Source of the DNA: Candidatus Heimdallarchaeum aukensis
Lineage (GTDB): Archaea > Asgardarchaeota > Heimdallarchaeia > Heimdallarchaeales > Heimdallarchaeaceae
Assembly: GCA_021513695.1 (NCBI GenBank)
Contig: CP084166.1
Coordinates: 928,001-992,000 of the forward strand
Direction: 5' to 3'
DNA length: 64,000 nucleotides
The notes under the pieces were generated by a model that saw only the letters and a program-made list of their open reading frames with translations, was not told the origin of the DNA and made no database searches. This document shows, piece after piece, positions 1 through 64,000 of this stretch (position 1 is the stretch's first letter; the number at the start of each line of letters is the position of its first letter). Both the position numbers and the translations under genes were made by a program.

Positions 1-335
1 TTCCTTAATTTCAATTTTTTAATTATTTCTAATTATTTCGATAATCTCTGATTATCTCTTTTTTACCTTAAACGATTCTTCGGCGAACCGAAATAAACCC
101 CACTATTAAATTTTTTAAGTTGAAGAAAAACAAAGAAAGCTAGCAAAGAAGGTTAAATGAACTGTTCAAGAGAAAAAAAAATTATTTTGCTAAATTTTAA
201 CTTAAACTATTAAAGATATTAACTGTTTTCTGGCCAAGGATAGATAAAATTTCTTGCATCTCTTCTTCTATTGTATACTCAACTCACATTGGTAACAAAT
301 AAATAGAAGTGGGTTACGTGGGTAAGTGATATATT

Positions 336-1086
336 ATGAACAAACCCGAACGTAACCTGGAGAAACTAAGAAAGATTGTGGTTAAAAAAGCTTTGGAAGG
401 AGAGAAGATAAAAGAGATAGCTCACAAGTATATGGTGAGTAGGAAGTTTGTGTATAAGTGGTTGAAGAGGTTCAGAGAGAACCATGAAGGAGAATGGTGG
501 AAAGATAGATCTTCCAGACCAAAAACTATACACAAAAAAGTAGATGAGGAGTTAAAAGAGAGGATAAGGGAGTTAAGAATAAAACAAGGAATGAATGTGG
601 AGAAGATAGCTTATTTGTTGAAGAGAGAAGGAAAAGCACTCTCTCAGACGACAGTGACGAAAGTAATAAAAGAGTTAGGTCTTCCTTTATGGGTTAATAG
701 AAAAAAGAGGAAGAGACCTCGATACAAGAGTTTTGAACGTCAAAAACCTAACGAACTCTGGTAGATAGATGTGAAAGGACCATTCTGGGTAGAAGAACAG
801 GGACAACATCTCCACCTCATAACCTTGATAGACGACCAGTCACGATTCTGTCTGGGAGCTAAATTCCACCCTTTTGCACCAAGAAAAGAGCAGATAATAA
901 GTTTACTAGAGGAAGCAATAAAAGAGTACGGTTACCCCGAGTCTATCCTCACGGACAATGGAGCACTCTTCTCTTCCGTTAGAGGGAGGAACAAGTACCT
1001 TCTCCCGTTGGTGCCAAACAGAGGGAATAAAACACATCAGAGCTAGAGTTTTTCACCCCGAAACATGTGGAAAAGTAGAAAGATAA
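336..1086 (+). pseudogene. Degraded IS481-like transposase (N-terminal HTH + rve/DDE integrase core), interrupted and 3'-truncated
   Basis: ORFs 336..764 and 771..1046 share one frame, separated only by TAG (762-764): ...QKPNELW*IDVKGPFWV... The stop sits at the conserved entry to the DDE core. The second catalytic region ILTDNGALFSS is present. The conserved C-terminal HPxTxGKVER motif (IKHIRARVFHPETCGKVER) reads only in another frame at 1027-1086, so there is also a frameshift. The gene ends 8 nt before the convergent chelatase gene. Confidence 0.75.
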
Positions 1087-1094
1087 ATCTATGA

Positions 1095-3113
1095 CTATAT
1101 CCTTATTATTTCTGCTCTTGTGTGTTGTGTTATTAGTTCTAAATATGATGGAGCAGGATCTATTCCTTTTTTGTTTCTTGTATCAAATATTGTCATTTTT
1201 ATTTTCTCTTTATTTATTGTTTGTGATAATTCTTCAATTTCCTTCTTTATACTCTTATTCTGTAATGAAGTGTTAGCTTTTCCATCAGTTATTAGTAACG
1301 CTTCTACAATACTCTTTCTGTTCTTATTGCGGAATTTTTTTGTGATACTTAATAGGGATTGAAATCCTGATGCTAATGGCGTTCTTCCTCCTGTAGGTAA
1401 AGTTTTCAATGCATCTATTACACGACAATAATCTCTTGTAGGAGGTACTGTAACATTAGCTTTCTTTCCTCTGAATGCTATCATACCAATATAGTCTCTT
1501 TTTACATATGCTTTTTCAACAAACTTTTCTGCTAAGCCTTTTGCTACACTAATTCTCCTTTGTAATCCCATGCTACCACTAGAATCTAAGATAATCAAGG
1601 TGAGTTTTGGTAATTGTTGTTTTCTTACTTTTACTCGTATCTCATCATCTGTAATTCTTAGTGGTAATTTCTTCATATTCCCTATAGCAGCATACAAGGT
1701 TCCAGATATGTCAATATCTCGTAATTGTTCCTTCTTATTTGGAGGTACATATGAAACAGGATGGCCTTGTAGTGAACCTACTGTTGTTATTCTAGCACTC
1801 CTTGAACCTCTCCACATATGATCGTCACTTAAGTTCTCATGTGCTCGCTGTATCTTTTTTTTTATCTCAATATCTGTTTTTGCACTCTCAAACGTTTCTT
1901 CATGTTCTCCCATTTTGTTATTATCTATATCGTTAGGCTTTTTTTTTACCTCTCTTTCAGCTTTTGTTTCCTCATTTCTTCCTTCCTGTTTTTCTTCTTC
2001 GTTTTTGTTGGATTCCATATCCTTTGTAATTTTTTCTATCATCTCTTGGGGAGCTATGTTATCAAATGGATTTGTTCTTAATCTATGGGGTAAAGCTAGT
2101 TCCATTGCTTTTTTTATGTCCTCTAATGTTACATCTCTACGTCCATCAAGTGCTGCAATTGCCTTTGCTGTTTTTACTGTAACAATTTCAGCTCTATGTG
2201 TCTTTATCCCTAATTTCATTATTGATTTTATTAAGGAGTTTAACAATTCATCATTAATGATTATTGTATCAATAATTTTCCTTGCATCAGTTACTGCTTT
2301 TCTAATTGTATTCTCTTCTCTTTCATATTCCAAGTAAAATTTATCTGGATTCTTGTGAAACTTTTCGACTCTTCTTATAACCTCAATTCTTTCTTCAAAC
2401 TTCTCCAAAGCCTCAATATTAACGTATAAACCAAATCTGTCCAACAATTGGGGGCGTAATTCCCCTTCTTCAGGGTTCATACTCCCTACTAATATAAATC
2501 TCGCAGGATGTTTTACTGAAATGCCCTCCCTTTCAATAATATTCCATCCCATAGCTGCAGCATCAAGCAATACATCAGCTACATAGTCATCTAAAAGATT
2601 CACTTCGTCAATGTACAAGATATTTCTATTTGCTTCTGCTAATATTCCCAGTTCTAAAGCTCTTACACCTTGGGTTAAAGCTTTTTTTATGTTCAGTGTT
2701 CCAACTAGTCTGTCTACTGTAACAGTTAATGGTAAATCTACTACTCTCATTCGTTTTGATGAGATTTTCAATTTCTGCCCTTCTATTGTCATACCATAAC
2801 AGGAATCGCACATTTCTAAATGATGGTACGGATTACAGTTGAAAGGACATTGTGCTACAACCTCAACCTCTGGTAGGACATATGATAATGCCCGAACAAT
2901 TGTTGACTTACCTGTGCCTTTTTCGCCAGTTAGGAGCACTCCTCCTATCGTTGGATCAACTGCGCAACATAGTAGTGCAAGTTTAGCTTTTTCCTGTTCC
3001 ACTATAGCAGTGAAGGGAAATACGATCTTTCTTTCATTTTTGTTCCTTTCTGTTAGATGTCCCATTTTGTATTCACTCATCTCTTTAGTTTTCATTCTCT
3101 TTGTTTTGAACAA
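1095..3113 (-). CDS. Chelatase ATPase subunit: fused ChlI/BchI-like AAA+ domain and ChlD/BchD-like vWA domain
   Basis: 672-aa ORF. Walker A GEKGTGKST, Walker B ILYIDEVNLL, ChlI signature VGSMNPEEGELRPQLLDRF. Lys/Glu-rich linker. C-terminal vWA with MIDAS-like LIILDSSGSM. Overlaps the cobN 3' end by 29 nt on the same strand; the true start may be an internal Met. Confidence 0.85.
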   Translation of the reverse strand: MFKTKRMKTKEMSEYKMGHLTERNKNERKIVFPFTAIVEQEKAKLALLCCAVDPTIGGVLLTGEKGTGKSTIVRALSYVLPEVEVVAQCPFNCNPYHHLEMCDSCYGMTIEGQKLKISSKRMRVVDLPLTVTVDRLVGTLNIKKALTQGVRALELGILAEANRNILYIDEVNLLDDYVADVLLDAAAMGWNIIEREGISVKHPARFILVGSMNPEEGELRPQLLDRFGLYVNIEALEKFEERIEVIRRVEKFHKNPDKFYLEYEREENTIRKAVTDARKIIDTIIINDELLNSLIKSIMKLGIKTHRAEIVTVKTAKAIAALDGRRDVTLEDIKKAMELALPHRLRTNPFDNIAPQEMIEKITKDMESNKNEEEKQEGRNEETKAEREVKKKPNDIDNNKMGEHEETFESAKTDIEIKKKIQRAHENLSDDHMWRGSRSARITTVGSLQGHPVSYVPPNKKEQLRDIDISGTLYAAIGNMKKLPLRITDDEIRVKVRKQQLPKLTLIILDSSGSMGLQRRISVAKGLAEKFVEKAYVKRDYIGMIAFRGKKANVTVPPTRDYCRVIDALKTLPTGGRTPLASGFQSLLSITKKFRNKNRKSIVEALLITDGKANTSLQNKSIKKEIEELSQTINKEKIKMTIFDTRNKKGIDPAPSYLELITQHTRAEIIRI

Positions 3114-6100
3114 ATTTGTTCCATGTTTGTGTTATATTAGTTAATTTATTCTTCCAGTTTTCTACCTCTTCTGGACTATACATCCTTATTTCTCCCCCTT
3201 GAATCTCTGCTTCTCCACCTAAACTATCCTCTAGTACACCTTCAATATCGGCATATGCTTCTTCTAAATTGTCTTTCATCTCTTCTGTGGGTTGCCACAA
3301 CTTCCTTTCTATTGCTTCAGTAAGTCTTCTAGAAATCTCTTCTGCTGCCCATATATTGTTTTCAGCAAACCATTTTCTCATTTCTTCATCAATTATGTAT
3401 GTTTCTGCAATGTTATCGAATACCCAATCGTTAACTAATTTCGTTGTTGATGACCAGCCGTACAAATGCAAGATTTTCTTTGAGAATTCATTTGCTCCTC
3501 GATAACCATGCTTCTTCATTTCAGATATCCATGTTGGATTTAGCAGTTTTGCTCTTACAATTCTCTCTATCTCTTCTTTTATTCCTCGTATTTCTGCTCT
3601 TGTTATGTCTTTAGTATCTACAACAACTATTTCTACATCGTCTTTACCAGTCAGACTTTTTACTGTATTATAAAAACCTCCATGGGTGGAAAAATAACAG
3701 CAACAATTGAGAATATCATGTTCATCAGTAATATGATTTCTTGTAATAACTTCGACATTTTTCAAGTTCATTATTAAGCCTTCAGGGTTTGGTTCACCAA
3801 ATAGCTTTTTAGTATACATGTAACAGCCCCATTGTACCCACGTTTTAGCTAGATCTTCGTCATCTTTCCAAGCTGACGATTCAATAGCATAATTTACTCC
3901 AGATCCATAAGTACCTGAAGGGCTACACCAAACCCTACATTTTGCAATTTCGTGATTTTTTTCCCCACGTAACTCAGTCAAATATTCAAGATAATGCTTT
4001 TTGACATAATTAACATCTGTTGACTCTTCAAGCATAACAACCTTTGATACTGCTTCATCGATCAACTGAAAATAAATTGGTAGAGTATCTCTTACTATTC
4101 CACTGATTCGAACAGAAACATCGATTCGTGGCCTTCCAAGTTCTTCTAACGGAATAACTTCAACTCCTTTAACTGTTCCATCGGTTCGCCAAATAGGCTT
4201 AGTTCCTAATAAATAAAGAATCTGTGAGATCTGTTCTCCGTCTCCTTTATAACCATCAAGACTCCATAACCATTGACCAATAGTTTCTGGATATTTGCCA
4301 TGATGCTTATCGTAATGTTCAAGTAATTTTTCTGCTGTCTCTATTCCTATCTTCCATGCTGCGCGTGTTGGAATACTTGTAGGATCAATAGCATAAAAAT
4401 TCCTTCCAGTGGGTAGTATCTCTATCTTCCCTCTTGTTATTGACCCTGAGGGGCCAGGTTCTATAAACTGTCCACTTATCCCATATAAGAATCCATCTGT
4501 TTCAACTTTACATTCTTGAATTCTTTTTGCTATTTCTAATGCTCTTTGAAATGCTTCAAGAGCTTCTGCCTTTGAAGTGAATTTTAATTTTAATTCATTC
4601 ACTTTGGAACTCATATTTTCTATTAACTTCTTATGGAGGATTTCTGTGAAAGCTTCCATCGTGAGTTTTTCGTTATTAGTTTCATTTTCAAGAAGAGTCT
4701 TCAAAACCTCTATTGCAACTTTATGTAATATTTTAAGAGTATCTTTATTTAGAAGACCATATTCATTAATAACTAGTTTGTTGTTTCTTAAATGATTATA
4801 ATCAAGCCCAATACACTCTGCAAGACACCTTCTTATTGAATGAAATGAATGGGTATCATAACTCATTGTAGTGACTACATATTCTGCTAACTTTACTGAG
4901 TTTTTAGTGGGGTAGCCAAAAATATGCAATCCCATTTCGATTTGTGTTTCCATTGTCGCGTTTAGATAATTATGGATCTCCTCTACAACATGTTTAGGAT
5001 CTTCTTTTGTGATTGGAATATTGCTTTCTTTTGCTTTTTTTATGAGCTCTTCATATATTACTCTCACCCTAGCATTGTCACCCAGTTGTTCTGCTTTAGA
5101 ATATTCAGTTAATAATGAATCGATTTCGTCAAGCACTTCTGCCATTGCTAAAGGAGGGTACATGTGATCCACTATAGTGGCATAGCTTCTTCTCTTAGCT
5201 ATTACTCCTTCCATCGGATTCGAAACATTATAGACATATAGATGAGGAATATCATCAATAGATATTTCTGGCCAACATGAAGGTGATAAACCTACTCCTT
5301 TACCTGGTCTAAATTCAAGGTATCCATGTGTTCCAAAATGAACAATCATGTTTGCCTTCCAAATTCTTGAAATCCATCTATATACTGCAAACCATTGATG
5401 TGGAGGTGAAATCGATGGGTCATGAAGAATTTTGCATACATTGCCATCACAAGCTGCACCCGCACAGCCAGGCTTTGGTTGCGTGATAACTAGAACATTT
5501 CCAAAACTTATACCTGGTATGACAAACTTATTGTTATAAACCATACCAATTAACGGTTTAGGAGCTTTTCCCAAAAGAATATCCTCAGGATAGCCCCAAT
5601 CTTCTTGAATTTTCTCTTTAGTATCTATAGGTAGCTCGTTAAACCAGTTCATATATGTTTTAAGATCAGAATAACCAACTGCTCCACCTTTTTTCACTAT
5701 TTCGTCAACAGATGTCCAACGAAACTCACTTATTGCTTTTCGTTCAGTGAACATCTCAACTAGCTCTTTTCCATCCTTTGGAAGCGTTTCACCAATATTG
5801 TAACCTCTCTTCTTTAAGTCTTTAAGAAGTCGAACAACACTTTCGGGAACATCAAGGCCAAATCCAACACCAATACTTCCTTCAAGACTCTTACATGGCG
5901 GAGTTATTAGGACAATTGCTATTTTTCGCTTCTCTGGAGGAAGATATCGTAAAGTGATCCATTTCTTTACACGTTTAGCGATATATTGGGCATGGTGTTC
6001 AAAACATTCGTACCTCTTTATTCCTTGGGGATCAATCTTTGCACCACCTAAATATATAGGCTCAATAATCCCATCTACTTCAGGCATGATTACTGTATAG

Positions 6101-6987
6101 ATTTGACTCATGTAACTGATGCCTGTTTCATCAGAGAGCCAATCGTTGATACCTTTAGAGAAGTCTCGTACTCCTTGAAGTATTGGTATATTCATCTTTT
6201 TAAGTAATTCAAGCCCTCTCACACTTTTGAATCCTTCAGATTTTAATCGTATTATTTTTCTACTAAGTAAAAAGAAACTAGTTAAATTGATTAGAACATC
6301 GATAGTTGGCTTTTCATCTTTTATGAAAAAAGTTTGAATTGTACTTTCACTATCTGGAGCATCTACTCTTGTATCGCCAAAGGAATATGTGAATACAGGT
6401 ATAACGCCTATTCCTTCTTCTTCTAACGCATCTATAATCGGTTTCACATAATCAGTGTTGCCATATAGCCAAATCGATCTGTAAAACATTATCCCTACAA
6501 ATTTCTTTTCATTATGTGGATAGATCTTTAAATAATCATTTAGTTCGTTGAAAGTGCCATATTTAGGATGCCATATTCCATGCCATGGAACTTTTTTTAA
6601 TCCATCAACTTCAATATTTTCCCCCAAAGCTTGCAAAAGCAAGCGAATAAGTTGTGTAAGATTCTGCTCTCCTCCGAACTTATAAAATGCAATAGCCTTA
6701 CTGATTACCTCATTTGTAGCTTTAGAGAGATGAACTGTTGAGTCGGATCCAGAAATTATAATCTTTGCACTGCTTTGACTAATTGCTTTCTCAACATCTG
6801 TAGAAAGGCCAGCAGAATAGATAAAAATGGCATCTGCATTCTTAATGAATTCTTCGTGTTTTGTGGCTTGAGAATCTGTTGTAATAATATACCTGAATCC
6901 ATTTTTTTCTGATTCCTTTGACAAGGCTTTTGATAGTGATGGTATTGCTGTTCCACTATAACCTATGATAAATGCTAAATTAATCAT
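3085..6987 (-). CDS. cobN: CobN / Mg-chelatase H family large chelatase subunit (cobaltochelatase-type)
   Basis: 1300-aa ORF of CobN size. Family motifs MIVHFGTHGYLEFRPGKG and ILPTGRNFYAIDP. Immediately upstream of the ChlI/ChlD-type partner. Confidence 0.9.
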   Translation of the reverse strand: MINLAFIIGYSGTAIPSLSKALSKESEKNGFRYIITTDSQATKHEEFIKNADAIFIYSAGLSTDVEKAISQSSAKIIISGSDSTVHLSKATNEVISKAIAFYKFGGEQNLTQLIRLLLQALGENIEVDGLKKVPWHGIWHPKYGTFNELNDYLKIYPHNEKKFVGIMFYRSIWLYGNTDYVKPIIDALEEEGIGVIPVFTYSFGDTRVDAPDSESTIQTFFIKDEKPTIDVLINLTSFFLLSRKIIRLKSEGFKSVRGLELLKKMNIPILQGVRDFSKGINDWLSDETGISYMSQIYTVIMPEVDGIIEPIYLGGAKIDPQGIKRYECFEHHAQYIAKRVKKWITLRYLPPEKRKIAIVLITPPCKSLEGSIGVGFGLDVPESVVRLLKDLKKRGYNIGETLPKDGKELVEMFTERKAISEFRWTSVDEIVKKGGAVGYSDLKTYMNWFNELPIDTKEKIQEDWGYPEDILLGKAPKPLIGMVYNNKFVIPGISFGNVLVITQPKPGCAGAACDGNVCKILHDPSISPPHQWFAVYRWISRIWKANMIVHFGTHGYLEFRPGKGVGLSPSCWPEISIDDIPHLYVYNVSNPMEGVIAKRRSYATIVDHMYPPLAMAEVLDEIDSLLTEYSKAEQLGDNARVRVIYEELIKKAKESNIPITKEDPKHVVEEIHNYLNATMETQIEMGLHIFGYPTKNSVKLAEYVVTTMSYDTHSFHSIRRCLAECIGLDYNHLRNNKLVINEYGLLNKDTLKILHKVAIEVLKTLLENETNNEKLTMEAFTEILHKKLIENMSSKVNELKLKFTSKAEALEAFQRALEIAKRIQECKVETDGFLYGISGQFIEPGPSGSITRGKIEILPTGRNFYAIDPTSIPTRAAWKIGIETAEKLLEHYDKHHGKYPETIGQWLWSLDGYKGDGEQISQILYLLGTKPIWRTDGTVKGVEVIPLEELGRPRIDVSVRISGIVRDTLPIYFQLIDEAVSKVVMLEESTDVNYVKKHYLEYLTELRGEKNHEIAKCRVWCSPSGTYGSGVNYAIESSAWKDDEDLAKTWVQWGCYMYTKKLFGEPNPEGLIMNLKNVEVITRNHITDEHDILNCCCYFSTHGGFYNTVKSLTGKDDVEIVVVDTKDITRAEIRGIKEEIERIVRAKLLNPTWISEMKKHGYRGANEFSKKILHLYGWSSTTKLVNDWVFDNIAETYIIDEEMRKWFAENNIWAAEEISRRLTEAIERKLWQPTEEMKDNLEEAYADIEGVLEDSLGGEAEIQGGEIRMYSPEEVENWKNKLTNITQTWNKFVQNKENEN

Positions 6988-6989
6988 GA

Positions 6990-7781
6990 TTAATCGGTCA
7001 CCTCGACTGGATAAACACTGATTGGATAGACAATTTTACAATGATTGTTGTTGATTATTCTCGCGTTTATTCCATATGCTTTTGCGATATTTGCTTCATT
7101 AATGACTACTTCTGGTTTTCCTGCCCCTATTATTTGACCTTTAGCAAGTATAACAATAAAATTTGAAAATCTCAATGCTAAATTAGGATCATGTTGGCTC
7201 ATTATTGCGCATATTTTTCTTTCTTTTACAATCTTGTTAATTATAGTCATAACTTTTAGTTGGTTTTTCAGATCTAAATGTGCAGTTGGTTCATCAAGAA
7301 TCAACACTTCTGGCTCTTGAGTTAAAGCTCTTGCAATTAATAATAATTGGCGTTCTCCTCCGCTAATTTGAGTATATGACCTGTCTCTCATATGGTAAAG
7401 ATTAACAAGTTTCAGCATTTCTTCAGCTTTAGAATAATCCTCTTCTGATGGCAGAGAAAACATTGAAGTGTAGGGAGTTCGCCCTAAAAGAACAAAATCT
7501 AGAGCAGAAAGAGCAAATAAAGGATTGTGATTTTGAGGAACATACCCGATTATTTTTGCCCTTTCCCTTTGTCCTATCTCGAAAATACTTTTCTTGTCTA
7601 TAAAAATACAGCCTTTTTTTGGCTTTAGAAGAGTACAGATGCATTTTAAAAGTGTAGTCTTGCCAGAACCATTTGGACCCAGTAGACTAACGACTCCACC
7701 TTTTTCAACTTGTATTTTTATCTCTCTTAATTCAAATTCAATATCATACGAAAATGAAAGATTATCAATTACTAATGCCAT
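6990..7781 (-). CDS. ABC transporter ATP-binding protein (FepC/BtuD-type, iron-siderophore/cobalamin class)
   Basis: Walker A GPNGSGKTT, signature ISGGERQ, Walker B LILDEPTAHLD. 3-nt gap to cobN and 10-nt overlap with the permease gene. Confidence 0.9.
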   Translation of the reverse strand: MALVIDNLSFSYDIEFELREIKIQVEKGGVVSLLGPNGSGKTTLLKCICTLLKPKKGCIFIDKKSIFEIGQRERAKIIGYVPQNHNPLFALSALDFVLLGRTPYTSMFSLPSEEDYSKAEEMLKLVNLYHMRDRSYTQISGGERQLLLIARALTQEPEVLILDEPTAHLDLKNQLKVMTIINKIVKERKICAIMSQHDPNLALRFSNFIVILAKGQIIGAGKPEVVINEANIAKAYGINARIINNNHCKIVYPISVYPVEVTD

Positions 7782-8800
7782 ACGCCTTTACTCCTTTTTC
7801 TTAACAGGTAAAGAAAGAATGGTGCTCCACACAAAGTTGTGAGTATACCAACTGGAATTTCATAAGGTAGTAATGACCTTGCTATATTGTCAGCGAGTAA
7901 AAGAATAGATGCACCAGTTGCTGCAGATAGTGGAATTATTTTTCTATTATCAGCAGTTTTGAAGAGCATTCTTATTGTGTGCGGAATTATCAGTCCTATC
8001 CATCCTATAATGCCACATACTGAGATCAAAGAAGCAGAAACCAATGTTGCTGCTCCTAGAACTAGTAATCTCTCTTTCTCAACATTTATACCTAACGTTT
8101 TTGCTTCCTCATCCTTCATAGACAATGCATTAAGCCTCCATCTCATACCAAATAGAATTAAGGAACCTATTAAGATTGGAGGAAAAATTTGTAACACTTC
8201 TTTCCATGATATGGTTGAAAACCTTCCCAATAACCAATATACAATATCTGCAACATGGTTGGGTTCTACAATAAATTTAATAATAGATAAGCATGCTGAA
8301 AAAAGAGAAGAGACTATTATTCCTGCCAAAATAAGTGAAATTACTTGCACATCTCCCTGAGTTTTTGCTACCAAATATGTCGTACCAAATGCTATTATAC
8401 CAAATATGAAAGCAAATATTTGGACAAGAAATGAATCTAATAATAATAAAGAAATTGCAAGGGCTGCGCCAAACGCAGAACCAGCTGAAACACCTAGAAT
8501 ATACGTGTCTACAAGCGGGTTCCTAAAGACTGCTTGTAATGATGCACCAGAAACTGAAAGTGCAATTCCACCTAATACTGCTGCAATAATTCTAGGTAAT
8601 CTGATTTCGAAGATAATTACTTCATATGCTCTAGGCCATGATTTTTCTGGTGTGAGTGAAAAAATCTTAGAAATTATTATTCTTAGCACTGTTCCAGCTG
8701 GAATGTATAATCGACCAATAAAAATTGAGAAAAAAACTATAAGTAGTGGGGAAAAATAAAGAAAATAAAGAATTGCTTTTTTAGGTACTGATAGTTTCAT
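7772..8800 (-). CDS. ABC transporter permease, FecCD/BtuC family
   Basis: 342 aa and multi-TM. Conserved FecCD C-terminal block IGWIGLIIPHTIRMLFKTADNRKIIPLSAATGASILLLADNIAR. Confidence 0.9.
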   Translation of the reverse strand: MKLSVPKKAILYFLYFSPLLIVFFSIFIGRLYIPAGTVLRIIISKIFSLTPEKSWPRAYEVIIFEIRLPRIIAAVLGGIALSVSGASLQAVFRNPLVDTYILGVSAGSAFGAALAISLLLLDSFLVQIFAFIFGIIAFGTTYLVAKTQGDVQVISLILAGIIVSSLFSACLSIIKFIVEPNHVADIVYWLLGRFSTISWKEVLQIFPPILIGSLILFGMRWRLNALSMKDEEAKTLGINVEKERLLVLGAATLVSASLISVCGIIGWIGLIIPHTIRMLFKTADNRKIIPLSAATGASILLLADNIARSLLPYEIPVGILTTLCGAPFFLYLLRKRSKGVWH

Positions 8801-8832
8801 AGTAACTCACATGTAAATTTTGGTAACTAACT

Positions 8833-9894
8833 TTATTGCCATTCAAAGGGATCATTGATACCATAAATATTCATGAAGAGATTATTTGAAACAGTTTCAA
8901 AATTTATATCAGTAAATAAGTCTGGATAAGCCCACATCCCCATGCGTAGCACAATAAGTGGTGAAGCAGGAGACCATGTACTAAGTTTAGGGTATTGGAA
9001 GACCTTTTGATTTTGAACCGCACTGATACTTTGCCATTGTGTGTCATTCAATATGTCTTCAGGAGTATATTTTGCTGATCCCCAAATTACAATAACATCA
9101 GGATTCCATGCGATGATTTCTTCAATTGAAACCTCAGCATATTTTTCTTTAATATCGACAGCAGGATTGATACAACCGCATATGTGTATGTAAGTGTTTG
9201 TTACACCAAGCCCGCCTGTTACTTTTGTTTTGCTGCTCCATAAGTGAATCATTTTTAGTTTTGAATCTATTGTAAGATCATTTGTCTTTGAGGAAGGTAT
9301 ATCCATTGTTTTTTTCATATAAGTGATGATTTCACTAGCCCTGTCACTCACATTGAATATTTCACCTAAAAGCTCTATGCATTGATATAAATCATCTAAG
9401 TTGTCTAAACTAATCAGCACTACGGATATGTTTAATGCTTCTATTTGAGGAAGTATGTCTTGCATATGAGAACTTGCATAAGCTATAACAACTTCAGGAT
9501 CTTCCAGAACTAATTCCTCGATGTTCACACTAAATGAGGAACCTGGTGAGGGAACATCTGTAAGGTTGAAATTATATTGTTCATCGGCAGCTACTAAGAT
9601 TGGATTACTATAAGCGTATTTTGAGATACCAACGACTTTATCCCATTGTCCTAAGGCATATACGATATCGTAACTCTCTAAAACTACTACTCTGTTGACT
9701 TCATAGGGAATTGTTACATTGCGCCCTTCAAAATCAGTAATAACCTTATAATCTGGGAGACCAAGATTATGTGATGATAAGTAGTATAGACCAACTATAC
9801 CGCCAGTTACTATACTAGCTATAATTATTCCAATTATTATAGCTCTTGAATTTATTTTTCTCAACAAGGTCATTTTTGCTCCTATGTGCCCCAA
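8833..9894 (-). CDS. Membrane-anchored substrate-binding protein of the FecB/BtuF class
   Basis: N-terminal TM anchor (AIIIGIIIASIVTGGIVGLYY) followed by an alpha/beta binding-protein-like sequence. First gene of the transporter/chelatase operon. The track start is TTG; the probable start is ATG at 9873, preceded by GGAG. Confidence 0.75.
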   Translation of the reverse strand: MGHIGAKMTLLRKINSRAIIIGIIIASIVTGGIVGLYYLSSHNLGLPDYKVITDFEGRNVTIPYEVNRVVVLESYDIVYALGQWDKVVGISKYAYSNPILVAADEQYNFNLTDVPSPGSSFSVNIEELVLEDPEVVIAYASSHMQDILPQIEALNISVVLISLDNLDDLYQCIELLGEIFNVSDRASEIITYMKKTMDIPSSKTNDLTIDSKLKMIHLWSSKTKVTGGLGVTNTYIHICGCINPAVDIKEKYAEVSIEEIIAWNPDVIVIWGSAKYTPEDILNDTQWQSISAVQNQKVFQYPKLSTWSPASPLIVLRMGMWAYPDLFTDINFETVSNNLFMNIYGINDPFEWQ

Positions 9895-9912
9895 ATTGGA
9901 TAAGTTATAAAA

Positions 9913-9939
9913 GTGTTACGATTTTAATATTCGTAACAC
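9913..9939. promoter_or_regulatory. Perfect 9-bp inverted repeat (GTGTTACGA-N9-TCGTAACAC) abutting a TATA-like box upstream of the transporter/cobN operon
   Basis: Read directly. On the minus strand the palindrome is followed immediately by TTTTATAA (9904-9912), about 30 nt before the ATG at 9873. Confidence 0.35.
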
Positions 9940-10057
9940 ATTGTTTGTATCCGAAAAAGATTAGAATAAGAACTTTTTAGGAACAAAGCCCCTGTCTCTC
10001 AAAAATTATTTGCCAATAGATCTATAAATAGAAAAGAAAAAAAGCAAGAAGAAGAAA

Positions 10058-10330
10058 TTATCTTCTAACTATAAACTTCTTGGAGATAAAAAAACCTAAA
10101 CAAAGTAAAACTACAACACAAAAAATGGCTCTAGTAGATAAACCAAATTTACCAGGGTAAGAATCAGCATTAAGAGGGTCTAAACCATTTTGTATCTCTT
10201 AATAATCTGAATAACCATCTCCATCAGTATCAAGATTGTTAGGGTCTGTGTTATAATTGTATTCCTCTAAATTGGTTAAACCGTCATTATCACTATCTTC
10301 ATCTGCATCATGGTTTTTGTTAGCTCTGTT
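10058..10330 (-). pseudogene. 3' remnant of a surface-protein gene (TSP3-like Asp-rich Ca-binding repeats + C-terminal PGF-CTERM-like anchor), 5'-truncated by CRISPR array 1
   Basis: Minus-strand translation: NRANKNHDADEDSDNDGLTNLEEYNYNTDPNNLDTDGDGYSDY*EIQNGLDPLNADSYPGKFGLSTRAIFCVVVLLCLGFFISKKFIVRR*. One in-frame TAA lies at 10198-10200. There is no N-terminal part; the frame runs into the first repeat of array 1. Confidence 0.6.
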
Positions 10331-10341
10331 TTAGCATACTC

Positions 10342-13300
10342 ATTTTCACACTACTTAGTTCAGCTTAAACCTCGTACTTGCTTGCAGAAGCACCTAGCAC
10401 GTAGTAATTTTCACACTACTTAGTTCAGCTTAAACCTTTCGATAATGATGGTGTTAGTGGTGAAGTGCAAAATTTTCACACTACTTAGTTCAGCTTAAAC
10501 AATCTATCAAGTGTCTCATTTTTTACGTTTCCTAGATTTTCACACTACTTAGTTCAGCTTAAACAATAACGTTTGAACATTGTTCTCGAATTCTTCATAA
10601 ATTTTCACACTACTTAGTTCAGCTTAAACAGTTGATGAAGGTGTGACAAAGTGTGACACTTCGATATTTTCACACTACTTAGTTCAGCTTAAACATTCTA
10701 CTTTTTTCTCAATCAATTTACAAGTTAGAGCGTCATTTTCACACTACTTAGTTCAGCTTAAACAGAACTAGGATCAGTCTCGGTCCATTCAGAAACTCGA
10801 TTTTCACACTACTTAGTTCAGCTTAAACTCCTAAAATAATAACTGATCCTAAGAATCCTGATAAGATTTTCACACTACTTAGTTCAGCTTAAACCCAGAG
10901 TGAGAACGGGGTTATAGGTCAATAATAAAGAAATTTTCACACTACTTAGTTCAGCTTAAACTTTGTTTTGATTTTTCTTTCTTTCAGGATAGCATCAATT
11001 TTCACACTACTTAGTTCAGCTTAAACAAATGGCTAAAAGAACCACAAGAACTTCAAGAAAATAATTTTCACACTACTTAGTTCAGCTTAAACTTTACATT
11101 TATATAACTTCCCCAGAAGATTATATATAATTTTCACACTACTTAGTTCAGCTTAAACCAGCAATGTTGGCACATCTCCCCACTCTACTTTCTCATTTTC
11201 ACACTACTTAGTTCAGCTTAAACATTACTCTTTTTTCTTTACAAAACATTTATATATTATATTTTCACACTACTTAGTTCAGCTTAAACGTTATATTAAG
11301 TGTTAAATAGTTCTCTTTTCCTTCTTATTTTCACACTACTTAGTTCAGCTTAAACGTAAAAAAATGAGTAATTCAGAAGAACATTTTCACACTACTTAGT
11401 TCAGCTTAAACTGAAAACCTTATAGGCTGGCGTGAATACGCAAACCTAATTTTCACACTACTTAGTTCAGCTTAAACACGTTTCCAAGTAAATCTGTTAC
11501 TATTTCAAATTTATTTTCACACTACTTAGTTCAGCTTAAACTGATTTACGTTACCCTCATGTTTGTTATGTTTATTTATTTTCACACTACTTAGTTCAGC
11601 TTAAACGAATTTACTTTACACAATGATCGTGCTGATACTGTTTTATTTTCACACTACTTAGTTCAGCTTAAACACATTGCTTGATATTGGAATTTTATAT
11701 CTTAATATATTTTCACACTACTTAGTTCAGCTTAAACCTGACTTTTTTGGAGAATTTGGTTTCGCTGATAGTAATTTTCACACTACTTAGTTCAGCTTAA
11801 ACTAGAAAATTGTATTCTTCAAACTATACGTATAGATATTCCATTTTCACACTACTTAGTTCAGCTTAAACCTTAAATTATCTTCAAACCAATCAGAATA
11901 ATAAAGTTCATATTTTCACACTACTTAGTTCAGCTTAAACATAAATATCGCTATTTCTCCTTTCTTAACTGTTCTTAATTTTCACACTACTTAGTTCAGC
12001 TTAAACCATAATCTATCATAAAAAAGTCTCCTATATCATAAGTATTTTCACACTACTTAGTTCAGCTTAAACACTATTTTTCCACCTTCTCTTTCTTCCC
12101 ATTCTCTCTTATTTTCACACTACTTAGTTCAGCTTAAACTTTGTACTTCACTGTGCTTAATATCTCTACTTATACTATTTTCACACTACTTAGTTCAGCT
12201 TAAACTTTATCACCCCTCATATATTTATTATACTTCCTAAAATTTTCACACTACTTAGTTCAGCTTAAACCGTACACCCATTCCTTAGGTGTCCAGTCTA
12301 ATACTTATTTTCACACTACTTAGTTCAGCTTAAACTCACCTATATATATGATGTTCTAACACATAAAAATCATTTTCACACTACTTAGTTCAGCTTAAAC
12401 CTGACTTTTTTGGAGAATTTGGTTTCGCTGATAGTAATTTTCACACTACTTAGTTCAGCTTAAACTAGAAAATTGTATTCTTCAAACTATACGTATAGAT
12501 ATTCCATTTTCACACTACTTAGTTCAGCTTAAACCTTAAATTATCTTCAAACCAATCAGAATAATAAAGTTCATATTTTCACACTACTTAGTTCAGCTTA
12601 AACATAAATATCGCTATTTCTCCTTTCTTAACTGTTCTTAATTTTCACACTACTTAGTTCAGCTTAAACCATAATCTATCATAAAAAAGTCTCCTATATC
12701 ATAAGTATTTTCACACTACTTAGTTCAGCTTAAACACTATTTTTCCACCTTCTCTTTCTTCCCATTCTCTCTTATTTTCACACTACTTAGTTCAGCTTAA
12801 ACTTTGTACTTCACTGTGCTTAATATCTCTACTTATACTATTTTCACACTACTTAGTTCAGCTTAAACTTTATCACCCCTCATATATTTATTATACTTCC
12901 TAAAATTTTCACACTACTTAGTTCAGCTTAAACCGTACACCCATTCCTTAGGTGTCCAGTCTAATACTTATTTTCACACTACTTAGTTCAGCTTAAACTC
13001 ACCTATATATATGATGTTCTAACACATAAAAATCATTTTCACACTACTTAGTTCAGCTTAAACCTCATAACAAATGGATAAAGACTATTGAAATCAAGAA
13101 TTTTCACACTACTTAGTTCAGCTTAAACCAATTATTATCGCAACAGCCATCTCAAGATCACCTTATTTTCACACTACTTAGTTCAGCTTAAACGTTTTTG
13201 AATAACAGTCTGTGAAGAGAGAGAAGCAAATTTTCACACTACTTAGTTCAGCTTAAACGTCTTATTTCGTTAAAATCTTCAACAATAGCTTGTTGATTTT

Positions 13301-16300
13301 CACACTACTTAGTTCAGCTTAAACACTTTAGACGTGAAAAATTGGTTAATGGTTTTAGGTGATTTTCACACTACTTAGTTCAGCTTAAACGTAAAGAGAA
13401 AAGAAGAAAGAAAAAGAACGATAAAAGAATTTTCACACTACTTAGTTCAGCTTAAACGAGATATTGCAACATTTTGCTACAAAAATATCTAAAAAATTTT
13501 CACACTACTTAGTTCAGCTTAAACTTTGAAGTATCTGTGATGTCTTTTGTGACTACTCCTGATTTTCACACTACTTAGTTCAGCTTAAACCTTACAGAGG
13601 GAGAATATGCGGGACAATATATTATTACATTTTCACACTACTTAGTTCAGCTTAAACATAGAAGAAGAGCTCATTACAACTTTCCTTTTCCGTGATTTTC
13701 ACACTACTTAGTTCAGCTTAAACAAGCGTCAGTAGCACCTACAAGCGGGACATTCACAAGATTTTCACACTACTTAGTTCAGCTTAAACTCTATTTTATA
13801 TACTTTCTCTAATTCTAAACTTCTACTATTTTCACACTACTTAGTTCAGCTTAAACAGTAGAAATGAAGGGGGGGTTAGGAGCTAGAAAAAATTTTCACA
13901 CTACTTAGTTCAGCTTAAACCAATTCTGTTAATTTGTTTATTTCTTCCCATCTTTCATTTTCACACTACTTAGTTCAGCTTAAACGATAAATGGTACAAT
14001 CGTTTGAACCCTTTTAGAAGAAATTTTCACACTACTTAGTTCAGCTTAAACAAGGTTATCGCCTTTACATTTAGGGTTCTCACAAGTAATTTTCACACTA
14101 CTTAGTTCAGCTTAAACTATTTATGTAAAAGTCCTCTTCATCTATTATTAAACTATTTTCACACTACTTAGTTCAGCTTAAACACTATAACTTTAAGCAC
14201 TTGTTTTACTATATCGAAAAATTTTCACACTACTTAGTTCAGCTTAAACAGTCCGTTCTCGTTTCTTATTTCTTCGTCATCGGTTCTAATTTTCACACTA
14301 CTTAGTTCAGCTTAAACATGATTTTGTATAGTTTCCTCTCTTTATAAATGAAAATTTTCACACTACTTAGTTCAGCTTAAACTCAGCGTTTTGTAGTTCT
14401 ATTTTTCGTAAGTCGTCATATTTTCACACTACTTAGTTCAGCTTAAACCATTTCTCCACCTCTTTTTCATTTCTACTTGTTCTAATTTTCACACTACTTA
14501 GTTCAGCTTAAACTTGCTCTCTAAATATATTGCATACATTCCTTTTCTGATTTTCACACTACTTAGTTCAGCTTAAACTGAACAAACACTCACAATCTTA
14601 TCTAATCTTTCAAACGTATTTTCACACTACTTAGTTCAGCTTAAACAAACTGAAGTCATGTCAAAGTTAGAAGCCCAACTATATTTTCACACTACTTAGT
14701 TCAGCTTAAACGAGCTTTTACTGAAGCAGAACTAAAAAGAAATACCCCAAATTTTCACACTACTTAGTTCAGCTTAAACCATTGAATTCCTCTTTCTTCC
14801 TCTGCACAATAGTGAATTTTCACACTACTTAGTTCAGCTTAAACACGGTGCTCTGAAATGATGGAGTTTGAACAAAAATATTTTCACACTACTTAGTTCA
14901 GCTTAAACGTACAATTATGTTAAATATAGAAGAATAAAAAGGAATTTTCACACTACTTAGTTCAGCTTAAACGATAAAAATGGTAGAAGAGCATAAGAAG
15001 AATGAGCTTAATTTTCACACTACTTAGTTCAGCTTAAACTCTATCCTCCTTTTTTTTGGTTTGCAGTTTATACAAGAATTTTCACACTACTTAGTTCAGC
15101 TTAAACTTCATAGAACTTGATGTTAGGGTTAGGAAAAACCTCATTTTCACACTACTTAGTTCAGCTTAAACTGTAGCTTTGAAAGTTTATCATAGTTATG
15201 TGAGAATTATTTTCACACTACTTAGTTCAGCTTAAACAGATGAAATTTCCGAATTAGTTACTTTATTTCCGTCTGATTTTCACACTACTTAGTTCAGCTT
15301 AAACATTGGAGCTCTTCCCTTGACAATACAAATATTACAAATTTTCACACTACTTAGTTCAGCTTAAACGAACGATTACAGTATAGAACAGACGAATATT
15401 ATTATATTTTCACACTACTTAGTTCAGCTTAAACATCAGCAACTCTTTGCTGGTTCTCAAGAGCTTTTTGATTTTCACACTACTTAGTTCAGCTTAAACG
15501 TGAAAAGTCTCTTGTGTAGGTATATCGTGCTGCGTATTTTCACACTACTTAGTTCAGCTTAAACAGGTTCTCACTTTGGACAAAAGAAGCAAGTTTAGAC
15601 GAATTTTCACACTACTTAGTTCAGCTTAAACTTTCTCCTGAAAGAAGATCGTATGGTAACGAATACGTATTTTCACACTACTTAGTTCAGCTTAAACTCT
15701 ACCACAATGAAGATCATGAGAAGAAACCCACACATTTTCACACTACTTAGTTCAGCTTAAACATTTTTTTCACCCATAATCATTTCCACCCCTCTTTGAT
15801 TTTCACACTACTTAGTTCAGCTTAAACTCAAGGTCAAAATGGGGAAAAAGGTCGAACTATGGTATTTTCACACTACTTAGTTCAGCTTAAACAACGCTTG
15901 TTTTGGGGTTTCACACCCCAAAATCTTATTTTCACACTACTTAGTTCAGCTTAAACTCTGCTTTATCTTCTTCTTTTTCACAATCTCTATGAATTTTCAC
16001 ACTACTTAGTTCAGCTTAAACTTTGCACCTATTATATTTTAAGAGTAAAGAATATAATTTTCACACTACTTAGTTCAGCTTAAACCAGAGAAAGACGCGG
16101 GTTCAATTTCGTATAAGTAAGTAATTTTCACACTACTTAGTTCAGCTTAAACTATCTTCTTTATCTCTTTTTCTACTAACTCATTCTTATTTTCACACTA
16201 CTTAGTTCAGCTTAAACTAGATAAAGGAAGTTTAGATAAAGCGATACAAGAATTGCTAAATTTTCACACTACTTAGTTCAGCTTAAACAAGCGAGTTCAG

Positions 16301-16420
16301 TATCTTCTTTTTCCTCATAGACCTTAATTTTCACACTACTTAGTTCAGCTTAAACATTTATTCCTGCTATACGCAATAGACTTGAAAACGTATTTTCACA
16401 CTACTTAGTTCAGCTTAAAC
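10342..16420 (-). CRISPR. CRISPR array 1, about 93 repeats / 92 spacers (hand count), 29-bp repeat, transcribed on the minus strand
   Basis: Plus-strand unit ATTTTCACACTACTTAGTTCAGCTTAAAC is the reverse complement of the array 2 repeat. Spacers are mostly 34-40 bp, with one of 27 bp. The length 6079 bp equals 93 x 29 plus 92 spacers averaging about 36.8 bp. The leader is at the 16421 end. Confidence 0.98.
11738..13063. repeat. Perfect tandem duplication (2 x 663 bp) of a block of 10 spacer-repeat units inside array 1
   Basis: 11738-12400 and 12401-13063 read identically. Both run from spacer CTGACTTTTTTGGAGAATTTGG... to spacer TCACCTATATATATGATGTTCTAACACATAAAAATC. Confidence 0.9.
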
Positions 16421-16520
16421 GAAGTTTATTTTCTTTTCTAGCTATATTTTTCTCTCGTTTTGTCACTCACCTTCCTGGTCGACCTCCAATAAGGTATTAA
16501 CTTTATAAATATTGACCAGA
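16421..16520 (-). promoter_or_regulatory. Leader of CRISPR array 1 (TATA-like ATTTATAAAG, GGTCGACC palindrome)
   Basis: The reverse complement is nearly identical to 28872-28971 upstream of array 2. The core ATTATTGGAGGTCGACCAGGAAGGTGAGTGACAAAA and the junction CTAGAAAAGAAAATAAACTTC are identical. Confidence 0.75.
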
Positions 16521-16569
16521 TACATAAACGTTTACCTTATAAACAATGACTAGTACCATTAAATTTGCT

Positions 16570-18075
16570 TTATTTTTTTGCTATTTTCTCTGCAATTACA
16601 GGATGTTTTTCGTTTACTGCATACCAGAATTTTGCCTTTCCTTTTAAATTTGGTTTTATTATTATCCATCCCTTTTTTTCCATATCTACTAGGATTCTTG
16701 GTTTATTCATTTTGAATTGATTTATGTTTATTTTTTTATGATCATGGTATTTATTTTCTTTTTGCATCCATTCATTTATTTTCCTGAAGCTCCCTGCAGC
16801 TAATCCACCTATCAAGATTGACCCATCCATACAGAGTTTGTATTCTTTTGGTTTTTCCAGTACTGACATGTATTTATCTATCATAAAGTCTAAAATTATT
16901 TCATGTTCTCCCTCTGGCCTTTCGAACATTTTTTCTTTTGTTCCTTCTTTAATTATTTTATTTTTTAGTTTGTCTAGTTGACTATTTTTTTCAAGAAGCA
17001 ACCTATTTTTTTCATGTGGGTCCCATAAATTTATTTTCTCAATTAATATTTGTTCTAAGTTTTGATACTCTCTTTCAATTACTAATTTTGTACTTATTTT
17101 CTTGAATATTTTTCTCTGGTAATTTTGTGGCAGGTAGTATGATCTTCTTCCTATAGAGTGATATAGAATTGGATTTAGGGTATTAACTATATAGTTTACT
17201 AGAGCTATTTTTTCTTCCATGTTTAGCTCCGAAAAGATATTTTCTTCTATTATTGATACTATTCTTTGTATTAGAGTTTTAATCATGAAAGCTGTTAGAA
17301 TAGCTTTTTTTACTCTCTTTTTGAATAATTCATTTTTCTTTTTGTAATGTACTATAGCATAAGTATCAATTCCGAGGGATAAAACGTCTATTTTTTCCTT
17401 TGAGCTATATATCTTTTCTATGTTTTTTTCTTCTAACTTTTGAAAATGAACACTAGGTAATTCAATTATTGAGATGACATTTGAAGATTCTAAATAAATA
17501 TTACTAAATTCTTTAAAGAATGCTCTAAGCAAACAAAATTTTACCTGTTCATTTTTCTTTTTTTTGCCTTTTTCATTTGTAAATATTTTTATTATTTCCC
17601 TTCGTAAATTTTCTAAACTCTCTTCTTCCAGAATTTTTTCACTTAAAATTACTTTCTTTTCTACTTCAGCTATTAATGATGGATAAATGTTTATCTTTTT
17701 TAATCCATTTACGATTTTAACTACTGTTCTTGGTTCATTCCAATAAACAGTTCTTGTTTCAATTGGAATAAGCGGTCTTAAAGGCACTCTTCTAAAAAAT
17801 AAATATTTTTTAGCGTAATAGTACAGATATGAATCATTAGTCAATTTCAGAAAAAGACTTGAGTAGTATGGAATGAAAATGTCGAACTTTTTTCTACCTT
17901 TTCTTATTACCATTTTTATTCTTTTTTTGAACTCTGTTTCTGATTTAAGGAAAGAGAGTTCTTTTCTAATCTTTTTTGAATAAAGGATTTCTGGAATGGC
18001 ATAAAACTGATGGAAAGAGATTTTTATTGTATTCATTTTATTCTCCCTAATACCATTTTTGAAGAGTAGTATCAT
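16570..18075 (-). CDS. Hypothetical ~490-aa protein, no family recognised; second gene of the wHTH operon upstream of the array 1 leader
   Basis: Long uninterrupted ORF. The probable true start is ATG at 18036, preceded by a GGGAG SD that overlaps the TAG stop of the upstream gene. Lys/Glu-rich, with no P-loop and no Cys clusters. Confidence 0.6.
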   Translation of the reverse strand: MILLFKNGIRENKMNTIKISFHQFYAIPEILYSKKIRKELSFLKSETEFKKRIKMVIRKGRKKFDIFIPYYSSLFLKLTNDSYLYYYAKKYLFFRRVPLRPLIPIETRTVYWNEPRTVVKIVNGLKKINIYPSLIAEVEKKVILSEKILEEESLENLRREIIKIFTNEKGKKKKNEQVKFCLLRAFFKEFSNIYLESSNVISIIELPSVHFQKLEEKNIEKIYSSKEKIDVLSLGIDTYAIVHYKKKNELFKKRVKKAILTAFMIKTLIQRIVSIIEENIFSELNMEEKIALVNYIVNTLNPILYHSIGRRSYYLPQNYQRKIFKKISTKLVIEREYQNLEQILIEKINLWDPHEKNRLLLEKNSQLDKLKNKIIKEGTKEKMFERPEGEHEIILDFMIDKYMSVLEKPKEYKLCMDGSILIGGLAAGSFRKINEWMQKENKYHDHKKININQFKMNKPRILVDMEKKGWIIIKPNLKGKAKFWYAVNEKHPVIAEKIAKK

Positions 18076-19525
18076 ATCTTGAAGTTGGCAGATTTACTCT
18101 TTTAGTATACATAAAGCTGGTTATAAAAAAATAAGGTTCTTCTTCTTCAAAAATCGAAGAAAACAAATCTATGAAATTAATTACTAATTCATTGGGTATT
18201 CTTACTGTAACAATTAGTCCCTTTTCATCTGTTATTAAATTAGTAAACGGTTCAGAATAAACTTCTGGAAACAGAGATAATCTATCATGAATCTCTTTTT
18301 GATCCACTTTTTTCTTAAATATAATCATCACATCGTTAGTTCCAAAAATTGGTATTATATTTACTCTTTTTATGTATAGTTGTTCATTTGTGAAGTGTTT
18401 CAAATATTTTCTTATTGTGCTCTGTGAAATATTAGTTTCCTTCTCTATTCTACTTACAGTCAAATCTCTATTCTTAATTATATATTCAAGTATCTTAAGG
18501 CCAGGCTTAGTTAATTTTAATTCACTTTCTTTTGTGTCTTCGAATCTAGGTTTCAATTCATTCTTTGTTTTACTCTTATTATGAAGTGCAATTGCAATTT
18601 CGCTTATCGAATAATTCCAATTTTTGTTTTTATAATCATATTTTGAATAATCAAACGTTGTTATCTGTTCTTCTCTATGCAGAACTAAAATTTCATATTT
18701 TGTTATTTCTTTTTTCTTGATTGACAAGTCAAAAAATTCACTTATTCTCCTACATATCTCCTTCAACAAGGGCACTGGGAATGAGTAGTAGAGTAACAAT
18801 GCCTTGCATGATGTATTCAGTGTCATCGATTTTCTTAAGAACATTTTAGGGAAATTTTCTTTTTTATGTATTGAAGAGAGTTCATCAAATCCATAAACAA
18901 TCACAAGAAGCAAGACAAAGTTTGTCTTTTTCAAATTCAAACTTATTCCTTCATAGATTATTCCTTTATCAAAGAGTAATTTTTTTGTTCTTGTTATATT
19001 TCCTGCATCTTTATTCAAAATTTTACTTAATTCTTTGGTTGAAGTAATTTGATATTTGATCATTGCTTGTAGTAATGAAAACTCTGCTTTTGTTAGACTA
19101 GGCTTGATTCTACTCCTTAATGTAAAAAAGAATCTCAGGAAAAGAGACCAATTTTCTAATAGTATTTTATTTTTTTTATATTCTAAAATAGAAAGTAATT
19201 TATTAGCTGTTTCTTCATCTTGAAGAAACTGTTTATATGACGAGAATATTACATATTTCAAATCATTATATTCTTTCTCTGTACTATATTCAGACCAAAA
19301 ATTCAACCATTTTTCTAATTGTTGTCTAGTTATGCTTTTTTTTCCTTTATTTTTCTGAAAATAAAGTATTCTATATATTTTAAAACATATTAAATCCCAA
19401 GCAGGTGTTTTTGGAACTATATTTAGTTCTTCAACTTTTTTTTTAAAAAATTTAAAATGTGATCCTAAGATTTCTCTCCCTTTCTCTAAAATTACTTCTC
19501 TTTCTTTTATTTGAGAATATTTCAT
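18047..19525 (-). CDS. 492-aa protein with two Lrp/AsnC- or MarR-like winged-helix segments; paralog of 34762..36246
   Basis: wHTH-like segments LTKAEFSLLQAMIKYQITSTKELSKILNKDAGNITRTKKLLFDKGIIYEG and LTKPGLKILEYIIKNRDLTVSRIEKETNISQSTIRKYLKHFTNEQLYIKRVNIIPIFG. Colinear similarity to the 494-aa ORF along the full length, for example LSLFPEVYSEP vs LSFFPEVYSEP and W.NFW..YS. Confidence 0.65.
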   Translation of the reverse strand: MKYSQIKEREVILEKGREILGSHFKFFKKKVEELNIVPKTPAWDLICFKIYRILYFQKNKGKKSITRQQLEKWLNFWSEYSTEKEYNDLKYVIFSSYKQFLQDEETANKLLSILEYKKNKILLENWSLFLRFFFTLRSRIKPSLTKAEFSLLQAMIKYQITSTKELSKILNKDAGNITRTKKLLFDKGIIYEGISLNLKKTNFVLLLVIVYGFDELSSIHKKENFPKMFLRKSMTLNTSCKALLLYYSFPVPLLKEICRRISEFFDLSIKKKEITKYEILVLHREEQITTFDYSKYDYKNKNWNYSISEIAIALHNKSKTKNELKPRFEDTKESELKLTKPGLKILEYIIKNRDLTVSRIEKETNISQSTIRKYLKHFTNEQLYIKRVNIIPIFGTNDVMIIFKKKVDQKEIHDRLSLFPEVYSEPFTNLITDEKGLIVTVRIPNELVINFIDLFSSIFEEEEPYFFITSFMYTKRVNLPTSRYDTTLQKWY

Positions 19526-19724
19526 CCAAGTTTAAATTTATTGTCAGTTTAAATTTTTTTTGTAATACTGACCTTGAACTATTGTCCAAAATAGACAAAG
19601 CTTATCCTTTTAGTTTTATTCTATTTCAAGCCTTCTAAGTAGATAGTTTTTAAATTACTTCACAGACATTTTCGATTTTTTGTTGTCCAGAGATGTATTG
19701 TCACAATTAAAAAGAGGTGACAAA

Positions 19725-19799
19725 ATGAAAAAGGATTATTATCTTCCTCCTCCTGAAGATGATGAACCAAATGATCCAGAACCATTTCCTTTTCCTTAA
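19725..19799 (+). CDS. Candidate micro-ORF (24 aa, MKKDYYLPPPEDDEPNDPEPFPFP) with a strong Shine-Dalgarno
   Basis: GAGGTGA (19714-19720) lies 4 nt before the ATG. This resembles the GGTGA-N5/6-ATG context of bona fide genes in this window, with a slightly shorter spacer. It is not in the ORF track because it is too short. Confidence 0.3.
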   Translation: MKKDYYLPPPEDDEPNDPEPFPFP

Positions 19800-19809
19800 A
19801 AGGGATAAA

Positions 19810-19893
19810 GAAGGTATTAAAACCTTCACGTTCTTCTACTAACAACCTAAGAACGTCCAATTATACAATTGGACTTCTTTTTTTATTTTTTTC
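19810..19893 (+). terminator. Three abutting perfect hairpins followed by an oligo-T tract
   Basis: GAAGGT(19810-15)/ACCTTC(19822-27); ACGTTCTT(19828-35)/AAGAACGT(19849-56); CCAATT(19857-62)/AATTGG(19867-72); then ACTTCTTTTTTTATTTTTTTC. Confidence 0.35.
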
Positions 19894-19990
19894 TATCAAA
19901 CTACTTATCATACTAGAATTTTTGTTGGTTTACTTTAATTTAAAAAAAGCTCAAATTCTAATAATTCTTTTTTTAAACTCTTAAAACTCT

Positions 19991-20010
19991 ATTAAAAGTT
20001 TTTATAGTTT
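19991..20010 (+). promoter_or_regulatory. Putative BRE/TATA of the cas operon (AAAAGTTTTTATAG), predicting a leaderless cas6 mRNA
   Basis: The TATA-like element is centred near 20003, about 26 nt before the first ATG of cas6 (20029). There is no SD in between. Confidence 0.4.
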
Positions 20011-20022
20011 GTTGAGATAAAA

Positions 20023-20745
20023 TTGTTGATGAGGATTCTTATTTCTTTTAAGCCTAAATTTGATGTTTCAGAGGATGCCATAGTAAAACATGATATTCAA
20101 GGATTTATTTATAATCTAATCAAGTACAAAGATACTAAAGTTCTTTTAGATCATGATAAACATCATTTCAAATTTTTTTGTTTTAGCGATATTTTTCCTC
20201 AAGGTGATTTTAAAAAAGGAGAGACAAAAAATCTGTTAATTAGTTCTCCTACAAAAGAGCTAATAAATTTAATTGATGATAATCTTCCTCTTGAGAAATC
20301 CTATAGATTAGCTGGATTAACCATCGAAGTTATATCCAAAAAAACTTTTAACTTTCCCACAAAAAACAACTTTATTTCTGGAAGTCCTATAGTTTTATAC
20401 AAAGATAATACAAAGAATGAATATTTTAGCTTTAAGAAACACAAAAGTCTTAATTTCTTTCTCAATAGATTACAAGAAAATGCTGTGAAAAAGTATCAAA
20501 TTTACTATAACGATCCTGAATTTCAATTGTCTGGAAAGATTTTTGATACAATTGAATTTAGAAAGGAGGTTGCAGTTCACAACAGGAAACAAGGAAATGA
20601 ATTTATTCACATTGGCACTCTTTGGAAAAAATTAGAAAAAGAATACATAAAGAAAGAAGAAAGAAGGTTTTATCATTTTATCATGGAAAGTGGTCTTGGC
20701 GAAAAAAATAGTATGGGTTTTGGTTTTTTAAATCCTATTCAATAA
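20023..20745 (+). CDS. cas6: Cas6 crRNA endoribonuclease
   Basis: 240 aa. C-terminal glycine-rich loop GLGEKNSMGFGFLN typical of Cas6. First gene of a canonical I-B order. Probable start ATG at 20029. Confidence 0.85.
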   Translation: MLMRILISFKPKFDVSEDAIVKHDIQGFIYNLIKYKDTKVLLDHDKHHFKFFCFSDIFPQGDFKKGETKNLLISSPTKELINLIDDNLPLEKSYRLAGLTIEVISKKTFNFPTKNNFISGSPIVLYKDNTKNEYFSFKKHKSLNFFLNRLQENAVKKYQIYYNDPEFQLSGKIFDTIEFRKEVAVHNRKQGNEFIHIGTLWKKLEKEYIKKEERRFYHFIMESGLGEKNSMGFGFLNPIQ

Positions 20746-20850
20746 ATTGTATTTTTTTGTTTAAATTTTACAATTAATTTTTGAAAAAACAACCTTTAAA
20801 ATATTTTTTTCTTTCTGTTTTACCAATAAAACTTAATTATTGGTGTTCCA

Positions 20851-22863
20851 TTGATACAAGCAGTTAAACAATTAGGAAAAAAAATACGAGAGATTTATCC
20901 TGAAAAATATGCAGATTTTGTCGATGTCTTTATTGCAGATGTAAAAACAGATTTATTTTTGATAGAATTAGAGAAAAAAGAAAACGATTTTCAATATAAT
21001 AAAATTGTTTGGATGGAACCAAAACCTGAGATAATTCCTAAATTACTTTATAAAGACTTTGGGAGAAATATCAAAATTAGACCTGCGCCTGTAGCTAAAG
21101 TAGGTTATTTCCAGACCAAATCAAAAGATGGTAAAATTTCAGAAAAAGAGCTCGAGAATCACAAGAAGAAAATAAAAAGCGAACTAGACGCTTCCATAAT
21201 TAAATGGTTTTCTCAAGAAATTGATAGAAGAAAAGAAGGTAGTGAAAAAAGAATTTTCTTGGAAAATATAAAAAAAGGAATACTCAATTCATTAGATAAT
21301 ATAATTACAGATATTAAAGAACAGATGGATTTTTCAGGTCAAAATAAGAAAAAAAATGAAAAGTGTATAATAACACTACAATTTTTGGAAGGTGGTAAAG
21401 AATATTACCTTCGTGACTTTGATATTTTTTCTAAAGCTTTTTTAGATAAAAACTTGGAACGTTACGCAAATAAATGGGGAATAACTTCTAAAGGAGAAGA
21501 TGCTGTTTGTTCATTATGTCATGAGAAAAAAGAAGAAGTCTTTGGTTGTGCCTCAGACATTTTTAGCTGGTACACTCTTGATAAAAGAGGATTTGCACCA
21601 TTCTTTGATCAGACTTTAGGATGGAAACTATTTCCTGTCTGTAAAGAATGTATTATTGATCTAGAGATAGGCAAAAAATTTGTTTTAAACAATCTACGTC
21701 TTAAGTTTAATGATTTTACTAACTTTTTCTTAATTCCAAAGCTTCTAAATCCTAAAATTATCGATAAGGGTATTTTGAGAAGATTTGAGCTTTTCAAGAG
21801 TATTTCAGTTGAAAATAATGAACTATTGGAAAAATATAGGAAAAAAGAAGAGATACTTAAGAGAGCTACAAAAAGCACAATTGAAATGATCGGAGAACAA
21901 GAAAAAGATAACAATTTTACGCAGAATATGATTTTCCTGAATTTAATTTTCTTTGATGATGATGGAAAATCTATAAAGATTCTACGTAGTATTGAAGATG
22001 TTCTTCCTTCCAGGTTTGTTCAGATAACTGATGAGCTATATAAAATAAATAAGGATGAAACTTTGGACAGCTATAAAATTTATTTGCAATTAGTTTTAAA
22101 CATCTTATATCTGGAAAAAGAAAGTAAACGCGGTTCTACAATTGATAAAAAGTATTTATCTACAATCGATTCTCTTCTTAAAGATGTACCTTTAGATTAT
22201 GATGTTCTTATAAAGGATATCGCTTCAAGTTGTCAAGAGATAGTAAAGGAAAGTTATCTTTCTGATAACAATCTAAAAAAAATAGCTAAAAAAATTACAA
22301 ATATTGACAAAGGTAATAATGACGTAGAATTTGGCAACTCTTATGAGTTAATAATTAATGCTTATTTAAAATATTTAGTTTTATTAAAAAGATTAAATCT
22401 AATCCAAAAATGGAGGGTATCAAAAATGATTGATAAAACAGGACTTGAAGAAGAAATATCAGATAATAAGAGTCGACTAAGCATCTTAAATTCAATATTT
22501 AATGCTTATTCTGACTTTTTTGATCAACCCATTATTCGTGCTGTCTTTGTATTAGGCATTTTGACTAAGCTATTGATGAATATTCAGTATCGCAATCTCA
22601 ATGCTACGCCTTTTTTCAACAGGTTAAATGGGTTAAAATTGAATAAAAGAATAATAATCAAACTTGTTTCCGAAGTAAAAGGAAAACTAAGTGAATACTC
22701 TATAGCTTATGTTGATTTAGAAGAAGAGATGGCTAAATACTTCTTAGAAGCTGGTCACAATTGGCTGGTTTCTGATGACGAACTTAGTTTCTTCTTCGCT
22801 TTGGGAATGAATAACGCGAGTAAATTTAAATCAGAAACAAAAGAAGGTGAAGAAAATGAGTGA
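20851..22863 (+). CDS. cas8b: Cas8b-type large subunit of type I-B Cascade
   Basis: 670 aa, located between cas6 and cas7. Cys pairs CSLCHEKK...CKEC. The call rests mostly on size and synteny. Confidence 0.75.
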   Translation: MIQAVKQLGKKIREIYPEKYADFVDVFIADVKTDLFLIELEKKENDFQYNKIVWMEPKPEIIPKLLYKDFGRNIKIRPAPVAKVGYFQTKSKDGKISEKELENHKKKIKSELDASIIKWFSQEIDRRKEGSEKRIFLENIKKGILNSLDNIITDIKEQMDFSGQNKKKNEKCIITLQFLEGGKEYYLRDFDIFSKAFLDKNLERYANKWGITSKGEDAVCSLCHEKKEEVFGCASDIFSWYTLDKRGFAPFFDQTLGWKLFPVCKECIIDLEIGKKFVLNNLRLKFNDFTNFFLIPKLLNPKIIDKGILRRFELFKSISVENNELLEKYRKKEEILKRATKSTIEMIGEQEKDNNFTQNMIFLNLIFFDDDGKSIKILRSIEDVLPSRFVQITDELYKINKDETLDSYKIYLQLVLNILYLEKESKRGSTIDKKYLSTIDSLLKDVPLDYDVLIKDIASSCQEIVKESYLSDNNLKKIAKKITNIDKGNNDVEFGNSYELIINAYLKYLVLLKRLNLIQKWRVSKMIDKTGLEEEISDNKSRLSILNSIFNAYSDFFDQPIIRAVFVLGILTKLLMNIQYRNLNATPFFNRLNGLKLNKRIIIKLVSEVKGKLSEYSIAYVDLEEEMAKYFLEAGHNWLVSDDELSFFFALGMNNASKFKSETKEGEENE

Positions 22864-23785
22864 AATAATAAAAAATAGGTCTGAAATAGTTTTTTTGTAT
22901 GATGTTAGAGACGGTAATCCAAATGGTGACCCTGCTGATGGGAACAAGCCTAGGATTGATGAAACCAGTGGTATCAACATAGTAACTGATGTTCGACTAA
23001 AGAGAACAATAAGAGACTATATAAACAAGGTTAAAGGCCATGAAATTTTTGTTAAAAAGATAGAAGACTTAGAAGGGATAATCCAAACTTCTAAACAACG
23101 AGCACAAGATTTTCAGAATGATCCAGATAAGATTCTTTCTGAATGCGTGGATGTCAGGATGTTTGGGGGAACTATACCAATAAAAATTTCTGATAAGAAA
23201 GATGGTAGCATTACTTTTACTGGTCCCGTTCAATTCTCTATGGGGAGATCTCTTCACAGAGTCGAGTTAAAACATGTTAAAGGAACAGGAGCTTTTGCTT
23301 CTTCAGAAGGAAAGAAACAACAGACTTTTCGAGAAGAGTGGATACTACCTTATTCACTAATAAGCTTTTATGGTGTAATAAATGAGAATGGTGCAGAAGA
23401 TACACAGTTAACCGAAGAGGATGTTAAGCTTCTTGTAGAAAGTATCTGGAATGGGACTAATGATTTGTTAACAAGAAGTAAGATGGTTCATAGATCTAGA
23501 GTTCTTTTACAAATTATTTACCAAGAGAAAAACTTCCATGTCGGAGAGCTTGACAAAAAGATTAAGATGAAGGCTAAAGTTGAAGATGAAAAAATTAGAG
23601 GTACGGATGACTACACTCTTGAATTTGATAATTTTGTAGAAGCGATCAAAAATAACAAAGAAAAAGTAAAAATTATTCGTTACAAAGTAGATGACAGTAT
23701 TAATCTTGAATTTAATGGTGACAAAAAGACTATAGAAGAGATTCTAAAACTTACAGAATGTGAATTGGAAGAGCTGAAATTTTAA
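22847..23785 (+). CDS. cas7: Cas7 (Csh2/Csd2-family backbone subunit)
   Basis: N-terminal signature IVFLYDVRDGNPNGDPADGNKPRID. The track start GTG lies inside the SD GGTGA; the probable start is ATG at 22856. Confidence 0.9.
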   Translation: MKKMSEIIKNRSEIVFLYDVRDGNPNGDPADGNKPRIDETSGINIVTDVRLKRTIRDYINKVKGHEIFVKKIEDLEGIIQTSKQRAQDFQNDPDKILSECVDVRMFGGTIPIKISDKKDGSITFTGPVQFSMGRSLHRVELKHVKGTGAFASSEGKKQQTFREEWILPYSLISFYGVINENGAEDTQLTEEDVKLLVESIWNGTNDLLTRSKMVHRSRVLLQIIYQEKNFHVGELDKKIKMKAKVEDEKIRGTDDYTLEFDNFVEAIKNNKEKVKIIRYKVDDSINLEFNGDKKTIEEILKLTECELEELKF

Positions 23786-23791
23786 TAATAG

Positions 23792-24553
23792 GTGAGACTA
23801 ATGCTAAAACAGGAAGCTGAAGTAAGAGAAGTTTTAGTTTTCGATATTTGGGGTGATTTTGCTCATTTTAAGAAAAACTATGCTACAACTTCAGCTCTTA
23901 CATACAATTTTCCTCCTCGAAATACTATTGCAGGAATAATTGGAGCAATTTTAGGTTTAAAGAGGGCAGATTTTCCTGAAAAATTGTCTCCTGAAAAGAG
24001 TTACATTGGTGTTTCAATACTCTCTCCAATAATGAAAAAAACTATTACAATGAATCTTATTCACACTAAACCTTCTGAATCACTTATATTCAAAAATAAT
24101 TTTGGTTATTTCAAAAAGCACACACAGATTCCTTTTCAATTTTTATCTAATATCTCATTTAGGGTGTATTTTTCAACTGACGATGAGGAAATGTTTTCAC
24201 AACTATATACATATCTTAAAAACCATAAGTCTCATTATACAGTTTCGTTAGGTTTGAGCAATCTACTTTGTAACTTTAAGTTAATAGGAAAAAAAACAAT
24301 AAGAAAAAAAGAAGTAGCTAACAAAGAAGTAGAGGTTTTAACAGTAATTCCGATGAACAAAGTCAAAGAAGTAAATGTGTTTAAAAATCCTAAAATGAAT
24401 ATCGAGAATTTACCCAGATTTATCGATAGTTCAAGAACAGTTCATGAATACCAGGAAGTTCTATCAAGCATGGATCCAGAAAAACCTCTTTTTGTAGTCC
24501 CTAGAGATACCTTATGGGAGATTGAAAATGACAAATTCATCAGTTTCCTCTGA
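23792..24553 (+). CDS. cas5: Cas5 (type I-B)
   Basis: N-terminal Cas5 signature VFDIWGDFAHFKKNYATTSALTYNFPPRNTIAGIIGAILG. Confidence 0.85.
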   Translation: MRLMLKQEAEVREVLVFDIWGDFAHFKKNYATTSALTYNFPPRNTIAGIIGAILGLKRADFPEKLSPEKSYIGVSILSPIMKKTITMNLIHTKPSESLIFKNNFGYFKKHTQIPFQFLSNISFRVYFSTDDEEMFSQLYTYLKNHKSHYTVSLGLSNLLCNFKLIGKKTIRKKEVANKEVEVLTVIPMNKVKEVNVFKNPKMNIENLPRFIDSSRTVHEYQEVLSSMDPEKPLFVVPRDTLWEIENDKFISFL

Positions 24554-26990
24554 AAATCAGATAAACATTTTTTCTCACCCTAATAAAAATATTTTAGAAC
24601 ATTTAAGTGAGACAGAAAGAGAAATTCTAAATATCCTTGAAAAACTACAGCCCAATTTTTCAATCAAAAAAAACATTATTATCGAAATCGCTAGAATTTT
24701 AGCTTTAACACATGATATTGGAAAATGCACAATCTTTTTTCAAGAATATCTTCATTCAAACGAAGAAAATAACTTCAAAAAATTGGGAGAATATCAAAGT
24801 TCAAAACTTCACCACCATGGACTAATCTCTGCAGTTTTTACCTATTATACACTAAAGAAACTTTTAAATTCAAATAATGAGCAGTTCTATGACCTGAATA
24901 GTGGATATAAAGACCTATTACCTCATATAGGCTTTTTAACAACAAAAAAACATCATGGTAATTTAGGAAATTTTTATGATGAGATTATTATAAACAGAAC
25001 AAGTGAAGAAAAGATTAGACAGCAACTAGAAAATTTCCATCCCCAATTCGAAAATGTTGTCGAATTCATAAGAAATAAAATTAATATAACAATTTCATTT
25101 AATGAATTTTCAGAATCCTTTGGAGATTTAATTGATGAATTAGCTTTCAGTGATGAACTATTATTGAACTATTATGAAAATAGTAGAGATTGTGAACTTT
25201 ATCTATTTACTTTATTTTTACATTCAATCTTAACAGATGCAGATAAAACTTCTGCTATTGGTGTCTCTAAGCCTATTCTTCCATTTATTTCTTCTAACAA
25301 AATTATCAAAAACAGGAAAAAAATAATCCAGAAAAAAGGAAAAAAGACATATTTAGATAACTTAAGAGAGAATATTTACAAAGAAGTAATTGCAAAGATA
25401 GAAAAAACACCTTTAGATAACAAAATATTTACATTAACAGCTCCTACAGGTTCAGGAAAAACTCTCACAGTTTTTGAAGCAGCATTTAGATTGAAAGATA
25501 AAATTTTAAGGAGAACTAATATAGAAATGAAAATTATTTATTGCCTTCCATTTCTCAGCATCATTGATCAAAATGCTCACATTATTAACCAACTGCTAGA
25601 TCCTGACTCAGTTAAGTTTCTTCCTTCAACTCAACTACTAATTCATCATTACTTGGCAGAAGTTCAATACAGCTCTTATGAAGAAGATTATACCTTTGAT
25701 GAAAGTAGATTCCTAATTGAGGATTGGCATTCTTCAGTTATTATTACAACCTTTATTCAGCTTTTTCATAGTATTTTTACCAATAGAAATAGCAAGATAA
25801 GGAAACATCACAATATACAAAATTCTATCATAATACTTGATGAAGTTCAAAACATTCCTCATAAGTATTGGTTATTGATCAGGGAAGTTTTTCAAAGATT
25901 ATCAGAGATCGAGAATGTTTATATCATTTTTACAACAGCCACACAGCCTAAAATTTTTAGTTCAGAAGAGAAAGTTGTTGAATTACTTGAAAATAAGGAA
26001 AAATACTTTGAACAGTTAAGTAGAATTACTTTAGAACCAAAAATTGATAACAATATCACACTCAACGAGTTTATTTTAGAAATTAATGAGAAACTGCAAA
26101 AGAACAGTGACAAGGATATTCTAATTGTTGCGAATACAATCCGAGAAGCTCAAGAGATTTTTGACAGTATTAATTTTAAAAAAGATCATGATAAGTTATT
26201 TTTCCTTTCAAGTCAAATAATCCCTAGAAAGAGGAAAGAAAGAATTGAAGAAATAAAGAGAAAATTAGAAAAAGAAAAAGATAAAAGAGAGAGTAATGAA
26301 AAACGAATTATTTTAGTAACTACCCAATTAATTGAAGCAGGAGTAGATATCGATTTTGATATTGTAATAAGAGATTTAGGACCAATAGATTCTATAAATC
26401 AAGTAGCAGGAAGATGTAACAGAAACGGAGAAGAAGAAAAGGGAAAAACAATTGTTTATTCAGTCATTGACCAAAAAACAAAAAGATTATTTGCTTCATA
26501 CATTTATGACGGATTTATTTTAAGTAAAACGAAGGATGTTCTAAAAAACAAAAGAGTGATAGAAGAACAAGAATTCCTCAAAATCATTGACGATTATTAT
26601 TTAAGCATCGAAAAGACAGGGGACACAATAACCTCCACTAATATACTAGACTCTATCTTTAATTTAGAGTTTGATGAAATAGGTAAATTTAGCCTGATAG
26701 AAGAAAGAGCTGATCAAGTTCCTGTTTTTATTGAGATAGATAAAAAGGCAAAGGAAATTTGGGCAGAATATTTGGAAATATGGAATATTAAAGATTGGAA
26801 GAAAAGAAATGAGAAATTTATAAAAATCAAAAATGATCTCTATAGTAACTTAATTAACGTAGACAAGAAAAAAATCAAAACAATTGAGCAAATAAAGGGT
26901 TATTATTATATCGATTTTCAAAATGCTAGGAACTACTACGACAATGAAAAAGGTTTCATTGGGAAAGAAAAAGATGTTATTTTATTATAA
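24522..26990 (+). CDS. cas3: Cas3 HD nuclease / DExH helicase fusion
   Basis: HD region LALTHDIGK...HHHG. Helicase Walker A APTGSGKT, Walker B IILDEVQ, and motifs TATQP and QVAGRCNR. Confidence 0.95.
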   Translation: MKMTNSSVSSENQINIFSHPNKNILEHLSETEREILNILEKLQPNFSIKKNIIIEIARILALTHDIGKCTIFFQEYLHSNEENNFKKLGEYQSSKLHHHGLISAVFTYYTLKKLLNSNNEQFYDLNSGYKDLLPHIGFLTTKKHHGNLGNFYDEIIINRTSEEKIRQQLENFHPQFENVVEFIRNKINITISFNEFSESFGDLIDELAFSDELLLNYYENSRDCELYLFTLFLHSILTDADKTSAIGVSKPILPFISSNKIIKNRKKIIQKKGKKTYLDNLRENIYKEVIAKIEKTPLDNKIFTLTAPTGSGKTLTVFEAAFRLKDKILRRTNIEMKIIYCLPFLSIIDQNAHIINQLLDPDSVKFLPSTQLLIHHYLAEVQYSSYEEDYTFDESRFLIEDWHSSVIITTFIQLFHSIFTNRNSKIRKHHNIQNSIIILDEVQNIPHKYWLLIREVFQRLSEIENVYIIFTTATQPKIFSSEEKVVELLENKEKYFEQLSRITLEPKIDNNITLNEFILEINEKLQKNSDKDILIVANTIREAQEIFDSINFKKDHDKLFFLSSQIIPRKRKERIEEIKRKLEKEKDKRESNEKRIILVTTQLIEAGVDIDFDIVIRDLGPIDSINQVAGRCNRNGEEEKGKTIVYSVIDQKTKRLFASYIYDGFILSKTKDVLKNKRVIEEQEFLKIIDDYYLSIEKTGDTITSTNILDSIFNLEFDEIGKFSLIEERADQVPVFIEIDKKAKEIWAEYLEIWNIKDWKKRNEKFIKIKNDLYSNLINVDKKKIKTIEQIKGYYYIDFQNARNYYDNEKGFIGKEKDVILL

Positions 26991-27002
26991 CGAAATGATG
27001 GA

Positions 27003-27031
27003 GTTCAAGCTAAACTAAGTAGTATGAAAAT
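27003..27031 (+). repeat. Solitary degenerate CRISPR repeat (26/29 identical to the array repeat) between cas3 and cas4
   Basis: GTTCAAGCTAAACTAAGTAGTATGAAAAT vs GTTTAAGCTGAACTAAGTAGTGTGAAAAT, in the same orientation as the cas genes. No second repeat follows. Confidence 0.8.
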
Positions 27032-27073
27032 TAGAGGTAGAAGTAATGGTATTAAATTCTTGGTGAAATTGTA

Positions 27074-27604
27074 ATGGTGGAGTTAAATCATATTAGCATT
27101 AAGAATACTGATTTTGCAGTAACTGGAGTAATGGTTCAATATTTATTTTCATGTAAAAGAGAATTGTGGTTTTTTACCAAAAAAATTGATTTCAACAAAG
27201 AGGATCAGAACATTCAAATTGGCAAAATAATACATGAAACAAGCTATAAACGAAATAAAAAAGAGTTTGACTTAGGTTTTGTAAAATTTGACTTAATTGA
27301 AACAAAAAACAGGATAATAATTTCTGAAATAAAAAAATCTTCAAAACTTTTGGAACCTGCAAAAATGCAACTTTTGTATTATGTTTACATTTTAAGTAAA
27401 ATAACTGAAAAAGAAGTAGAAGGAGAAATTAGAATTCCAAAAGAGAGAAAAAAAGTAAAGATTCAATTGCAAAACGAAGAAGAAAAATTAATTCAAAAAG
27501 CTTTGAGAGAGATTAAAGAAATTTCCTTACTGGAAAGACCTCCCAAAGCAGAAAAAAAATTTTATTGTAAGAATTGCGCTTATTACATTTTTTGCTGGGT
27601 TTGA
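27074..27604 (+). CDS. cas4: Cas4 (RecB-like nuclease with Fe-S Cys cluster)
   Basis: 176 aa. One N-terminal Cys (FSCKRELWF) plus a C-terminal CKNCAYYIFC. Sits before cas1. SD GGTGA at 27062-27066. Confidence 0.85.
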   Translation: MVELNHISIKNTDFAVTGVMVQYLFSCKRELWFFTKKIDFNKEDQNIQIGKIIHETSYKRNKKEFDLGFVKFDLIETKNRIIISEIKKSSKLLEPAKMQLLYYVYILSKITEKEVEGEIRIPKERKKVKIQLQNEEEKLIQKALREIKEISLLERPPKAEKKFYCKNCAYYIFCWV

Positions 27605-28591
27605 GTGAAAAAAATGAAAGATTCTATTTACATTACAAAGGAAGGAGTAATTTACAGAAAAGATAATACTATTGTTTTTCAAAATCAAGAACAAAAGCAT
27701 ACTTTACCTATCGAAGCAGTGAAAGATATATATTGTATTGGCAAAGTAACTATAAGATCTGGAGCAGCTTATCAACTAATGGAAAAAAGGATTCCTGTAC
27801 ATTTTTTCGGAAAATATGGACACTATAGAGGAACATTACAACCAAAACAAGATCTAATCTCTGGAGAAGTAATAGTAAAACAAGTTCAACATTATACTGA
27901 TTACATAAAAAGAATAAAAATTGCAAAAGAGATGTTTAAAGGAATAAAACACAACATTCTCTGGGTTCTAAAATATTACAAATCAAAAAGAGATATAGAA
28001 GATGTAGTTGAAAAAATTGAACATGTTAATATTCAAGAAGAAATATTAAAAATAAATACATTAAGAAGTTTAGAAGGTCAAATATGGGAACTTTTCTATC
28101 AAGCTGCTGATACAATTTGTCCTTCATGGGGTTTTAGAAAAAGGACTAGAAGGCCTCCTTTAGATGAAGGAAATGCACTAATATCTTATGGAAACTCAGT
28201 TCTATATGGAAAAACAATTTCTGAAATATTCAAAACTTATCTTCATCCTGCAATTTCGTTTATACACGAACCAAGTGAAAGAAGGTACTCTTTAGCCTTA
28301 GATCTAGCTGATATTTTCAAACCAGTAATAGTTTTTAGAACAGTCTTCAGGCTTATAAATCAGAAAATAATTTCAAAGAAAGATTTTGAAAAAGAAGTAG
28401 GAGTCCAAATTTCAGAAAAAGGAAAAAAAGTATTTATCACAGAATTAGAAAAAACATTCACAACTACAGTAAGACATCCAAATCTGAAAAGAAATACCTC
28501 ATACCAGTTTTTGATAAGACTTGAAGGACTAAAAATAATGAAACATGTTCTAGGAGATAAAAAATATGAAAGCTTTAAAGCATGGTGGTAG
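27605..28591 (+). CDS. cas1: Cas1 integrase
   Basis: 328 aa in the canonical position, with the conserved C-terminal acidic block SLALDLADIFKP. Probable start ATG at 27614. Confidence 0.9.
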   Translation: MKKMKDSIYITKEGVIYRKDNTIVFQNQEQKHTLPIEAVKDIYCIGKVTIRSGAAYQLMEKRIPVHFFGKYGHYRGTLQPKQDLISGEVIVKQVQHYTDYIKRIKIAKEMFKGIKHNILWVLKYYKSKRDIEDVVEKIEHVNIQEEILKINTLRSLEGQIWELFYQAADTICPSWGFRKRTRRPPLDEGNALISYGNSVLYGKTISEIFKTYLHPAISFIHEPSERRYSLALDLADIFKPVIVFRTVFRLINQKIISKKDFEKEVGVQISEKGKKVFITELEKTFTTTVRHPNLKRNTSYQFLIRLEGLKIMKHVLGDKKYESFKAWW

Positions 28592-28857
28592 AGATATACG
28601 TGATAATCGTTTATGACGTGGGAGAAGAAAGAGTAAATAGAATACATAAATTCTTGAAAGCATATTTAACATGGACACAAAATTCAGTATTTGAAGGAAA
28701 AATAACAAAAGCAACATTAGCTCAAATAAAAACAGGAATAAAAAGCATAATAAAAAAAGAAGTCGATTCAATAAAAATATTCAAAATAAAAGGAGAACAA
28801 TGGATGAATATTGAAATAATGGGAGTAGAAAAAAATAAGTTTCAGAATATAATTTAG
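28582..28857 (+). CDS. cas2: Cas2
   Basis: 91 aa. N-terminal beta-strand YVIIVYDV typical of Cas2. Overlaps the cas1 end and is followed directly by the leader. Confidence 0.85.
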   Translation: MVVEIYVIIVYDVGEERVNRIHKFLKAYLTWTQNSVFEGKITKATLAQIKTGIKSIIKKEVDSIKIFKIKGEQWMNIEIMGVEKNKFQNII

Positions 28858-28971
28858 GTAAATCGTAAGAATCAGGTCGACATTTATAAAGATGATACAT
28901 TATTGGAGGTCGACCAGGAAGGTGAGTGACAAAAGGAAAGAAAAATATAACTAGAAAAGAAAATAAACTTC
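28858..28971 (+). promoter_or_regulatory. Leader of CRISPR array 2 (TATA-like ATTTATAAAG at 28882-28891; GGTCGAC at 28875 and GGTCGACC at 28908)
   Basis: Homologous to the reverse complement of 16421-16520. Ends ...AAAATAAACTTC directly before the first repeat. Confidence 0.75.
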
Positions 28972-31900
28972 GTTTAAGCTGAACTAAGTAGTGTGAAAAT
29001 TTCTTTTGTTCTTTGGAGGAGGACAACCTTCAACGAGTTTAAGCTGAACTAAGTAGTGTGAAAATCAGTCTGGGTATATTTTATGCCCCTCAATATTTTG
29101 AGTTTAAGCTGAACTAAGTAGTGTGAAAATTGCTGGCTGGACTGGGCATAATTTCCAGAAATCTCTGTTTAAGCTGAACTAAGTAGTGTGAAAATAGTAA
29201 AATAGCTTTTATTTATTCCGTAGTAATATATGGTTTAAGCTGAACTAAGTAGTGTGAAAATCGCTATTGTAGTCGAGTTAGAAGATGGAGAGATTGAGTT
29301 TAAGCTGAACTAAGTAGTGTGAAAATAAATATATTGTGATGAATTGGATAAAAGAACTAAAAGTTTAAGCTGAACTAAGTAGTGTGAAAATAAACCAGAA
29401 GGAATGACTTTCATTCCTGCTACAGGTTTAAGCTGAACTAAGTAGTGTGAAAATTAATCAGAATAAAATGCTCATAATCATTGGTATAATAGTTTAAGCT
29501 GAACTAAGTAGTGTGAAAATGCAAAGCAATGAAAGGAGTGTTTTGTCTGGTGAGGTCGTTTAAGCTGAACTAAGTAGTGTGAAAATCAATCAGATTTGAG
29601 GGACAAAATAGTCCCGTTGGGACGTTTAAGCTGAACTAAGTAGTGTGAAAATACTGAAGAACAAGAAAAGAATATAAAAAGAACCAAGGTTTAAGCTGAA
29701 CTAAGTAGTGTGAAAATTAATATATCTATCGACTTGAACAAATTAGTTGAAGAGGGTTTAAGCTGAACTAAGTAGTGTGAAAATGGTAAATCCCCCAACA
29801 ATCCTGAAAGTGTTAAATTTGTTTAAGCTGAACTAAGTAGTGTGAAAATATTGTTCTTTTTTCAAATCATCTATTTTTTTTGCTCGTTTAAGCTGAACTA
29901 AGTAGTGTGAAAATTACAATTGACAGTAGTCACACACAAACCATTTAGGTGTTTAAGCTGAACTAAGTAGTGTGAAAATAAAATTCTTCGTGTGTCATAT
30001 AAAAGGCATCATCAGTTTAAGCTGAACTAAGTAGTGTGAAAATAGATCAGAGAGACTTGGGTAGAGTTAGTGAGATCTATGTTTAAGCTGAACTAAGTAG
30101 TGTGAAAATTACATATTTTTGAATAATTGAGACATGCATATGACGTTTAAGCTGAACTAAGTAGTGTGAAAATACAGCTCTCAACTGATAAGAGCGTTCT
30201 TTTTCATTGTTTAAGCTGAACTAAGTAGTGTGAAAATTTGTCAAAGTGTTTGTATAAGTGTCAATATAATCTGTTTAAGCTGAACTAAGTAGTGTGAAAA
30301 TATGTCTTTAGAGACTTGTTGAAGAGCAGGATTGTCAGGTTTAAGCTGAACTAAGTAGTGTGAAAATCAAGCATTTCTGCGATAACGACACCAGAACCAT
30401 TAAGTTTAAGCTGAACTAAGTAGTGTGAAAATTAAATGTGGTCGTGTATCGTTATATGGTGCTCTGAAATGTTTAAGCTGAACTAAGTAGTGTGAAAATA
30501 TATCTCCAGAGTGCCAAATTTCAACATTTGACACGTTTAAGCTGAACTAAGTAGTGTGAAAATCCAATTAATTAAGCCGCTGTTTCAAAAGGTGGTTCAG
30601 TTTAAGCTGAACTAAGTAGTGTGAAAATTTCGATGGATCCATAAAGGTAAATTAGGATCCCAAAAGTTTAAGCTGAACTAAGTAGTGTGAAAATAAAAAG
30701 CCAAGAGATGGATTGATGAACAAAAAAACCGTTTAAGCTGAACTAAGTAGTGTGAAAATCAGTCTGGATAGAGTTTGTGCCCATTAATATTCTGAATTGT
30801 TTAAGCTGAACTAAGTAGTGTGAAAATAGAGTAGGATTGTCAGATTGATCCATAAGGTATAGAAGTTTAAGCTGAACTAAGTAGTGTGAAAATGGTGACG
30901 CCACAAGCGAGGCATTCCCAAGCTCAATAGTTTAAGCTGAACTAAGTAGTGTGAAAATGGATTAAAAAATATGTCTCCTCTCGCTCGTTACGGGTTTAAG
31001 CTGAACTAAGTAGTGTGAAAATAATATCTTTAGATACCTGTTGAAGAGCGGAGTTGGTTTAAGCTGAACTAAGTAGTGTGAAAATCCAAAATTCTCGACT
31101 GCCTCTAAAGCAAATGAGAAAGTTTAAGCTGAACTAAGTAGTGTGAAAATTTTTTTTTCTGTCTGTTATTTCTTCTACTTCTTCTGTTTAAGCTGAACTA
31201 AGTAGTGTGAAAATTTATGATATGCGAACGTTTGCATGTTTGCGAATACAAGTTTAAGCTGAACTAAGTAGTGTGAAAATAGAAAACGTTTGGCTCGAAT
31301 GGATTGGTTTCTATGTCGTTTAAGCTGAACTAAGTAGTGTGAAAATTTGCTAAACCCGCCGCATAATCTTTTTTCTTTTATTTTGTTTAAGCTGAACTAA
31401 GTAGTGTGAAAATTAACCTGCAGAAATATCTTGTAAAATCTTGAATTCAACCTTGTTTAAGCTGAACTAAGTAGTGTGAAAATTAGTTTTGATTTGTAAA
31501 AGACGGATATCCACTTGTTGTGCTGTTTAAGCTGAACTAAGTAGTGTGAAAATATCAACACGTGGGTTTCTATCCAAATCTAATCCTCTGTTGTTTAAGC
31601 TGAACTAAGTAGTGTGAAAATAGCGATATAAAGAAGTTATCCTTTTCAGTATAATAAGGTTTAAGCTGAACTAAGTAGTGTGAAAATAAATTTCTAAAAA
31701 TATTGAAAGGTCAAAATCAAGATTGTTTAAGCTGAACTAAGTAGTGTGAAAATCTAACATGTGTAAGATTCATTGGGCCAATCCAAATTGTTTAAGCTGA
31801 ACTAAGTAGTGTGAAAATCTAAACACAATTTGCATGATGCCATGCTTGTTTTTTGTTTAAGCTGAACTAAGTAGTGTGAAAATGTTGGTTGTGTATAGTG

Positions 31901-33583
31901 TAAATAGATTTTTCTGATTGGGTTTAAGCTGAACTAAGTAGTGTGAAAATTTCTACTTCAAAGAATGAGCACCAATAGTTAAACCAGTTTAAGCTGAACT
32001 AAGTAGTGTGAAAATGCTTCATCTGCTAAAAGTTGTAGTTGTTCATAAAGGTTTAAGCTGAACTAAGTAGTGTGAAAATTGTGCTACATATATACACACC
32101 TATATCCTGTTTATCGTTTAAGCTGAACTAAGTAGTGTGAAAATATCCTGATAGGTGAGTCCTACAGGAGAAAGAAAAAGTTTAAGCTGAACTAAGTAGT
32201 GTGAAAATATCCTGATAGGTGAGTCCTACAGGAGAAAGAAAAAGTTTAAGCTGAACTAAGTAGTGTGAAAATCCCAATAGCATCCTCTTTTATCTGGGGC
32301 TTGGTTTATGTTTAAGCTGAACTAAGTAGTGTGAAAATCTGTGATTTCTGCGGAAATAAACATGTGACGGAAAGTTTAAGCTGAACTAAGTAGTGTGAAA
32401 ATGCAACTCTTTCCGTCCAGCGCACTAAAGCTGCTTTTGGGTTTAAGCTGAACTAAGTAGTGTGAAAATGTTTTTCATGGTAGCTTGCTACCAAAAATTT
32501 ACTTAAAAGTTTAAGCTGAACTAAGTAGTGTGAAAATGAGACTGTTAATAGCGAAGTCAGATTCCTCAAAAGGTGTTTAAGCTGAACTAAGTAGTGTGAA
32601 AATTTGTCTTTACACAGGGCATTCTCAGTTCTGGAGGAAGTTTAAGCTGAACTAAGTAGTGTGAAAATCACATAAACAAATTAGAAAGCGAAATAACCAC
32701 AGTTGTTTAAGCTGAACTAAGTAGTGTGAAAATCAATATTCTTCATCTTCTTCTAAATCATACAATAGCGTTTAAGCTGAACTAAGTAGTGTGAAAATAG
32801 AAAAGAGGAACCGTTGTTCTTAAAGGTAAAAATCGTTTAAGCTGAACTAAGTAGTGTGAAAATAAAGAGTATTGAACTCCTGGTTCAAAACTGATTTTGC
32901 AGTGTTTAAGCTGAACTAAGTAGTGTGAAAATTAATTGCTTTTTTGTCTGCATGACTTGGTAATTCAAAGTTTAAGCTGAACTAAGTAGTGTGAAAATTT
33001 CAAGGTGAGACCAACGATCCTGGTTACTTCGGTTGTTTAAGCTGAACTAAGTAGTGTGAAAATAATATGTAATTAAATAAGTTTTTATTGTGGTAAAATG
33101 TTTAAGCTGAACTAAGTAGTGTGAAAATACATTAAGAAAACGCTTACCATCTAAAGAAACAATCGTTTAAGCTGAACTAAGTAGTGTGAAAATTCATAAG
33201 TTGACCAATATTCAGAAATTACATAACGTTTAAGCTGAACTAAGTAGTGTGAAAATGAAAGCGTTTAGAATTGGTGGCGGTTCTGGTTGCAGGTTTAAGC
33301 TGAACTAAGTAGTGTGAAAATTACTGGGCAATGGAAAAAAGCTGTTGCCGCATTCAAGTTTAAGCTGAACTAAGTAGTGTGAAAATTAACTCACTCGCTC
33401 ACCCTCAGAGAGAGCCACAAACGTTTAAGCTGAACTAAGTAGTGTGAAAATTAATTTACGTCATGACTATGATGCGACCCCCAACGAGGTTTAAGCTGAA
33501 CTAAGTAGTGTGAAAATATTTGACTACTAGGTTTAGGTTTGAATATGAACCAGAGTTTAAGCTGAACTAAGTAGTGTGAAAAA
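28972..33583 (+). CRISPR. CRISPR array 2, about 71 repeats / 70 spacers (hand count), 29-bp repeat GTTTAAGCTGAACTAAGTAGTGTGAAAAT
   Basis: Regular units of about 65 bp. The last repeat ends ...GAAAAA, a single change at its final base. The length 4612 bp equals 71 x 29 plus 70 spacers averaging about 36.5 bp. Confidence 0.98.
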
Positions 33584-33606
33584 ATAGATTGCCGATTAAA
33601 TTTTCT

Positions 33607-34407
33607 TTATTTGTAGAACAAATGTGAAATTGAACAATAATATCTTTTCAATTCAATTAATTCTTTTTCACTTTGTAATTTATTTTTCTGCTTTTCTATT
33701 TCAGAAAAAACAAATTCTACATCCTCAACATCTGTAAGATCTAATATATTCATTATTGTTTCATTTACTATTCTATCCCAAACTGTTATTCTTTTTATGC
33801 ACTTGTTAAAGAAGTTGCTAATTGGATTTTGAAGATTAATCAATTTTCTTAATTCTATTAATGAAATTAATTGTTCATTCTCAAAATTCTTTAGATATCT
33901 TCTATTCATTTCTATTATAACTTCAATAATAGCTTTGATATTCTCTTCATTTATTTTATTTCCTCTTGATTCTTTTATTTTCGTCTTTTTATAAGAATTC
34001 ATCAGTAGATTAACCACAGTTACTAAATGTAAATCAAATTCCTGATTAATCGTTTCTTTTTTGTCTATTAACAAGTCTCTTGCTTTTAGGCCAAGCATCC
34101 AGGAAAAAAGTCCACTTAATTGTGAATTTACTAATAATTTACTATTTTCTTGTGATGTTTTAATTTCTCTAAGTTTGTCTTGATAGAAGGGATTAAACAT
34201 ACCAAAAACGTGAGATACAATCAAGTTGTCAATAAAGAAAGATTCAATTTGTTTTTTAATTTCTTTCTCTTCTGGATTTTTTGAACTTTTTTTCATCTTT
34301 TCAGCTATTTTTTTTAAATCAGTAAAATAGTCACATAATTTCTTATTTGAACTAGCCAAAAATTCGAAATCACTATTACCCATATCGTTAATATATCTCT
34401 TCAACAC
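33607..34407 (-). CDS. Hypothetical protein (266 aa, Lys/Glu-rich, no family recognised)
   Basis: Uninterrupted ORF ending 24 nt from the last repeat of array 2. Divergent from the 494-aa wHTH paralog. Confidence 0.5.
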   Translation of the reverse strand: MLKRYINDMGNSDFEFLASSNKKLCDYFTDLKKIAEKMKKSSKNPEEKEIKKQIESFFIDNLIVSHVFGMFNPFYQDKLREIKTSQENSKLLVNSQLSGLFSWMLGLKARDLLIDKKETINQEFDLHLVTVVNLLMNSYKKTKIKESRGNKINEENIKAIIEVIIEMNRRYLKNFENEQLISLIELRKLINLQNPISNFFNKCIKRITVWDRIVNETIMNILDLTDVEDVEFVFSEIEKQKNKLQSEKELIELKRYYCSISHLFYK

Positions 34408-34761
34408 ATCACATCCTGCCTAAAAGAAAGATTTCGTGTATTTCCTGTTTGTTTTAACTGTTTTGATTTAACAATAGGCTTTTTCGTGATCAGAGAATTT
34501 CTTATCATTTTTTTCACTTTAGGAATGATGATTAATATTGATTAATAGATTGAATCTTTTTTATCTTATATTTATTAGATTTTATTTTTCCTAAAAAGTT
34601 ATAAAATTCACACTAAAAATTATAACTTTGTGTTCTCTCTTTCCTGTTGTTAAATACACATTTTTGCTCCAAAGCGAATTATTTTATTCCAAACGGCTAG
34701 AAACAGAAGGTTAATTTCGTTTAAGAAAAGTTCTTAATAGGTTGAATTATTTAGTGTTTAG

Positions 34762-36246
34762 ATGGTTGATTTTGGTCTTATTGATCTTCAAGAAGCAATG
34801 AATGAAGCTGAGACCATATTAGGTGACAAATATACTTATTTTCAGTCATTAATTACAAAATATTCTGTAAAGCCAAGCAAGCCATTTTGGGATATAATTA
34901 TTTTTCTTACAGGTTTAAAGGTATACAAAGATACTGAACTATTTAACAAATGGATTAATTTTTGGAACAAGTATTCAGTATCAAGAAAATACAAGAACCT
35001 TATTTATCAGCCTTCTGCTTCTTTTTCTCCTTTCTTAACTGAAGAAGAAGCAGAAAAAAAGTTCACTAAACTGCTGAAAATGCTTTATAACCGCGATAGT
35101 GAACTTACCGAAGATCAACTTTGGACTTTATTTTTTTCTCTTTTTTATAAGCTTCGAAATGCAATTAAACCTAAATTCAGTAAGGTTGAATTTAGAGTAT
35201 TTCTAACTATTCTTAGCGAACAAACAACTATTCTTTCTACCCTCAACAAAAGTTTGATGATGGCAAAATCCAATCTTTCTGCATACATAAAAAGAATTAG
35301 AGAGAAAAAAGTTATTTTCGAAGGTTTTTTACTAAACCTAAGAAAATTTAACCTAAGTATTTTCTATTCAAGGATTAAATATCCTTTGTCATGTAATGAA
35401 AAAATTACTAAAATTATTCCTAGAGGAAAATTCTTAAGAAGAGTTTATGAGGGTCATATTGCATGTAATTATACTTTTCTGAGCTATTTAGCACCAAATT
35501 TAGATGAAATTAAAAAAGAATTTCTAAAAAACAAAAAAGAGATTTTGGAAGTTATTCCAAATGCTGAAATAGATTTTTTTAGAAGTGATAGAAATAGTAG
35601 ACTATATTCTTTCAATTACAGTAATTATGATTTCAAAAAGGGAAAATGGAATTTTGATATAGATGACATAAATTATAATTTATTTTGGCTTAATAATACA
35701 AAGAATAGCAAAACAGACAATTTAGTTAAGATAATTGAAAATTTTCCTTCTAACGAAGATTATGAACTAAAATTTGATAAAGAAACACTAGACATCCTAA
35801 GGTTTTTCTACTTAAATCCACAAAAGTCAGTTTCACAGATTATTGAAGAAATGGATGTAAGAGAAAGCAAAATAAGAAAAGCTATCAGTGACTTTGAAGA
35901 AAATCAAATTTTAAGAGCGAGAGTGAACCCTGCACCAGTATTTGGTTTGTCTAACATTATTCTCTATATTAAAGAGAAAAAAGACAAATTGAGAAAAATA
36001 CATGAAGAGCTTTCTTTTTTCCCAGAAGTTTATAGTGAACCTTTAGTTAATATCGAGACACAAGAGGAAGAGCTAATGATTATTGTAAGAGCTCCTGAAG
36101 CAATAACATTTCAAGTTGTAGAAGCTCTTTATCAAAAATATGAAAAAAAGATAGTGGGTTTATTCCTTATTGATCAAATGTACTCAACAAGGCAGGATCT
36201 TCCTCTAGAGAACTTTGATACTTTATTTAAGAGATGGAAAATATAA
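34762..36246 (+). CDS. 494-aa double winged-helix protein, paralog of 18047..19525
   Basis: Colinear matches to the 492-aa protein: ILGDKY/ILGSHF, KPFWDIIIF/TPAWDLICF, WINFWNKYS/WLNFWSEYS, IKPKFSKVEF/IKPSLTKAEF, NYSNYDFKKGKWNF/DYSKYDYKNKNWNY, LSFFPEVYSEP/LSLFPEVYSEP. Confidence 0.65.
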   Translation: MVDFGLIDLQEAMNEAETILGDKYTYFQSLITKYSVKPSKPFWDIIIFLTGLKVYKDTELFNKWINFWNKYSVSRKYKNLIYQPSASFSPFLTEEEAEKKFTKLLKMLYNRDSELTEDQLWTLFFSLFYKLRNAIKPKFSKVEFRVFLTILSEQTTILSTLNKSLMMAKSNLSAYIKRIREKKVIFEGFLLNLRKFNLSIFYSRIKYPLSCNEKITKIIPRGKFLRRVYEGHIACNYTFLSYLAPNLDEIKKEFLKNKKEILEVIPNAEIDFFRSDRNSRLYSFNYSNYDFKKGKWNFDIDDINYNLFWLNNTKNSKTDNLVKIIENFPSNEDYELKFDKETLDILRFFYLNPQKSVSQIIEEMDVRESKIRKAISDFEENQILRARVNPAPVFGLSNIILYIKEKKDKLRKIHEELSFFPEVYSEPLVNIETQEEELMIIVRAPEAITFQVVEALYQKYEKKIVGLFLIDQMYSTRQDLPLENFDTLFKRWKI

Positions 36247-36484
36247 TCCAAAAGTAAGATTATTTTGAACCATTTTTTAGGAATAAGAAAAAATGGTTAT
36301 AGATGTAAAAAAAATCGGTAGATGTATGAAATATACTTTTCACAAGTTTTGTGATGGAAAATATAGGTATCACATCATTTACTTGTAGATCATTTGTCAT
36401 ATTTACTTGGTTCCTAAATTAATAGAGTAAACATTCGTTGTTTTTTTATCCAAAAATTATAATAATGCTTTCTTTATTTTATAA

Positions 36485-37351
36485 GTGAAAAAAATGAGTG
36501 ATGATAATAATTTTTCTTCTGATTTAAATAATGCCGATAGTGATTTTCTTTTTTCTTCCTCTTCTTTTGAGTCAAACCTTATTAATGGTGAAAAGGTCTT
36601 TAACGATTTTCTTATTCCTTATCGAACTATTTCTTTTTTTGGTCTTGTAGTCTTGACTTTATCCTTTCTTTTGCCTTTGATAGTTATTTTAGTTGTTCAG
36701 TTTGGTACTGATTTTTCTAGAGCTGTTAAATACACTATTGATGTCATAATGGGTTTGTGGCTATTTTTCACTTTCTTGTTTTTCTTTTTCATTGGTTCAA
36801 GTAATCAACGACTTATTATTACTAACTTTCGTTTAATTTGCATTAGAGAGTATTTTCCTTTTTTCTTTAAGAAGTTTAGAATTCTCAAGGAATGTTCTAC
36901 TGATATTAATAGTGTTACTCTTGTTGAGCGCAAAAAGTTTTCTCGTCCTGAACCTTTTATGTTTTTCACTGGATTGTTGATGTTTTTTGTTAGTTTATTA
37001 CTTTTTATTTCTATTAAGATTGTTGAGCAGTTCAACATTTCTTCTTTCATTCAATATAAGAAAACCATTCTTATTAGTAGTTCAATACTTTTGATTCTTT
37101 CTTTTATGCTTATTATTTATGCTATATTCTTTTTCTCCAAGAATATTTACAAACTAGCTTTTTCCATTGGTCAAACTTATCCTCTACCGCCTGTTATTGA
37201 CAGATTATTTTCAAGGAGTTTGAAAGCTGGTTATTGGGTAATTTACGGTTGGGAAAAAGATTCAAAAAGGATGTATGAAGAAGCTCCTCAAATACTATTT
37301 TCTCTTAAATTTGATAAGCATCTTCAACAGAATAATTTGAAGGAGCATTAA
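36485..37351 (+). CDS. Integral membrane protein, unknown function
   Basis: 288 aa with several hydrophobic helices. The track start GTG lies inside an SD-like AGTGA; the probable start is ATG at 36494. Confidence 0.6.
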   Translation: MKKMSDDNNFSSDLNNADSDFLFSSSSFESNLINGEKVFNDFLIPYRTISFFGLVVLTLSFLLPLIVILVVQFGTDFSRAVKYTIDVIMGLWLFFTFLFFFFIGSSNQRLIITNFRLICIREYFPFFFKKFRILKECSTDINSVTLVERKKFSRPEPFMFFTGLLMFFVSLLLFISIKIVEQFNISSFIQYKKTILISSSILLILSFMLIIYAIFFFSKNIYKLAFSIGQTYPLPPVIDRLFSRSLKAGYWVIYGWEKDSKRMYEEAPQILFSLKFDKHLQQNNLKEH

Positions 37352-37789
37352 TTTTTTTTATTACTTTCAACAAGTGGGACTTTTTTAACTAACTTACTAG
37401 CATAATAATTTTTTACTAACTTATTTTTCACTTATAATTCTTATTCTTCTCCTTTTTCTTTACTTTTTTCTTTCTTTATCCTTCTTTATTAATTTCTGTT
37501 AGTACCGACAATTCTTTAACCACATTATTAATTTTAAAAAATGGAATATGAATTCTTAAGCTTCCAAAATGGATCTTTATTTAATGAGACTCACTGTTGT
37601 AGAAATTTAATTTAAAACTATGACTTTTGTACAGAAACTTTTTTTACGAAGTTTTGGGTGTACACCTATTGCTAAGTTTTTTCCTGTTTGCTTCTTACTT
37701 TGCTGTTTCTTTGATTGAATTATTCCTATGCTTTTAATTCCTATTGTTAAGGAGTAATAACAGGAGAAGCTCTTGCGTGAGGGAATAAG

Positions 37790-38053
37790 ATGTCACAAGC
37801 AAAATTTCGTATTTATTGGAAGTCCTATTATCCTGAACGCATTACAGAGGAGTACATCAAAGCTGATAATCCTTGTCACGCTTTACTCTTAATTCGTGAC
37901 AAGTTCTTTGCTGAACATTCTGACGATATTTATTGTGCTTATGTATTTAGTCTACAAGTGAGAAAGGAAGGTTGTTGGGCTGATTGGACTTCTGAGAATG
38001 GTTTAGACATTACTACTCTTGCTGAAGAATTAGAGCTATTTACTTACTCTTGA
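37790..38053 (+). CDS. Hypothetical small protein (87 aa)
   Basis: ORF with non-repetitive composition, preceded by GAGGGAATAAG. No family recognised. Confidence 0.4.
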   Translation: MSQAKFRIYWKSYYPERITEEYIKADNPCHALLLIRDKFFAEHSDDIYCAYVFSLQVRKEGCWADWTSENGLDITTLAEELELFTYS

Positions 38054-38198
38054 TCTTGGTTCTTGTGTTGACAAGTAAAATATTCATAATTGTGCTTTCT
38101 ATGATGACTGAATAAAGTCCGATTGATTGAATTCTTCGTTGCTATTAAAGTTCTTTGATTTTGTTTAATTTTCTTTTCTTTCTTTTTTCTTTTATTCT

Positions 38199-39230
38199 TT
38201 ATTTTTCTTTCTTTGCTTCGTCTTTTGCTCTGTTTTTTGTTTTTATTTTATTTGTTCGTTCTGTCTCTATTTCTTTTTCTTCTATTTTTTTACTTTTATC
38301 TAGTATAATTATTATTACTCCTGCTATTATTCCTATTCCTCCCAGAATGTAAGATAGTGTTATTGGTTCTTTTAGTATTATTGCGCCTAGTATTATTGCG
38401 AACACTGGTTCATCTAGTAGTAGTAATGAGCTTTTTGATGACTCTTGATATTTTGCTGAGATCATCAACAGTCCATATGGTATTACGCTTCCTGCTAGTG
38501 CGAATCCTATTCCTATTAGTATTATTTTTGTTTTCATTATATTTTCTATTTCCATTTTTGCTAACTCTTCTGGTAGGGGTAGTATTGAGAACATTATTAG
38601 TAGAGGTAGAGCTATAATTATTGCCCATGATATCACCCAAGCTATTGATAGGGAATAGGGAACGTTTTTTCTTTTTTCTGCGCTTGCTCTTCCTACTAAA
38701 AGGTAGAAAGCGTAGAACAGTCCATTTAGTATTGCTAGAGTTGTTCCAACTATTGATGACATAAATGACTCCCATTTCCACACTTCTGTCAATGTGATTA
38801 ATCCTGCTGTTGCTACTATTATTGCTAGTATTTTGCTTTTTGTTATCCTTTCTTTTAGGAATATCCTTCCCAGTATTAGTGTTATGAACGGGTGTATCTG
38901 TATTAGCAGTGCTGCTTCTCCTGCTGGTGTTCCTACTGCTATTGAACTTAGGTAAACAACTATCATCATTACGAAGATTAAACTTTGTAACAGGTATGTT
39001 TTCTGATTTGTTAGCTTAATCGAGTTCTTTACTTGTTCTTTGTTTTTCTTTAATGTGTAGAAAACTATTATTCCTAACCCAAATATCGAACCGAAGAATA
39101 TTCTTAGCAATGATTGTTCTATACTTGAAACATTCAGATCTCTTAATATTGCTGAGATTACTGGTATTGAACCAAAAAATAGTCCTGCTGTGATTGATGC
39201 TAAATATGAAAAATTAGTTTTTTTATCCAT
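38199..39230 (-). CDS. EamA/DMT-family transporter with Lys/Glu-rich C-terminal tail
   Basis: 343 aa with about 10 TM helices in two halves, typical of the EamA duplication. Confidence 0.8.
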   Translation of the reverse strand: MDKKTNFSYLASITAGLFFGSIPVISAILRDLNVSSIEQSLLRIFFGSIFGLGIIVFYTLKKNKEQVKNSIKLTNQKTYLLQSLIFVMMIVVYLSSIAVGTPAGEAALLIQIHPFITLILGRIFLKERITKSKILAIIVATAGLITLTEVWKWESFMSSIVGTTLAILNGLFYAFYLLVGRASAEKRKNVPYSLSIAWVISWAIIIALPLLIMFSILPLPEELAKMEIENIMKTKIILIGIGFALAGSVIPYGLLMISAKYQESSKSSLLLLDEPVFAIILGAIILKEPITLSYILGGIGIIAGVIIIILDKSKKIEEKEIETERTNKIKTKNRAKDEAKKEK

Positions 39231-39346
39231 TCTGGTTCGGGGTGTTTTTCTTTTTCACATTTATCAATCTTTACTCTTTCTCCATTCAATTTTCTATTAT
39301 TTATTCTTTCTTTTTTTCTCATTCTTTTCTGATTTTTACTATTTTT

Positions 39347-39396
39347 TCTATCAAACTTATCTATCAAACTTTTCTATCAAACTTTTCTATCATTTC
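39347..39396. repeat. 13-bp tandem repeat TCTATCAAACTT(A/T), about 3.8 copies, in the divergent EamA/HIT intergenic region
   Basis: Read directly: TCTATCAAACTTA TCTATCAAACTTT TCTATCAAACTTT TCTATCATTTC. Confidence 0.8.
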
Positions 39397-39445
39397 TTAT
39401 GCAGCTTTTTCATAATTTTCTTAAATTGAAATTTTTCTTTCTCAT

Positions 39446-39904
39446 ATGGACTGCAGTTGGTGCAATTTAGATAGTTTTTCTGACTATTTCATTTACGACA
39501 GTGAATATTTCAGCGTTTATCTTTCTGAAGATCAAAGTCTTTTAGGTAGACTTATCTTGGTTCTTAATCGTCACGCTTCTTCTTTAAGTGATTTGACTCA
39601 TGAAGAAATACATGATTTTCTTTCTAATGTTAAAATCATTGAAAAAACTTTGACTAAAGCCTTTGGTACAACTATGTTTAATTGGAGTTGTTTGATGAAC
39701 AATTCTTTCAAAAAGCAACCTAGTTTTCCTCATGTCCATTGGCATTGTCGTCCTCGTTATGCTCACGATGTTTCTTTTACTGGTTTAGTTTTTTCTGACC
39801 CTGATTTTGCTCATCATTATAATAACAAAAGAAAACTTTTTGTCTCTCCTGAGGTTCGACAATCTATTATTTCTGCCATCCGAGACAATCTCTCTTCTGT
39901 CTAA
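39446..39904 (+). CDS. HIT-family (histidine triad) protein
   Basis: Histidine triad FPHVHWHCRPRY near the C-terminal third, and HIT size (152 aa). Confidence 0.8.
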   Translation: MDCSWCNLDSFSDYFIYDSEYFSVYLSEDQSLLGRLILVLNRHASSLSDLTHEEIHDFLSNVKIIEKTLTKAFGTTMFNWSCLMNNSFKKQPSFPHVHWHCRPRYAHDVSFTGLVFSDPDFAHHYNNKRKLFVSPEVRQSIISAIRDNLSSV

Positions 39905-40115
39905 TTTATAGAAATTATTTTTTCTCTTCCTTCTTCTTTCCTTCAGATATGTTTGTACTTTACTTCTACTTTTTTTTGTTTCTTTCTTTCTTCCTTCCAC
40001 TTGTTTAAACATATAACCTTTTCTTATTTTATTTTGTAAGGCATTTTATCATTCTACTTTTTATATTCTAGGCCCACCTAATCCATTTGCACTTTTTTTC
40101 GAAACGCTTTTAAAC

Positions 40116-42281
40116 ATGCTCAAATATTTTTCATTGATTGAAGAATCTTTCTTCGGTCATAATAATAACAAATTAGAAGGAATTATTATGAAAAAAAGAA
40201 TGTTAATAACAAGCATTTTCATTTTTGCCTTTTTAGTAGCAGTTATTCCTTTAACTGCAAATGCTAAAGTCCTTTCTACTAGAGCTACAAAGGATTTGGG
40301 CGGTGGAGATGCTTATAACGCATATAGTGCATCTGATTATGCAACCCTTATTAGTACACCTATTTCGGGTTACGGAGATATTTACTATTCCAGTGATCAG
40401 TATGATCAATACAAAGTAGCAGTAAGTTCAGGAGATCAAGTAACGATTGAGTTTACTGCCCCTAGTGGAGCAACAGGAATTGATCTTCCTGTTTATGACA
40501 CTGACAAGTCTCGAATACTCATTCGTTACAACATCCAGACTTTCTCCGAGACTGTTACTGCTTCTGGCAACGGTTACATTTACTTTACTATAGATGCAGA
40601 CACTTATGATGATAGAGGTACTTATTATCTCAGTGTTTCTAAATCTGGAGCAGTTGACACTACTCCACCTACTGTAAGTATTACTGACCCTGCTGATGGA
40701 GCAACTGTTTATTCTGCAGATGTCACTGTTTCATGGACTGGTTCTGACAATGTCGGCATAGACTATTACGAGGTCAGAATTGATGGTGGTTCATGGATCA
40801 ATGTCGGAACATCTACAAGCTACACCTTTACTGGTTTAGCTGACGGTAGTCATACTGTAGATGTTAACGCTTATGACGCTGCAGGAAATGTTGGTTCTGA
40901 CAGTGTAACTTTCACTGTTGATACCAGTGCTCCTCCTACTGAGTATACTTTCACTGGTTCACTTAGTGCTGGACAGGACAGTACTCAACACACCTTTAAC
41001 GTTCCTTCCAACACCATTAAGATCGAGGTTCAGCTTCAAATGCCCAGTGGTGCAGATTACGATTTAAGCCTTTGGGACTCTAATGGAGCTCGAACTGGTG
41101 GTTGGACTTCAACTGATAGTAGTACTAAAACAGATATTGCCAACAGTGATTATTCTGGTTATTCTGCTGATCCTGAGTGGGTTACTGTTGATCCTCCTGC
41201 TGTTTTTGGTACCTGGAAGACTGGTTGTTATGCTTACAGTGGTTCTGGTACTTACACCATCACTGTTACTCTAACGCTCAGTGGTCCAGATACTACTGCA
41301 CCTACTGTTACTATAACTGACCCAACAGATGGTTCTACAGTTAATTCTGCTGATGTTACTGTTTCATGGACTGGTTCTGACGATGTTGGTATTGACCACT
41401 ATGAAGTCAGAATCGATGGTGGTTCATGGATCAATGTTGGAACATCTACAAGCTACACCTTTACTGGTTTAGCTGACGGCAGTCACACTGTAGATGTTAA
41501 TGCCTATGATGCTGCAGGTAACGTTGGTTCTGACAGTGTGACTTTCACTGTTGATACCACTACCAATCCTGTTGAAAAATGGGCAGTTATTGTTGGTATT
41601 AGTGACTACAAAGCTATTAGTGATCTTTCTTACTGTGATGAGGATGCAACTGACTGGTATTATCAACTTACCAGCAGTCAAATGAGTTATGACCATATCA
41701 CTGTTTTAGGAGATGGATATTCTTCTAACTATCCTCAATGGGATGGCTATGCTACAGAGTACAATGTTAAACAAGCTTTGAACAACATGGTTAATTCTGC
41801 TGACTCTAATGACATTATAGCTTTCATCAGTTCTGGTCATGGTTCGGGTAATGGTGCAGGTTCTTCATACTTGTGTATGTGGGACTGCAGTTCAGGAGAA
41901 AACGGAGAAGATGGAAATCTCTATGACACTGAATTAGCAGCAATTCTTGACGGAGCTGTTGCTGACAGGATTTTCGTCTTCTTAGACCATTGTTACAGTG
42001 GTGGTTTTGGAGACGACCTCATGAATATGCCTAACAAAGACCGTGTTTACCTAACAACAACCTGTACAGAAAATGGTTATGGTTATGATGACTCCACTCA
42101 TCAAAATGGTGCTTGGACTTACTACTTCCTAGATTACTCTTGGCAGCAACATTTCGGTGGTGCAGCTAATGTTGCTATGGAAGACATCTTCGACTATGCT
42201 TTAGCTGCTTATCCATACAGTGGTGGAGACACTCCTCAAGAGTTCGATGGAAACACAGGTGCGTACTTCTACCTGGCATAA
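40116..42281 (+). CDS. Secreted multidomain protein: 2 PPC-like + 2 Ig-like (AGN-motif) domains + C-terminal caspase-like (peptidase C14) domain
   Basis: Signal peptide MKKRMLITSIFIFAFLVAVIPLTANA; the probable start is ATG at 40188. Caspase His/Cys dyad context FISSGHGSG and VFLDHCYSGGFG, after KWAVIVGISDYKAISDLSYCDEDA. Confidence 0.75.
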   Translation: MLKYFSLIEESFFGHNNNKLEGIIMKKRMLITSIFIFAFLVAVIPLTANAKVLSTRATKDLGGGDAYNAYSASDYATLISTPISGYGDIYYSSDQYDQYKVAVSSGDQVTIEFTAPSGATGIDLPVYDTDKSRILIRYNIQTFSETVTASGNGYIYFTIDADTYDDRGTYYLSVSKSGAVDTTPPTVSITDPADGATVYSADVTVSWTGSDNVGIDYYEVRIDGGSWINVGTSTSYTFTGLADGSHTVDVNAYDAAGNVGSDSVTFTVDTSAPPTEYTFTGSLSAGQDSTQHTFNVPSNTIKIEVQLQMPSGADYDLSLWDSNGARTGGWTSTDSSTKTDIANSDYSGYSADPEWVTVDPPAVFGTWKTGCYAYSGSGTYTITVTLTLSGPDTTAPTVTITDPTDGSTVNSADVTVSWTGSDDVGIDHYEVRIDGGSWINVGTSTSYTFTGLADGSHTVDVNAYDAAGNVGSDSVTFTVDTTTNPVEKWAVIVGISDYKAISDLSYCDEDATDWYYQLTSSQMSYDHITVLGDGYSSNYPQWDGYATEYNVKQALNNMVNSADSNDIIAFISSGHGSGNGAGSSYLCMWDCSSGENGEDGNLYDTELAAILDGAVADRIFVFLDHCYSGGFGDDLMNMPNKDRVYLTTTCTENGYGYDDSTHQNGAWTYYFLDYSWQQHFGGAANVAMEDIFDYALAAYPYSGGDTPQEFDGNTGAYFYLA
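40656..40926 (+). repeat. Intragenic repeat copy 1 (Ig-like domain), homologous to 41289-41559
   Basis: About 270 bp, offset 633 bp (211 codons) from copy 2. Many differences, but the 3' half is 100% identical at protein level. Confidence 0.9.
41289..41559 (+). repeat. Intragenic repeat copy 2 (Ig-like domain)
   Basis: See copy 1. Over about 54 codons (YEVRIDGG...TFTVDT) I count 12 nucleotide differences, all synonymous. Confidence 0.9.
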
Positions 42282-42283
42282 CC

Positions 42284-42304
42284 TTTTTCTTTTTTTCTTT
42301 TTTC
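42284..42304 (+). terminator. Oligo-T tract after the caspase-like gene
   Basis: CTTTTTCTTTTTTTCTTTTTTC directly after the stop codon. Archaeal termination uses T-runs. Confidence 0.35.
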
Positions 42305-42486
42305 AGAGATTCCTTCGAAAATCTCTTTTTTTTCCTTTAATTTTAAGTAAATCTACATGTTTTCAAAAAATATGGATAAAGATTACCAGAAACACATTAT
42401 TGTTTTAGTTTCAAACAGATCAGAATAATTCATTTATTAAAAAAAAGAATAAATAAAGAATCTATTTCTTATTTTCTTTATTTAGT

Positions 42487-42825
42487 TTATTTTTCTGTTA
42501 TCCACATTTTATTGAAAGCTTTTCTTGTTGTTAGAATACTTGCTCCTATCCACGTTCTGTGCATTCTATCTGTGGTTGCTGTAATTCTTACAACTGCATT
42601 TTTTGGTGCAACTTTTTTCAATTCATAATCTATTCTTTCTCTCATTCCAGGTATCATTGAACTTCCTCCACATAAGATAACATTAGGCCACAACAGTTAT
42701 TCTATTTCTTTACATTTTTGTATAGTTTAAACTATTTCTTCAACTAAGCCTTTTTTCTTTTCCTTTTCGCTTTCTTCAAACAATATTTCTGGTGCAAGAA
42801 ACTTTTCTTTGCTAATTGTATACAC
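42487..42825 (-). pseudogene. Actin-family gene remnant (C-terminal ~110 codons only, two in-frame TAA stops)
   Basis: Minus-strand translation VYTISKEKFLAPEILFEESEKEKKKGLVEEIV*TIQKCKEIE*LLWPNVILCGGSSMIPGMRERIDYELKKVAPKNAVVRITATTDRMHRTWIGASILTTRKAFNKMWITEK* aligns colinearly with eukaryotic actin ...ITIGNERFRCPEALFQPSF...[90 protein letters not shown]. Stops at 42727-42729 and 42697-42699. No N-terminal ~260 codons. Confidence 0.75.
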
Positions 42826-42930
42826 AAAGAAAGGAGAATTTTTGTGAAAAGGTTTTTGGAAAAGCAGTTTATCAATACAAGGAACCAAGTTTAGGAGTAG
42901 TTAAATGAAAAAAAAAGAAAAAGGAACACA

Positions 42931-43152
42931 CTATTCTTGTTTAACTGTAGATATCTTGAAAACTGTATATAATCCACAGTAACCTGTAATCCCAGTAATC
43001 AACGAGATTAATCCCACGATCAACAATATAATTAACAAGACCAAGTTTATTGGGGAGCTAAGTACAAAGTAGAAAACTATTGCCAAAACAGTTAGAATTG
43101 TTCCTAAAGCTACTCTTATTATTCTATCAGTTTTTCCTTCATTTACTTGCAT
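42931..43152 (-). CDS. DUF2892/YgaP-like small membrane protein
   Basis: 73 aa with two TM helices and the C-terminal GYCGLY motif typical of this family. Confidence 0.6.
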   Translation of the reverse strand: MQVNEGKTDRIIRVALGTILTVLAIVFYFVLSSPINLVLLIILLIVGLISLITGITGYCGLYTVFKISTVKQE

Positions 43153-43278
43153 AGTGATTTAAAGTTCTTCAAAAGAGTATAAATATGTTAGTTATTTACA
43201 AAATCCTCGAATTAGCAGTAAAACAAATATAGATGCAAAAATCTGCCTGTTTTTAAGATATCTTAAATGTTCTGAGAG

Positions 43279-44040
43279 GGTAGTGTCTAGTTTTCTTCCG
43301 ACAAAAATATTTGTGGGGACTCTAATAGTAAGATATGAACATTCAAAAACTATCTACTCTTTTTAAGAGATGCAGAGTCCCCAAAAAGATAATAATAAAA
43401 GTTTTTTATGAATATATTGGTTCAAAGAATGGTTTGAGGACAGTAGCATGGAAGAATGGTTTAACACACCAAACATTATGGTATTGGGTAAAGAAGTTCA
43501 GGCTCTTTAGGAAAAGTTTACATAGAATTGTAGCAGAGAGAGGGGGAATACCAGAGATTATAGTAGTTGATGAGACGGAGATTAAGACCTCTCAAGGCTC
43601 AATGTATATGTGGTTCGCGTTAGATCCTTACAACAAGACTTTACTGGGTTTTAGTATTACTAAAGGACGGAGTAATCTTGAATGTTTACTAACTTTCCGT
43701 TATTGGCTCAAATGTTGGGGTTTTAAGCCCCGTATTGTCGTTACAGATGCAGGGGTATGGTATCCTGCCTTACTTCGTCTAGGTATCAAAATCTCCGTTA
43801 TCAAAGGTGGTTTACGCTCCTATATTGAACGTTTTAATGCTACTCTTAAGAGTTATCGTTGGTTTCATTCTATTCTCCACTGCACTTGTCCTATCCGTGC
43901 CGTCTATGGCTCTACTCATCTTTCTGGTTTTCTTACTCTCTTTATGCTCCATTATAATTTCGTTCGTCCTCATCAGAGCTTGGGACATCCTCCCCTTAGT
44001 TCCTTTTTACCTAGGAGGTGGTATAAAAACTAGACACTAC
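43279..44040 (+). mobile_element. IS6-like insertion sequence (762 bp) with perfect 16-bp terminal inverted repeats
   Basis: GGTAGTGTCTAGTTTT at 43279-43294 and its reverse complement AAAACTAGACACTACC at 44025-44040 bracket a single transposase ORF. I saw no flanking direct repeat (TCTGAGAG vs AAGAAAGC). Confidence 0.7.
43335..44033 (+). CDS. DDE transposase, IS6/IS240-like
   Basis: 232 aa. N-terminal HTH. DDE candidates IVVDETEIK, IVVTDAGVWY and SYIERFNATLKS. C-terminal YNFVRPHQSLG. Confidence 0.8.
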   Translation: MNIQKLSTLFKRCRVPKKIIIKVFYEYIGSKNGLRTVAWKNGLTHQTLWYWVKKFRLFRKSLHRIVAERGGIPEIIVVDETEIKTSQGSMYMWFALDPYNKTLLGFSITKGRSNLECLLTFRYWLKCWGFKPRIVVTDAGVWYPALLRLGIKISVIKGGLRSYIERFNATLKSYRWFHSILHCTCPIRAVYGSTHLSGFLTLFMLHYNFVRPHQSLGHPPLSSFLPRRWYKN

Positions 44041-44372
44041 CAAGAAAGCAGGTCCAAAAATTAATTTTTATTAATGTGGGGGTTTATGTCGGAATTATGA
44101 ACTATTTTCAGATTATAGACCCCCACAAAGTAAGAAAATTCATATCATTAATGAACCTTTCCTTAAGAAACTGGTGAAAAATGGACCGAGAGAAAGTAAG
44201 AGAGGGAGAAAGAGAATAGCAGAAAGGTGGGTAATACTGGCTTTAGCAATCATTGCTAGAATAGAAGTACAACTACTTTTTACTTTTTCGGACCGTTTAT
44301 TAGGTGAAAAAGAATTTTTGGACATGCTTAATAAGAAAAAAGAAAAATTAATTATTTAATATGTTTATTTTG

Positions 44373-46013
44373 TTATTCTTTTTTAGTCCATACATCAATT
44401 ACATCTTTAGATTTCTTGAGAGTTAAAGCGTAAAAGATAACTGCCAAAAAACCAAAAGAACCTGCAACTATCCAGAAAACATAAGGTTTTTGCATCTGTA
44501 TGTCTGTTCTTACATTCAATTTTATTTCTGTTACATCATGTATCCAGGATTTCCCATCTGAAACAGCTACTTTAATGTAATATGAACCAGGTTCTACACC
44601 ATCTAGATCCCACAAGAATGAAGAGTTGTTAACATTTGTTGCTAAAAGATCCCAATATATTCCATCTTGAGAAACAAAAATAGAAGCATTAAGTTTGTCA
44701 TTATCTTCATCTGATGCAATCCATTGAATAGTATAGTTATCAAATACTTGATTAGGGTCTGAAGGGTTTTTTACCTCAATATTAGGCAAATTATTAGTGT
44801 AAGTCAGTTGAGGATTTTCTGCAAGAAAAAGTAACGATGGAAAAATCAATTCACAATTACTAATCACTTCATCAGCATCTGGGTTAAAATAATCAGTCCA
44901 ATAAGAGTAACTGTTTGTTCCAAAAGTTTCAATTGTGAAGCTCTTAATGTTGTGATATAAATAAGAATAGTCTCCCCATTCTCCAGAAGTTATATAGCCA
45001 TAAATTGTATCATTCCATAGGGGAAAATTAAGGATCTCTTGTAATTCAAGTAATAGAGCGTTGAACTCTTTTTCATCTTTTTCTGGTAATGAACCATTAA
45101 TTCCCCAAGGTGCTATTATTGCTTCAACACCACTGTGTAAACTTACAGCAAAATTAAAAGAATGATTATACATGAAATTACGTAATGCTCTTGTTTCTGG
45201 TTCACTGAAGGGATAAGCGCCATGATATGTGTCATCTCTCCTAAATGGAGAAGCACCTTGGTCGCCCCAAAAAGCTCCATAATTCCTATTTAGGTCTACT
45301 CCTCCTGGTCTGTCTTCTCCAATGTACCCGCTTCCGTCAATGTCTTTTTCTTCGATGTCAGAGCTGTTTGTTTCAGTGTTCCAGAAATATACTCTCTCCT
45401 TTTCATCGTCTAAACTTCCATCAAGATCGTCATCAATTGGAGCCAAGTTTTTGCGTTGTTCTGGATACCAGTGTAAAATAGAGATACCATCAGGATTAAG
45501 CATGGGAATTACATAAATTTCTGTACTTTGAAGTAAGTAGTCAAAAATTGAATCATAAATTGTGTTAAATATAATCCAATCAATAAAGTATAGTGCATTT
45601 TCAACAGTAATTACTTCTCTAGCATGATGAGCTGCAACAATGTAATACTCAGTTTTAGCAGAAGTAACAGTTTCATCGGTTAAACGAACAGCCCAGATAG
45701 TTCTGTTTTCCCAAGTCTTCCCAATGGAAAAAACTTCCACTAATTCAGGAAAAGAATTATTCAGAATAATGAGTTTATTTGTAACTTCAGTGTAATTATG
45801 ATATGGTCCAAGTGATTCTCCCCAATAAACAAAATCTTCTCCTGGTATGTCAGAGGGAGCATTAGAAAACTCGTCCCAAATCCAAGAATATTCTGGTTCT
45901 TCTGCTAAATAAACATACTCTGGAGTATTCTTAGCAGAAATTGAAGATATTAAATGTGAGTTTAAGAATAAAACAATTACAATTAAGGAAATAACTTGAT
46001 ACTTTTTCATCAT
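44373..46013 (-). CDS. Secreted, C-terminally anchored M14-family zinc carboxypeptidase
   Basis: Signal peptide. Zinc ligands AAHHAREVIT (HxxE) and SLHSGVEAIIAPWG. Catalytic FTIETFG. C-terminal Ig-like region plus a TM helix. Confidence 0.85.
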   Translation of the reverse strand: MMKKYQVISLIVIVLFLNSHLISSISAKNTPEYVYLAEEPEYSWIWDEFSNAPSDIPGEDFVYWGESLGPYHNYTEVTNKLIILNNSFPELVEVFSIGKTWENRTIWAVRLTDETVTSAKTEYYIVAAHHAREVITVENALYFIDWIIFNTIYDSIFDYLLQSTEIYVIPMLNPDGISILHWYPEQRKNLAPIDDDLDGSLDDEKERVYFWNTETNSSDIEEKDIDGSGYIGEDRPGGVDLNRNYGAFWGDQGASPFRRDDTYHGAYPFSEPETRALRNFMYNHSFNFAVSLHSGVEAIIAPWGINGSLPEKDEKEFNALLLELQEILNFPLWNDTIYGYITSGEWGDYSYLYHNIKSFTIETFGTNSYSYWTDYFNPDADEVISNCELIFPSLLFLAENPQLTYTNNLPNIEVKNPSDPNQVFDNYTIQWIASDEDNDKLNASIFVSQDGIYWDLLATNVNNSSFLWDLDGVEPGSYYIKVAVSDGKSWIHDVTEIKLNVRTDIQMQKPYVFWIVAGSFGFLAVIFYALTLKKSKDVIDVWTKKE

Positions 46014-46165
46014 TTGTTTTTTATTTCCAACGCTTAAAAATTATTTGAAAGATTTGAAAAAGACCAATTTTTTTGTTCTCTTTTCGATATTTTTCATTTT
46101 AGACGAAGAGAAAGTTTAAATAAGGGTTGTGCATAATTGTGTCATAATCAAGAATAATTCATAAG

Positions 46166-46414
46166 ATGAAGAAAATGAGTAAGGAAAAAATCTCAATATC
46201 AATAGATGCAAGAGGGAGTCATTGCCCTGGACCAATGATGGAATTAATTAAAGCCATAAGACAGGCAGAAGTTGGAGAAATTGTTGAGCTTTTGAGTTCA
46301 GAGGAAGGATCTTTAAGTGATATTCCTGCATGGATTGAAAAAGCGAAACATGAACTTGTTGATATGATAAAAGAAGACGGTTATAATCGTTTTCTAGTCA
46401 GAAAAACGAGGTAA
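46166..46414 (+). CDS. tusA: TusA/SirA-family sulfur carrier protein
   Basis: 82 aa with IDARGSHCPGPMMELIKAI, the conserved Cys-Pro-x-Pro active-site motif. Confidence 0.8.
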   Translation: MKKMSKEKISISIDARGSHCPGPMMELIKAIRQAEVGEIVELLSSEEGSLSDIPAWIEKAKHELVDMIKEDGYNRFLVRKTR

Positions 46415-46420
46415 AGATTA

Positions 46421-47563
46421 ATGAATAAAATTATAGTCATTGGTGGAGGATTTTCAGGTCTTACTATAGCTAACAAACTTGCAAAAAAAGCTAGAAAATA
46501 CAAGTTAGACATAACTCTGATCGAACCAAAAGACCATAATTTTTACGAGCCAGATCTGATTTTTTATGCATTTAACAATAAGAAACTGTCCAAGTTATAT
46601 AAACCGATGCATAAACTCGTGAGGAAAAGAGTTAATCACATTGGGATGCGGGCTAAAAAGGTCGAGACAGAGAAAAAGAAAGTAATATTAGAAGATGGGA
46701 CAGAGTTAGATTACGATTATCTAGTTCTTGCTACTGGAGTTAAATATATAGAAAAAGATTTCAAATATAGTGAACAAAAACACATTCATCACTTCTATAG
46801 CCCACCAGCAACAGAAAAGTTTAGACAAATGATAAAACGTTTTAAAGGAGGAACAATTGTTATCTCACCATCAACTGTGCCCTATAAATGTCCTCCAGCT
46901 CCTGTAGAATTCACTTTTATGTTAGATTCTTATTTAAAGAAAAGAAAGTTAAGAGACAAAGCAACGATAAAGTTTCTCTATCCTCTTTCTGTGCCTTTTA
47001 CAGTTAAAGAAGCTGCTGTTGTGGTAGCTGAGATGTATAAAAAAAGAGGAATAGAATTTGTTCCTTACTGTAATTACGAAAAAGTGGATATTGAGAACAA
47101 AAAATTCATCTCTTTTGAAGGAGAAGAGATAGAATACGATGAACTTGTACTGCTACCCATACATGAAGGTCAAGATATAATCAAAGAATCAGGTCTGGGA
47201 GATAAAGAAGGATATGTTCCTACAGACAAATTCACACTGCAAGTGAAAGGGCATCCAAATATATATGCTATCGGTGACTGTACAGATCTACCTACTTCTA
47301 AGGCTGGAGCAGTTTCTCATTATTCTGCACCTACTATCGTAAAAAATATTATTAACCAGATTAAAGGAAAAGAAGCTTCAGCAAAGTATAACGGAAAGAC
47401 AATTTGCTTCTTAGTAACTAGTTATCAAAAAGCAATGATGTTGGACTTTTCATATAACCATCCTTCAAGAAAGTATGGATTAATTCCAATGAGAATCTAT
47501 ATGCTCTTTAAAAGGCTATTTAGGTTCTTGTATTTTCATATATTAATTAAAGGAATAATATAG
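46421..47563 (+). CDS. SQR-like FAD-dependent pyridine nucleotide-disulfide oxidoreductase
   Basis: N-terminal Rossmann IIVIGGGFSGLTIA. YKCPPAPVEF motif. Second dinucleotide site IYAIGDCTD. Hydrophobic/amphipathic C-terminus as in membrane-associated SQR types. Confidence 0.7.
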   Translation: MNKIIVIGGGFSGLTIANKLAKKARKYKLDITLIEPKDHNFYEPDLIFYAFNNKKLSKLYKPMHKLVRKRVNHIGMRAKKVETEKKKVILEDGTELDYDYLVLATGVKYIEKDFKYSEQKHIHHFYSPPATEKFRQMIKRFKGGTIVISPSTVPYKCPPAPVEFTFMLDSYLKKRKLRDKATIKFLYPLSVPFTVKEAAVVVAEMYKKRGIEFVPYCNYEKVDIENKKFISFEGEEIEYDELVLLPIHEGQDIIKESGLGDKEGYVPTDKFTLQVKGHPNIYAIGDCTDLPTSKAGAVSHYSAPTIVKNIINQIKGKEASAKYNGKTICFLVTSYQKAMMLDFSYNHPSRKYGLIPMRIYMLFKRLFRFLYFHILIKGII

Positions 47564-47812
47564 GTGAAAAAAATGAGTGAAAATAAAATCACAAAAATAT
47601 TAGATGTAAAAGGGCTTAACTGTCCTTTACCAATTTTAAAAACAAAAAAAGCTATAAACGAAATTGAAGTTGGAGAAATAATAGAAGTTCTTGCCACTGA
47701 TCCAGGTTCAGTAAATGACTTTCAGGCATGGATTGAATCAACTGGACACGAACTAGTGGAATCTGCAGAAGAAAATGGCATTTTCCGCTATTTAATTAAA
47801 AAAACAAAATAA
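47564..47812 (+). CDS. tusA: TusA/SirA-family sulfur carrier protein
   Basis: LDVKGLNCPLPILKTKKAI. The track start GTG lies in SD GGTGA; the probable start is ATG at 47573. Confidence 0.85.
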   Translation: MKKMSENKITKILDVKGLNCPLPILKTKKAINEIEVGEIIEVLATDPGSVNDFQAWIESTGHELVESAEENGIFRYLIKKTK

Positions 47813-47814
47813 AG

Positions 47815-48297
47815 GTGAAAAAAATGAGTGAAAAAAAGAAAAAAATAGCTATAATTGCTTCTAAAGCCAATTTAGCAGATGCTTACCCTCCTTTTATCTT
47901 AGCGTCTACAGCAGCTGCAATGGATTATGAAGTATCAATATTCTTTACTTTCTTCGGTCTTAATTTGCTTAAGAAAAAAGGATTGAAGAAAGTTAAGATT
48001 ACTCCTGTAGGAGAAACTGCAATGCCCATGCCTATTCCACAAATAGTTGGAATGCTTCCTGGAATGACTGACATGGCAACAGCAATGATGAAAAATTGGA
48101 TGAAAAAGGCCAATGTGGTCTCTTTAGAAGAGTTAAGAGAATTATCTCTAGAAGCTGGAGTAAAAATGATTGCTTGTCAAATGACAATGGACGTAATGAA
48201 AGTTAAAAGAGAAGAATTAATTGATGAAATAGAGGTTGGAGGAGCTGCCACTTTCCTACAATTTGCATCAGAAGCCGACATTACTTTATACATTTAA
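47815..48297 (+). CDS. dsrE: DsrE/DsrF-like (DrsE_2-type) sulfur-transfer protein
   Basis: 160 aa. IAIIASKANLADAYPPFILASTAA fold start and conserved Cys context KMIACQMTMDVM. Probable start ATG at 47824. Confidence 0.7.
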   Translation: MKKMSEKKKKIAIIASKANLADAYPPFILASTAAAMDYEVSIFFTFFGLNLLKKKGLKKVKITPVGETAMPMPIPQIVGMLPGMTDMATAMMKNWMKKANVVSLEELRELSLEAGVKMIACQMTMDVMKVKREELIDEIEVGGAATFLQFASEADITLYI

Positions 48298-48308
48298 CCT
48301 AGTTTGAA

Positions 48309-48695
48309 GTGATAAGGATGTCTGAACAAAAAAAGAAGATGATTATCGTTGTTACTAGAGGAGAAGAAAGTAAAGAAACCTTAGAACCTCCTCTTCATAT
48401 TGCAACTATGGCTGCTCTGTTAGATGCAGAAGTAAAGATGATATATACTGCTAAAGCCGGACTACTATTAAAGAAAGGTGTACCAGAAAAACTAATTCCT
48501 CAAGAAGGAAGACAACCATTGATAGAAACAATTCGAGAAGCAAAAGAAGCAGGTGTTCAAATATACGTATGCACCCCAGTGCTAGAATGGAATAAACTTA
48601 ATAAAGATGATTTCATAGAAGAAATAGATGGAATTGTCGGAGCAATGACTTTAGTTAAAGAGTCACTTGAAGCTAACTCGACAATATCATTCTAA
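48309..48695 (+). CDS. DsrE/DsrF-like protein
   Basis: 128 aa with a DsrE-like alpha/beta pattern (MIIVVTRG..., Cys in IYVCTPVLEW). Confidence 0.6.
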   Translation: MIRMSEQKKKMIIVVTRGEESKETLEPPLHIATMAALLDAEVKMIYTAKAGLLLKKGVPEKLIPQEGRQPLIETIREAKEAGVQIYVCTPVLEWNKLNKDDFIEEIDGIVGAMTLVKESLEANSTISF

Positions 48696-49120
48696 TGAAG
48701 TGGAAAATAATGTCTCTCTCACTTAACTCGCTGTTATCCAAAGATATTACCTGCTTTGATGTAATAAAGAATCTTTTTGCCTTAACTGATAATGAAATTG
48801 ATGTTTTAGCTTGTATTAACCACCTTCAACCAGTAAGCATAGCTAGAATTACAGAAATAATACCCAAAGATAGAGCCACTATATCAAGATCTATCTCTAG
48901 ATTAATGAGCATCGGAGTTGTACGGAAAGAAAAAGAAAATTTGGAGAAAGGAGGATACCAATTTCTGTATAGTAGCTTACCTATGAACGAATTAAGAAAA
49001 TTTGTAAAAAGTACCTTGAATGCAATAATTGAAAATATGAGTATCGCAATGGATAACTTAACAAAAGAAAAATGTGAAGAAAAATTCCAAGAAGTAAAAA
49101 GGAAATACAGCAAAAAATAG
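48695..49120 (+). CDS. Winged-helix transcriptional regulator (TrmB/MarR-like)
   Basis: LTDNEIDVLACINHLQPVSIARITEIIPKDRATISRSISRLMSIGVVRKE. Confidence 0.6.
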   Translation: MKWKIMSLSLNSLLSKDITCFDVIKNLFALTDNEIDVLACINHLQPVSIARITEIIPKDRATISRSISRLMSIGVVRKEKENLEKGGYQFLYSSLPMNELRKFVKSTLNAIIENMSIAMDNLTKEKCEEKFQEVKRKYSKK

Positions 49121-49236
49121 ATTTCCTTTAACAATTTTCCTTTACATTTTTGTTGGTTAACGTTTTATAAAATAGTTATCCTTTTCATTTTATAGATAAA
49201 AGAATTCAAAAAAACTCTTATATTAAATCTTTTTTT

Positions 49237-49521
49237 TTGAGTAAACAAGAAAATAGTGTGATAATAATGACAGAAGTAGATCTAAATAAAATCAAAGCGC
49301 ATCATATTGTAGATGCTAGAGGTTCAGCATGTCCTGGACCATTATTAGAAGCAAAGAAAGGAATCTCAAAGGTTCCCAAAGGAGGAGTCCTTGAAGTTCA
49401 ATCTAGCGACCCTGGTACAAAAAATGATCTTCCTGCATGGTGTAGACGAGCAGGACATAAATTTTTGGGCGTTTTAGAAGCAGATGGATATGATAGAGTT
49501 TTCATTCAAAGACTAAAATAG
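49237..49521 (+). CDS. tusA: TusA/SirA-family sulfur carrier protein
   Basis: VDARGSACPGPLLEAKKGI active-site motif. Alternative start codon in the track. Confidence 0.8.
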   Translation: MSKQENSVIIMTEVDLNKIKAHHIVDARGSACPGPLLEAKKGISKVPKGGVLEVQSSDPGTKNDLPAWCRRAGHKFLGVLEADGYDRVFIQRLK

Positions 49522-49563
49522 AATATTCCTTTTTTTATTAAATTTTAAAAAAAATAAAAAGAA

Positions 49564-50001
49564 TTATATTAAGATATTTGCTTTTGCTTTTGTTGCTGCT
49601 TCAATATATGAAGCTATACCAGAAATTTCATCTACAAGATCAGAGAAATCATCTTCTGGGATATCAAAAAGTGGGATCATGTTAGAACAAGCAATTATTT
49701 TAACATTTCCTGACTCTTTTGCTTTCTTAAGAGCTGCTCTCCAATTACCTAGTCCTTTTTCTTTCATATTTTTGCGCATCAGTTCCTCATAAGGTTGTCC
49801 CTCTATACTTACTGGAAAATGATCTGGTGCGCCTTTTCTAAAAGCATGAGTTCCCCAAAAAGCTAGAAAAATATGTACATCATAATCCATTGCAATAGCT
49901 CCATTTGTTATTGTTGCAAGAGCTATGAGTTTTTCTTCTGTTCCAGAGGTTACCATTATACTAAATAATTCTCTTTCTTCTGACATAATAAACCACATCA
50001 C
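49564..50001 (-). CDS. DsrE/DsrF-like (DrsE_2-type) protein
   Basis: 145 aa. FSIMVTSGTEEKLIALATITNGA and Cys context KIIACSNMIPLF, parallel to 47815..48297. Confidence 0.65.
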   Translation of the reverse strand: MMWFIMSEERELFSIMVTSGTEEKLIALATITNGAIAMDYDVHIFLAFWGTHAFRKGAPDHFPVSIEGQPYEELMRKNMKEKGLGNWRAALKKAKESGNVKIIACSNMIPLFDIPEDDFSDLVDEISGIASYIEAATKAKANILI

Positions 50002-50210
50002 ACTGGTTGCGTGTCCAGATTCACAACTGGCATTTTAAAGATTTTGTAGTTTTTATAACAATAAAAATATTTTTTAATAGATTACGAATTGTTTTTTATA
50101 ATAAGCTCTTTTTATAATTGGCTTTTATCTTAACATATATGCTTTTTTAGTTTATTATCGCTCTATAATTTAAAAAAAATTATTATATCTTTTAAAAATT
50201 TTATTCCAAC

Positions 50211-50630
50211 ATGCAACAAAATGCAAAAAGACAAAAAATTAAAACCAAGAAGATTCTGATTATAACAACAAACGATATTTCTTATCTTGGTGCAGACACA
50301 GCAGGACAGCAACATCTAAAGTATTCAGAAGATGCTCTGATAATACGTGTTCCTGATCCTGTAATTTTTCCACCTGATTTTTATGTGAGAACATTAGAGA
50401 AAGGATTTGGGGGGATAATTGTAGCTTCTGCTGGTGATGAATCTCCTTTCTTGAATTCTCATGCCAGATTAGCGAAGAATATTGATGCTGCTTATAAAAT
50501 AATGAATGAAAAAGGAATTGACACAAAAAGGCTTGTTCTTACAGCCATTTGTAGCATTTGTGCAGGAAGTTTTATCAAAGCTGTTAACAACATGACTAAA
50601 TATTTAGACAGTGTTCATGAGCAAGAGTAA
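50211..50630 (+). CDS. MvhD/FlpD-like protein lacking the canonical Cys ligands
   Basis: Colinear with the MvhD delta subunit as I recall it (...YLGADTAGQQHLKYSEDALIIRVP...GIDTKRLVL...). The positions of FCCNWC, MCSGR and GGCHLGDCHY read ITTNDI, VPDPVI and ASAGDESPFL. Confidence 0.65.
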   Translation: MQQNAKRQKIKTKKILIITTNDISYLGADTAGQQHLKYSEDALIIRVPDPVIFPPDFYVRTLEKGFGGIIVASAGDESPFLNSHARLAKNIDAAYKIMNEKGIDTKRLVLTAICSICAGSFIKAVNNMTKYLDSVHEQE

Positions 50631-50643
50631 AGAGGAGAGATAA

Positions 50644-51927
50644 ATGAAAAATTATGATGCTTTAGTGATTGGAGCAGGGATCTCTGGTATTCAGACTGCG
50701 TTAGATCTAGCAGAACAGGGATTTAAAGTATTAATGATTGATAAAAAGAAAAGTACGGGAGGAGTAATGATTCAATTAAGTAAAGTTTTTCCGACTTTAG
50801 ATTGTGCATCTTGTATTACTACTCCCAAGATGAGTGAAGCGAGTAATCACCCAAATATAGAAACATGGACATTAAGTGAAGTTACAAGCATTAGTGAAAA
50901 TAACGGTTCTTATGTAGTAAATATACTCAAACACCCGCGATATGTAGATCTTGTAAAATGTACTGGTTGTGGAATATGTGAAGAAGTTTGTCCTGTAATA
51001 GTTGAAGATGAATATAATGAATACTATGGAATAAGGAAAGCTGTGGGTGTACCCTTTGGCACTGCAATTCCTCAAAAGGCAGTGTTAGAACCAGAATATT
51101 GCATTTTTTGTGGGGCTTGTGCGAAAAAATGTCCTACACAAGCAATTGAGTATGATCAAGAGCCAGAAAACATAGAAGTTAAAGTAAAAGCTGTAATTGT
51201 TGCTACAGGTTTTGAACAAACGCCAATAAAAGAAGAATATGGGGGAGGACGGTATAAGAATGTAATCAATGCCCTTACTATGGAAAGGCTTTTAGCTCCA
51301 ACAAGTCCTTTTGGTGGAGTTTTTCGCCCAGGAGATGGCAAGAATCCCTATTCTATTGCTTATATTCAATGCGCTGGTTCAAGAGATGCGAGTATTGGTG
51401 TTCCTTATTGTTCTAGAGTCTGTTGTATGTTCGCAGTGAAACAAGCCATGTTACTCTGCGGAGCAGCACCTTTAGCTGATATTACAATCTACTATATGGA
51501 TATCCGAGCTTTTGGTAAAAGGTATGAAGAGTTCTTCCAAGAAGCAAGAGAAATGGGTATAAATTTTGTTAAAGGTAAAGTCGCAAAAATAGAAGAACTG
51601 GAAAATGGTAATCTTAAGCTTAGAGTAGAGGTTCAAGAAGAGGAAGATTATGGAGTTAAGGAAATAGAACATGAACTTGTTGTTTTATCATCTGGAATGC
51701 TTCCCGCTTGGAAACCTGAAAAAGTGAGAGAAATATTACCGCTTGAAATCCACAAGTATGGTTTTATTAAAAGTCTACAACCACATGTAAATCCGTCTCA
51801 AACTAATTTAGATGGAATATTTGTTTCAGGAACAGCTATGGCCCCAATGGATATTGTAGATTCAATTTATAGCGGTAGTACAGCAGCAATGAAAGCTGCT
51901 TTGTACATTAAGAAAATTAAGGAGTAG
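50644..51927 (+). CDS. HdrA-like flavoprotein, short form (QmoA-like) with inserted 2x[4Fe-4S] ferredoxin motif
   Basis: YDALVIGAGISGIQTALDLA. HdrA signature VFPTLDCASCITTPKM. CTGCGICEEVCP and CIFCGACAKKCP. Confidence 0.8.
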   Translation: MKNYDALVIGAGISGIQTALDLAEQGFKVLMIDKKKSTGGVMIQLSKVFPTLDCASCITTPKMSEASNHPNIETWTLSEVTSISENNGSYVVNILKHPRYVDLVKCTGCGICEEVCPVIVEDEYNEYYGIRKAVGVPFGTAIPQKAVLEPEYCIFCGACAKKCPTQAIEYDQEPENIEVKVKAVIVATGFEQTPIKEEYGGGRYKNVINALTMERLLAPTSPFGGVFRPGDGKNPYSIAYIQCAGSRDASIGVPYCSRVCCMFAVKQAMLLCGAAPLADITIYYMDIRAFGKRYEEFFQEAREMGINFVKGKVAKIEELENGNLKLRVEVQEEEDYGVKEIEHELVVLSSGMLPAWKPEKVREILPLEIHKYGFIKSLQPHVNPSQTNLDGIFVSGTAMAPMDIVDSIYSGSTAAMKAALYIKKIKE

Positions 51928-51930
51928 ATC

Positions 51931-53958
51931 ATGATGTCAGAGAAAGTGAAAATCGGAGTTTATGTTTGTCATTGCGGCTTCAACATAGCTGAAATGGTAG
52001 ACGTAAAAAAAGTTGCTGAAGTGTTGGGAAAAGAAGAAGATGTGGAAGTTGCAAAAGATTTTATTTTTATGTGTTCTGACGCTGGGCAAAAGATGATTGA
52101 AAATGATATCAAAGAAAAGGGAATAAATAGGGTTATTGTTGCATCATGTTCTCCACTATTGCATGAAAAAACATTTCAAGGTGTTTTGGAGCGTGCAGGG
52201 CTAAATAAATTCCTCTTTGAACACATAAACATTAGAGAGCAAGTAAGTTGGGTAAGTAAAAACAAAGAGTCGGCTACAGAAAAGGCTATTCGTTTAATTA
52301 GAGGAGGAATAGCGAAAATACGGAAACAACAAGCTCTTGAACCAATTCTAAAGAAAGTGACTAAAAGTGTAGCAGTTATAGGAGGAGGAGTTGCAGGGCT
52401 AATTTCAGCAAAGAATTTGGGTGAAATGGGCGTTGATGTAACATTAATAGAAAAAAGTCCTTTTATTGGAGGAATGGTTGCAAGATGGGATAAATTGTTT
52501 CCAAACGATGAAAATGCTCAAGACATAGTTCGTAAACTAATAGAAGAAGTAAAAGATAATAAACATATACGGATTCTTACTAATTCTCAGATAGTGGGAG
52601 GAAAAGGGAGTTTAGGTGGATATTCTGTCACAATAGAGACAATTTCCAGAGGAATCAAAAGACTTCCAGAGAATATAGAAAACATTCTTTCTTCTTGCCC
52701 CATAGAAATAGACTCTCCTGAATCTTTTGGGTTAGAAAAAAGAAAAATTGTTTACAAACCAGAATACATATGCTATCCTGAAGAATATGCCATAGATTGG
52801 GATAATCTATCTGATGCAAAAGAACTAGAGAAATACAAAAAATGGGTTAAAGAGTCTAATCTTGAAGAAAAATTTGAATTAGAAAAAACAGTAACAAAAG
52901 AAGAAATTAATGTGGGAGCAATAATATTCGCTACTGGTTTTGAACCTTATGAACCTTATGAGGGAGAATATGGGTGGAAGAAGCATCCAAATGTTGTTAC
53001 TTTGCCACAATTAATAGAAATTCTAAAAAGAGTAGACAAAAATCAAACTCATTTCGTTTATAATGGGAAGGAAATTAAATCTGTAGCCTTTATTCATTGT
53101 GTTGGAAGTAGACAAATAGAAGGAGAAGATATCCCAGGACCTGATGGAAAGCTAAATACTTACTGCTCACGATATTGTTGTAATGCTACTATACATACAG
53201 CCAATGAATTGAAGAAACTTTACCCAAATTTACACGTTTATGAATTCTATCGTGATATTCGTACATATGGTCTTGACGATGAGGATATGTATACTAAAGC
53301 TTCCAAGAACGATGTTATATTTTTGAGATTTAACAATGAGTATAAACCAGAAGTTCAGATTTTAGAGAATGAAAAGTATAATTTTGTTATATCTGTAAAA
53401 GATCAATTAAGTTACTACGAAGAAGTTGACATACCAGCGGATATGGTAGTGTTAAGTGTTGGAATGGTTCCTCCACAGATAGATGATCTAGTATCTATTT
53501 TCACTGTCTCAAGAGGAAATGATGGTTTCCTACTTGAAGCTCATCCAAAACTAAAACCTGTTGAAACTTCTTCTGGTATTTTCCTTGCTGGAACAGCGCA
53601 AGGACCTATGAATGCAAGTGAAGCTGCTGCAGGAGCTACAGCAGCTGCAGTTAAAGTAGCAGCAGTGGTTTCTAAAGATGAGCTAGCTTTATCTCCATTT
53701 ATTGCTCGTGTTGACATTACAAAATGTGATGCTACTGGAAAATGTGTTGAAGTGTGTGAATATAATGCTATTGAAGTAACTGAGGTTGAAGTCGAAAAAG
53801 GAAAAGTGGAAAGAAAAGCGCAAGTTAATCCTACTTTATGTGTAGGAGGAGGAACATGTGTAAGCGCATGCCCTAACCAAGCTATTCGCATTGTTGGATG
53901 GACGAACGAGCAAATTGAAGATATGATTACTGCGATGATCAAGGAGGTTAAAGAATAA
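51931..53958 (+). CDS. hdrA: HdrA-family flavoprotein, full length (HdrA/QmoB-like)
   Basis: N-terminal KIGVYVCHCGFNIAE...FMCSDAGQ...VIVASCSP...FEHINIREQVSWV closely matches the HdrA N-terminus. FAD site VAVIGGGVAGL. C-terminal CDATGKCVEVCE and CVGGGTCVSACP. Confidence 0.85.
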   Translation: MMSEKVKIGVYVCHCGFNIAEMVDVKKVAEVLGKEEDVEVAKDFIFMCSDAGQKMIENDIKEKGINRVIVASCSPLLHEKTFQGVLERAGLNKFLFEHINIREQVSWVSKNKESATEKAIRLIRGGIAKIRKQQALEPILKKVTKSVAVIGGGVAGLISAKNLGEMGVDVTLIEKSPFIGGMVARWDKLFPNDENAQDIVRKLIEEVKDNKHIRILTNSQIVGGKGSLGGYSVTIETISRGIKRLPENIENILSSCPIEIDSPESFGLEKRKIVYKPEYICYPEEYAIDWDNLSDAKELEKYKKWVKESNLEEKFELEKTVTKEEINVGAIIFATGFEPYEPYEGEYGWKKHPNVVTLPQLIEILKRVDKNQTHFVYNGKEIKSVAFIHCVGSRQIEGEDIPGPDGKLNTYCSRYCCNATIHTANELKKLYPNLHVYEFYRDIRTYGLDDEDMYTKASKNDVIFLRFNNEYKPEVQILENEKYNFVISVKDQLSYYEEVDIPADMVVLSVGMVPPQIDDLVSIFTVSRGNDGFLLEAHPKLKPVETSSGIFLAGTAQGPMNASEAAAGATAAAVKVAAVVSKDELALSPFIARVDITKCDATGKCVEVCEYNAIEVTEVEVEKGKVERKAQVNPTLCVGGGTCVSACPNQAIRIVGWTNEQIEDMITAMIKEVKE

Positions 53959-54260
53959 TGTCTGAAGAAAAATATGATTATCGAACAGCCCTAAAAAAGC
54001 TGAAAGAAAAAATGGGTGGAACAAAAGCTGAATTGTTAGAGAGAAACAAGCAAAGAAACAAAGACAAGAAACTAGTGGTACAAGCAATTAAGGAGGGTCT
54101 TTCAACTGTTCCTAAGGTTGCAGAGAAAACTGGTCTTCCAACAGATAGGGTGTTTTCTATAATTAACCAACTAGTAAAATATGAAGGGCTTGTGATGAAA
54201 GACAAGCGAAGCGAATATCCTGTGTATGGTTTTGTAGAAGAAGGTGAAAAAGATGAGTAA
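53958..54260 (+). CDS. Small winged-helix-like protein embedded in the hdrA/qmoC operon
   Basis: 100 aa. VVQAIKEGLSTVPKVAEKTGLPTDRVFSIINQLVKYEGLV. Its start overlaps the hdrA stop (ATAATG) and its end overlaps the next gene. Confidence 0.45.
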   Translation: MSEEKYDYRTALKKLKEKMGGTKAELLERNKQRNKDKKLVVQAIKEGLSTVPKVAEKTGLPTDRVFSIINQLVKYEGLVMKDKRSEYPVYGFVEEGEKDE

Positions 54261-55473
54261 TATTACAGTTGATCTAAATCTAATTAAAGAAATTAAAAAA
54301 TATGGAGCATTTGATGTCTCTGCTTGCTTTAACTGCGGAACATGTACAGCAATTTGTCCTTTGACTGATGAAGAAGGTAATTTTCCAAGACGTATTATTA
54401 GATATGCACAATTAGGTCAAAAAGAAAAACTTGAAGGTTCAAAAGAGTTATGGTTATGTTATTACTGTGGTGAGTGTTCTGACACTTGCCCTCGTGAAGC
54501 AGATCCAGGAGAGTTCATGATGTCAGCAAGGAGATATGCAATAGCTAGTTATGATCCTACAGGTATCTCCAAACTTCTTTACAAATCTAAACTTTTTTCT
54601 GGTTTTATGGTCGCTTTAGTAGCATTTTTGGTAGGATTGGCTTTTTACATTGTACGTGGAAATGAGGTACACGCAGATTCTTTGCTTTTTGAAATCGATC
54701 CTGCTTATATTCATTGGGGTGGTTATGCTCTTATGGCATTTTTAGCCATAGTTGTAGTTGCTGAACTGTGGAAAATGACGACTAGGATTTATAAGAAGGA
54801 AAAAGAAAAACTGGAGAAAGAAGGAGTAGAAATAGATGAGAAAATTTTTCCAAAGCTTGTTAGATGGGTGAAAAATGCGTTTAACATTGTATTTGTTGAA
54901 TTTATAGCTCAAAAAAGATACTTTAGAAGAGAAAAAGTTGAAGAAGAAAAATGGATTTTTTCTAAATGGTTTATTCACTTAAACATAGTTCTTGGTTTTT
55001 CTGGATTATTTGTGGCAACTGCACTAGATTTCTTTTTAGATATTATAAACGTAAAGAAAACTCCAATCGGTGCAGTACCTTTATTCTATCCCACAAGATT
55101 GTTAGGAACAATTGCTGGATTAATGTTACTATATGGAATAATTCTCGCTTTCTTCTTTAGACTTAAGAAACAAGACTCTTCAAGAGAACATTCACGATTT
55201 TCTGATTGGTTTCTTTTATCCTTGCTTTTTGGACTAGCTGTTTCAGGATTTATACTAGAAATTCTAGTCTACTTTCCTTTAGCTAATGAACAATTTGCTT
55301 TCTGGACTTTTATTGTGCATGTGGTTTTTGCTGTAGAGATGATTATTTTTGCACCATTTTCAAAACTTGCTCATCTTATGTATAGAACCTATGCTCTTTG
55401 GATTTACAAAAATTTACAAACAGCACCCAAAAAATATCCAGAAATAGCTGATCTAATAATATATGAAGATTAA
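54244..55473 (+). CDS. QmoC-like membrane subunit: HdrC-like 2x[4Fe-4S] domain fused to a multi-TM (NarI/HdrE-like) domain
   Basis: CFNCGTCTAICP...CYYCGECSDTCP followed by about 6 TM helices with conserved His. No CCG (HdrB/D) motif. Probable start ATG at 54253 after GGTGA. Confidence 0.7.
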   Translation: MKKMSNITVDLNLIKEIKKYGAFDVSACFNCGTCTAICPLTDEEGNFPRRIIRYAQLGQKEKLEGSKELWLCYYCGECSDTCPREADPGEFMMSARRYAIASYDPTGISKLLYKSKLFSGFMVALVAFLVGLAFYIVRGNEVHADSLLFEIDPAYIHWGGYALMAFLAIVVVAELWKMTTRIYKKEKEKLEKEGVEIDEKIFPKLVRWVKNAFNIVFVEFIAQKRYFRREKVEEEKWIFSKWFIHLNIVLGFSGLFVATALDFFLDIINVKKTPIGAVPLFYPTRLLGTIAGLMLLYGIILAFFFRLKKQDSSREHSRFSDWFLLSLLFGLAVSGFILEILVYFPLANEQFAFWTFIVHVVFAVEMIIFAPFSKLAHLMYRTYALWIYKNLQTAPKKYPEIADLIIYED

Positions 55474-55499
55474 AGAGAAAATCTTTTTCTCTTTTTTTT
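55474..55499. terminator. Hairpin plus T-run between the convergent qmoC-like and cbiO genes
   Basis: AGAGAAAA(55474-81)-TCT-TTTTCTCT(55485-92) followed by TTTTTTT. Confidence 0.4.
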
Positions 55500-56217
55500 A
55501 GAATTTTCCAAGATAATTTTCAATTTCTGGAACTTCTGACAATTTGGAAGAAGGACCAAAAAATAGTGTTTCTCCCCTATTTAGAAACAGAACATTGTCA
55601 GACCAATTTTCAATTAATAATCGTGAATGACTAGTAAAAATTAATGTCTTACCTTTTTCAATCACATCTTTTTCCAAAATTTCCTGCAAGGATTTTCTAG
55701 TTGGATAATCAATATTAGCAAAAGGTTCATCCAAAACAATTATTGAAGGATCCATAACTAAAACTCCTGCAATAGCTACTCTTTTCCTTTGCCCAAAAGA
55801 GAGTCTGAAAGGAGAATGATCCTTATATTCTCTTAAATCCACAATTTCCAAAGCTTTTTCTACTTTTTCTTCCACTTCTTCTTCAGTAAAACCTAAATTC
55901 CTAGGCCAAAAGGCTACATCTTCATATACGCTTGCAGAAAAAACTTGTGAATCAGGGTTTTGAAAAACGAATCCTACTCTTTTTCTAATTTCTTTAATTG
56001 TTTCTCTATTTAATTCAAGTTCTTGAACCTTTATTCTTCCTTTCTGGTGAAATTCAAGTCCAAGTAGTAATCTTAACAGAGTTGTTTTACCAGCTCCATT
56101 ATTTCCACAAATAGCAAATTTTTCTCCAATATTAATTGTAAAAGAGAGATTCTTTAACGCAAAAGATTTGTCTGGATACTCAAAGTGAACGTTTTCAAAA
56201 ACTATTTCATGATGCAT
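55498..56217 (-). CDS. cbiO: ECF/CbiO-type cobalt/nickel transporter ATPase
   Basis: Walker A GNNGAGKTT, signature LSFGQRKRV, Walker B IVLDEPFANID. Overlaps cbiQ. Confidence 0.85.
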   Translation of the reverse strand: MHHEIVFENVHFEYPDKSFALKNLSFTINIGEKFAICGNNGAGKTTLLRLLLGLEFHQKGRIKVQELELNRETIKEIRKRVGFVFQNPDSQVFSASVYEDVAFWPRNLGFTEEEVEEKVEKALEIVDLREYKDHSPFRLSFGQRKRVAIAGVLVMDPSIIVLDEPFANIDYPTRKSLQEILEKDVIEKGKTLIFTSHSRLLIENWSDNVLFLNRGETLFFGPSSKLSEVPEIENYLGKF

Positions 56218-56984
56218 TTTTGAATAATACCTCCTGATATTAGACTAAAAAGAGTACTAATGAAAATGAGAAAAAGAAAATCTGCAATTGTTACTCTTTC
56301 TCGTTTTATAAGTAAATTATCTTCTAAACCTCGAAGAACCATTGCTTCGTAAACCTCTGTTCCATGTTTAATAGATTTTATAAGAATCCCACCCATCAAA
56401 GCCGCAGCAGCTTGAAACTTCCTTTTTCTTGATGCAGAATCTAATCCTCTCATCTTTTGAGCTGTTCTAATGTTTTCTCCTTCTTCAACAAGAAGAGGAG
56501 TATAACGCAACATAAGTAAAATGATAGTAACAATAATATTAGGAATAAAAAGACTGCGAAGACTCTGAATAAATTGTTGCATTGTCACACAAGTCGTATA
56601 CAGAGTAATTACAGAAACAGAGAAAATACCTCTAACCCAGATAAATAGAGCTCTATTTAATCCGTCGGAATAAATCTCAAAATTAATACCAATAAAGGAA
56701 TTTGAATAAATTACTTCTCCAAGTTTTAGAAATAAAGATGGAATACCTAAAAAGAAAATTAAAACTGAAGCTGGAATTATAAGCCTAATAGTTCTTACAA
56801 TTGAAGCTTTTATTGACAAAAAGAAAATTAAGGCTCCTAAGTAAATAATAAAAATGTTAAACAAATTGTTACTTAATAAAAATAAAACGATTACTAATAT
56901 GGTAAAGATAAGTAGTGCAACAGAAGAGAATATTCTCTGATTTTTCTTATCACTAAATGGAAATAAAAATTTTGTATTGTTCAT
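56202..56984 (-). CDS. cbiQ: CbiQ/EcfT transmembrane component
   Basis: 260 aa, multi-TM, with the conserved ...IRTAQKMRGL... arginine-rich coupling region. Located between cbiM and cbiO. Confidence 0.8.
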   Translation of the reverse strand: MNNTKFLFPFSDKKNQRIFSSVALLIFTILVIVLFLLSNNLFNIFIIYLGALIFFLSIKASIVRTIRLIIPASVLIFFLGIPSLFLKLGEVIYSNSFIGINFEIYSDGLNRALFIWVRGIFSVSVITLYTTCVTMQQFIQSLRSLFIPNIIVTIILLMLRYTPLLVEEGENIRTAQKMRGLDSASRKRKFQAAAALMGGILIKSIKHGTEVYEAMVLRGLEDNLLIKRERVTIADFLFLIFISTLFSLISGGIIQKCIMK

Positions 56985-57051
56985 CGCTTATTCTCTTTTT
57001 GCTTATAAAGAAAAAAAAATAAAGAGTTATTAACTCTTACTTTTTTTAAGA

Positions 57052-58053
57052 TTATTCACCTTTTTCTTGGACAGCTTTTTGTCCTTTTTTGAATTTATAA
57101 AGCCTGAATCTGTAAAGTAAGTAGCTAAATCCAATTAGTACGAAGAAGAGTATGATCATTACAATTGCCATAGCCAAGATATCCCAACCTAACCCTTCAG
57201 GAAAGCCAAATATTCCGGATTCAAGAACTGTAACATCGATACCATTTTCAGAAAGAACTTCAAAAGTTTTCTCTAGTCCATCAGGATTACTGCTGGCTAC
57301 TATACCAAAAATAGACATTACGGCAAAAGAAGCAAAAGTAGCAATACCCGCCCAAATAGGTATTCTAAATTTGGGTTCTGCTTCTTCAGTTCTTTTGGTA
57401 AAGAATAAGGCACTTCTTGCATCTTCGAATAAACTTGGTTCTGCTCTGAAAACAAAGAAAACTATAGCAAAAGTGATTAAACCCTCAGCTACCCCAATTA
57501 TTGAATGTAAGATTAGCATCCATGAGAATATTAGACCTGCAGCTGCACTCTGAGCAAGAGTAAGCTCAATTGAAGCAAATAAAGCCATACATATTGTTGA
57601 AAAGAAAGCAGCGATTCCAGCAGCAATGGCAAACTTCTTTCTATCTTCCTTCCATTTATCAGGTAGGAAATAGTAAATTGCATAAGTAGTAAAAGCACCT
57701 ATTATAGCCATGTTAATAACATTGGCACCATAAGCTAAGAAACCTCCATCTCCAAACATTGCTTGAACAATGAGTATTGAAGAGATGATGAGTATACCAA
57801 CCCATGGGCCAACAAGCGTCGTAGCTAAAGCTGTTCCTATTAAATGTCCGCTTGAACCAAAAGGAACAGGAAAGTTAAACATCTGTGCGGCGAATAATCC
57901 TGCAGCTAAAACTCCTACTAGAGGAATTTGCTTCATCGTTAATCTTGATCTACTTTGCCATATGGCAACTAGTATCATGATTACGGCAATAACTAAATAG
58001 ACAATTGCTTGTCCTATCGGTAAGATTCCATCAGGCATGTGCATGAGTAACAC
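57052..58053 (-). CDS. cbiM: CbiM substrate-capture subunit fused to a PDGLE (CbiN-like) C-terminal domain
   Basis: MHMPDGILP N-terminus (probable start 58044). NFPVPFGSSGHLIGTALATTLVGPW...QAMFGDGG. The C-terminal extension contains the literal SSNPDGLEKT motif plus a TM helix. Confidence 0.9.
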   Translation of the reverse strand: MLLMHMPDGILPIGQAIVYLVIAVIMILVAIWQSRSRLTMKQIPLVGVLAAGLFAAQMFNFPVPFGSSGHLIGTALATTLVGPWVGILIISSILIVQAMFGDGGFLAYGANVINMAIIGAFTTYAIYYFLPDKWKEDRKKFAIAAGIAAFFSTICMALFASIELTLAQSAAAGLIFSWMLILHSIIGVAEGLITFAIVFFVFRAEPSLFEDARSALFFTKRTEEAEPKFRIPIWAGIATFASFAVMSIFGIVASSNPDGLEKTFEVLSENGIDVTVLESGIFGFPEGLGWDILAMAIVMIILFFVLIGFSYLLYRFRLYKFKKGQKAVQEKGE

Positions 58054-58165
58054 CTTTTTTGAATTCGTGTTACCAGATTTTATCTAATATATAAATCTAT
58101 TGGAAAAGAGTAGAGCAAAGAGAAAAGAAAAAAAAATAAATAAAGTTGAAAAATAGAACAAAAAT

Positions 58166-58471
58166 ATGAACGGTAAAACAAAGATCATTGCAGAACTAGT
58201 AATCTCTCCTGTGGGCGAAGGAACTAGCCTTTCAAAATATGTTAAAGAAGCAGTAAAAGTAATTGAATCGTTTCCTAATATAAGAGTGGAACATCATTCT
58301 ATGGGGACAAATATTGAAGCTGATGATATAGACACAATTCTTGAAGTTACAAAAAAAGCGCATGAATCTCTATTCAAAATTGGCTGTCAAAGAGTAGTAA
58401 CGACATTAAAAATAGATGACAGAAGAGATAAACCCAGAAAAATGGAAGATAAGGTAAAAGCATTACATTAA
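58166..58471 (+). CDS. MTH1187/YkoF-family (DUF77) small protein
   Basis: 101 aa with the pattern IAELVISPVGEGTSLSKYV...HSMGTNIEAD...RVVTTLKIDDRRDK. Confidence 0.7.
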   Translation: MNGKTKIIAELVISPVGEGTSLSKYVKEAVKVIESFPNIRVEHHSMGTNIEADDIDTILEVTKKAHESLFKIGCQRVVTTLKIDDRRDKPRKMEDKVKALH

Positions 58472-58861
58472 TTATTTTCTATAAGCATTAATAATAGGCT
58501 GTAGAATATTGCTAATTCTTAACTCGATAAGATTAATCAACTCTTCTAATTTTTTCTTTCCTTCTTCAGTGATTTGGTATAATCTTGTTTTTCTTTTATC
58601 CTCTGTTAAAACAGAAATAACTAGGCCCTCTTTCTCTAATTTTCTCAATTCAGGGTATAAAGTACCCGATTTCAATTTAACAAGATCATTTGTTAAACTT
58701 CTAATGCTTTTAATTAAAGAGTAGCCTGATGAATTAGGTTTTTTTTGTAAACAAATAAGAATAAGTGTCCTTGTGATTGGTAAACTTTCAATTGTTTTAA
58801 ATTTGGACAATAAAGATTTTTGCCCATCTTTTTCTATGTGCTTTTTTTTCATTCTCTGCAA
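58472..58861 (-). CDS. PadR-family transcriptional regulator
   Basis: GYSLIKSIRSLTNDLVKLKSGTLYPELRKLEKEGLV. Confidence 0.8.
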   Translation of the reverse strand: MQRMKKKHIEKDGQKSLLSKFKTIESLPITRTLILICLQKKPNSSGYSLIKSIRSLTNDLVKLKSGTLYPELRKLEKEGLVISVLTEDKRKTRLYQITEEGKKKLEELINLIELRISNILQPIINAYRK

Positions 58862-58911
58862 CTCAGTATTATTTGTGATTATAAAGAAGGTAAAAAAAAT
58901 TTTGTGGTTAA

Positions 58912-59391
58912 TTAACTAACTGGGATTCTTGCAATTAAACCACTTAAAACAAGAACAGTTATTCCGAAAATAATATTCACGATAAGAAGAACAAAGTTTA
59001 GTTTCTCAGTTGTCTTTTTGTTTTTAAAGGATATTTTCTTAATAAATATGCTCCTGAACAGCGCTGTTATTACCATAAGTAATACAATTATGTGCTTAAT
59101 TGATAGCATTACCCCATAGTTTGTTGAAAAACTCATTAGACCACTGAAATTTGGAGATGCCTTTCCTAAAGGTAGTCCAGTTATAATTAACCCTATAATG
59201 CTAATGTATGTGGTTATACTAAGTTTCTTCTTTATATTTTCTAATAGTTTCTTTCTTTCTTGTTCTTTTTCAATTGTTTTTCTTACAGCAGGTAAAACCG
59301 CAAGAAACAGAGCTAACATTCCACCTATCCACATAGCTGTAAATAAATCGTGTAATGCCGATATTATTCCCATAAATACCCAACTTGCCAT
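58912..59391 (-). CDS. Membrane protein, CopD-like (tentative)
   Basis: 159 aa with 4 TM helices. N-terminal LHDLFTAMWIGGMLALFL resembles the CopD-family helix. Weak call. Confidence 0.4.
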   Translation of the reverse strand: MASWVFMGIISALHDLFTAMWIGGMLALFLAVLPAVRKTIEKEQERKKLLENIKKKLSITTYISIIGLIITGLPLGKASPNFSGLMSFSTNYGVMLSIKHIIVLLMVITALFRSIFIKKISFKNKKTTEKLNFVLLIVNIIFGITVLVLSGLIARIPVS

Positions 59392-59560
59392 AAAATCACC
59401 ATGTTATGTTGTTAATCAACATGTAGGGTCTCTACATATAAAGTTTACTCTTAAACGCTTGAATGATGAATGGAAGAAAATTGTAAATCTGAAAAATTGT
59501 TTTAAAAAATCCAATTTTAAGATAAATCTAAAAAAGAAAAAGTTAGAGAAAAGTTAAGTT

Positions 59561-60085
59561 TTAAAGTGTTTTTCTCTTTTTTCTAAGGGTAAGTAACCCA
59601 CTAACAAGTAGTAGTCCCGATAGAGTAATGATAAGGGTATATCCTGGTACTTTTGAAGTAAGAACTAGACTCAGTACAATTGTTACATTGACTTCTCCTG
59701 TTGATATTGCTCCATTAGAAGTGATGTTTGCATTTTCTATCACAATGTAACGAACAACATCTTCTGTTTGAGTGATGTTGAATTCTATCAGTGAGGTATT
59801 AGTATATAGGTGTTCAGCTGTATACGCTGTTGGGTTACCATGAAATGTAGAATTGTAGTTTAGAAAATTCTCTTCATCTAATATTAAAAGGTCGATATTT
59901 TGTGTGCTGTTTACTTTAAGATGGTAAGTATTGTCTTTTTCTATTACTGCTCTTAATCCGTAGTAACTATCTTGAGGCATAGCTTCTGTATTATTGAACA
60001 GTTCTCTTTCAAGTGCGAGAGCAGGCAAAGCGCTAATTAAAACAATGAACCAGCTTATAATTAGAATTTTTATTTTTTTATTCAT
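59561..60085 (-). CDS. Secreted glycoprotein candidate with PGF-CTERM-like (PGY) anchor
   Basis: Signal peptide. 7 N-x-S/T sequons in 174 aa. C-terminus KVPGYTLIITLSGLLLVSGLLTLRKKRKTL. Confidence 0.55.
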   Translation of the reverse strand: MNKKIKILIISWFIVLISALPALALERELFNNTEAMPQDSYYGLRAVIEKDNTYHLKVNSTQNIDLLILDEENFLNYNSTFHGNPTAYTAEHLYTNTSLIEFNITQTEDVVRYIVIENANITSNGAISTGEVNVTIVLSLVLTSKVPGYTLIITLSGLLLVSGLLTLRKKRKTL

Positions 60086-60095
60086 TTTTATCCCT

Positions 60096-61514
60096 CTAGT
60101 AATTTCTTGCAGCTCTTTCTGGTTTGACTAAAGCGATAATTGCCAAACCAATGATCAACATTAAGCCTATGAATAGTAGTGCTAATGCATATGTCTTATA
60201 GTTCCATGTCCTATAGAATATCAAAAATGTAGCACCCCATATTAAAGGTCCAACAGCGGAACTAAGTTTACCACTGAATTTAGAAAAGCCAAAGTATTCT
60301 CCAAACTTCTCCTTTGGTGCAAGCGTCGCTATCATAGCTCGTTGACATACCCATGTTCCTCCAAGAGCTGGACCTGCTAACACTCCCATCAAGATTATCA
60401 TTATAAAAGGAAAGTTAGCACCGATTTCTACTGGAGACCATAACATTATTCCTACAAATCCAATTATGACAGCAGCAATCCAGAGTCCACCAACCAAGAA
60501 AAATGCATTTTTAGCACCTTTTTTATCTGCAAACATACCTACAAAGTAAGTAAATATTACTGCAGAAATTGTAGAAAGCACGATGAATACCATTCCAAAC
60601 GTCTCTGACATTAATAGTCCATCTCTAACAATTGGAAACATATATGCAACTATTACATTTGCAGCATCGACGAATAAGAAGTAACCAATAATGAAAATGA
60701 ACATCTCTCTGTGGGTCTTGATTTCCTTGAATGTTGTCTTCAGTTGTCTAAATGCTTGTTTTATCAGTTGCATCGTAGGTGGTTTTTCACCTTTTTTCTG
60801 CCTTTCTTTAACAAATAAGAAAGGTATTGCAAATACAAGAAACATACCCATAGCGATCAAAAATGGCCAAGGTACTCCATAATAACCATATTGTAACTGT
60901 ACTGGAGGCTTGTAAGAGGCAATTTCAGCTACTTTGGGTAATTGACTTATTGGCGTTCCCCATATGCCTTCACAAATAATCATAACAGGTAAAGATAGTA
61001 AAGTACCAAAGTATCCAAAAGCAACACCAAAGGCTCCAACTTTACCAACATCTTTAGGTGCAGCTATAAATGCTAACATTGCATCGTAGTAAGCAAGACT
61101 CCATTGATAACTAACGTTCGCAATAACATAAAATATCAGTACTAGTGTTAAATTGTGCCAAAAGCCTAAAAGGCTTGCAAATAAGAGTATTGCAAATGTT
61201 AACCCTACTACAAATGGTTTTCTTTTTCCTGCTGAATCGCTAACAGCTCCCATCACAGGCATGCTAAAAGCAATTATGATTTGCATCGCAGCAACAACAC
61301 CACTAAAAATAGCATTAGCTTTATCGTAACTAAGACCGTTTTCAAGTTGTCCAACGATTAAAACGTAGCGGTTGATTATTAGTGAAACAATAACCATACT
61401 GTATATAGTATTTGCCAAATCATACATGCTCCATTTAAAAACATTAAGCCAAGAAGTGTTAGATTCTACCTCCACTTCTGTTTCTAGCGAAGTAACTTTT
61501 TTTTCATTTGACAT
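60096..61514 (-). CDS. MFS transporter, UMF1/Atg22-like
   Basis: 472 aa with about 12 TM helices. N-terminal WSMYDLANTIYSMVIV typical of the UMF1 family. Confidence 0.8.
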   Translation of the reverse strand: MSNEKKVTSLETEVEVESNTSWLNVFKWSMYDLANTIYSMVIVSLIINRYVLIVGQLENGLSYDKANAIFSGVVAAMQIIIAFSMPVMGAVSDSAGKRKPFVVGLTFAILLFASLLGFWHNLTLVLIFYVIANVSYQWSLAYYDAMLAFIAAPKDVGKVGAFGVAFGYFGTLLSLPVMIICEGIWGTPISQLPKVAEIASYKPPVQLQYGYYGVPWPFLIAMGMFLVFAIPFLFVKERQKKGEKPPTMQLIKQAFRQLKTTFKEIKTHREMFIFIIGYFLFVDAANVIVAYMFPIVRDGLLMSETFGMVFIVLSTISAVIFTYFVGMFADKKGAKNAFFLVGGLWIAAVIIGFVGIMLWSPVEIGANFPFIMIILMGVLAGPALGGTWVCQRAMIATLAPKEKFGEYFGFSKFSGKLSSAVGPLIWGATFLIFYRTWNYKTYALALLFIGLMLIIGLAIIALVKPERAARNY

Positions 61515-61754
61515 GACTGTTTTTTTTATTACTGATTTATAAAAATTGTCGCTATCTTTGTTAATTTCTAAATGAATATTTCTTAATTAATTTGGTTATT
61601 TGTTATTAGTTGAACTATGAATTTCTAACTTTTATTATCGATTATTTCTATGCAAGTAAATTTCAAAAAAAGATACAACTATAATATTGAAGTAATTAAT
61701 AGTTGTTTAGTATTTTTTTCTGATTTTCTACTTTTTTCAATTTATTATTTCTAA

Positions 61755-63119
61755 TTAAGGTAAATGGTGATTGTAGAAAGGATCTACCTCTGTGTATTTT
61801 TCTCCGTCATAAATGAAAAATTCTGAATGAACATCATGAATTTCATCATATTGCTGGAAAAGAGGAGAAGTAGCAAGTATACTCCACTTTTTAGCTATTT
61901 CTGGATGAACAAAAATTATTTTGTTTGTCTCTTCATATCTTTTAATTGCTTCACAGAGAGATAAAGAAGCTGCCAGTGTTATCGCTGTTGGACTTCTTCT
62001 GAAGCTTGAATGATTCCAAAATTTTGTATTTTTTACAATAGTTTTCCTGCTTTTATCAGGATAAATATCCTTTGAAATTTTAGAAAGATCGATCAATTTG
62101 TTCAATAATTCTCTGTAATTTTTCTTGCTAAACTGGTATTTTGTACTAATGTCAAAGACAGTGAATCTAGCATCTAAAAATTCTGGTAATTCTTTTGCTG
62201 CACTTATAACATAATAATTTAATTCAAATTTTGATTGTTGTTCCAGAAGTTTATCAAGTAATTTTAGATCAATATCTACTTCATCTATAAAAATTACTGT
62301 TTTGTCAAATTTCATTTTTTCTGCTACCCATTTAGAAACATTTTCAGCCTTATTTGCTTCAATTTCTTCTTCATCTACATAGTTTCCTTCTTCGTCTTTC
62401 CAGAATTCAGTTCGATAAATAAAGGGTAGATTCTTTCTTTTACATTCTTTAATTAAAGAGTAAACTATCTGTGTTTTGCCTGACCCACCGTATCGACCAT
62501 AAATATGGACATATTTTTTTGGCTTTTTTCCCTTTAGTAATTTGTTAAATTCTCTTTCTATCTTTCTAGTTATTTTATGTTTTATTGTGAACTTATGTCT
62601 AGCCCAACAGATTGAAGGATCAACTAAAGGTAAAAAATTGTTGTACTTTTTAGCTATATTTTTTGCTTCCTCACGAGTTAGGCCTAGATGAAAAGAAAGT
62701 AGCTTTTCTTCATCGTAAGGAAGAGGTTTTTTTTCTATAATGTCTTCTCCATAAAGAAGTTCTTTTGTTTTATTGAGATTAATCATATCTTCTGGAAGAA
62801 GGAATCTTGGGTTAAAAAGATTGATTTTCCACAAGTCTGATTCTTTTATTATATATCCACGAGAAAAAGAATTAGCAATTTTTACTCCATCAGGCCAACC
62901 AAATTGGTCTTGTATTTTATCGTAGATATAGTCTATTTTCCTTAATTTTTTCTCTTTTACTTTGTCATTAAATATTAAAACTAGTCCTTCTCTATCTTTT
63001 AGAATAGTATTAAATCTGCTTATTTCTCGCTTAAAAGAATAAATGGCTGTGAGATTATTATTGTATGTTCTTACTAATTCATCAACAAGTTTTGTTTTAG
63101 CCAAATTTTCCTCATTCAT
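61755..63119 (-). CDS. Orphan P-loop NTPase with an unknown ~200-aa N-terminal domain
   Basis: Walker A-like GRYGGSGKTQ, Walker B-like TVIFIDEVD. No further family recognised. Confidence 0.6.
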   Translation of the reverse strand: MNEENLAKTKLVDELVRTYNNNLTAIYSFKREISRFNTILKDREGLVLIFNDKVKEKKLRKIDYIYDKIQDQFGWPDGVKIANSFSRGYIIKESDLWKINLFNPRFLLPEDMINLNKTKELLYGEDIIEKKPLPYDEEKLLSFHLGLTREEAKNIAKKYNNFLPLVDPSICWARHKFTIKHKITRKIEREFNKLLKGKKPKKYVHIYGRYGGSGKTQIVYSLIKECKRKNLPFIYRTEFWKDEEGNYVDEEEIEANKAENVSKWVAEKMKFDKTVIFIDEVDIDLKLLDKLLEQQSKFELNYYVISAAKELPEFLDARFTVFDISTKYQFSKKNYRELLNKLIDLSKISKDIYPDKSRKTIVKNTKFWNHSSFRRSPTAITLAASLSLCEAIKRYEETNKIIFVHPEIAKKWSILATSPLFQQYDEIHDVHSEFFIYDGEKYTEVDPFYNHHLP

Positions 63120-63308
63120 TTGAATTCACTAATTATTGTTAAATTAGAAGTAAAACAACCCCTAAATAACTCTTATTAAAAGATCTCAATTTTCACTAAA
63201 AACTTATTGCAAATTAATAGTGACTTTTTCTATAAATTATATCACAAACCTTCTATATCTATTTCTTTGAAATAAAAAAATACTTAAATCAATCCTTAAC
63301 TTTTTTTT

Positions 63309-64000
63309 ATGCACATTTACGACGCAAAAGATGAGCAATCCTGCTTTTACTGTAGGAAGATAAATGAATACGAAAAGGATTATCCAATACGAAAAGGAGT
63401 ATTCACATTAGATAATTATGTTTATCGATGTCCTTTACACTCTCAATACAAATGTTCTAAATGTGGAGAATTTCACCATTTTAATTGGATGTATTATTGT
63501 CCTGAAGAGAAAAAACTTTTTTGTGGTTCATGTAACCCACCTACGTTACATCCTGTAGAGTTTTTTGATAGAACTTATGCGTATAAATTCAAGTGCACGA
63601 TTTGTGGTGAAGAGCATTTTGATTTGTATTTTGAAGAATATAAAGGAACCCACCCTTTTGAAATAAACCAAACAGAAGCTTTAGAGACAATAATAAGTGA
63701 TGTGAAACAATTACCGCATTGGAAACCTAAACAAGTAAGAGAAGGAAAAAAAATAAGCATAGAAGATGTAATTAGTAAGAACAAATTGTTTAAAGATCTA
63801 AAAAATGAATTTCATATTGGCTCTCTTGGAATTTATTCTGAACGAGAAGATATTGATCAGATTAACTTTGATGATACAAAGAATAAATGGGAACAGAATG
63901 CTGAAATTTGGATATCAGCGTATGATACAATGTCTGAACAAGATGAAGGAGATTTAAATAGACAATTAGTGATTGATCCTGTTTTAATGAATCTTATAGG
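63309..64000 (+). CDS. Partial ORF (runs off the window): Cys-rich zinc-ribbon-like N-terminus followed by the probable start of a SAM-methyltransferase-like domain
   Basis: Not in the ORF track. ATG at 63309 with no stop to 64000. Cys pairs CFYC...CPLH...CSKC...CPEE...CGSC...CTIC. The downstream ...NKWEQNAEIWISAYD...NRQLVIDPVLMNLI resembles the N-terminal helix region of class I methyltransferases (tentative). Confidence 0.5.
   Translation, partial: MHIYDAKDEQSCFYCRKINEYEKDYPIRKGVFTLDNYVYRCPLHSQYKCSKCGEFHHFNWMYYCPEEKKLFCGSCNPPTLHPVEFFDRTYAYKFKCTICGEEHFDLYFEEYKGTHPFEINQTEALETIISDVKQLPHWKPKQVREGKKISIEDVISKNKLFKDLKNEFHIGSLGIYSEREDIDQINFDDTKNKWEQNAEIWISAYDTMSEQDEGDLNRQLVIDPVLMNLI

What the first reader, a model, noticed from the sequence alone, without database searches (positions are those of the whole stretch)
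46166..55473. Sulfur-relay gene set (3 TusA, 3 DsrE-like, SQR-like) next to an MvhD-like/HdrA/HdrA/QmoC-like membrane complex, without HdrB/CCG, AprAB or lipoate-carrier genes
Seen: tusA, an SQR-like flavoprotein, tusA, dsrE-like, dsrE-like, a wHTH regulator, tusA and a divergent dsrE-like gene. These are followed by an MvhD-like gene, a short HdrA-like gene (QmoA-like), a full HdrA-like gene, a small wHTH gene, and an HdrC-like FeS domain fused to a multi-TM domain (QmoC-like). Established: TusA/DsrE proteins carry persulfide sulfur. QmoABC links HdrA-type flavoproteins to membrane quinones in sulfate reducers alongside AprAB. sHdr sulfur oxidation needs HdrB-type CCG domains and LbpA. None of those partners is in this window. 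Inference: a Qmo-like quinone-linked module may be wired to persulfide trafficking in an Asgard-type genome, a combination I cannot assign to a described pathway. The partners could lie outside the window.
Basis: partly seen in the sequence, partly recalled or inferred. Interest (0 to 1): 0.55.

Follow-up and report, generated by a model that had tools for sequence, protein, structure and literature searches.

The report
Sulfur-carrier-linked Qmo-like membrane complex
A Heimdall-group Asgard archaeon carries a sulfide-oxidising enzyme and sulfur-carrier proteins next to a membrane-bound, quinone-linked flavoprotein complex, and the carrier-plus-complex module recurs almost unchanged in many bacterial and archaeal phyla, yet I found no description of its function.

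Summary
All 13 genes are present at 46166-55473 in what proves to be Candidatus Heimdallarchaeum aukensis. No HdrB/CCG, LbpA, AprAB or DsrAB gene lies anywhere in the 64 kb.

In 62 independent loci, spanning at least 12 bacterial lineages and 5 archaeal lineages, 61 have TusA beside the MvhD-like gene. DsrE lies in or next to the operon in 58. The conserved unit is [DsrE]-TusA-MvhD*-HdrA(short)-HdrA(long)-winged-helix-QmoC-[DsrE].

- The SQR/TusA/DsrE2/DsrE sub-block is an add-on seen only in the Heimdallarchaeum lineage.
- MvhD* has lost the canonical [2Fe-2S] cysteines but carries an invariant, family-specific CxxC.
- The two HdrA proteins are complementary halves of a methanogen-type HdrA dimer.
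- QmoC keeps two [4Fe-4S] motifs and four conserved His, compatible with two haems b.
- Half the family replaces the ferredoxin insert with an NAD(P)H module.

Most likely the complex couples carrier-bound sulfane sulfur, quinone and ferredoxin or NAD(P)H. The chemistry and its direction are inferred, not shown. It is closest to "type II Qmo", whose role is unknown. I rate it a new variant of a known kind.

The parts
46166..46414 (+). TusA-1 (82 aa), directly upstream of the SQR-like gene
   Evidence: Pfam TusA E 7e-21. The CPGP active-site motif is visible in the sequence. Public contigs call the same gene.
46421..47563 (+). Type III / SQOR-like sulfide:quinone oxidoreductase (380 aa)
   Evidence: NCBIfam type III SQR, 341 bits over the full length. 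Best PDB match is human SQOR (1e-46, residues 3-378). Both catalytic Cys are conserved (KC*PPAP and TIC*F). Type III SQR is reported as common in Heimdallarchaeaceae (PMC11193907).
47573..47812 (+). TusA-2 (79 aa from the ATG; the ORF opens at a GTG at 47564)
   Evidence: Pfam TusA E 5e-26. Start taken from public gene calls. 48% identical to TusA-1.
47824..48297 (+). DsrE2-type sulfur carrier (157 aa)
   Evidence: NCBIfam SulfCarrDsrE2, 205 bits (cut-off 210), full length. Pfam DrsE_2 E 8e-53. The active Cys (IAC*Q) is conserved in 63 of 65 family members. No transmembrane segment predicted.
48318..48695 (+). Second DsrE-family protein (125 aa)
   Evidence: Pfam DsrE E 2e-10 and DrsE_2 E 5e-11. 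Conserved Cys (YVC*T). Orthologue-type genes sit inside the operon in Chloroflexia.
48710..49120 (+). Sta1/Lrs14-type winged-helix regulator (136 aa)
   Evidence: NCBIfam Sta1 E 9e-17 and Lrs14 E 9e-13, both below cut-off. Pfam TrmB/MarR. Conserved after DsrE in the 91%-identical relative L096.
49267..49521 (+). TusA-3 (84 aa), the orthologue of the operon-linked TusA seen in other phyla
   Evidence: Pfam TusA E 2e-20. Every operon-linked TusA in the other loci matches this paralogue best. TusA is adjacent in 61 of 62 loci.
49564..49998 (-). Third DsrE-family protein (144 aa), on the minus strand and divergent from mvhD
   Evidence: Pfam DrsE_2 E 3e-18. Conserved Cys (IAC*S). The same gene sits next to TusA and MvhD in the Heimdallarchaeaceae relative L002.
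50211..50630 (+). MvhD-like subunit (139 aa) that lacks the [2Fe-2S] ligands and has an invariant C-terminal CxxC (C114, C117)
   Evidence: Pfam FlpD E 2e-15. Alignment to solved MvhD shows every canonical Cys replaced. The CxxC is present in 63 of 64 loci. AF2 model pLDDT 81; the top four Foldseek hits are MvhD chains at TM 0.67.
50644..51927 (+). Short HdrA (427 aa): thioredoxin-reductase-like FAD core plus an inserted 2x[4Fe-4S] ferredoxin domain (QmoA-like in size)
   Evidence: PDB HdrA 5ODC_A, 1e-118, query residues 6-424 against chain residues 146-567. All 14 canonical Cys are 100% conserved in 29 family members.
51931..53958 (+). Long HdrA (675 aa): N-terminal cluster domain, FAD core and C-terminal ferredoxin domain. 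The inserted-ferredoxin Cys and the DCxxC motif are lost.
   Evidence: PDB HdrA, 8e-120, full length, residue-level alignment. Family-wide Cys pattern. C-terminal motifs read CxxTxxCxxxC and CxxGxxCxxxCP in the window.
53958..54260 (+). Conserved ~100-aa Cys-less winged-helix protein. Its start overlaps the hdrA stop and its end overlaps the qmoC start.
   Evidence: Found in 64 loci at the same position. About 1170 homologues in the protein collection. AF2 pLDDT 85: a long N-terminal helix followed by a winged helix. Foldseek gives only generic wHTH matches. Weak HlyU/ArsR and HTH_20 similarity.
54253..55473 (+). QmoC-like membrane anchor (406 aa): HdrC-like 2x[4Fe-4S] domain fused to a six-segment NarI-like membrane domain with four conserved His
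   Evidence: NCBIfam qmoC, 217 bits, full length, below the 300 cut-off. HdrC and TcuB also hit. PDB HdrC 9e-13. Two invariant CxxCxxCxxxCP motifs, plus H242, H356 and H374 invariant and H154 at 90% or more. Six hydrophobic segments.

Best explanation
The region is one sulfide / sulfane-sulfur handling unit built from two modules.

Module 1 (46166-49120, seen only in the Heimdallarchaeum lineage). An SQOR-like type III sulfide:quinone oxidoreductase oxidises H2S and passes the electrons to quinone. The flanking TusA and DsrE-family carriers are the likely acceptors of the sulfane sulfur it makes. A wHTH regulator is co-transcribed.

Module 2 (49267-55473, conserved across many phyla). A membrane-bound Qmo-like complex with its own TusA and DsrE. 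By analogy with the solved Mvh-Hdr complexes, the short and long HdrA proteins form a heterodimer that together keeps one copy of every HdrA cofactor site. The HdrC-like domain of QmoC takes the place of HdrC but leads to two b haems and the quinone pool instead of HdrB. The inserted ferredoxin domain of the short HdrA is the port for a soluble low-potential partner. That partner is ferredoxin here. In half of the bacterial versions the insert is an NAD(P)H module. The MvhD-like protein sits where the electron donor docks in methanogens, but it is cluster-less and has an invariant CxxC. TusA is encoded next to it.

Proposed reaction. The complex couples three redox pairs:
- carrier-bound persulfide / (thiol + sulfide), about -270 mV;
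- menaquinone, about -75 mV;
- ferredoxin or NAD(P)H.
This would be flavin-based bifurcation or confurcation. I slightly favour the oxidative direction, in which sulfide-derived electrons are split between quinone and ferredoxin/NAD(P)+ and the sulfane product is loaded on TusA/DsrE. With NAD(P)H as partner, standard potentials favour only that direction. With ferredoxin the reaction is close to equilibrium and could run either way.

Shown: gene content, cofactor motifs, co-conservation.
Inferred: subunit arrangement, substrate, the CxxC as active site, direction.
For: Co-conservation:
- TusA is adjacent in 61 of 62 loci and DsrE in 58 of 62. The loci cover at least 12 bacterial and 5 archaeal lineages. 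DsrE occupies three alternative positions, so linkage is kept despite rearrangement.
- The carrier active-site Cys are conserved: TusA CPxP in 67 of 70, DsrE Cys in 63 of 65.

Cofactor sites:
- The two HdrA proteins score about 400 bits against methanogen HdrA. Their cofactor-site loss is complementary and family-wide.
- QmoC has two [4Fe-4S] motifs, four conserved His and six membrane segments. It is homologous to QmoC, HdrC and TcuB.
- The MvhD fold is kept, the cluster Cys are lost, and a new invariant CxxC lies in the loop after beta-4.
- The ferredoxin insert is replaced by a GltD/NfnB-like NAD(P)H module in about half the family.

Context:
- Recurrent neighbours are rhodanese (15 loci) and ArsR-type regulators (12 loci). 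Most of the ArsR proteins carry two conserved Cys.
- Both catalytic Cys of SQOR are conserved in the SQR-like protein, which is flanked by TusA on both sides.
- A preprint on another Asgard archaeon independently proposes Hdr acting on TusA/DsrE-bound persulfides (10.1101/2025.07.22.663070).
Against: - No subunit has an established site for sulfur redox chemistry. There is no CCG/HdrB, molybdopterin or sirohaem domain.
- The CxxC hypothesis rests on conservation alone. In solved complexes MvhD is not next to the flavin (my recollection of the 5ODC structure, not tested here).
- The closest non-conspecific relative, L004, keeps the five-gene complex without adjacent TusA or DsrE.
- Direction and substrate are argued from standard potentials recalled from general knowledge, not measured. 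The substrate could be persulfide, polysulfide or thiosulfonate.
- It is unknown whether H. aukensis makes quinones or has a quinol sink.
- The winged-helix protein could be a regulator rather than a subunit.
- Loci related by descent are not fully independent observations.
Confidence: 0.45

Rival explanations
1. Same complex and same partners, but the physiological direction is reductive. Quinol plus reduced ferredoxin are confurcated to reduce TusA/DsrE-bound sulfane sulfur (persulfide, polysulfide or thiosulfonate) to H2S. This would serve as a fermentative electron sink or as sulfane-sulfur detoxification. SQR and the carriers would feed or buffer the sulfane pool.
For: - The window version has the ferredoxin-type insert, for which the three-way reaction is near equilibrium.
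- Neighbouring ArsR-type regulators with two Cys, and rhodanese, resemble reactive-sulfur stress operons.
- The Nerearchaeum preprint proposes Hdr-dependent reduction via TusA/DsrE persulfides.
- An anaerobe running SQR needs a quinol sink, and QmoC could be one (inference).
Against: - With NAD(P)H as partner, as in about half the family, quinol plus NAD(P)H reducing persulfide is unfavourable at standard potentials.
- NAD(P)H alone reduces persulfides in known enzymes without any membrane anchor.
- Running SQR and a persulfide reductase side by side would be a futile cycle unless external sulfur is supplied.
Confidence: 0.3
2. The complex is a sulfur-independent ferredoxin/NAD(P)H:quinone oxidoreductase, an HdrA-based alternative to Rnf or complex I. 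TusA and DsrE are only co-regulated helpers, for example repairing or protecting its Fe-S clusters or thiols, or serving another pathway.
For: - Every cofactor site needed for electron transfer between ferredoxin/NAD(P)H and quinone is present, and no sulfur-chemistry domain is.
- L004 keeps the complex without adjacent TusA or DsrE.
- The homologous TcuB simply drains a flavoprotein into the quinone pool (NCBIfam hit).
Against: - Linkage with TusA in 61 of 62 loci and DsrE in 58 of 62, with conserved carrier Cys, is hard to explain for accessory helpers.
- A two-partner exergonic reaction does not need a bifurcating-type HdrA dimer, nor an MvhD-like subunit with an invariant CxxC.
Confidence: 0.15
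3. It is an ordinary QmoABC that serves APS reductase, or an Hdr module that serves HdrBC or sHdr-LbpA, with those partners encoded elsewhere in the 3.08-Mb genome. The TusA/DsrE genes are neighbours by accident.
For: - Architecture and NCBIfam similarity to QmoC.
- The rest of the genome could not be searched with the tools available.
Against: - No Apr, Sat, Dsr, HdrB or LbpA gene in the 64-kb window.
- None among the 25 most recurrent neighbour families across about 80 loci, as far as those families were identified.
- The qmoC score is below the equivalog cut-off (217 against 300).
- Both HdrA proteins are far closer to methanogen HdrA than to sHdrA (about 400 against about 110 bits).
- DsrA and AprA are reported absent from Heimdallarchaeia MAGs (PMC11193907).
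- The module occurs in MAGs of Acidobacteriota and Actinomycetota, groups that to my knowledge are mostly not sulfate reducers.
- The TusA linkage in 61 of 62 loci excludes accident.
Confidence: 0.05

Closest known systems
QmoABC (type I) of sulfate reducers and Chlorobi
   Same: Two HdrA-related flavoproteins, an MvhD-like module, and QmoC (HdrC-like 2x[4Fe-4S] fused to a di-haem b membrane domain) that links cytoplasmic sulfur redox chemistry to the quinone pool.
   Different: - No AprAB/Sat partner in the window or recurrently in about 80 loci.
- TusA and DsrE are the conserved partners instead.
- MvhD is a separate, cluster-less protein with a CxxC.
- There is an extra winged-helix gene.
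- The qmoC HMM score is below the equivalog cut-off.
'Type II Qmo' (Neukirchen et al. 2023, PMC10504309; Vulcanisaeta moutnovskia, Ammonifex degensii)
   Same: Described as Qmo proteins closer to typical HdrA than to bacterial QmoAB, present in organisms with or without Dsr/Apr, and of unresolved function. This matches the roughly 400-bit similarity to methanogen HdrA found here.
   Different: Membership was not tested by phylogeny because no reference sequences were available. That paper and its held supplementary files do not mention a TusA/DsrE linkage.
sHdr-LbpA sulfur-oxidation system
   Same: An Hdr-derived complex that is regularly accompanied by TusA, DsrE-family proteins and rhodanese (PMC11094781). 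The same accessory set is seen here.
   Different: - No HdrB1/B2 (CCG), no HdrC1/C2 pair, no LbpA.
- This complex has a membrane anchor and two methanogen-type HdrA proteins.
- sHdrA scores only 105-113 bits.
MvhADG-HdrABC / Fdh-Hdr electron-bifurcating complexes of methanogens
   Same: HdrA at 1e-118 to 8e-120 with every cofactor site present at least once in the pair, the MvhD fold, and an HdrC-like domain.
   Different: - No hydrogenase or Fdh, and no HdrB.
- The HdrC-like domain is fused to a quinone-reactive membrane domain.
- MvhD has lost its [2Fe-2S] ligands.
- HdrA is split into two complementary paralogues.
DsrMK(JOP)-DsrC
   Same: The logic is the same: a NarI-like di-haem b subunit plus an HdrC/D-like Fe-S module connect quinol to a sulfur atom carried on a small protein (established knowledge of the Dsr pathway).
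   Different: No CCG catalytic domain and no DsrC. The carriers are TusA and DsrE, and HdrA flavoproteins are present.
SQR-based sulfide detoxification clusters (SQR with rhodanese/TusA-type carriers and a persulfide-sensing regulator)
   Same: An SQOR-like enzyme with both catalytic Cys, flanked by sulfane-sulfur carriers and a regulator.
   Different: No persulfide dioxygenase in the window. The sulfane sulfur appears to be handed to DsrE/TusA proteins beside a Qmo-like complex.

Membership tests
QmoABC (canonical, AprAB-linked) | QmoC: HdrC-like 2x[4Fe-4S] domain fused to a multi-TM di-haem b domain | tested here: met
   Two invariant CxxCxxCxxxCP motifs, four conserved His and six hydrophobic segments. 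Aligns full-length to NF038018.
QmoABC (canonical, AprAB-linked) | Two HdrA-related FAD proteins, one short and one long | tested here: met
   427 aa and 675 aa, both about 400 bits against HdrA.
QmoABC (canonical, AprAB-linked) | Score above the curated equivalog cut-off for qmoC | tested here: not met
   216.9 bits against a cut-off of 300.
QmoABC (canonical, AprAB-linked) | Genetic and functional association with AprAB/Sat | tested here: not met
   None in the 64-kb window. None among the identified recurrent neighbour families of about 80 loci. The rest of the genome was not searchable.
Type II Qmo (PMC10504309) | QmoA/B closer to methanogenic HdrA than to type I QmoAB; occurs with or without Dsr/Apr | tested here: inconclusive
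   High similarity to methanogen HdrA and occurrence in lineages not expected to reduce sulfate both fit. No phylogeny with reference type I and type II sequences could be made.
sHdr-LbpA system | HdrB-type CCG domains (HdrB1/B2) and HdrC1/C2 | tested here: not met
   No CCG domain in any protein of the cluster or the window.
sHdr-LbpA system | Lipoate-binding protein LbpA (GCV_H-like) | tested here: not met
   Absent from the window. Presence elsewhere in the genome was not testable.
sHdr-LbpA system | Accompanying TusA / DsrE / rhodanese set | tested here: met
   TusA x3 and DsrE x3 in the window. Rhodanese is the commonest neighbour in other loci.
Mvh/Hdr-type bifurcating complex | MvhD with Cys-ligated [2Fe-2S] | tested here: not met
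   CCNWC is replaced by TTNDI, MCSG by PDPV, and GCHxGDC by SAGDES. Only the new CxxC remains.
Mvh/Hdr-type bifurcating complex | HdrA with FAD site, N-terminal cluster, CC cluster, inserted and C-terminal ferredoxin domains | tested here: met
   Met only by the pair taken together. The short HdrA keeps the DCxxC, the inserted ferredoxin Cys and the CC cluster. The long HdrA keeps the N-terminal cluster, the CC cluster and a C-terminal ferredoxin domain that lacks one Cys per motif in the window.
Sulfide:quinone oxidoreductase (type III / SQOR-like) | FAD-binding fold plus the two catalytic cysteines | tested here: met
   Full-length alignment to human SQOR with both Cys conserved. NCBIfam type III SQR at 341 bits, below the 525 cut-off of the selenoprotein-subtype model. 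Enzyme activity was not tested.
TusA | TusA fold with the Cys-Pro-x-Pro active site | tested here: met
   All three score above the Pfam cut-off. CPGP, CPLP and CPGP are visible in the sequences.
DsrE2 sulfur carrier | Score above the NCBIfam equivalog cut-off, and a conserved active Cys | tested here: inconclusive
   205.4 bits against a cut-off of 210 for the 157-aa protein. The other two paralogues score 28 and 46 bits. The Cys is conserved in all three.

The most novel reading that the evidence does not exclude
The conserved TusA-MvhD*-HdrA-HdrA-wH-QmoC-DsrE module is a previously unrecognised class of flavin-based electron-bifurcating enzyme. It oxidises sulfide to carrier-bound sulfane sulfur, or runs the reverse reaction, at a thiol-based site on a cluster-less MvhD-like subunit. 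It splits the electrons between the membrane quinone pool and ferredoxin or NAD(P)+. That would let soil and sediment bacteria and archaea, including the Asgard lineage closest to eukaryotes, make low-potential reductant from sulfide without reverse electron transport.
Probability: 0.22. Interest if true: 0.85.

Novelty: new variant of a known kind. Interest (0 to 1): 0.62.

Why it matters
Qmo and Hdr complexes and TusA/DsrE sulfur relays are each well studied. A tight, cross-domain genetic coupling between a quinone-linked HdrA complex without HdrB and persulfide carriers is not described in the literature I could search.

If the coupling is functional, three things follow:
- It gives a role to the orphan 'type II Qmo' complexes.
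- It adds a new way of connecting sulfide or sulfane sulfur to the quinone pool and to ferredoxin or NAD(P)H.
- It supplies a testable sulfur-metabolism trait for Heimdallarchaeia, which bears on hydrogen-sulfur syntrophy models of eukaryogenesis.

The module also occurs in MAGs assigned to Granulicella, Terracidiphilus, Chthonomonas and Propionibacteriaceae. Those groups have cultivated members, so the hypothesis may be directly testable by genetics and biochemistry if cultured strains carry the operon. That was not checked here.

Tried and rejected
- **Exact look-up with the wrong start.** Looking up the QmoC-like protein from the GTG start found nothing. The true start is the ATG three codons in.
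- **Metagenome scan with the SQR-like protein.** It returned only near-identical contigs, so it gave no information on how far the SQR block is conserved. L096 (91% identical) does keep TusA-SQR-DsrE2-DsrE-wHTH.
- **Apparent SQR genes near the operon in L011 and L023.** These are 17-24-bit matches to other flavoproteins and were discarded.
- **Homologue search with the MvhD-like protein.** It gave only 3 hits because of the word index, so its AF2 model rests on a shallow alignment.
- **Possible DsrD-like or other known complex subunit.** Profile-versus-PDB and Foldseek searches with the small protein gave only generic winged-helix matches.
- **Shared operator motif.** I looked by eye for one in the three intergenic regions. 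Nothing convincing.
- **The repeated 'MKKMS' N-termini.** They reflect a Shine-Dalgarno-like context, GTGAAAAAAATGAGT. It occurs 10 times across the window (0.9 expected) and is also found at cas genes, so it is not specific to this cluster.
- **Canonical Qmo-Apr, sHdr-LbpA and Mvh-Hdr.** Each was considered as a filing and rejected, because a defining feature was tested and not met (see the membership table).
- **Literature.** Ten searches found no description of the operon. The Appel et al. 2021 review of HdrA modules is not held, so prior mention in subscription journals cannot be excluded.

Full report
**1. What is in the sequence**

Their family assignments hold.
- Three TusA proteins (Pfam E 7e-21, 5e-26, 2e-20), each with the Cys-Pro-x-Pro motif.
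- An SQR-like flavoprotein.
- Three DsrE-family proteins.
- A Sta1/Lrs14-type winged-helix regulator.
- An FlpD/MvhD-like protein.
- A 427-aa and a 675-aa HdrA.
- A 100-aa protein with a weak winged-helix match.
- A 406-aa protein with an HdrC-like di-cluster domain fused to a membrane domain. It aligns end to end with the NCBIfam qmoC model (217 bits; cut-off 300).

Three corrections apply.
- The third DsrE gene is on the minus strand, divergent from mvhD.
- Several genes start at an ATG 9 nt inside the GTG-initiated ORFs. Public gene calls on conspecific contigs show this. The GTG is part of a Shine-Dalgarno-like context, GTGAAAAAAATG, that recurs across the window.
- The MvhD-like protein has none of the canonical cluster cysteines.

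Gene spacing suggests three transcription units:
- tusA1-sqr-tusA2-dsrE2-dsrE-wHTH, possibly continuing into tusA3;
- the divergent dsrE;
- mvhD-hdrA-hdrA-wH-qmoC, with 13-nt and 3-nt gaps and two overlaps.

**2. Context and origin**

Exact-sequence look-ups identify the window as Candidatus Heimdallarchaeum aukensis, a circularised 3.08-Mb Asgard genome (Wu et al. 2022, PMC8813620). That paper does not discuss sulfur metabolism.

The rest of the window encodes:
- CobN and ChlI/D-type chelatase subunits;
- an Fe/B12-type ABC importer;
- a type I-B CRISPR-Cas locus between two very large arrays;
- an EamA transporter, a HIT protein, an Ig-domain surface protein and an M14 peptidase;
- downstream of the cluster, CbiMQO, a PadR regulator and an MFS transporter.

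No CCG/HdrB, GCV_H/LbpA, AprAB, Sat or DsrAB domain occurs in any of the 37 ORFs scanned.

**3. The decisive test: co-conservation**

The QmoC-like protein has more than 1200 homologues in the protein collection. The first contexts I inspected in bacteria showed the same operon with TusA in front and DsrE behind. These were an unnamed 4.9-Mb genome, an Anaerolineales MAG and one other contig.

A scan of one genome per species with a QmoC alignment found 468 relatives, and the best 80 loci were fetched. I annotated their ORFs with the window's proteins. The recurrent arrangement is:

[DsrE]-TusA-MvhD*-[DsrE]-HdrA(short or HdrL-like)-HdrA(long)-[~100-aa winged helix]-QmoC-[DsrE]

Among 62 non-redundant loci that contain the MvhD-like gene and at least 600 nt upstream, 61 have TusA adjacent and 58 have a DsrE-family gene in or beside the operon.

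The loci come from these groups:
- Bacteria: Chloroflexota (Anaerolineae, Chloroflexia, Limnocylindrales), Actinomycetota, Bacillota, Gemmatimonadota, Acidobacteriota, Bacteroidota/Ignavibacteria, Planctomycetota, Verrucomicrobiota, Armatimonadota, Spirochaetia, a deltaproteobacterium and Aminicenantes.
- Archaea: Heimdall- and Njordarchaeota, Bathyarchaeota, Nitrososphaeria and Archaeoglobales.

DsrE sits in three alternative positions, so the linkage has survived rearrangement. All three DsrE paralogue types of the window have counterparts inside operons elsewhere.

The single TusA-less case is L004, the closest non-conspecific relative (QmoC 61% identical). It keeps mvhD-hdrA-hdrA-wH-qmoC-cbiO but has unrelated genes upstream. 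The Heimdallarchaeaceae relative L002 (54% identical) has DsrE(-)-TusA-MvhD, as in the window.

The SQR sub-block was found only in conspecific or 91%-identical contigs. Apparent SQR hits near other operons were spurious. The conserved unit is therefore Module 2, and Module 1 is a Heimdallarchaeum-lineage addition.

**4. Anatomy of the complex**

*The two HdrA proteins.* Both are close to methanogen HdrA (about 400 bits; E 1e-118 to 8e-120). Both are far from sHdrA (105-113 bits). Residue-level alignment and family-wide cysteine counts show a complementary split.
- The short protein has the FAD core, the DCxxC pair, both CxxCxxCxxxCP motifs of the inserted ferredoxin domain, and the C...CxxxCC cluster. 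All 14 Cys are 100% conserved in 29 sequences.
- The long protein has the four N-terminal cluster Cys, the FAD core, the C...CxxxCC cluster and a C-terminal ferredoxin domain. It has lost the DCxxC and the inserted-domain Cys.
- In the window each C-terminal motif of the long protein lacks its second Cys (CxxTxxC, CxxGxxC). That pattern is typical of three-Cys-ligated clusters, but it varies within the family.
- Together the pair keeps one copy of every HdrA cofactor site. This is the asymmetry expected of a QmoA/QmoB-like heterodimer.

*The HdrL-like variant.* In about half of the loci the 'short' subunit is 900-1000 aa. The ferredoxin insert is replaced by a GltD/NfnB-like module (Fer4_20 plus Pyr_redox_2, residues 162-550 of the L007 protein). 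The soluble partner therefore appears to be ferredoxin in some lineages, including this one, and NAD(P)H in others.

*QmoC.* It has two invariant CxxCxxCxxxCP motifs, six hydrophobic segments and four conserved histidines (H154, H242, H356, H374). That fits two b haems, as in NarI, QmoC and HdrE. It is also homologous to HdrC (PDB 9e-13) and to TcuB, which drains a flavoprotein into the quinone pool.

*MvhD\*.* The MvhD fold is retained: the top four Foldseek hits are MvhD chains at TM 0.67. Every canonical Cys is replaced in the window protein. Across 64 family members the number of Cys varies from 2 to 8. One pair is invariant: a CxxC (ICSIC, C114/C117), present in 63 of 64 and absent from canonical MvhD. 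In the model it lies in the loop between the last strand and the last helix. That is the same strand-end edge where canonical MvhD places its cysteines. This is an inference from topology, not a measured distance.

*The small protein.* It occupies the same slot in 64 loci and has about 1170 homologues. It has no conserved Cys. It folds as a long helix plus a winged helix (pLDDT 85) with only generic wHTH neighbours. Whether it is an operon-internal regulator or a structural subunit is open.

*Carriers and SQR.* Carrier active sites are conserved: TusA CPxP in 67 of 70 and DsrE Cys in 63 of 65. The SQR-like protein aligns full-length with human SQOR and keeps both catalytic cysteines. SQOR-type enzymes hand their sulfane sulfur to an acceptor (established knowledge), so the flanking TusA and DsrE proteins are obvious candidates.

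**5. Neighbours**

I clustered the genes flanking the operon in the roughly 80 loci. The most recurrent families are rhodanese (15 loci), ArsR-type regulators (12, mostly directly upstream), LysR (11), PadR (9) and hemerythrin (8). Most of the ArsR proteins share two cysteines, one N-terminal and one in the last helix. This is compatible with thiol- or persulfide-based sensing, but that is an inference. No AprA-, Sat-, DsrAB- or HdrB-like family showed up among the recurrent neighbours I identified.

**6. How it most likely works**

I map the parts onto the solved Mvh-Hdr complexes, whose architecture I recall rather than tested here.
- QmoC replaces the HdrC-to-HdrB branch with a path to quinone. 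This is the high-potential branch.
- The inserted ferredoxin domain, or the NAD(P)H module, is the low-potential port.
- The MvhD position, where the donor docks in methanogens, is occupied by a cluster-less protein with a CxxC. It is encoded next to TusA in 61 of 62 loci.

The simplest reading is a three-way coupling of carrier-bound persulfide / (thiol + sulfide) with menaquinone and ferredoxin or NAD(P)H.

Using textbook potentials (about -270, -75, -450 and -320 mV; recalled, not measured):
- Sulfide to quinone plus NAD(P)+ is downhill, and its reverse is not.
- Sulfide to quinone plus ferredoxin is near equilibrium.

I therefore slightly favour the oxidative, bifurcating direction, with the sulfane product loaded on TusA/DsrE. 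That also matches the SQR theme of Module 1. I keep the reductive, confurcating direction as the main rival.

Shown: gene content, motifs, linkage.
Inferred: subunit contacts, substrate, the CxxC as catalytic site, direction.

The main weakness is that no domain with proven sulfur redox chemistry is present.

**7. Comparison with what is known**

The complex works like a Qmo, but it fails two defining tests for canonical QmoABC. It has no Apr/Sat linkage and it scores below the equivalog cut-off.

It fits the published description of 'type II Qmo' (PMC10504309). That type is described as closer to HdrA, occurring with or without Dsr/Apr, and of unknown function. Membership could not be tested by phylogeny.

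It is not sHdr, because it has no CCG domain and no LbpA. It does share the TusA/DsrE/rhodanese accessory set of sHdr (PMC11094781).

It is not an Mvh-Hdr complex, because it has no hydrogenase, no HdrB and no MvhD cluster.

A preprint on another Asgard archaeon proposes that a cytosolic Hdr reduces sulfite and thiosulfate via TusA/DsrE persulfides. Type III SQR is known to be common in Heimdallarchaeaceae, and DsrA and AprA are reported absent there (PMC11193907).

None of the ten literature searches found the TusA-MvhD-HdrA-QmoC-DsrE operon described. The key review of HdrA modules is not held, so earlier mention cannot be excluded.

**8. Verdict**

This is a new variant of a known kind: a Qmo/Hdr-type quinone-linked complex whose conserved partners are persulfide carriers rather than AprAB or HdrB. 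In this Asgard genome it is augmented by an SQR/TusA/DsrE block. Interest is moderate to high, because the module is widespread, apparently uncharacterised, and may be testable in cultivated relatives of the MAG lineages that carry it.

Noticed in passing
window 10342-16420 (repeat reads on the - strand) and 28972-33583 (+ strand): Two very large CRISPR arrays with 93 and 71 copies of the same 29-nt repeat, GTTTAAGCTGAACTAAGTAGTGTGAAAAT. All copies are identical except the last (one mismatch). They flank the cas operon in inverted orientation. No ORF of 50 aa or more lies in 9915-16570.
   Followed up: partly
window 20023-28591; also 27003-27031: A type I-B-like cas operon between the arrays: Cas6, Cas8b/TM1802, Cas7, Cas3 helicase and Cas1. 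A lone degenerate repeat copy (3 mismatches) lies at 27003, just downstream of the cas3 ORF (24522-26990). The two ORFs at 16570-19525 (501 and 492 aa) have almost no Pfam match (one weak HTH_24 hit).
   Followed up: partly
window 22847, 27605, 36485, 46166, 47564, 47815, 54244 and others: The 15-mer GTGAAAAAAATGAGT occurs 10 times at up to 2 mismatches, against 0.9 expected, mostly at gene starts. It looks like a Shine-Dalgarno-like GGTGA box 7 nt before the real ATG. It makes ORF finders over-extend genes by three codons, which produces the 'MKKMS...' N-termini.
   Followed up: yes
window 1095-9894 and 55498-58053: A cobalt/corrinoid theme on both sides of the locus. On one side are CobN (1300 aa), a ChlI/D-type AAA+VWA chelatase subunit and an FecCD/Peripla_BP_2 ABC importer. 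Directly downstream of qmoC is CbiMQO. The CbiO-CbiQ-CbiM synteny after qmoC is kept in the relatives L001 and L005, and at least CbiO follows qmoC in L004.
   Followed up: no
window 33607-37351 and 43335-44033: Four sizeable ORFs (266, 494, 288 and 232 aa) have no Pfam match at E 1e-5 or better.
   Followed up: no
L050 and L056 (Thermoleophilia MAGs): Each locus carries two copies of the TusA-MvhD-HdrA-HdrA-QmoC-DsrE operon, in opposite orientation, within about 20 kb.
   Followed up: no
Flanks of L063, L061, L081 and others (neighbour clusters 8, 16 and 17): Besides rhodanese and ArsR, the operon is repeatedly flanked by a methyltransferase ending in CGCGC that looks ArsM-like (5 loci), by an ArsP_1 permease (3 loci) and by OsmC (3 loci). 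This hints at a link to metalloid or thiol stress. The window itself has a PadR gene (58472-58861) and a large methyltransferase (from 63300) a few kb downstream.
   Followed up: partly
window 53725-53871 (C-terminal ferredoxin domain of the long HdrA): Both cluster motifs lack their second cysteine (CxxTxxCxxxC and CxxGxxCxxxCP), so each cluster would have only three Cys ligands. In the wider family the first motif usually lacks this Cys, while the second motif is canonical in 92%.
   Followed up: partly
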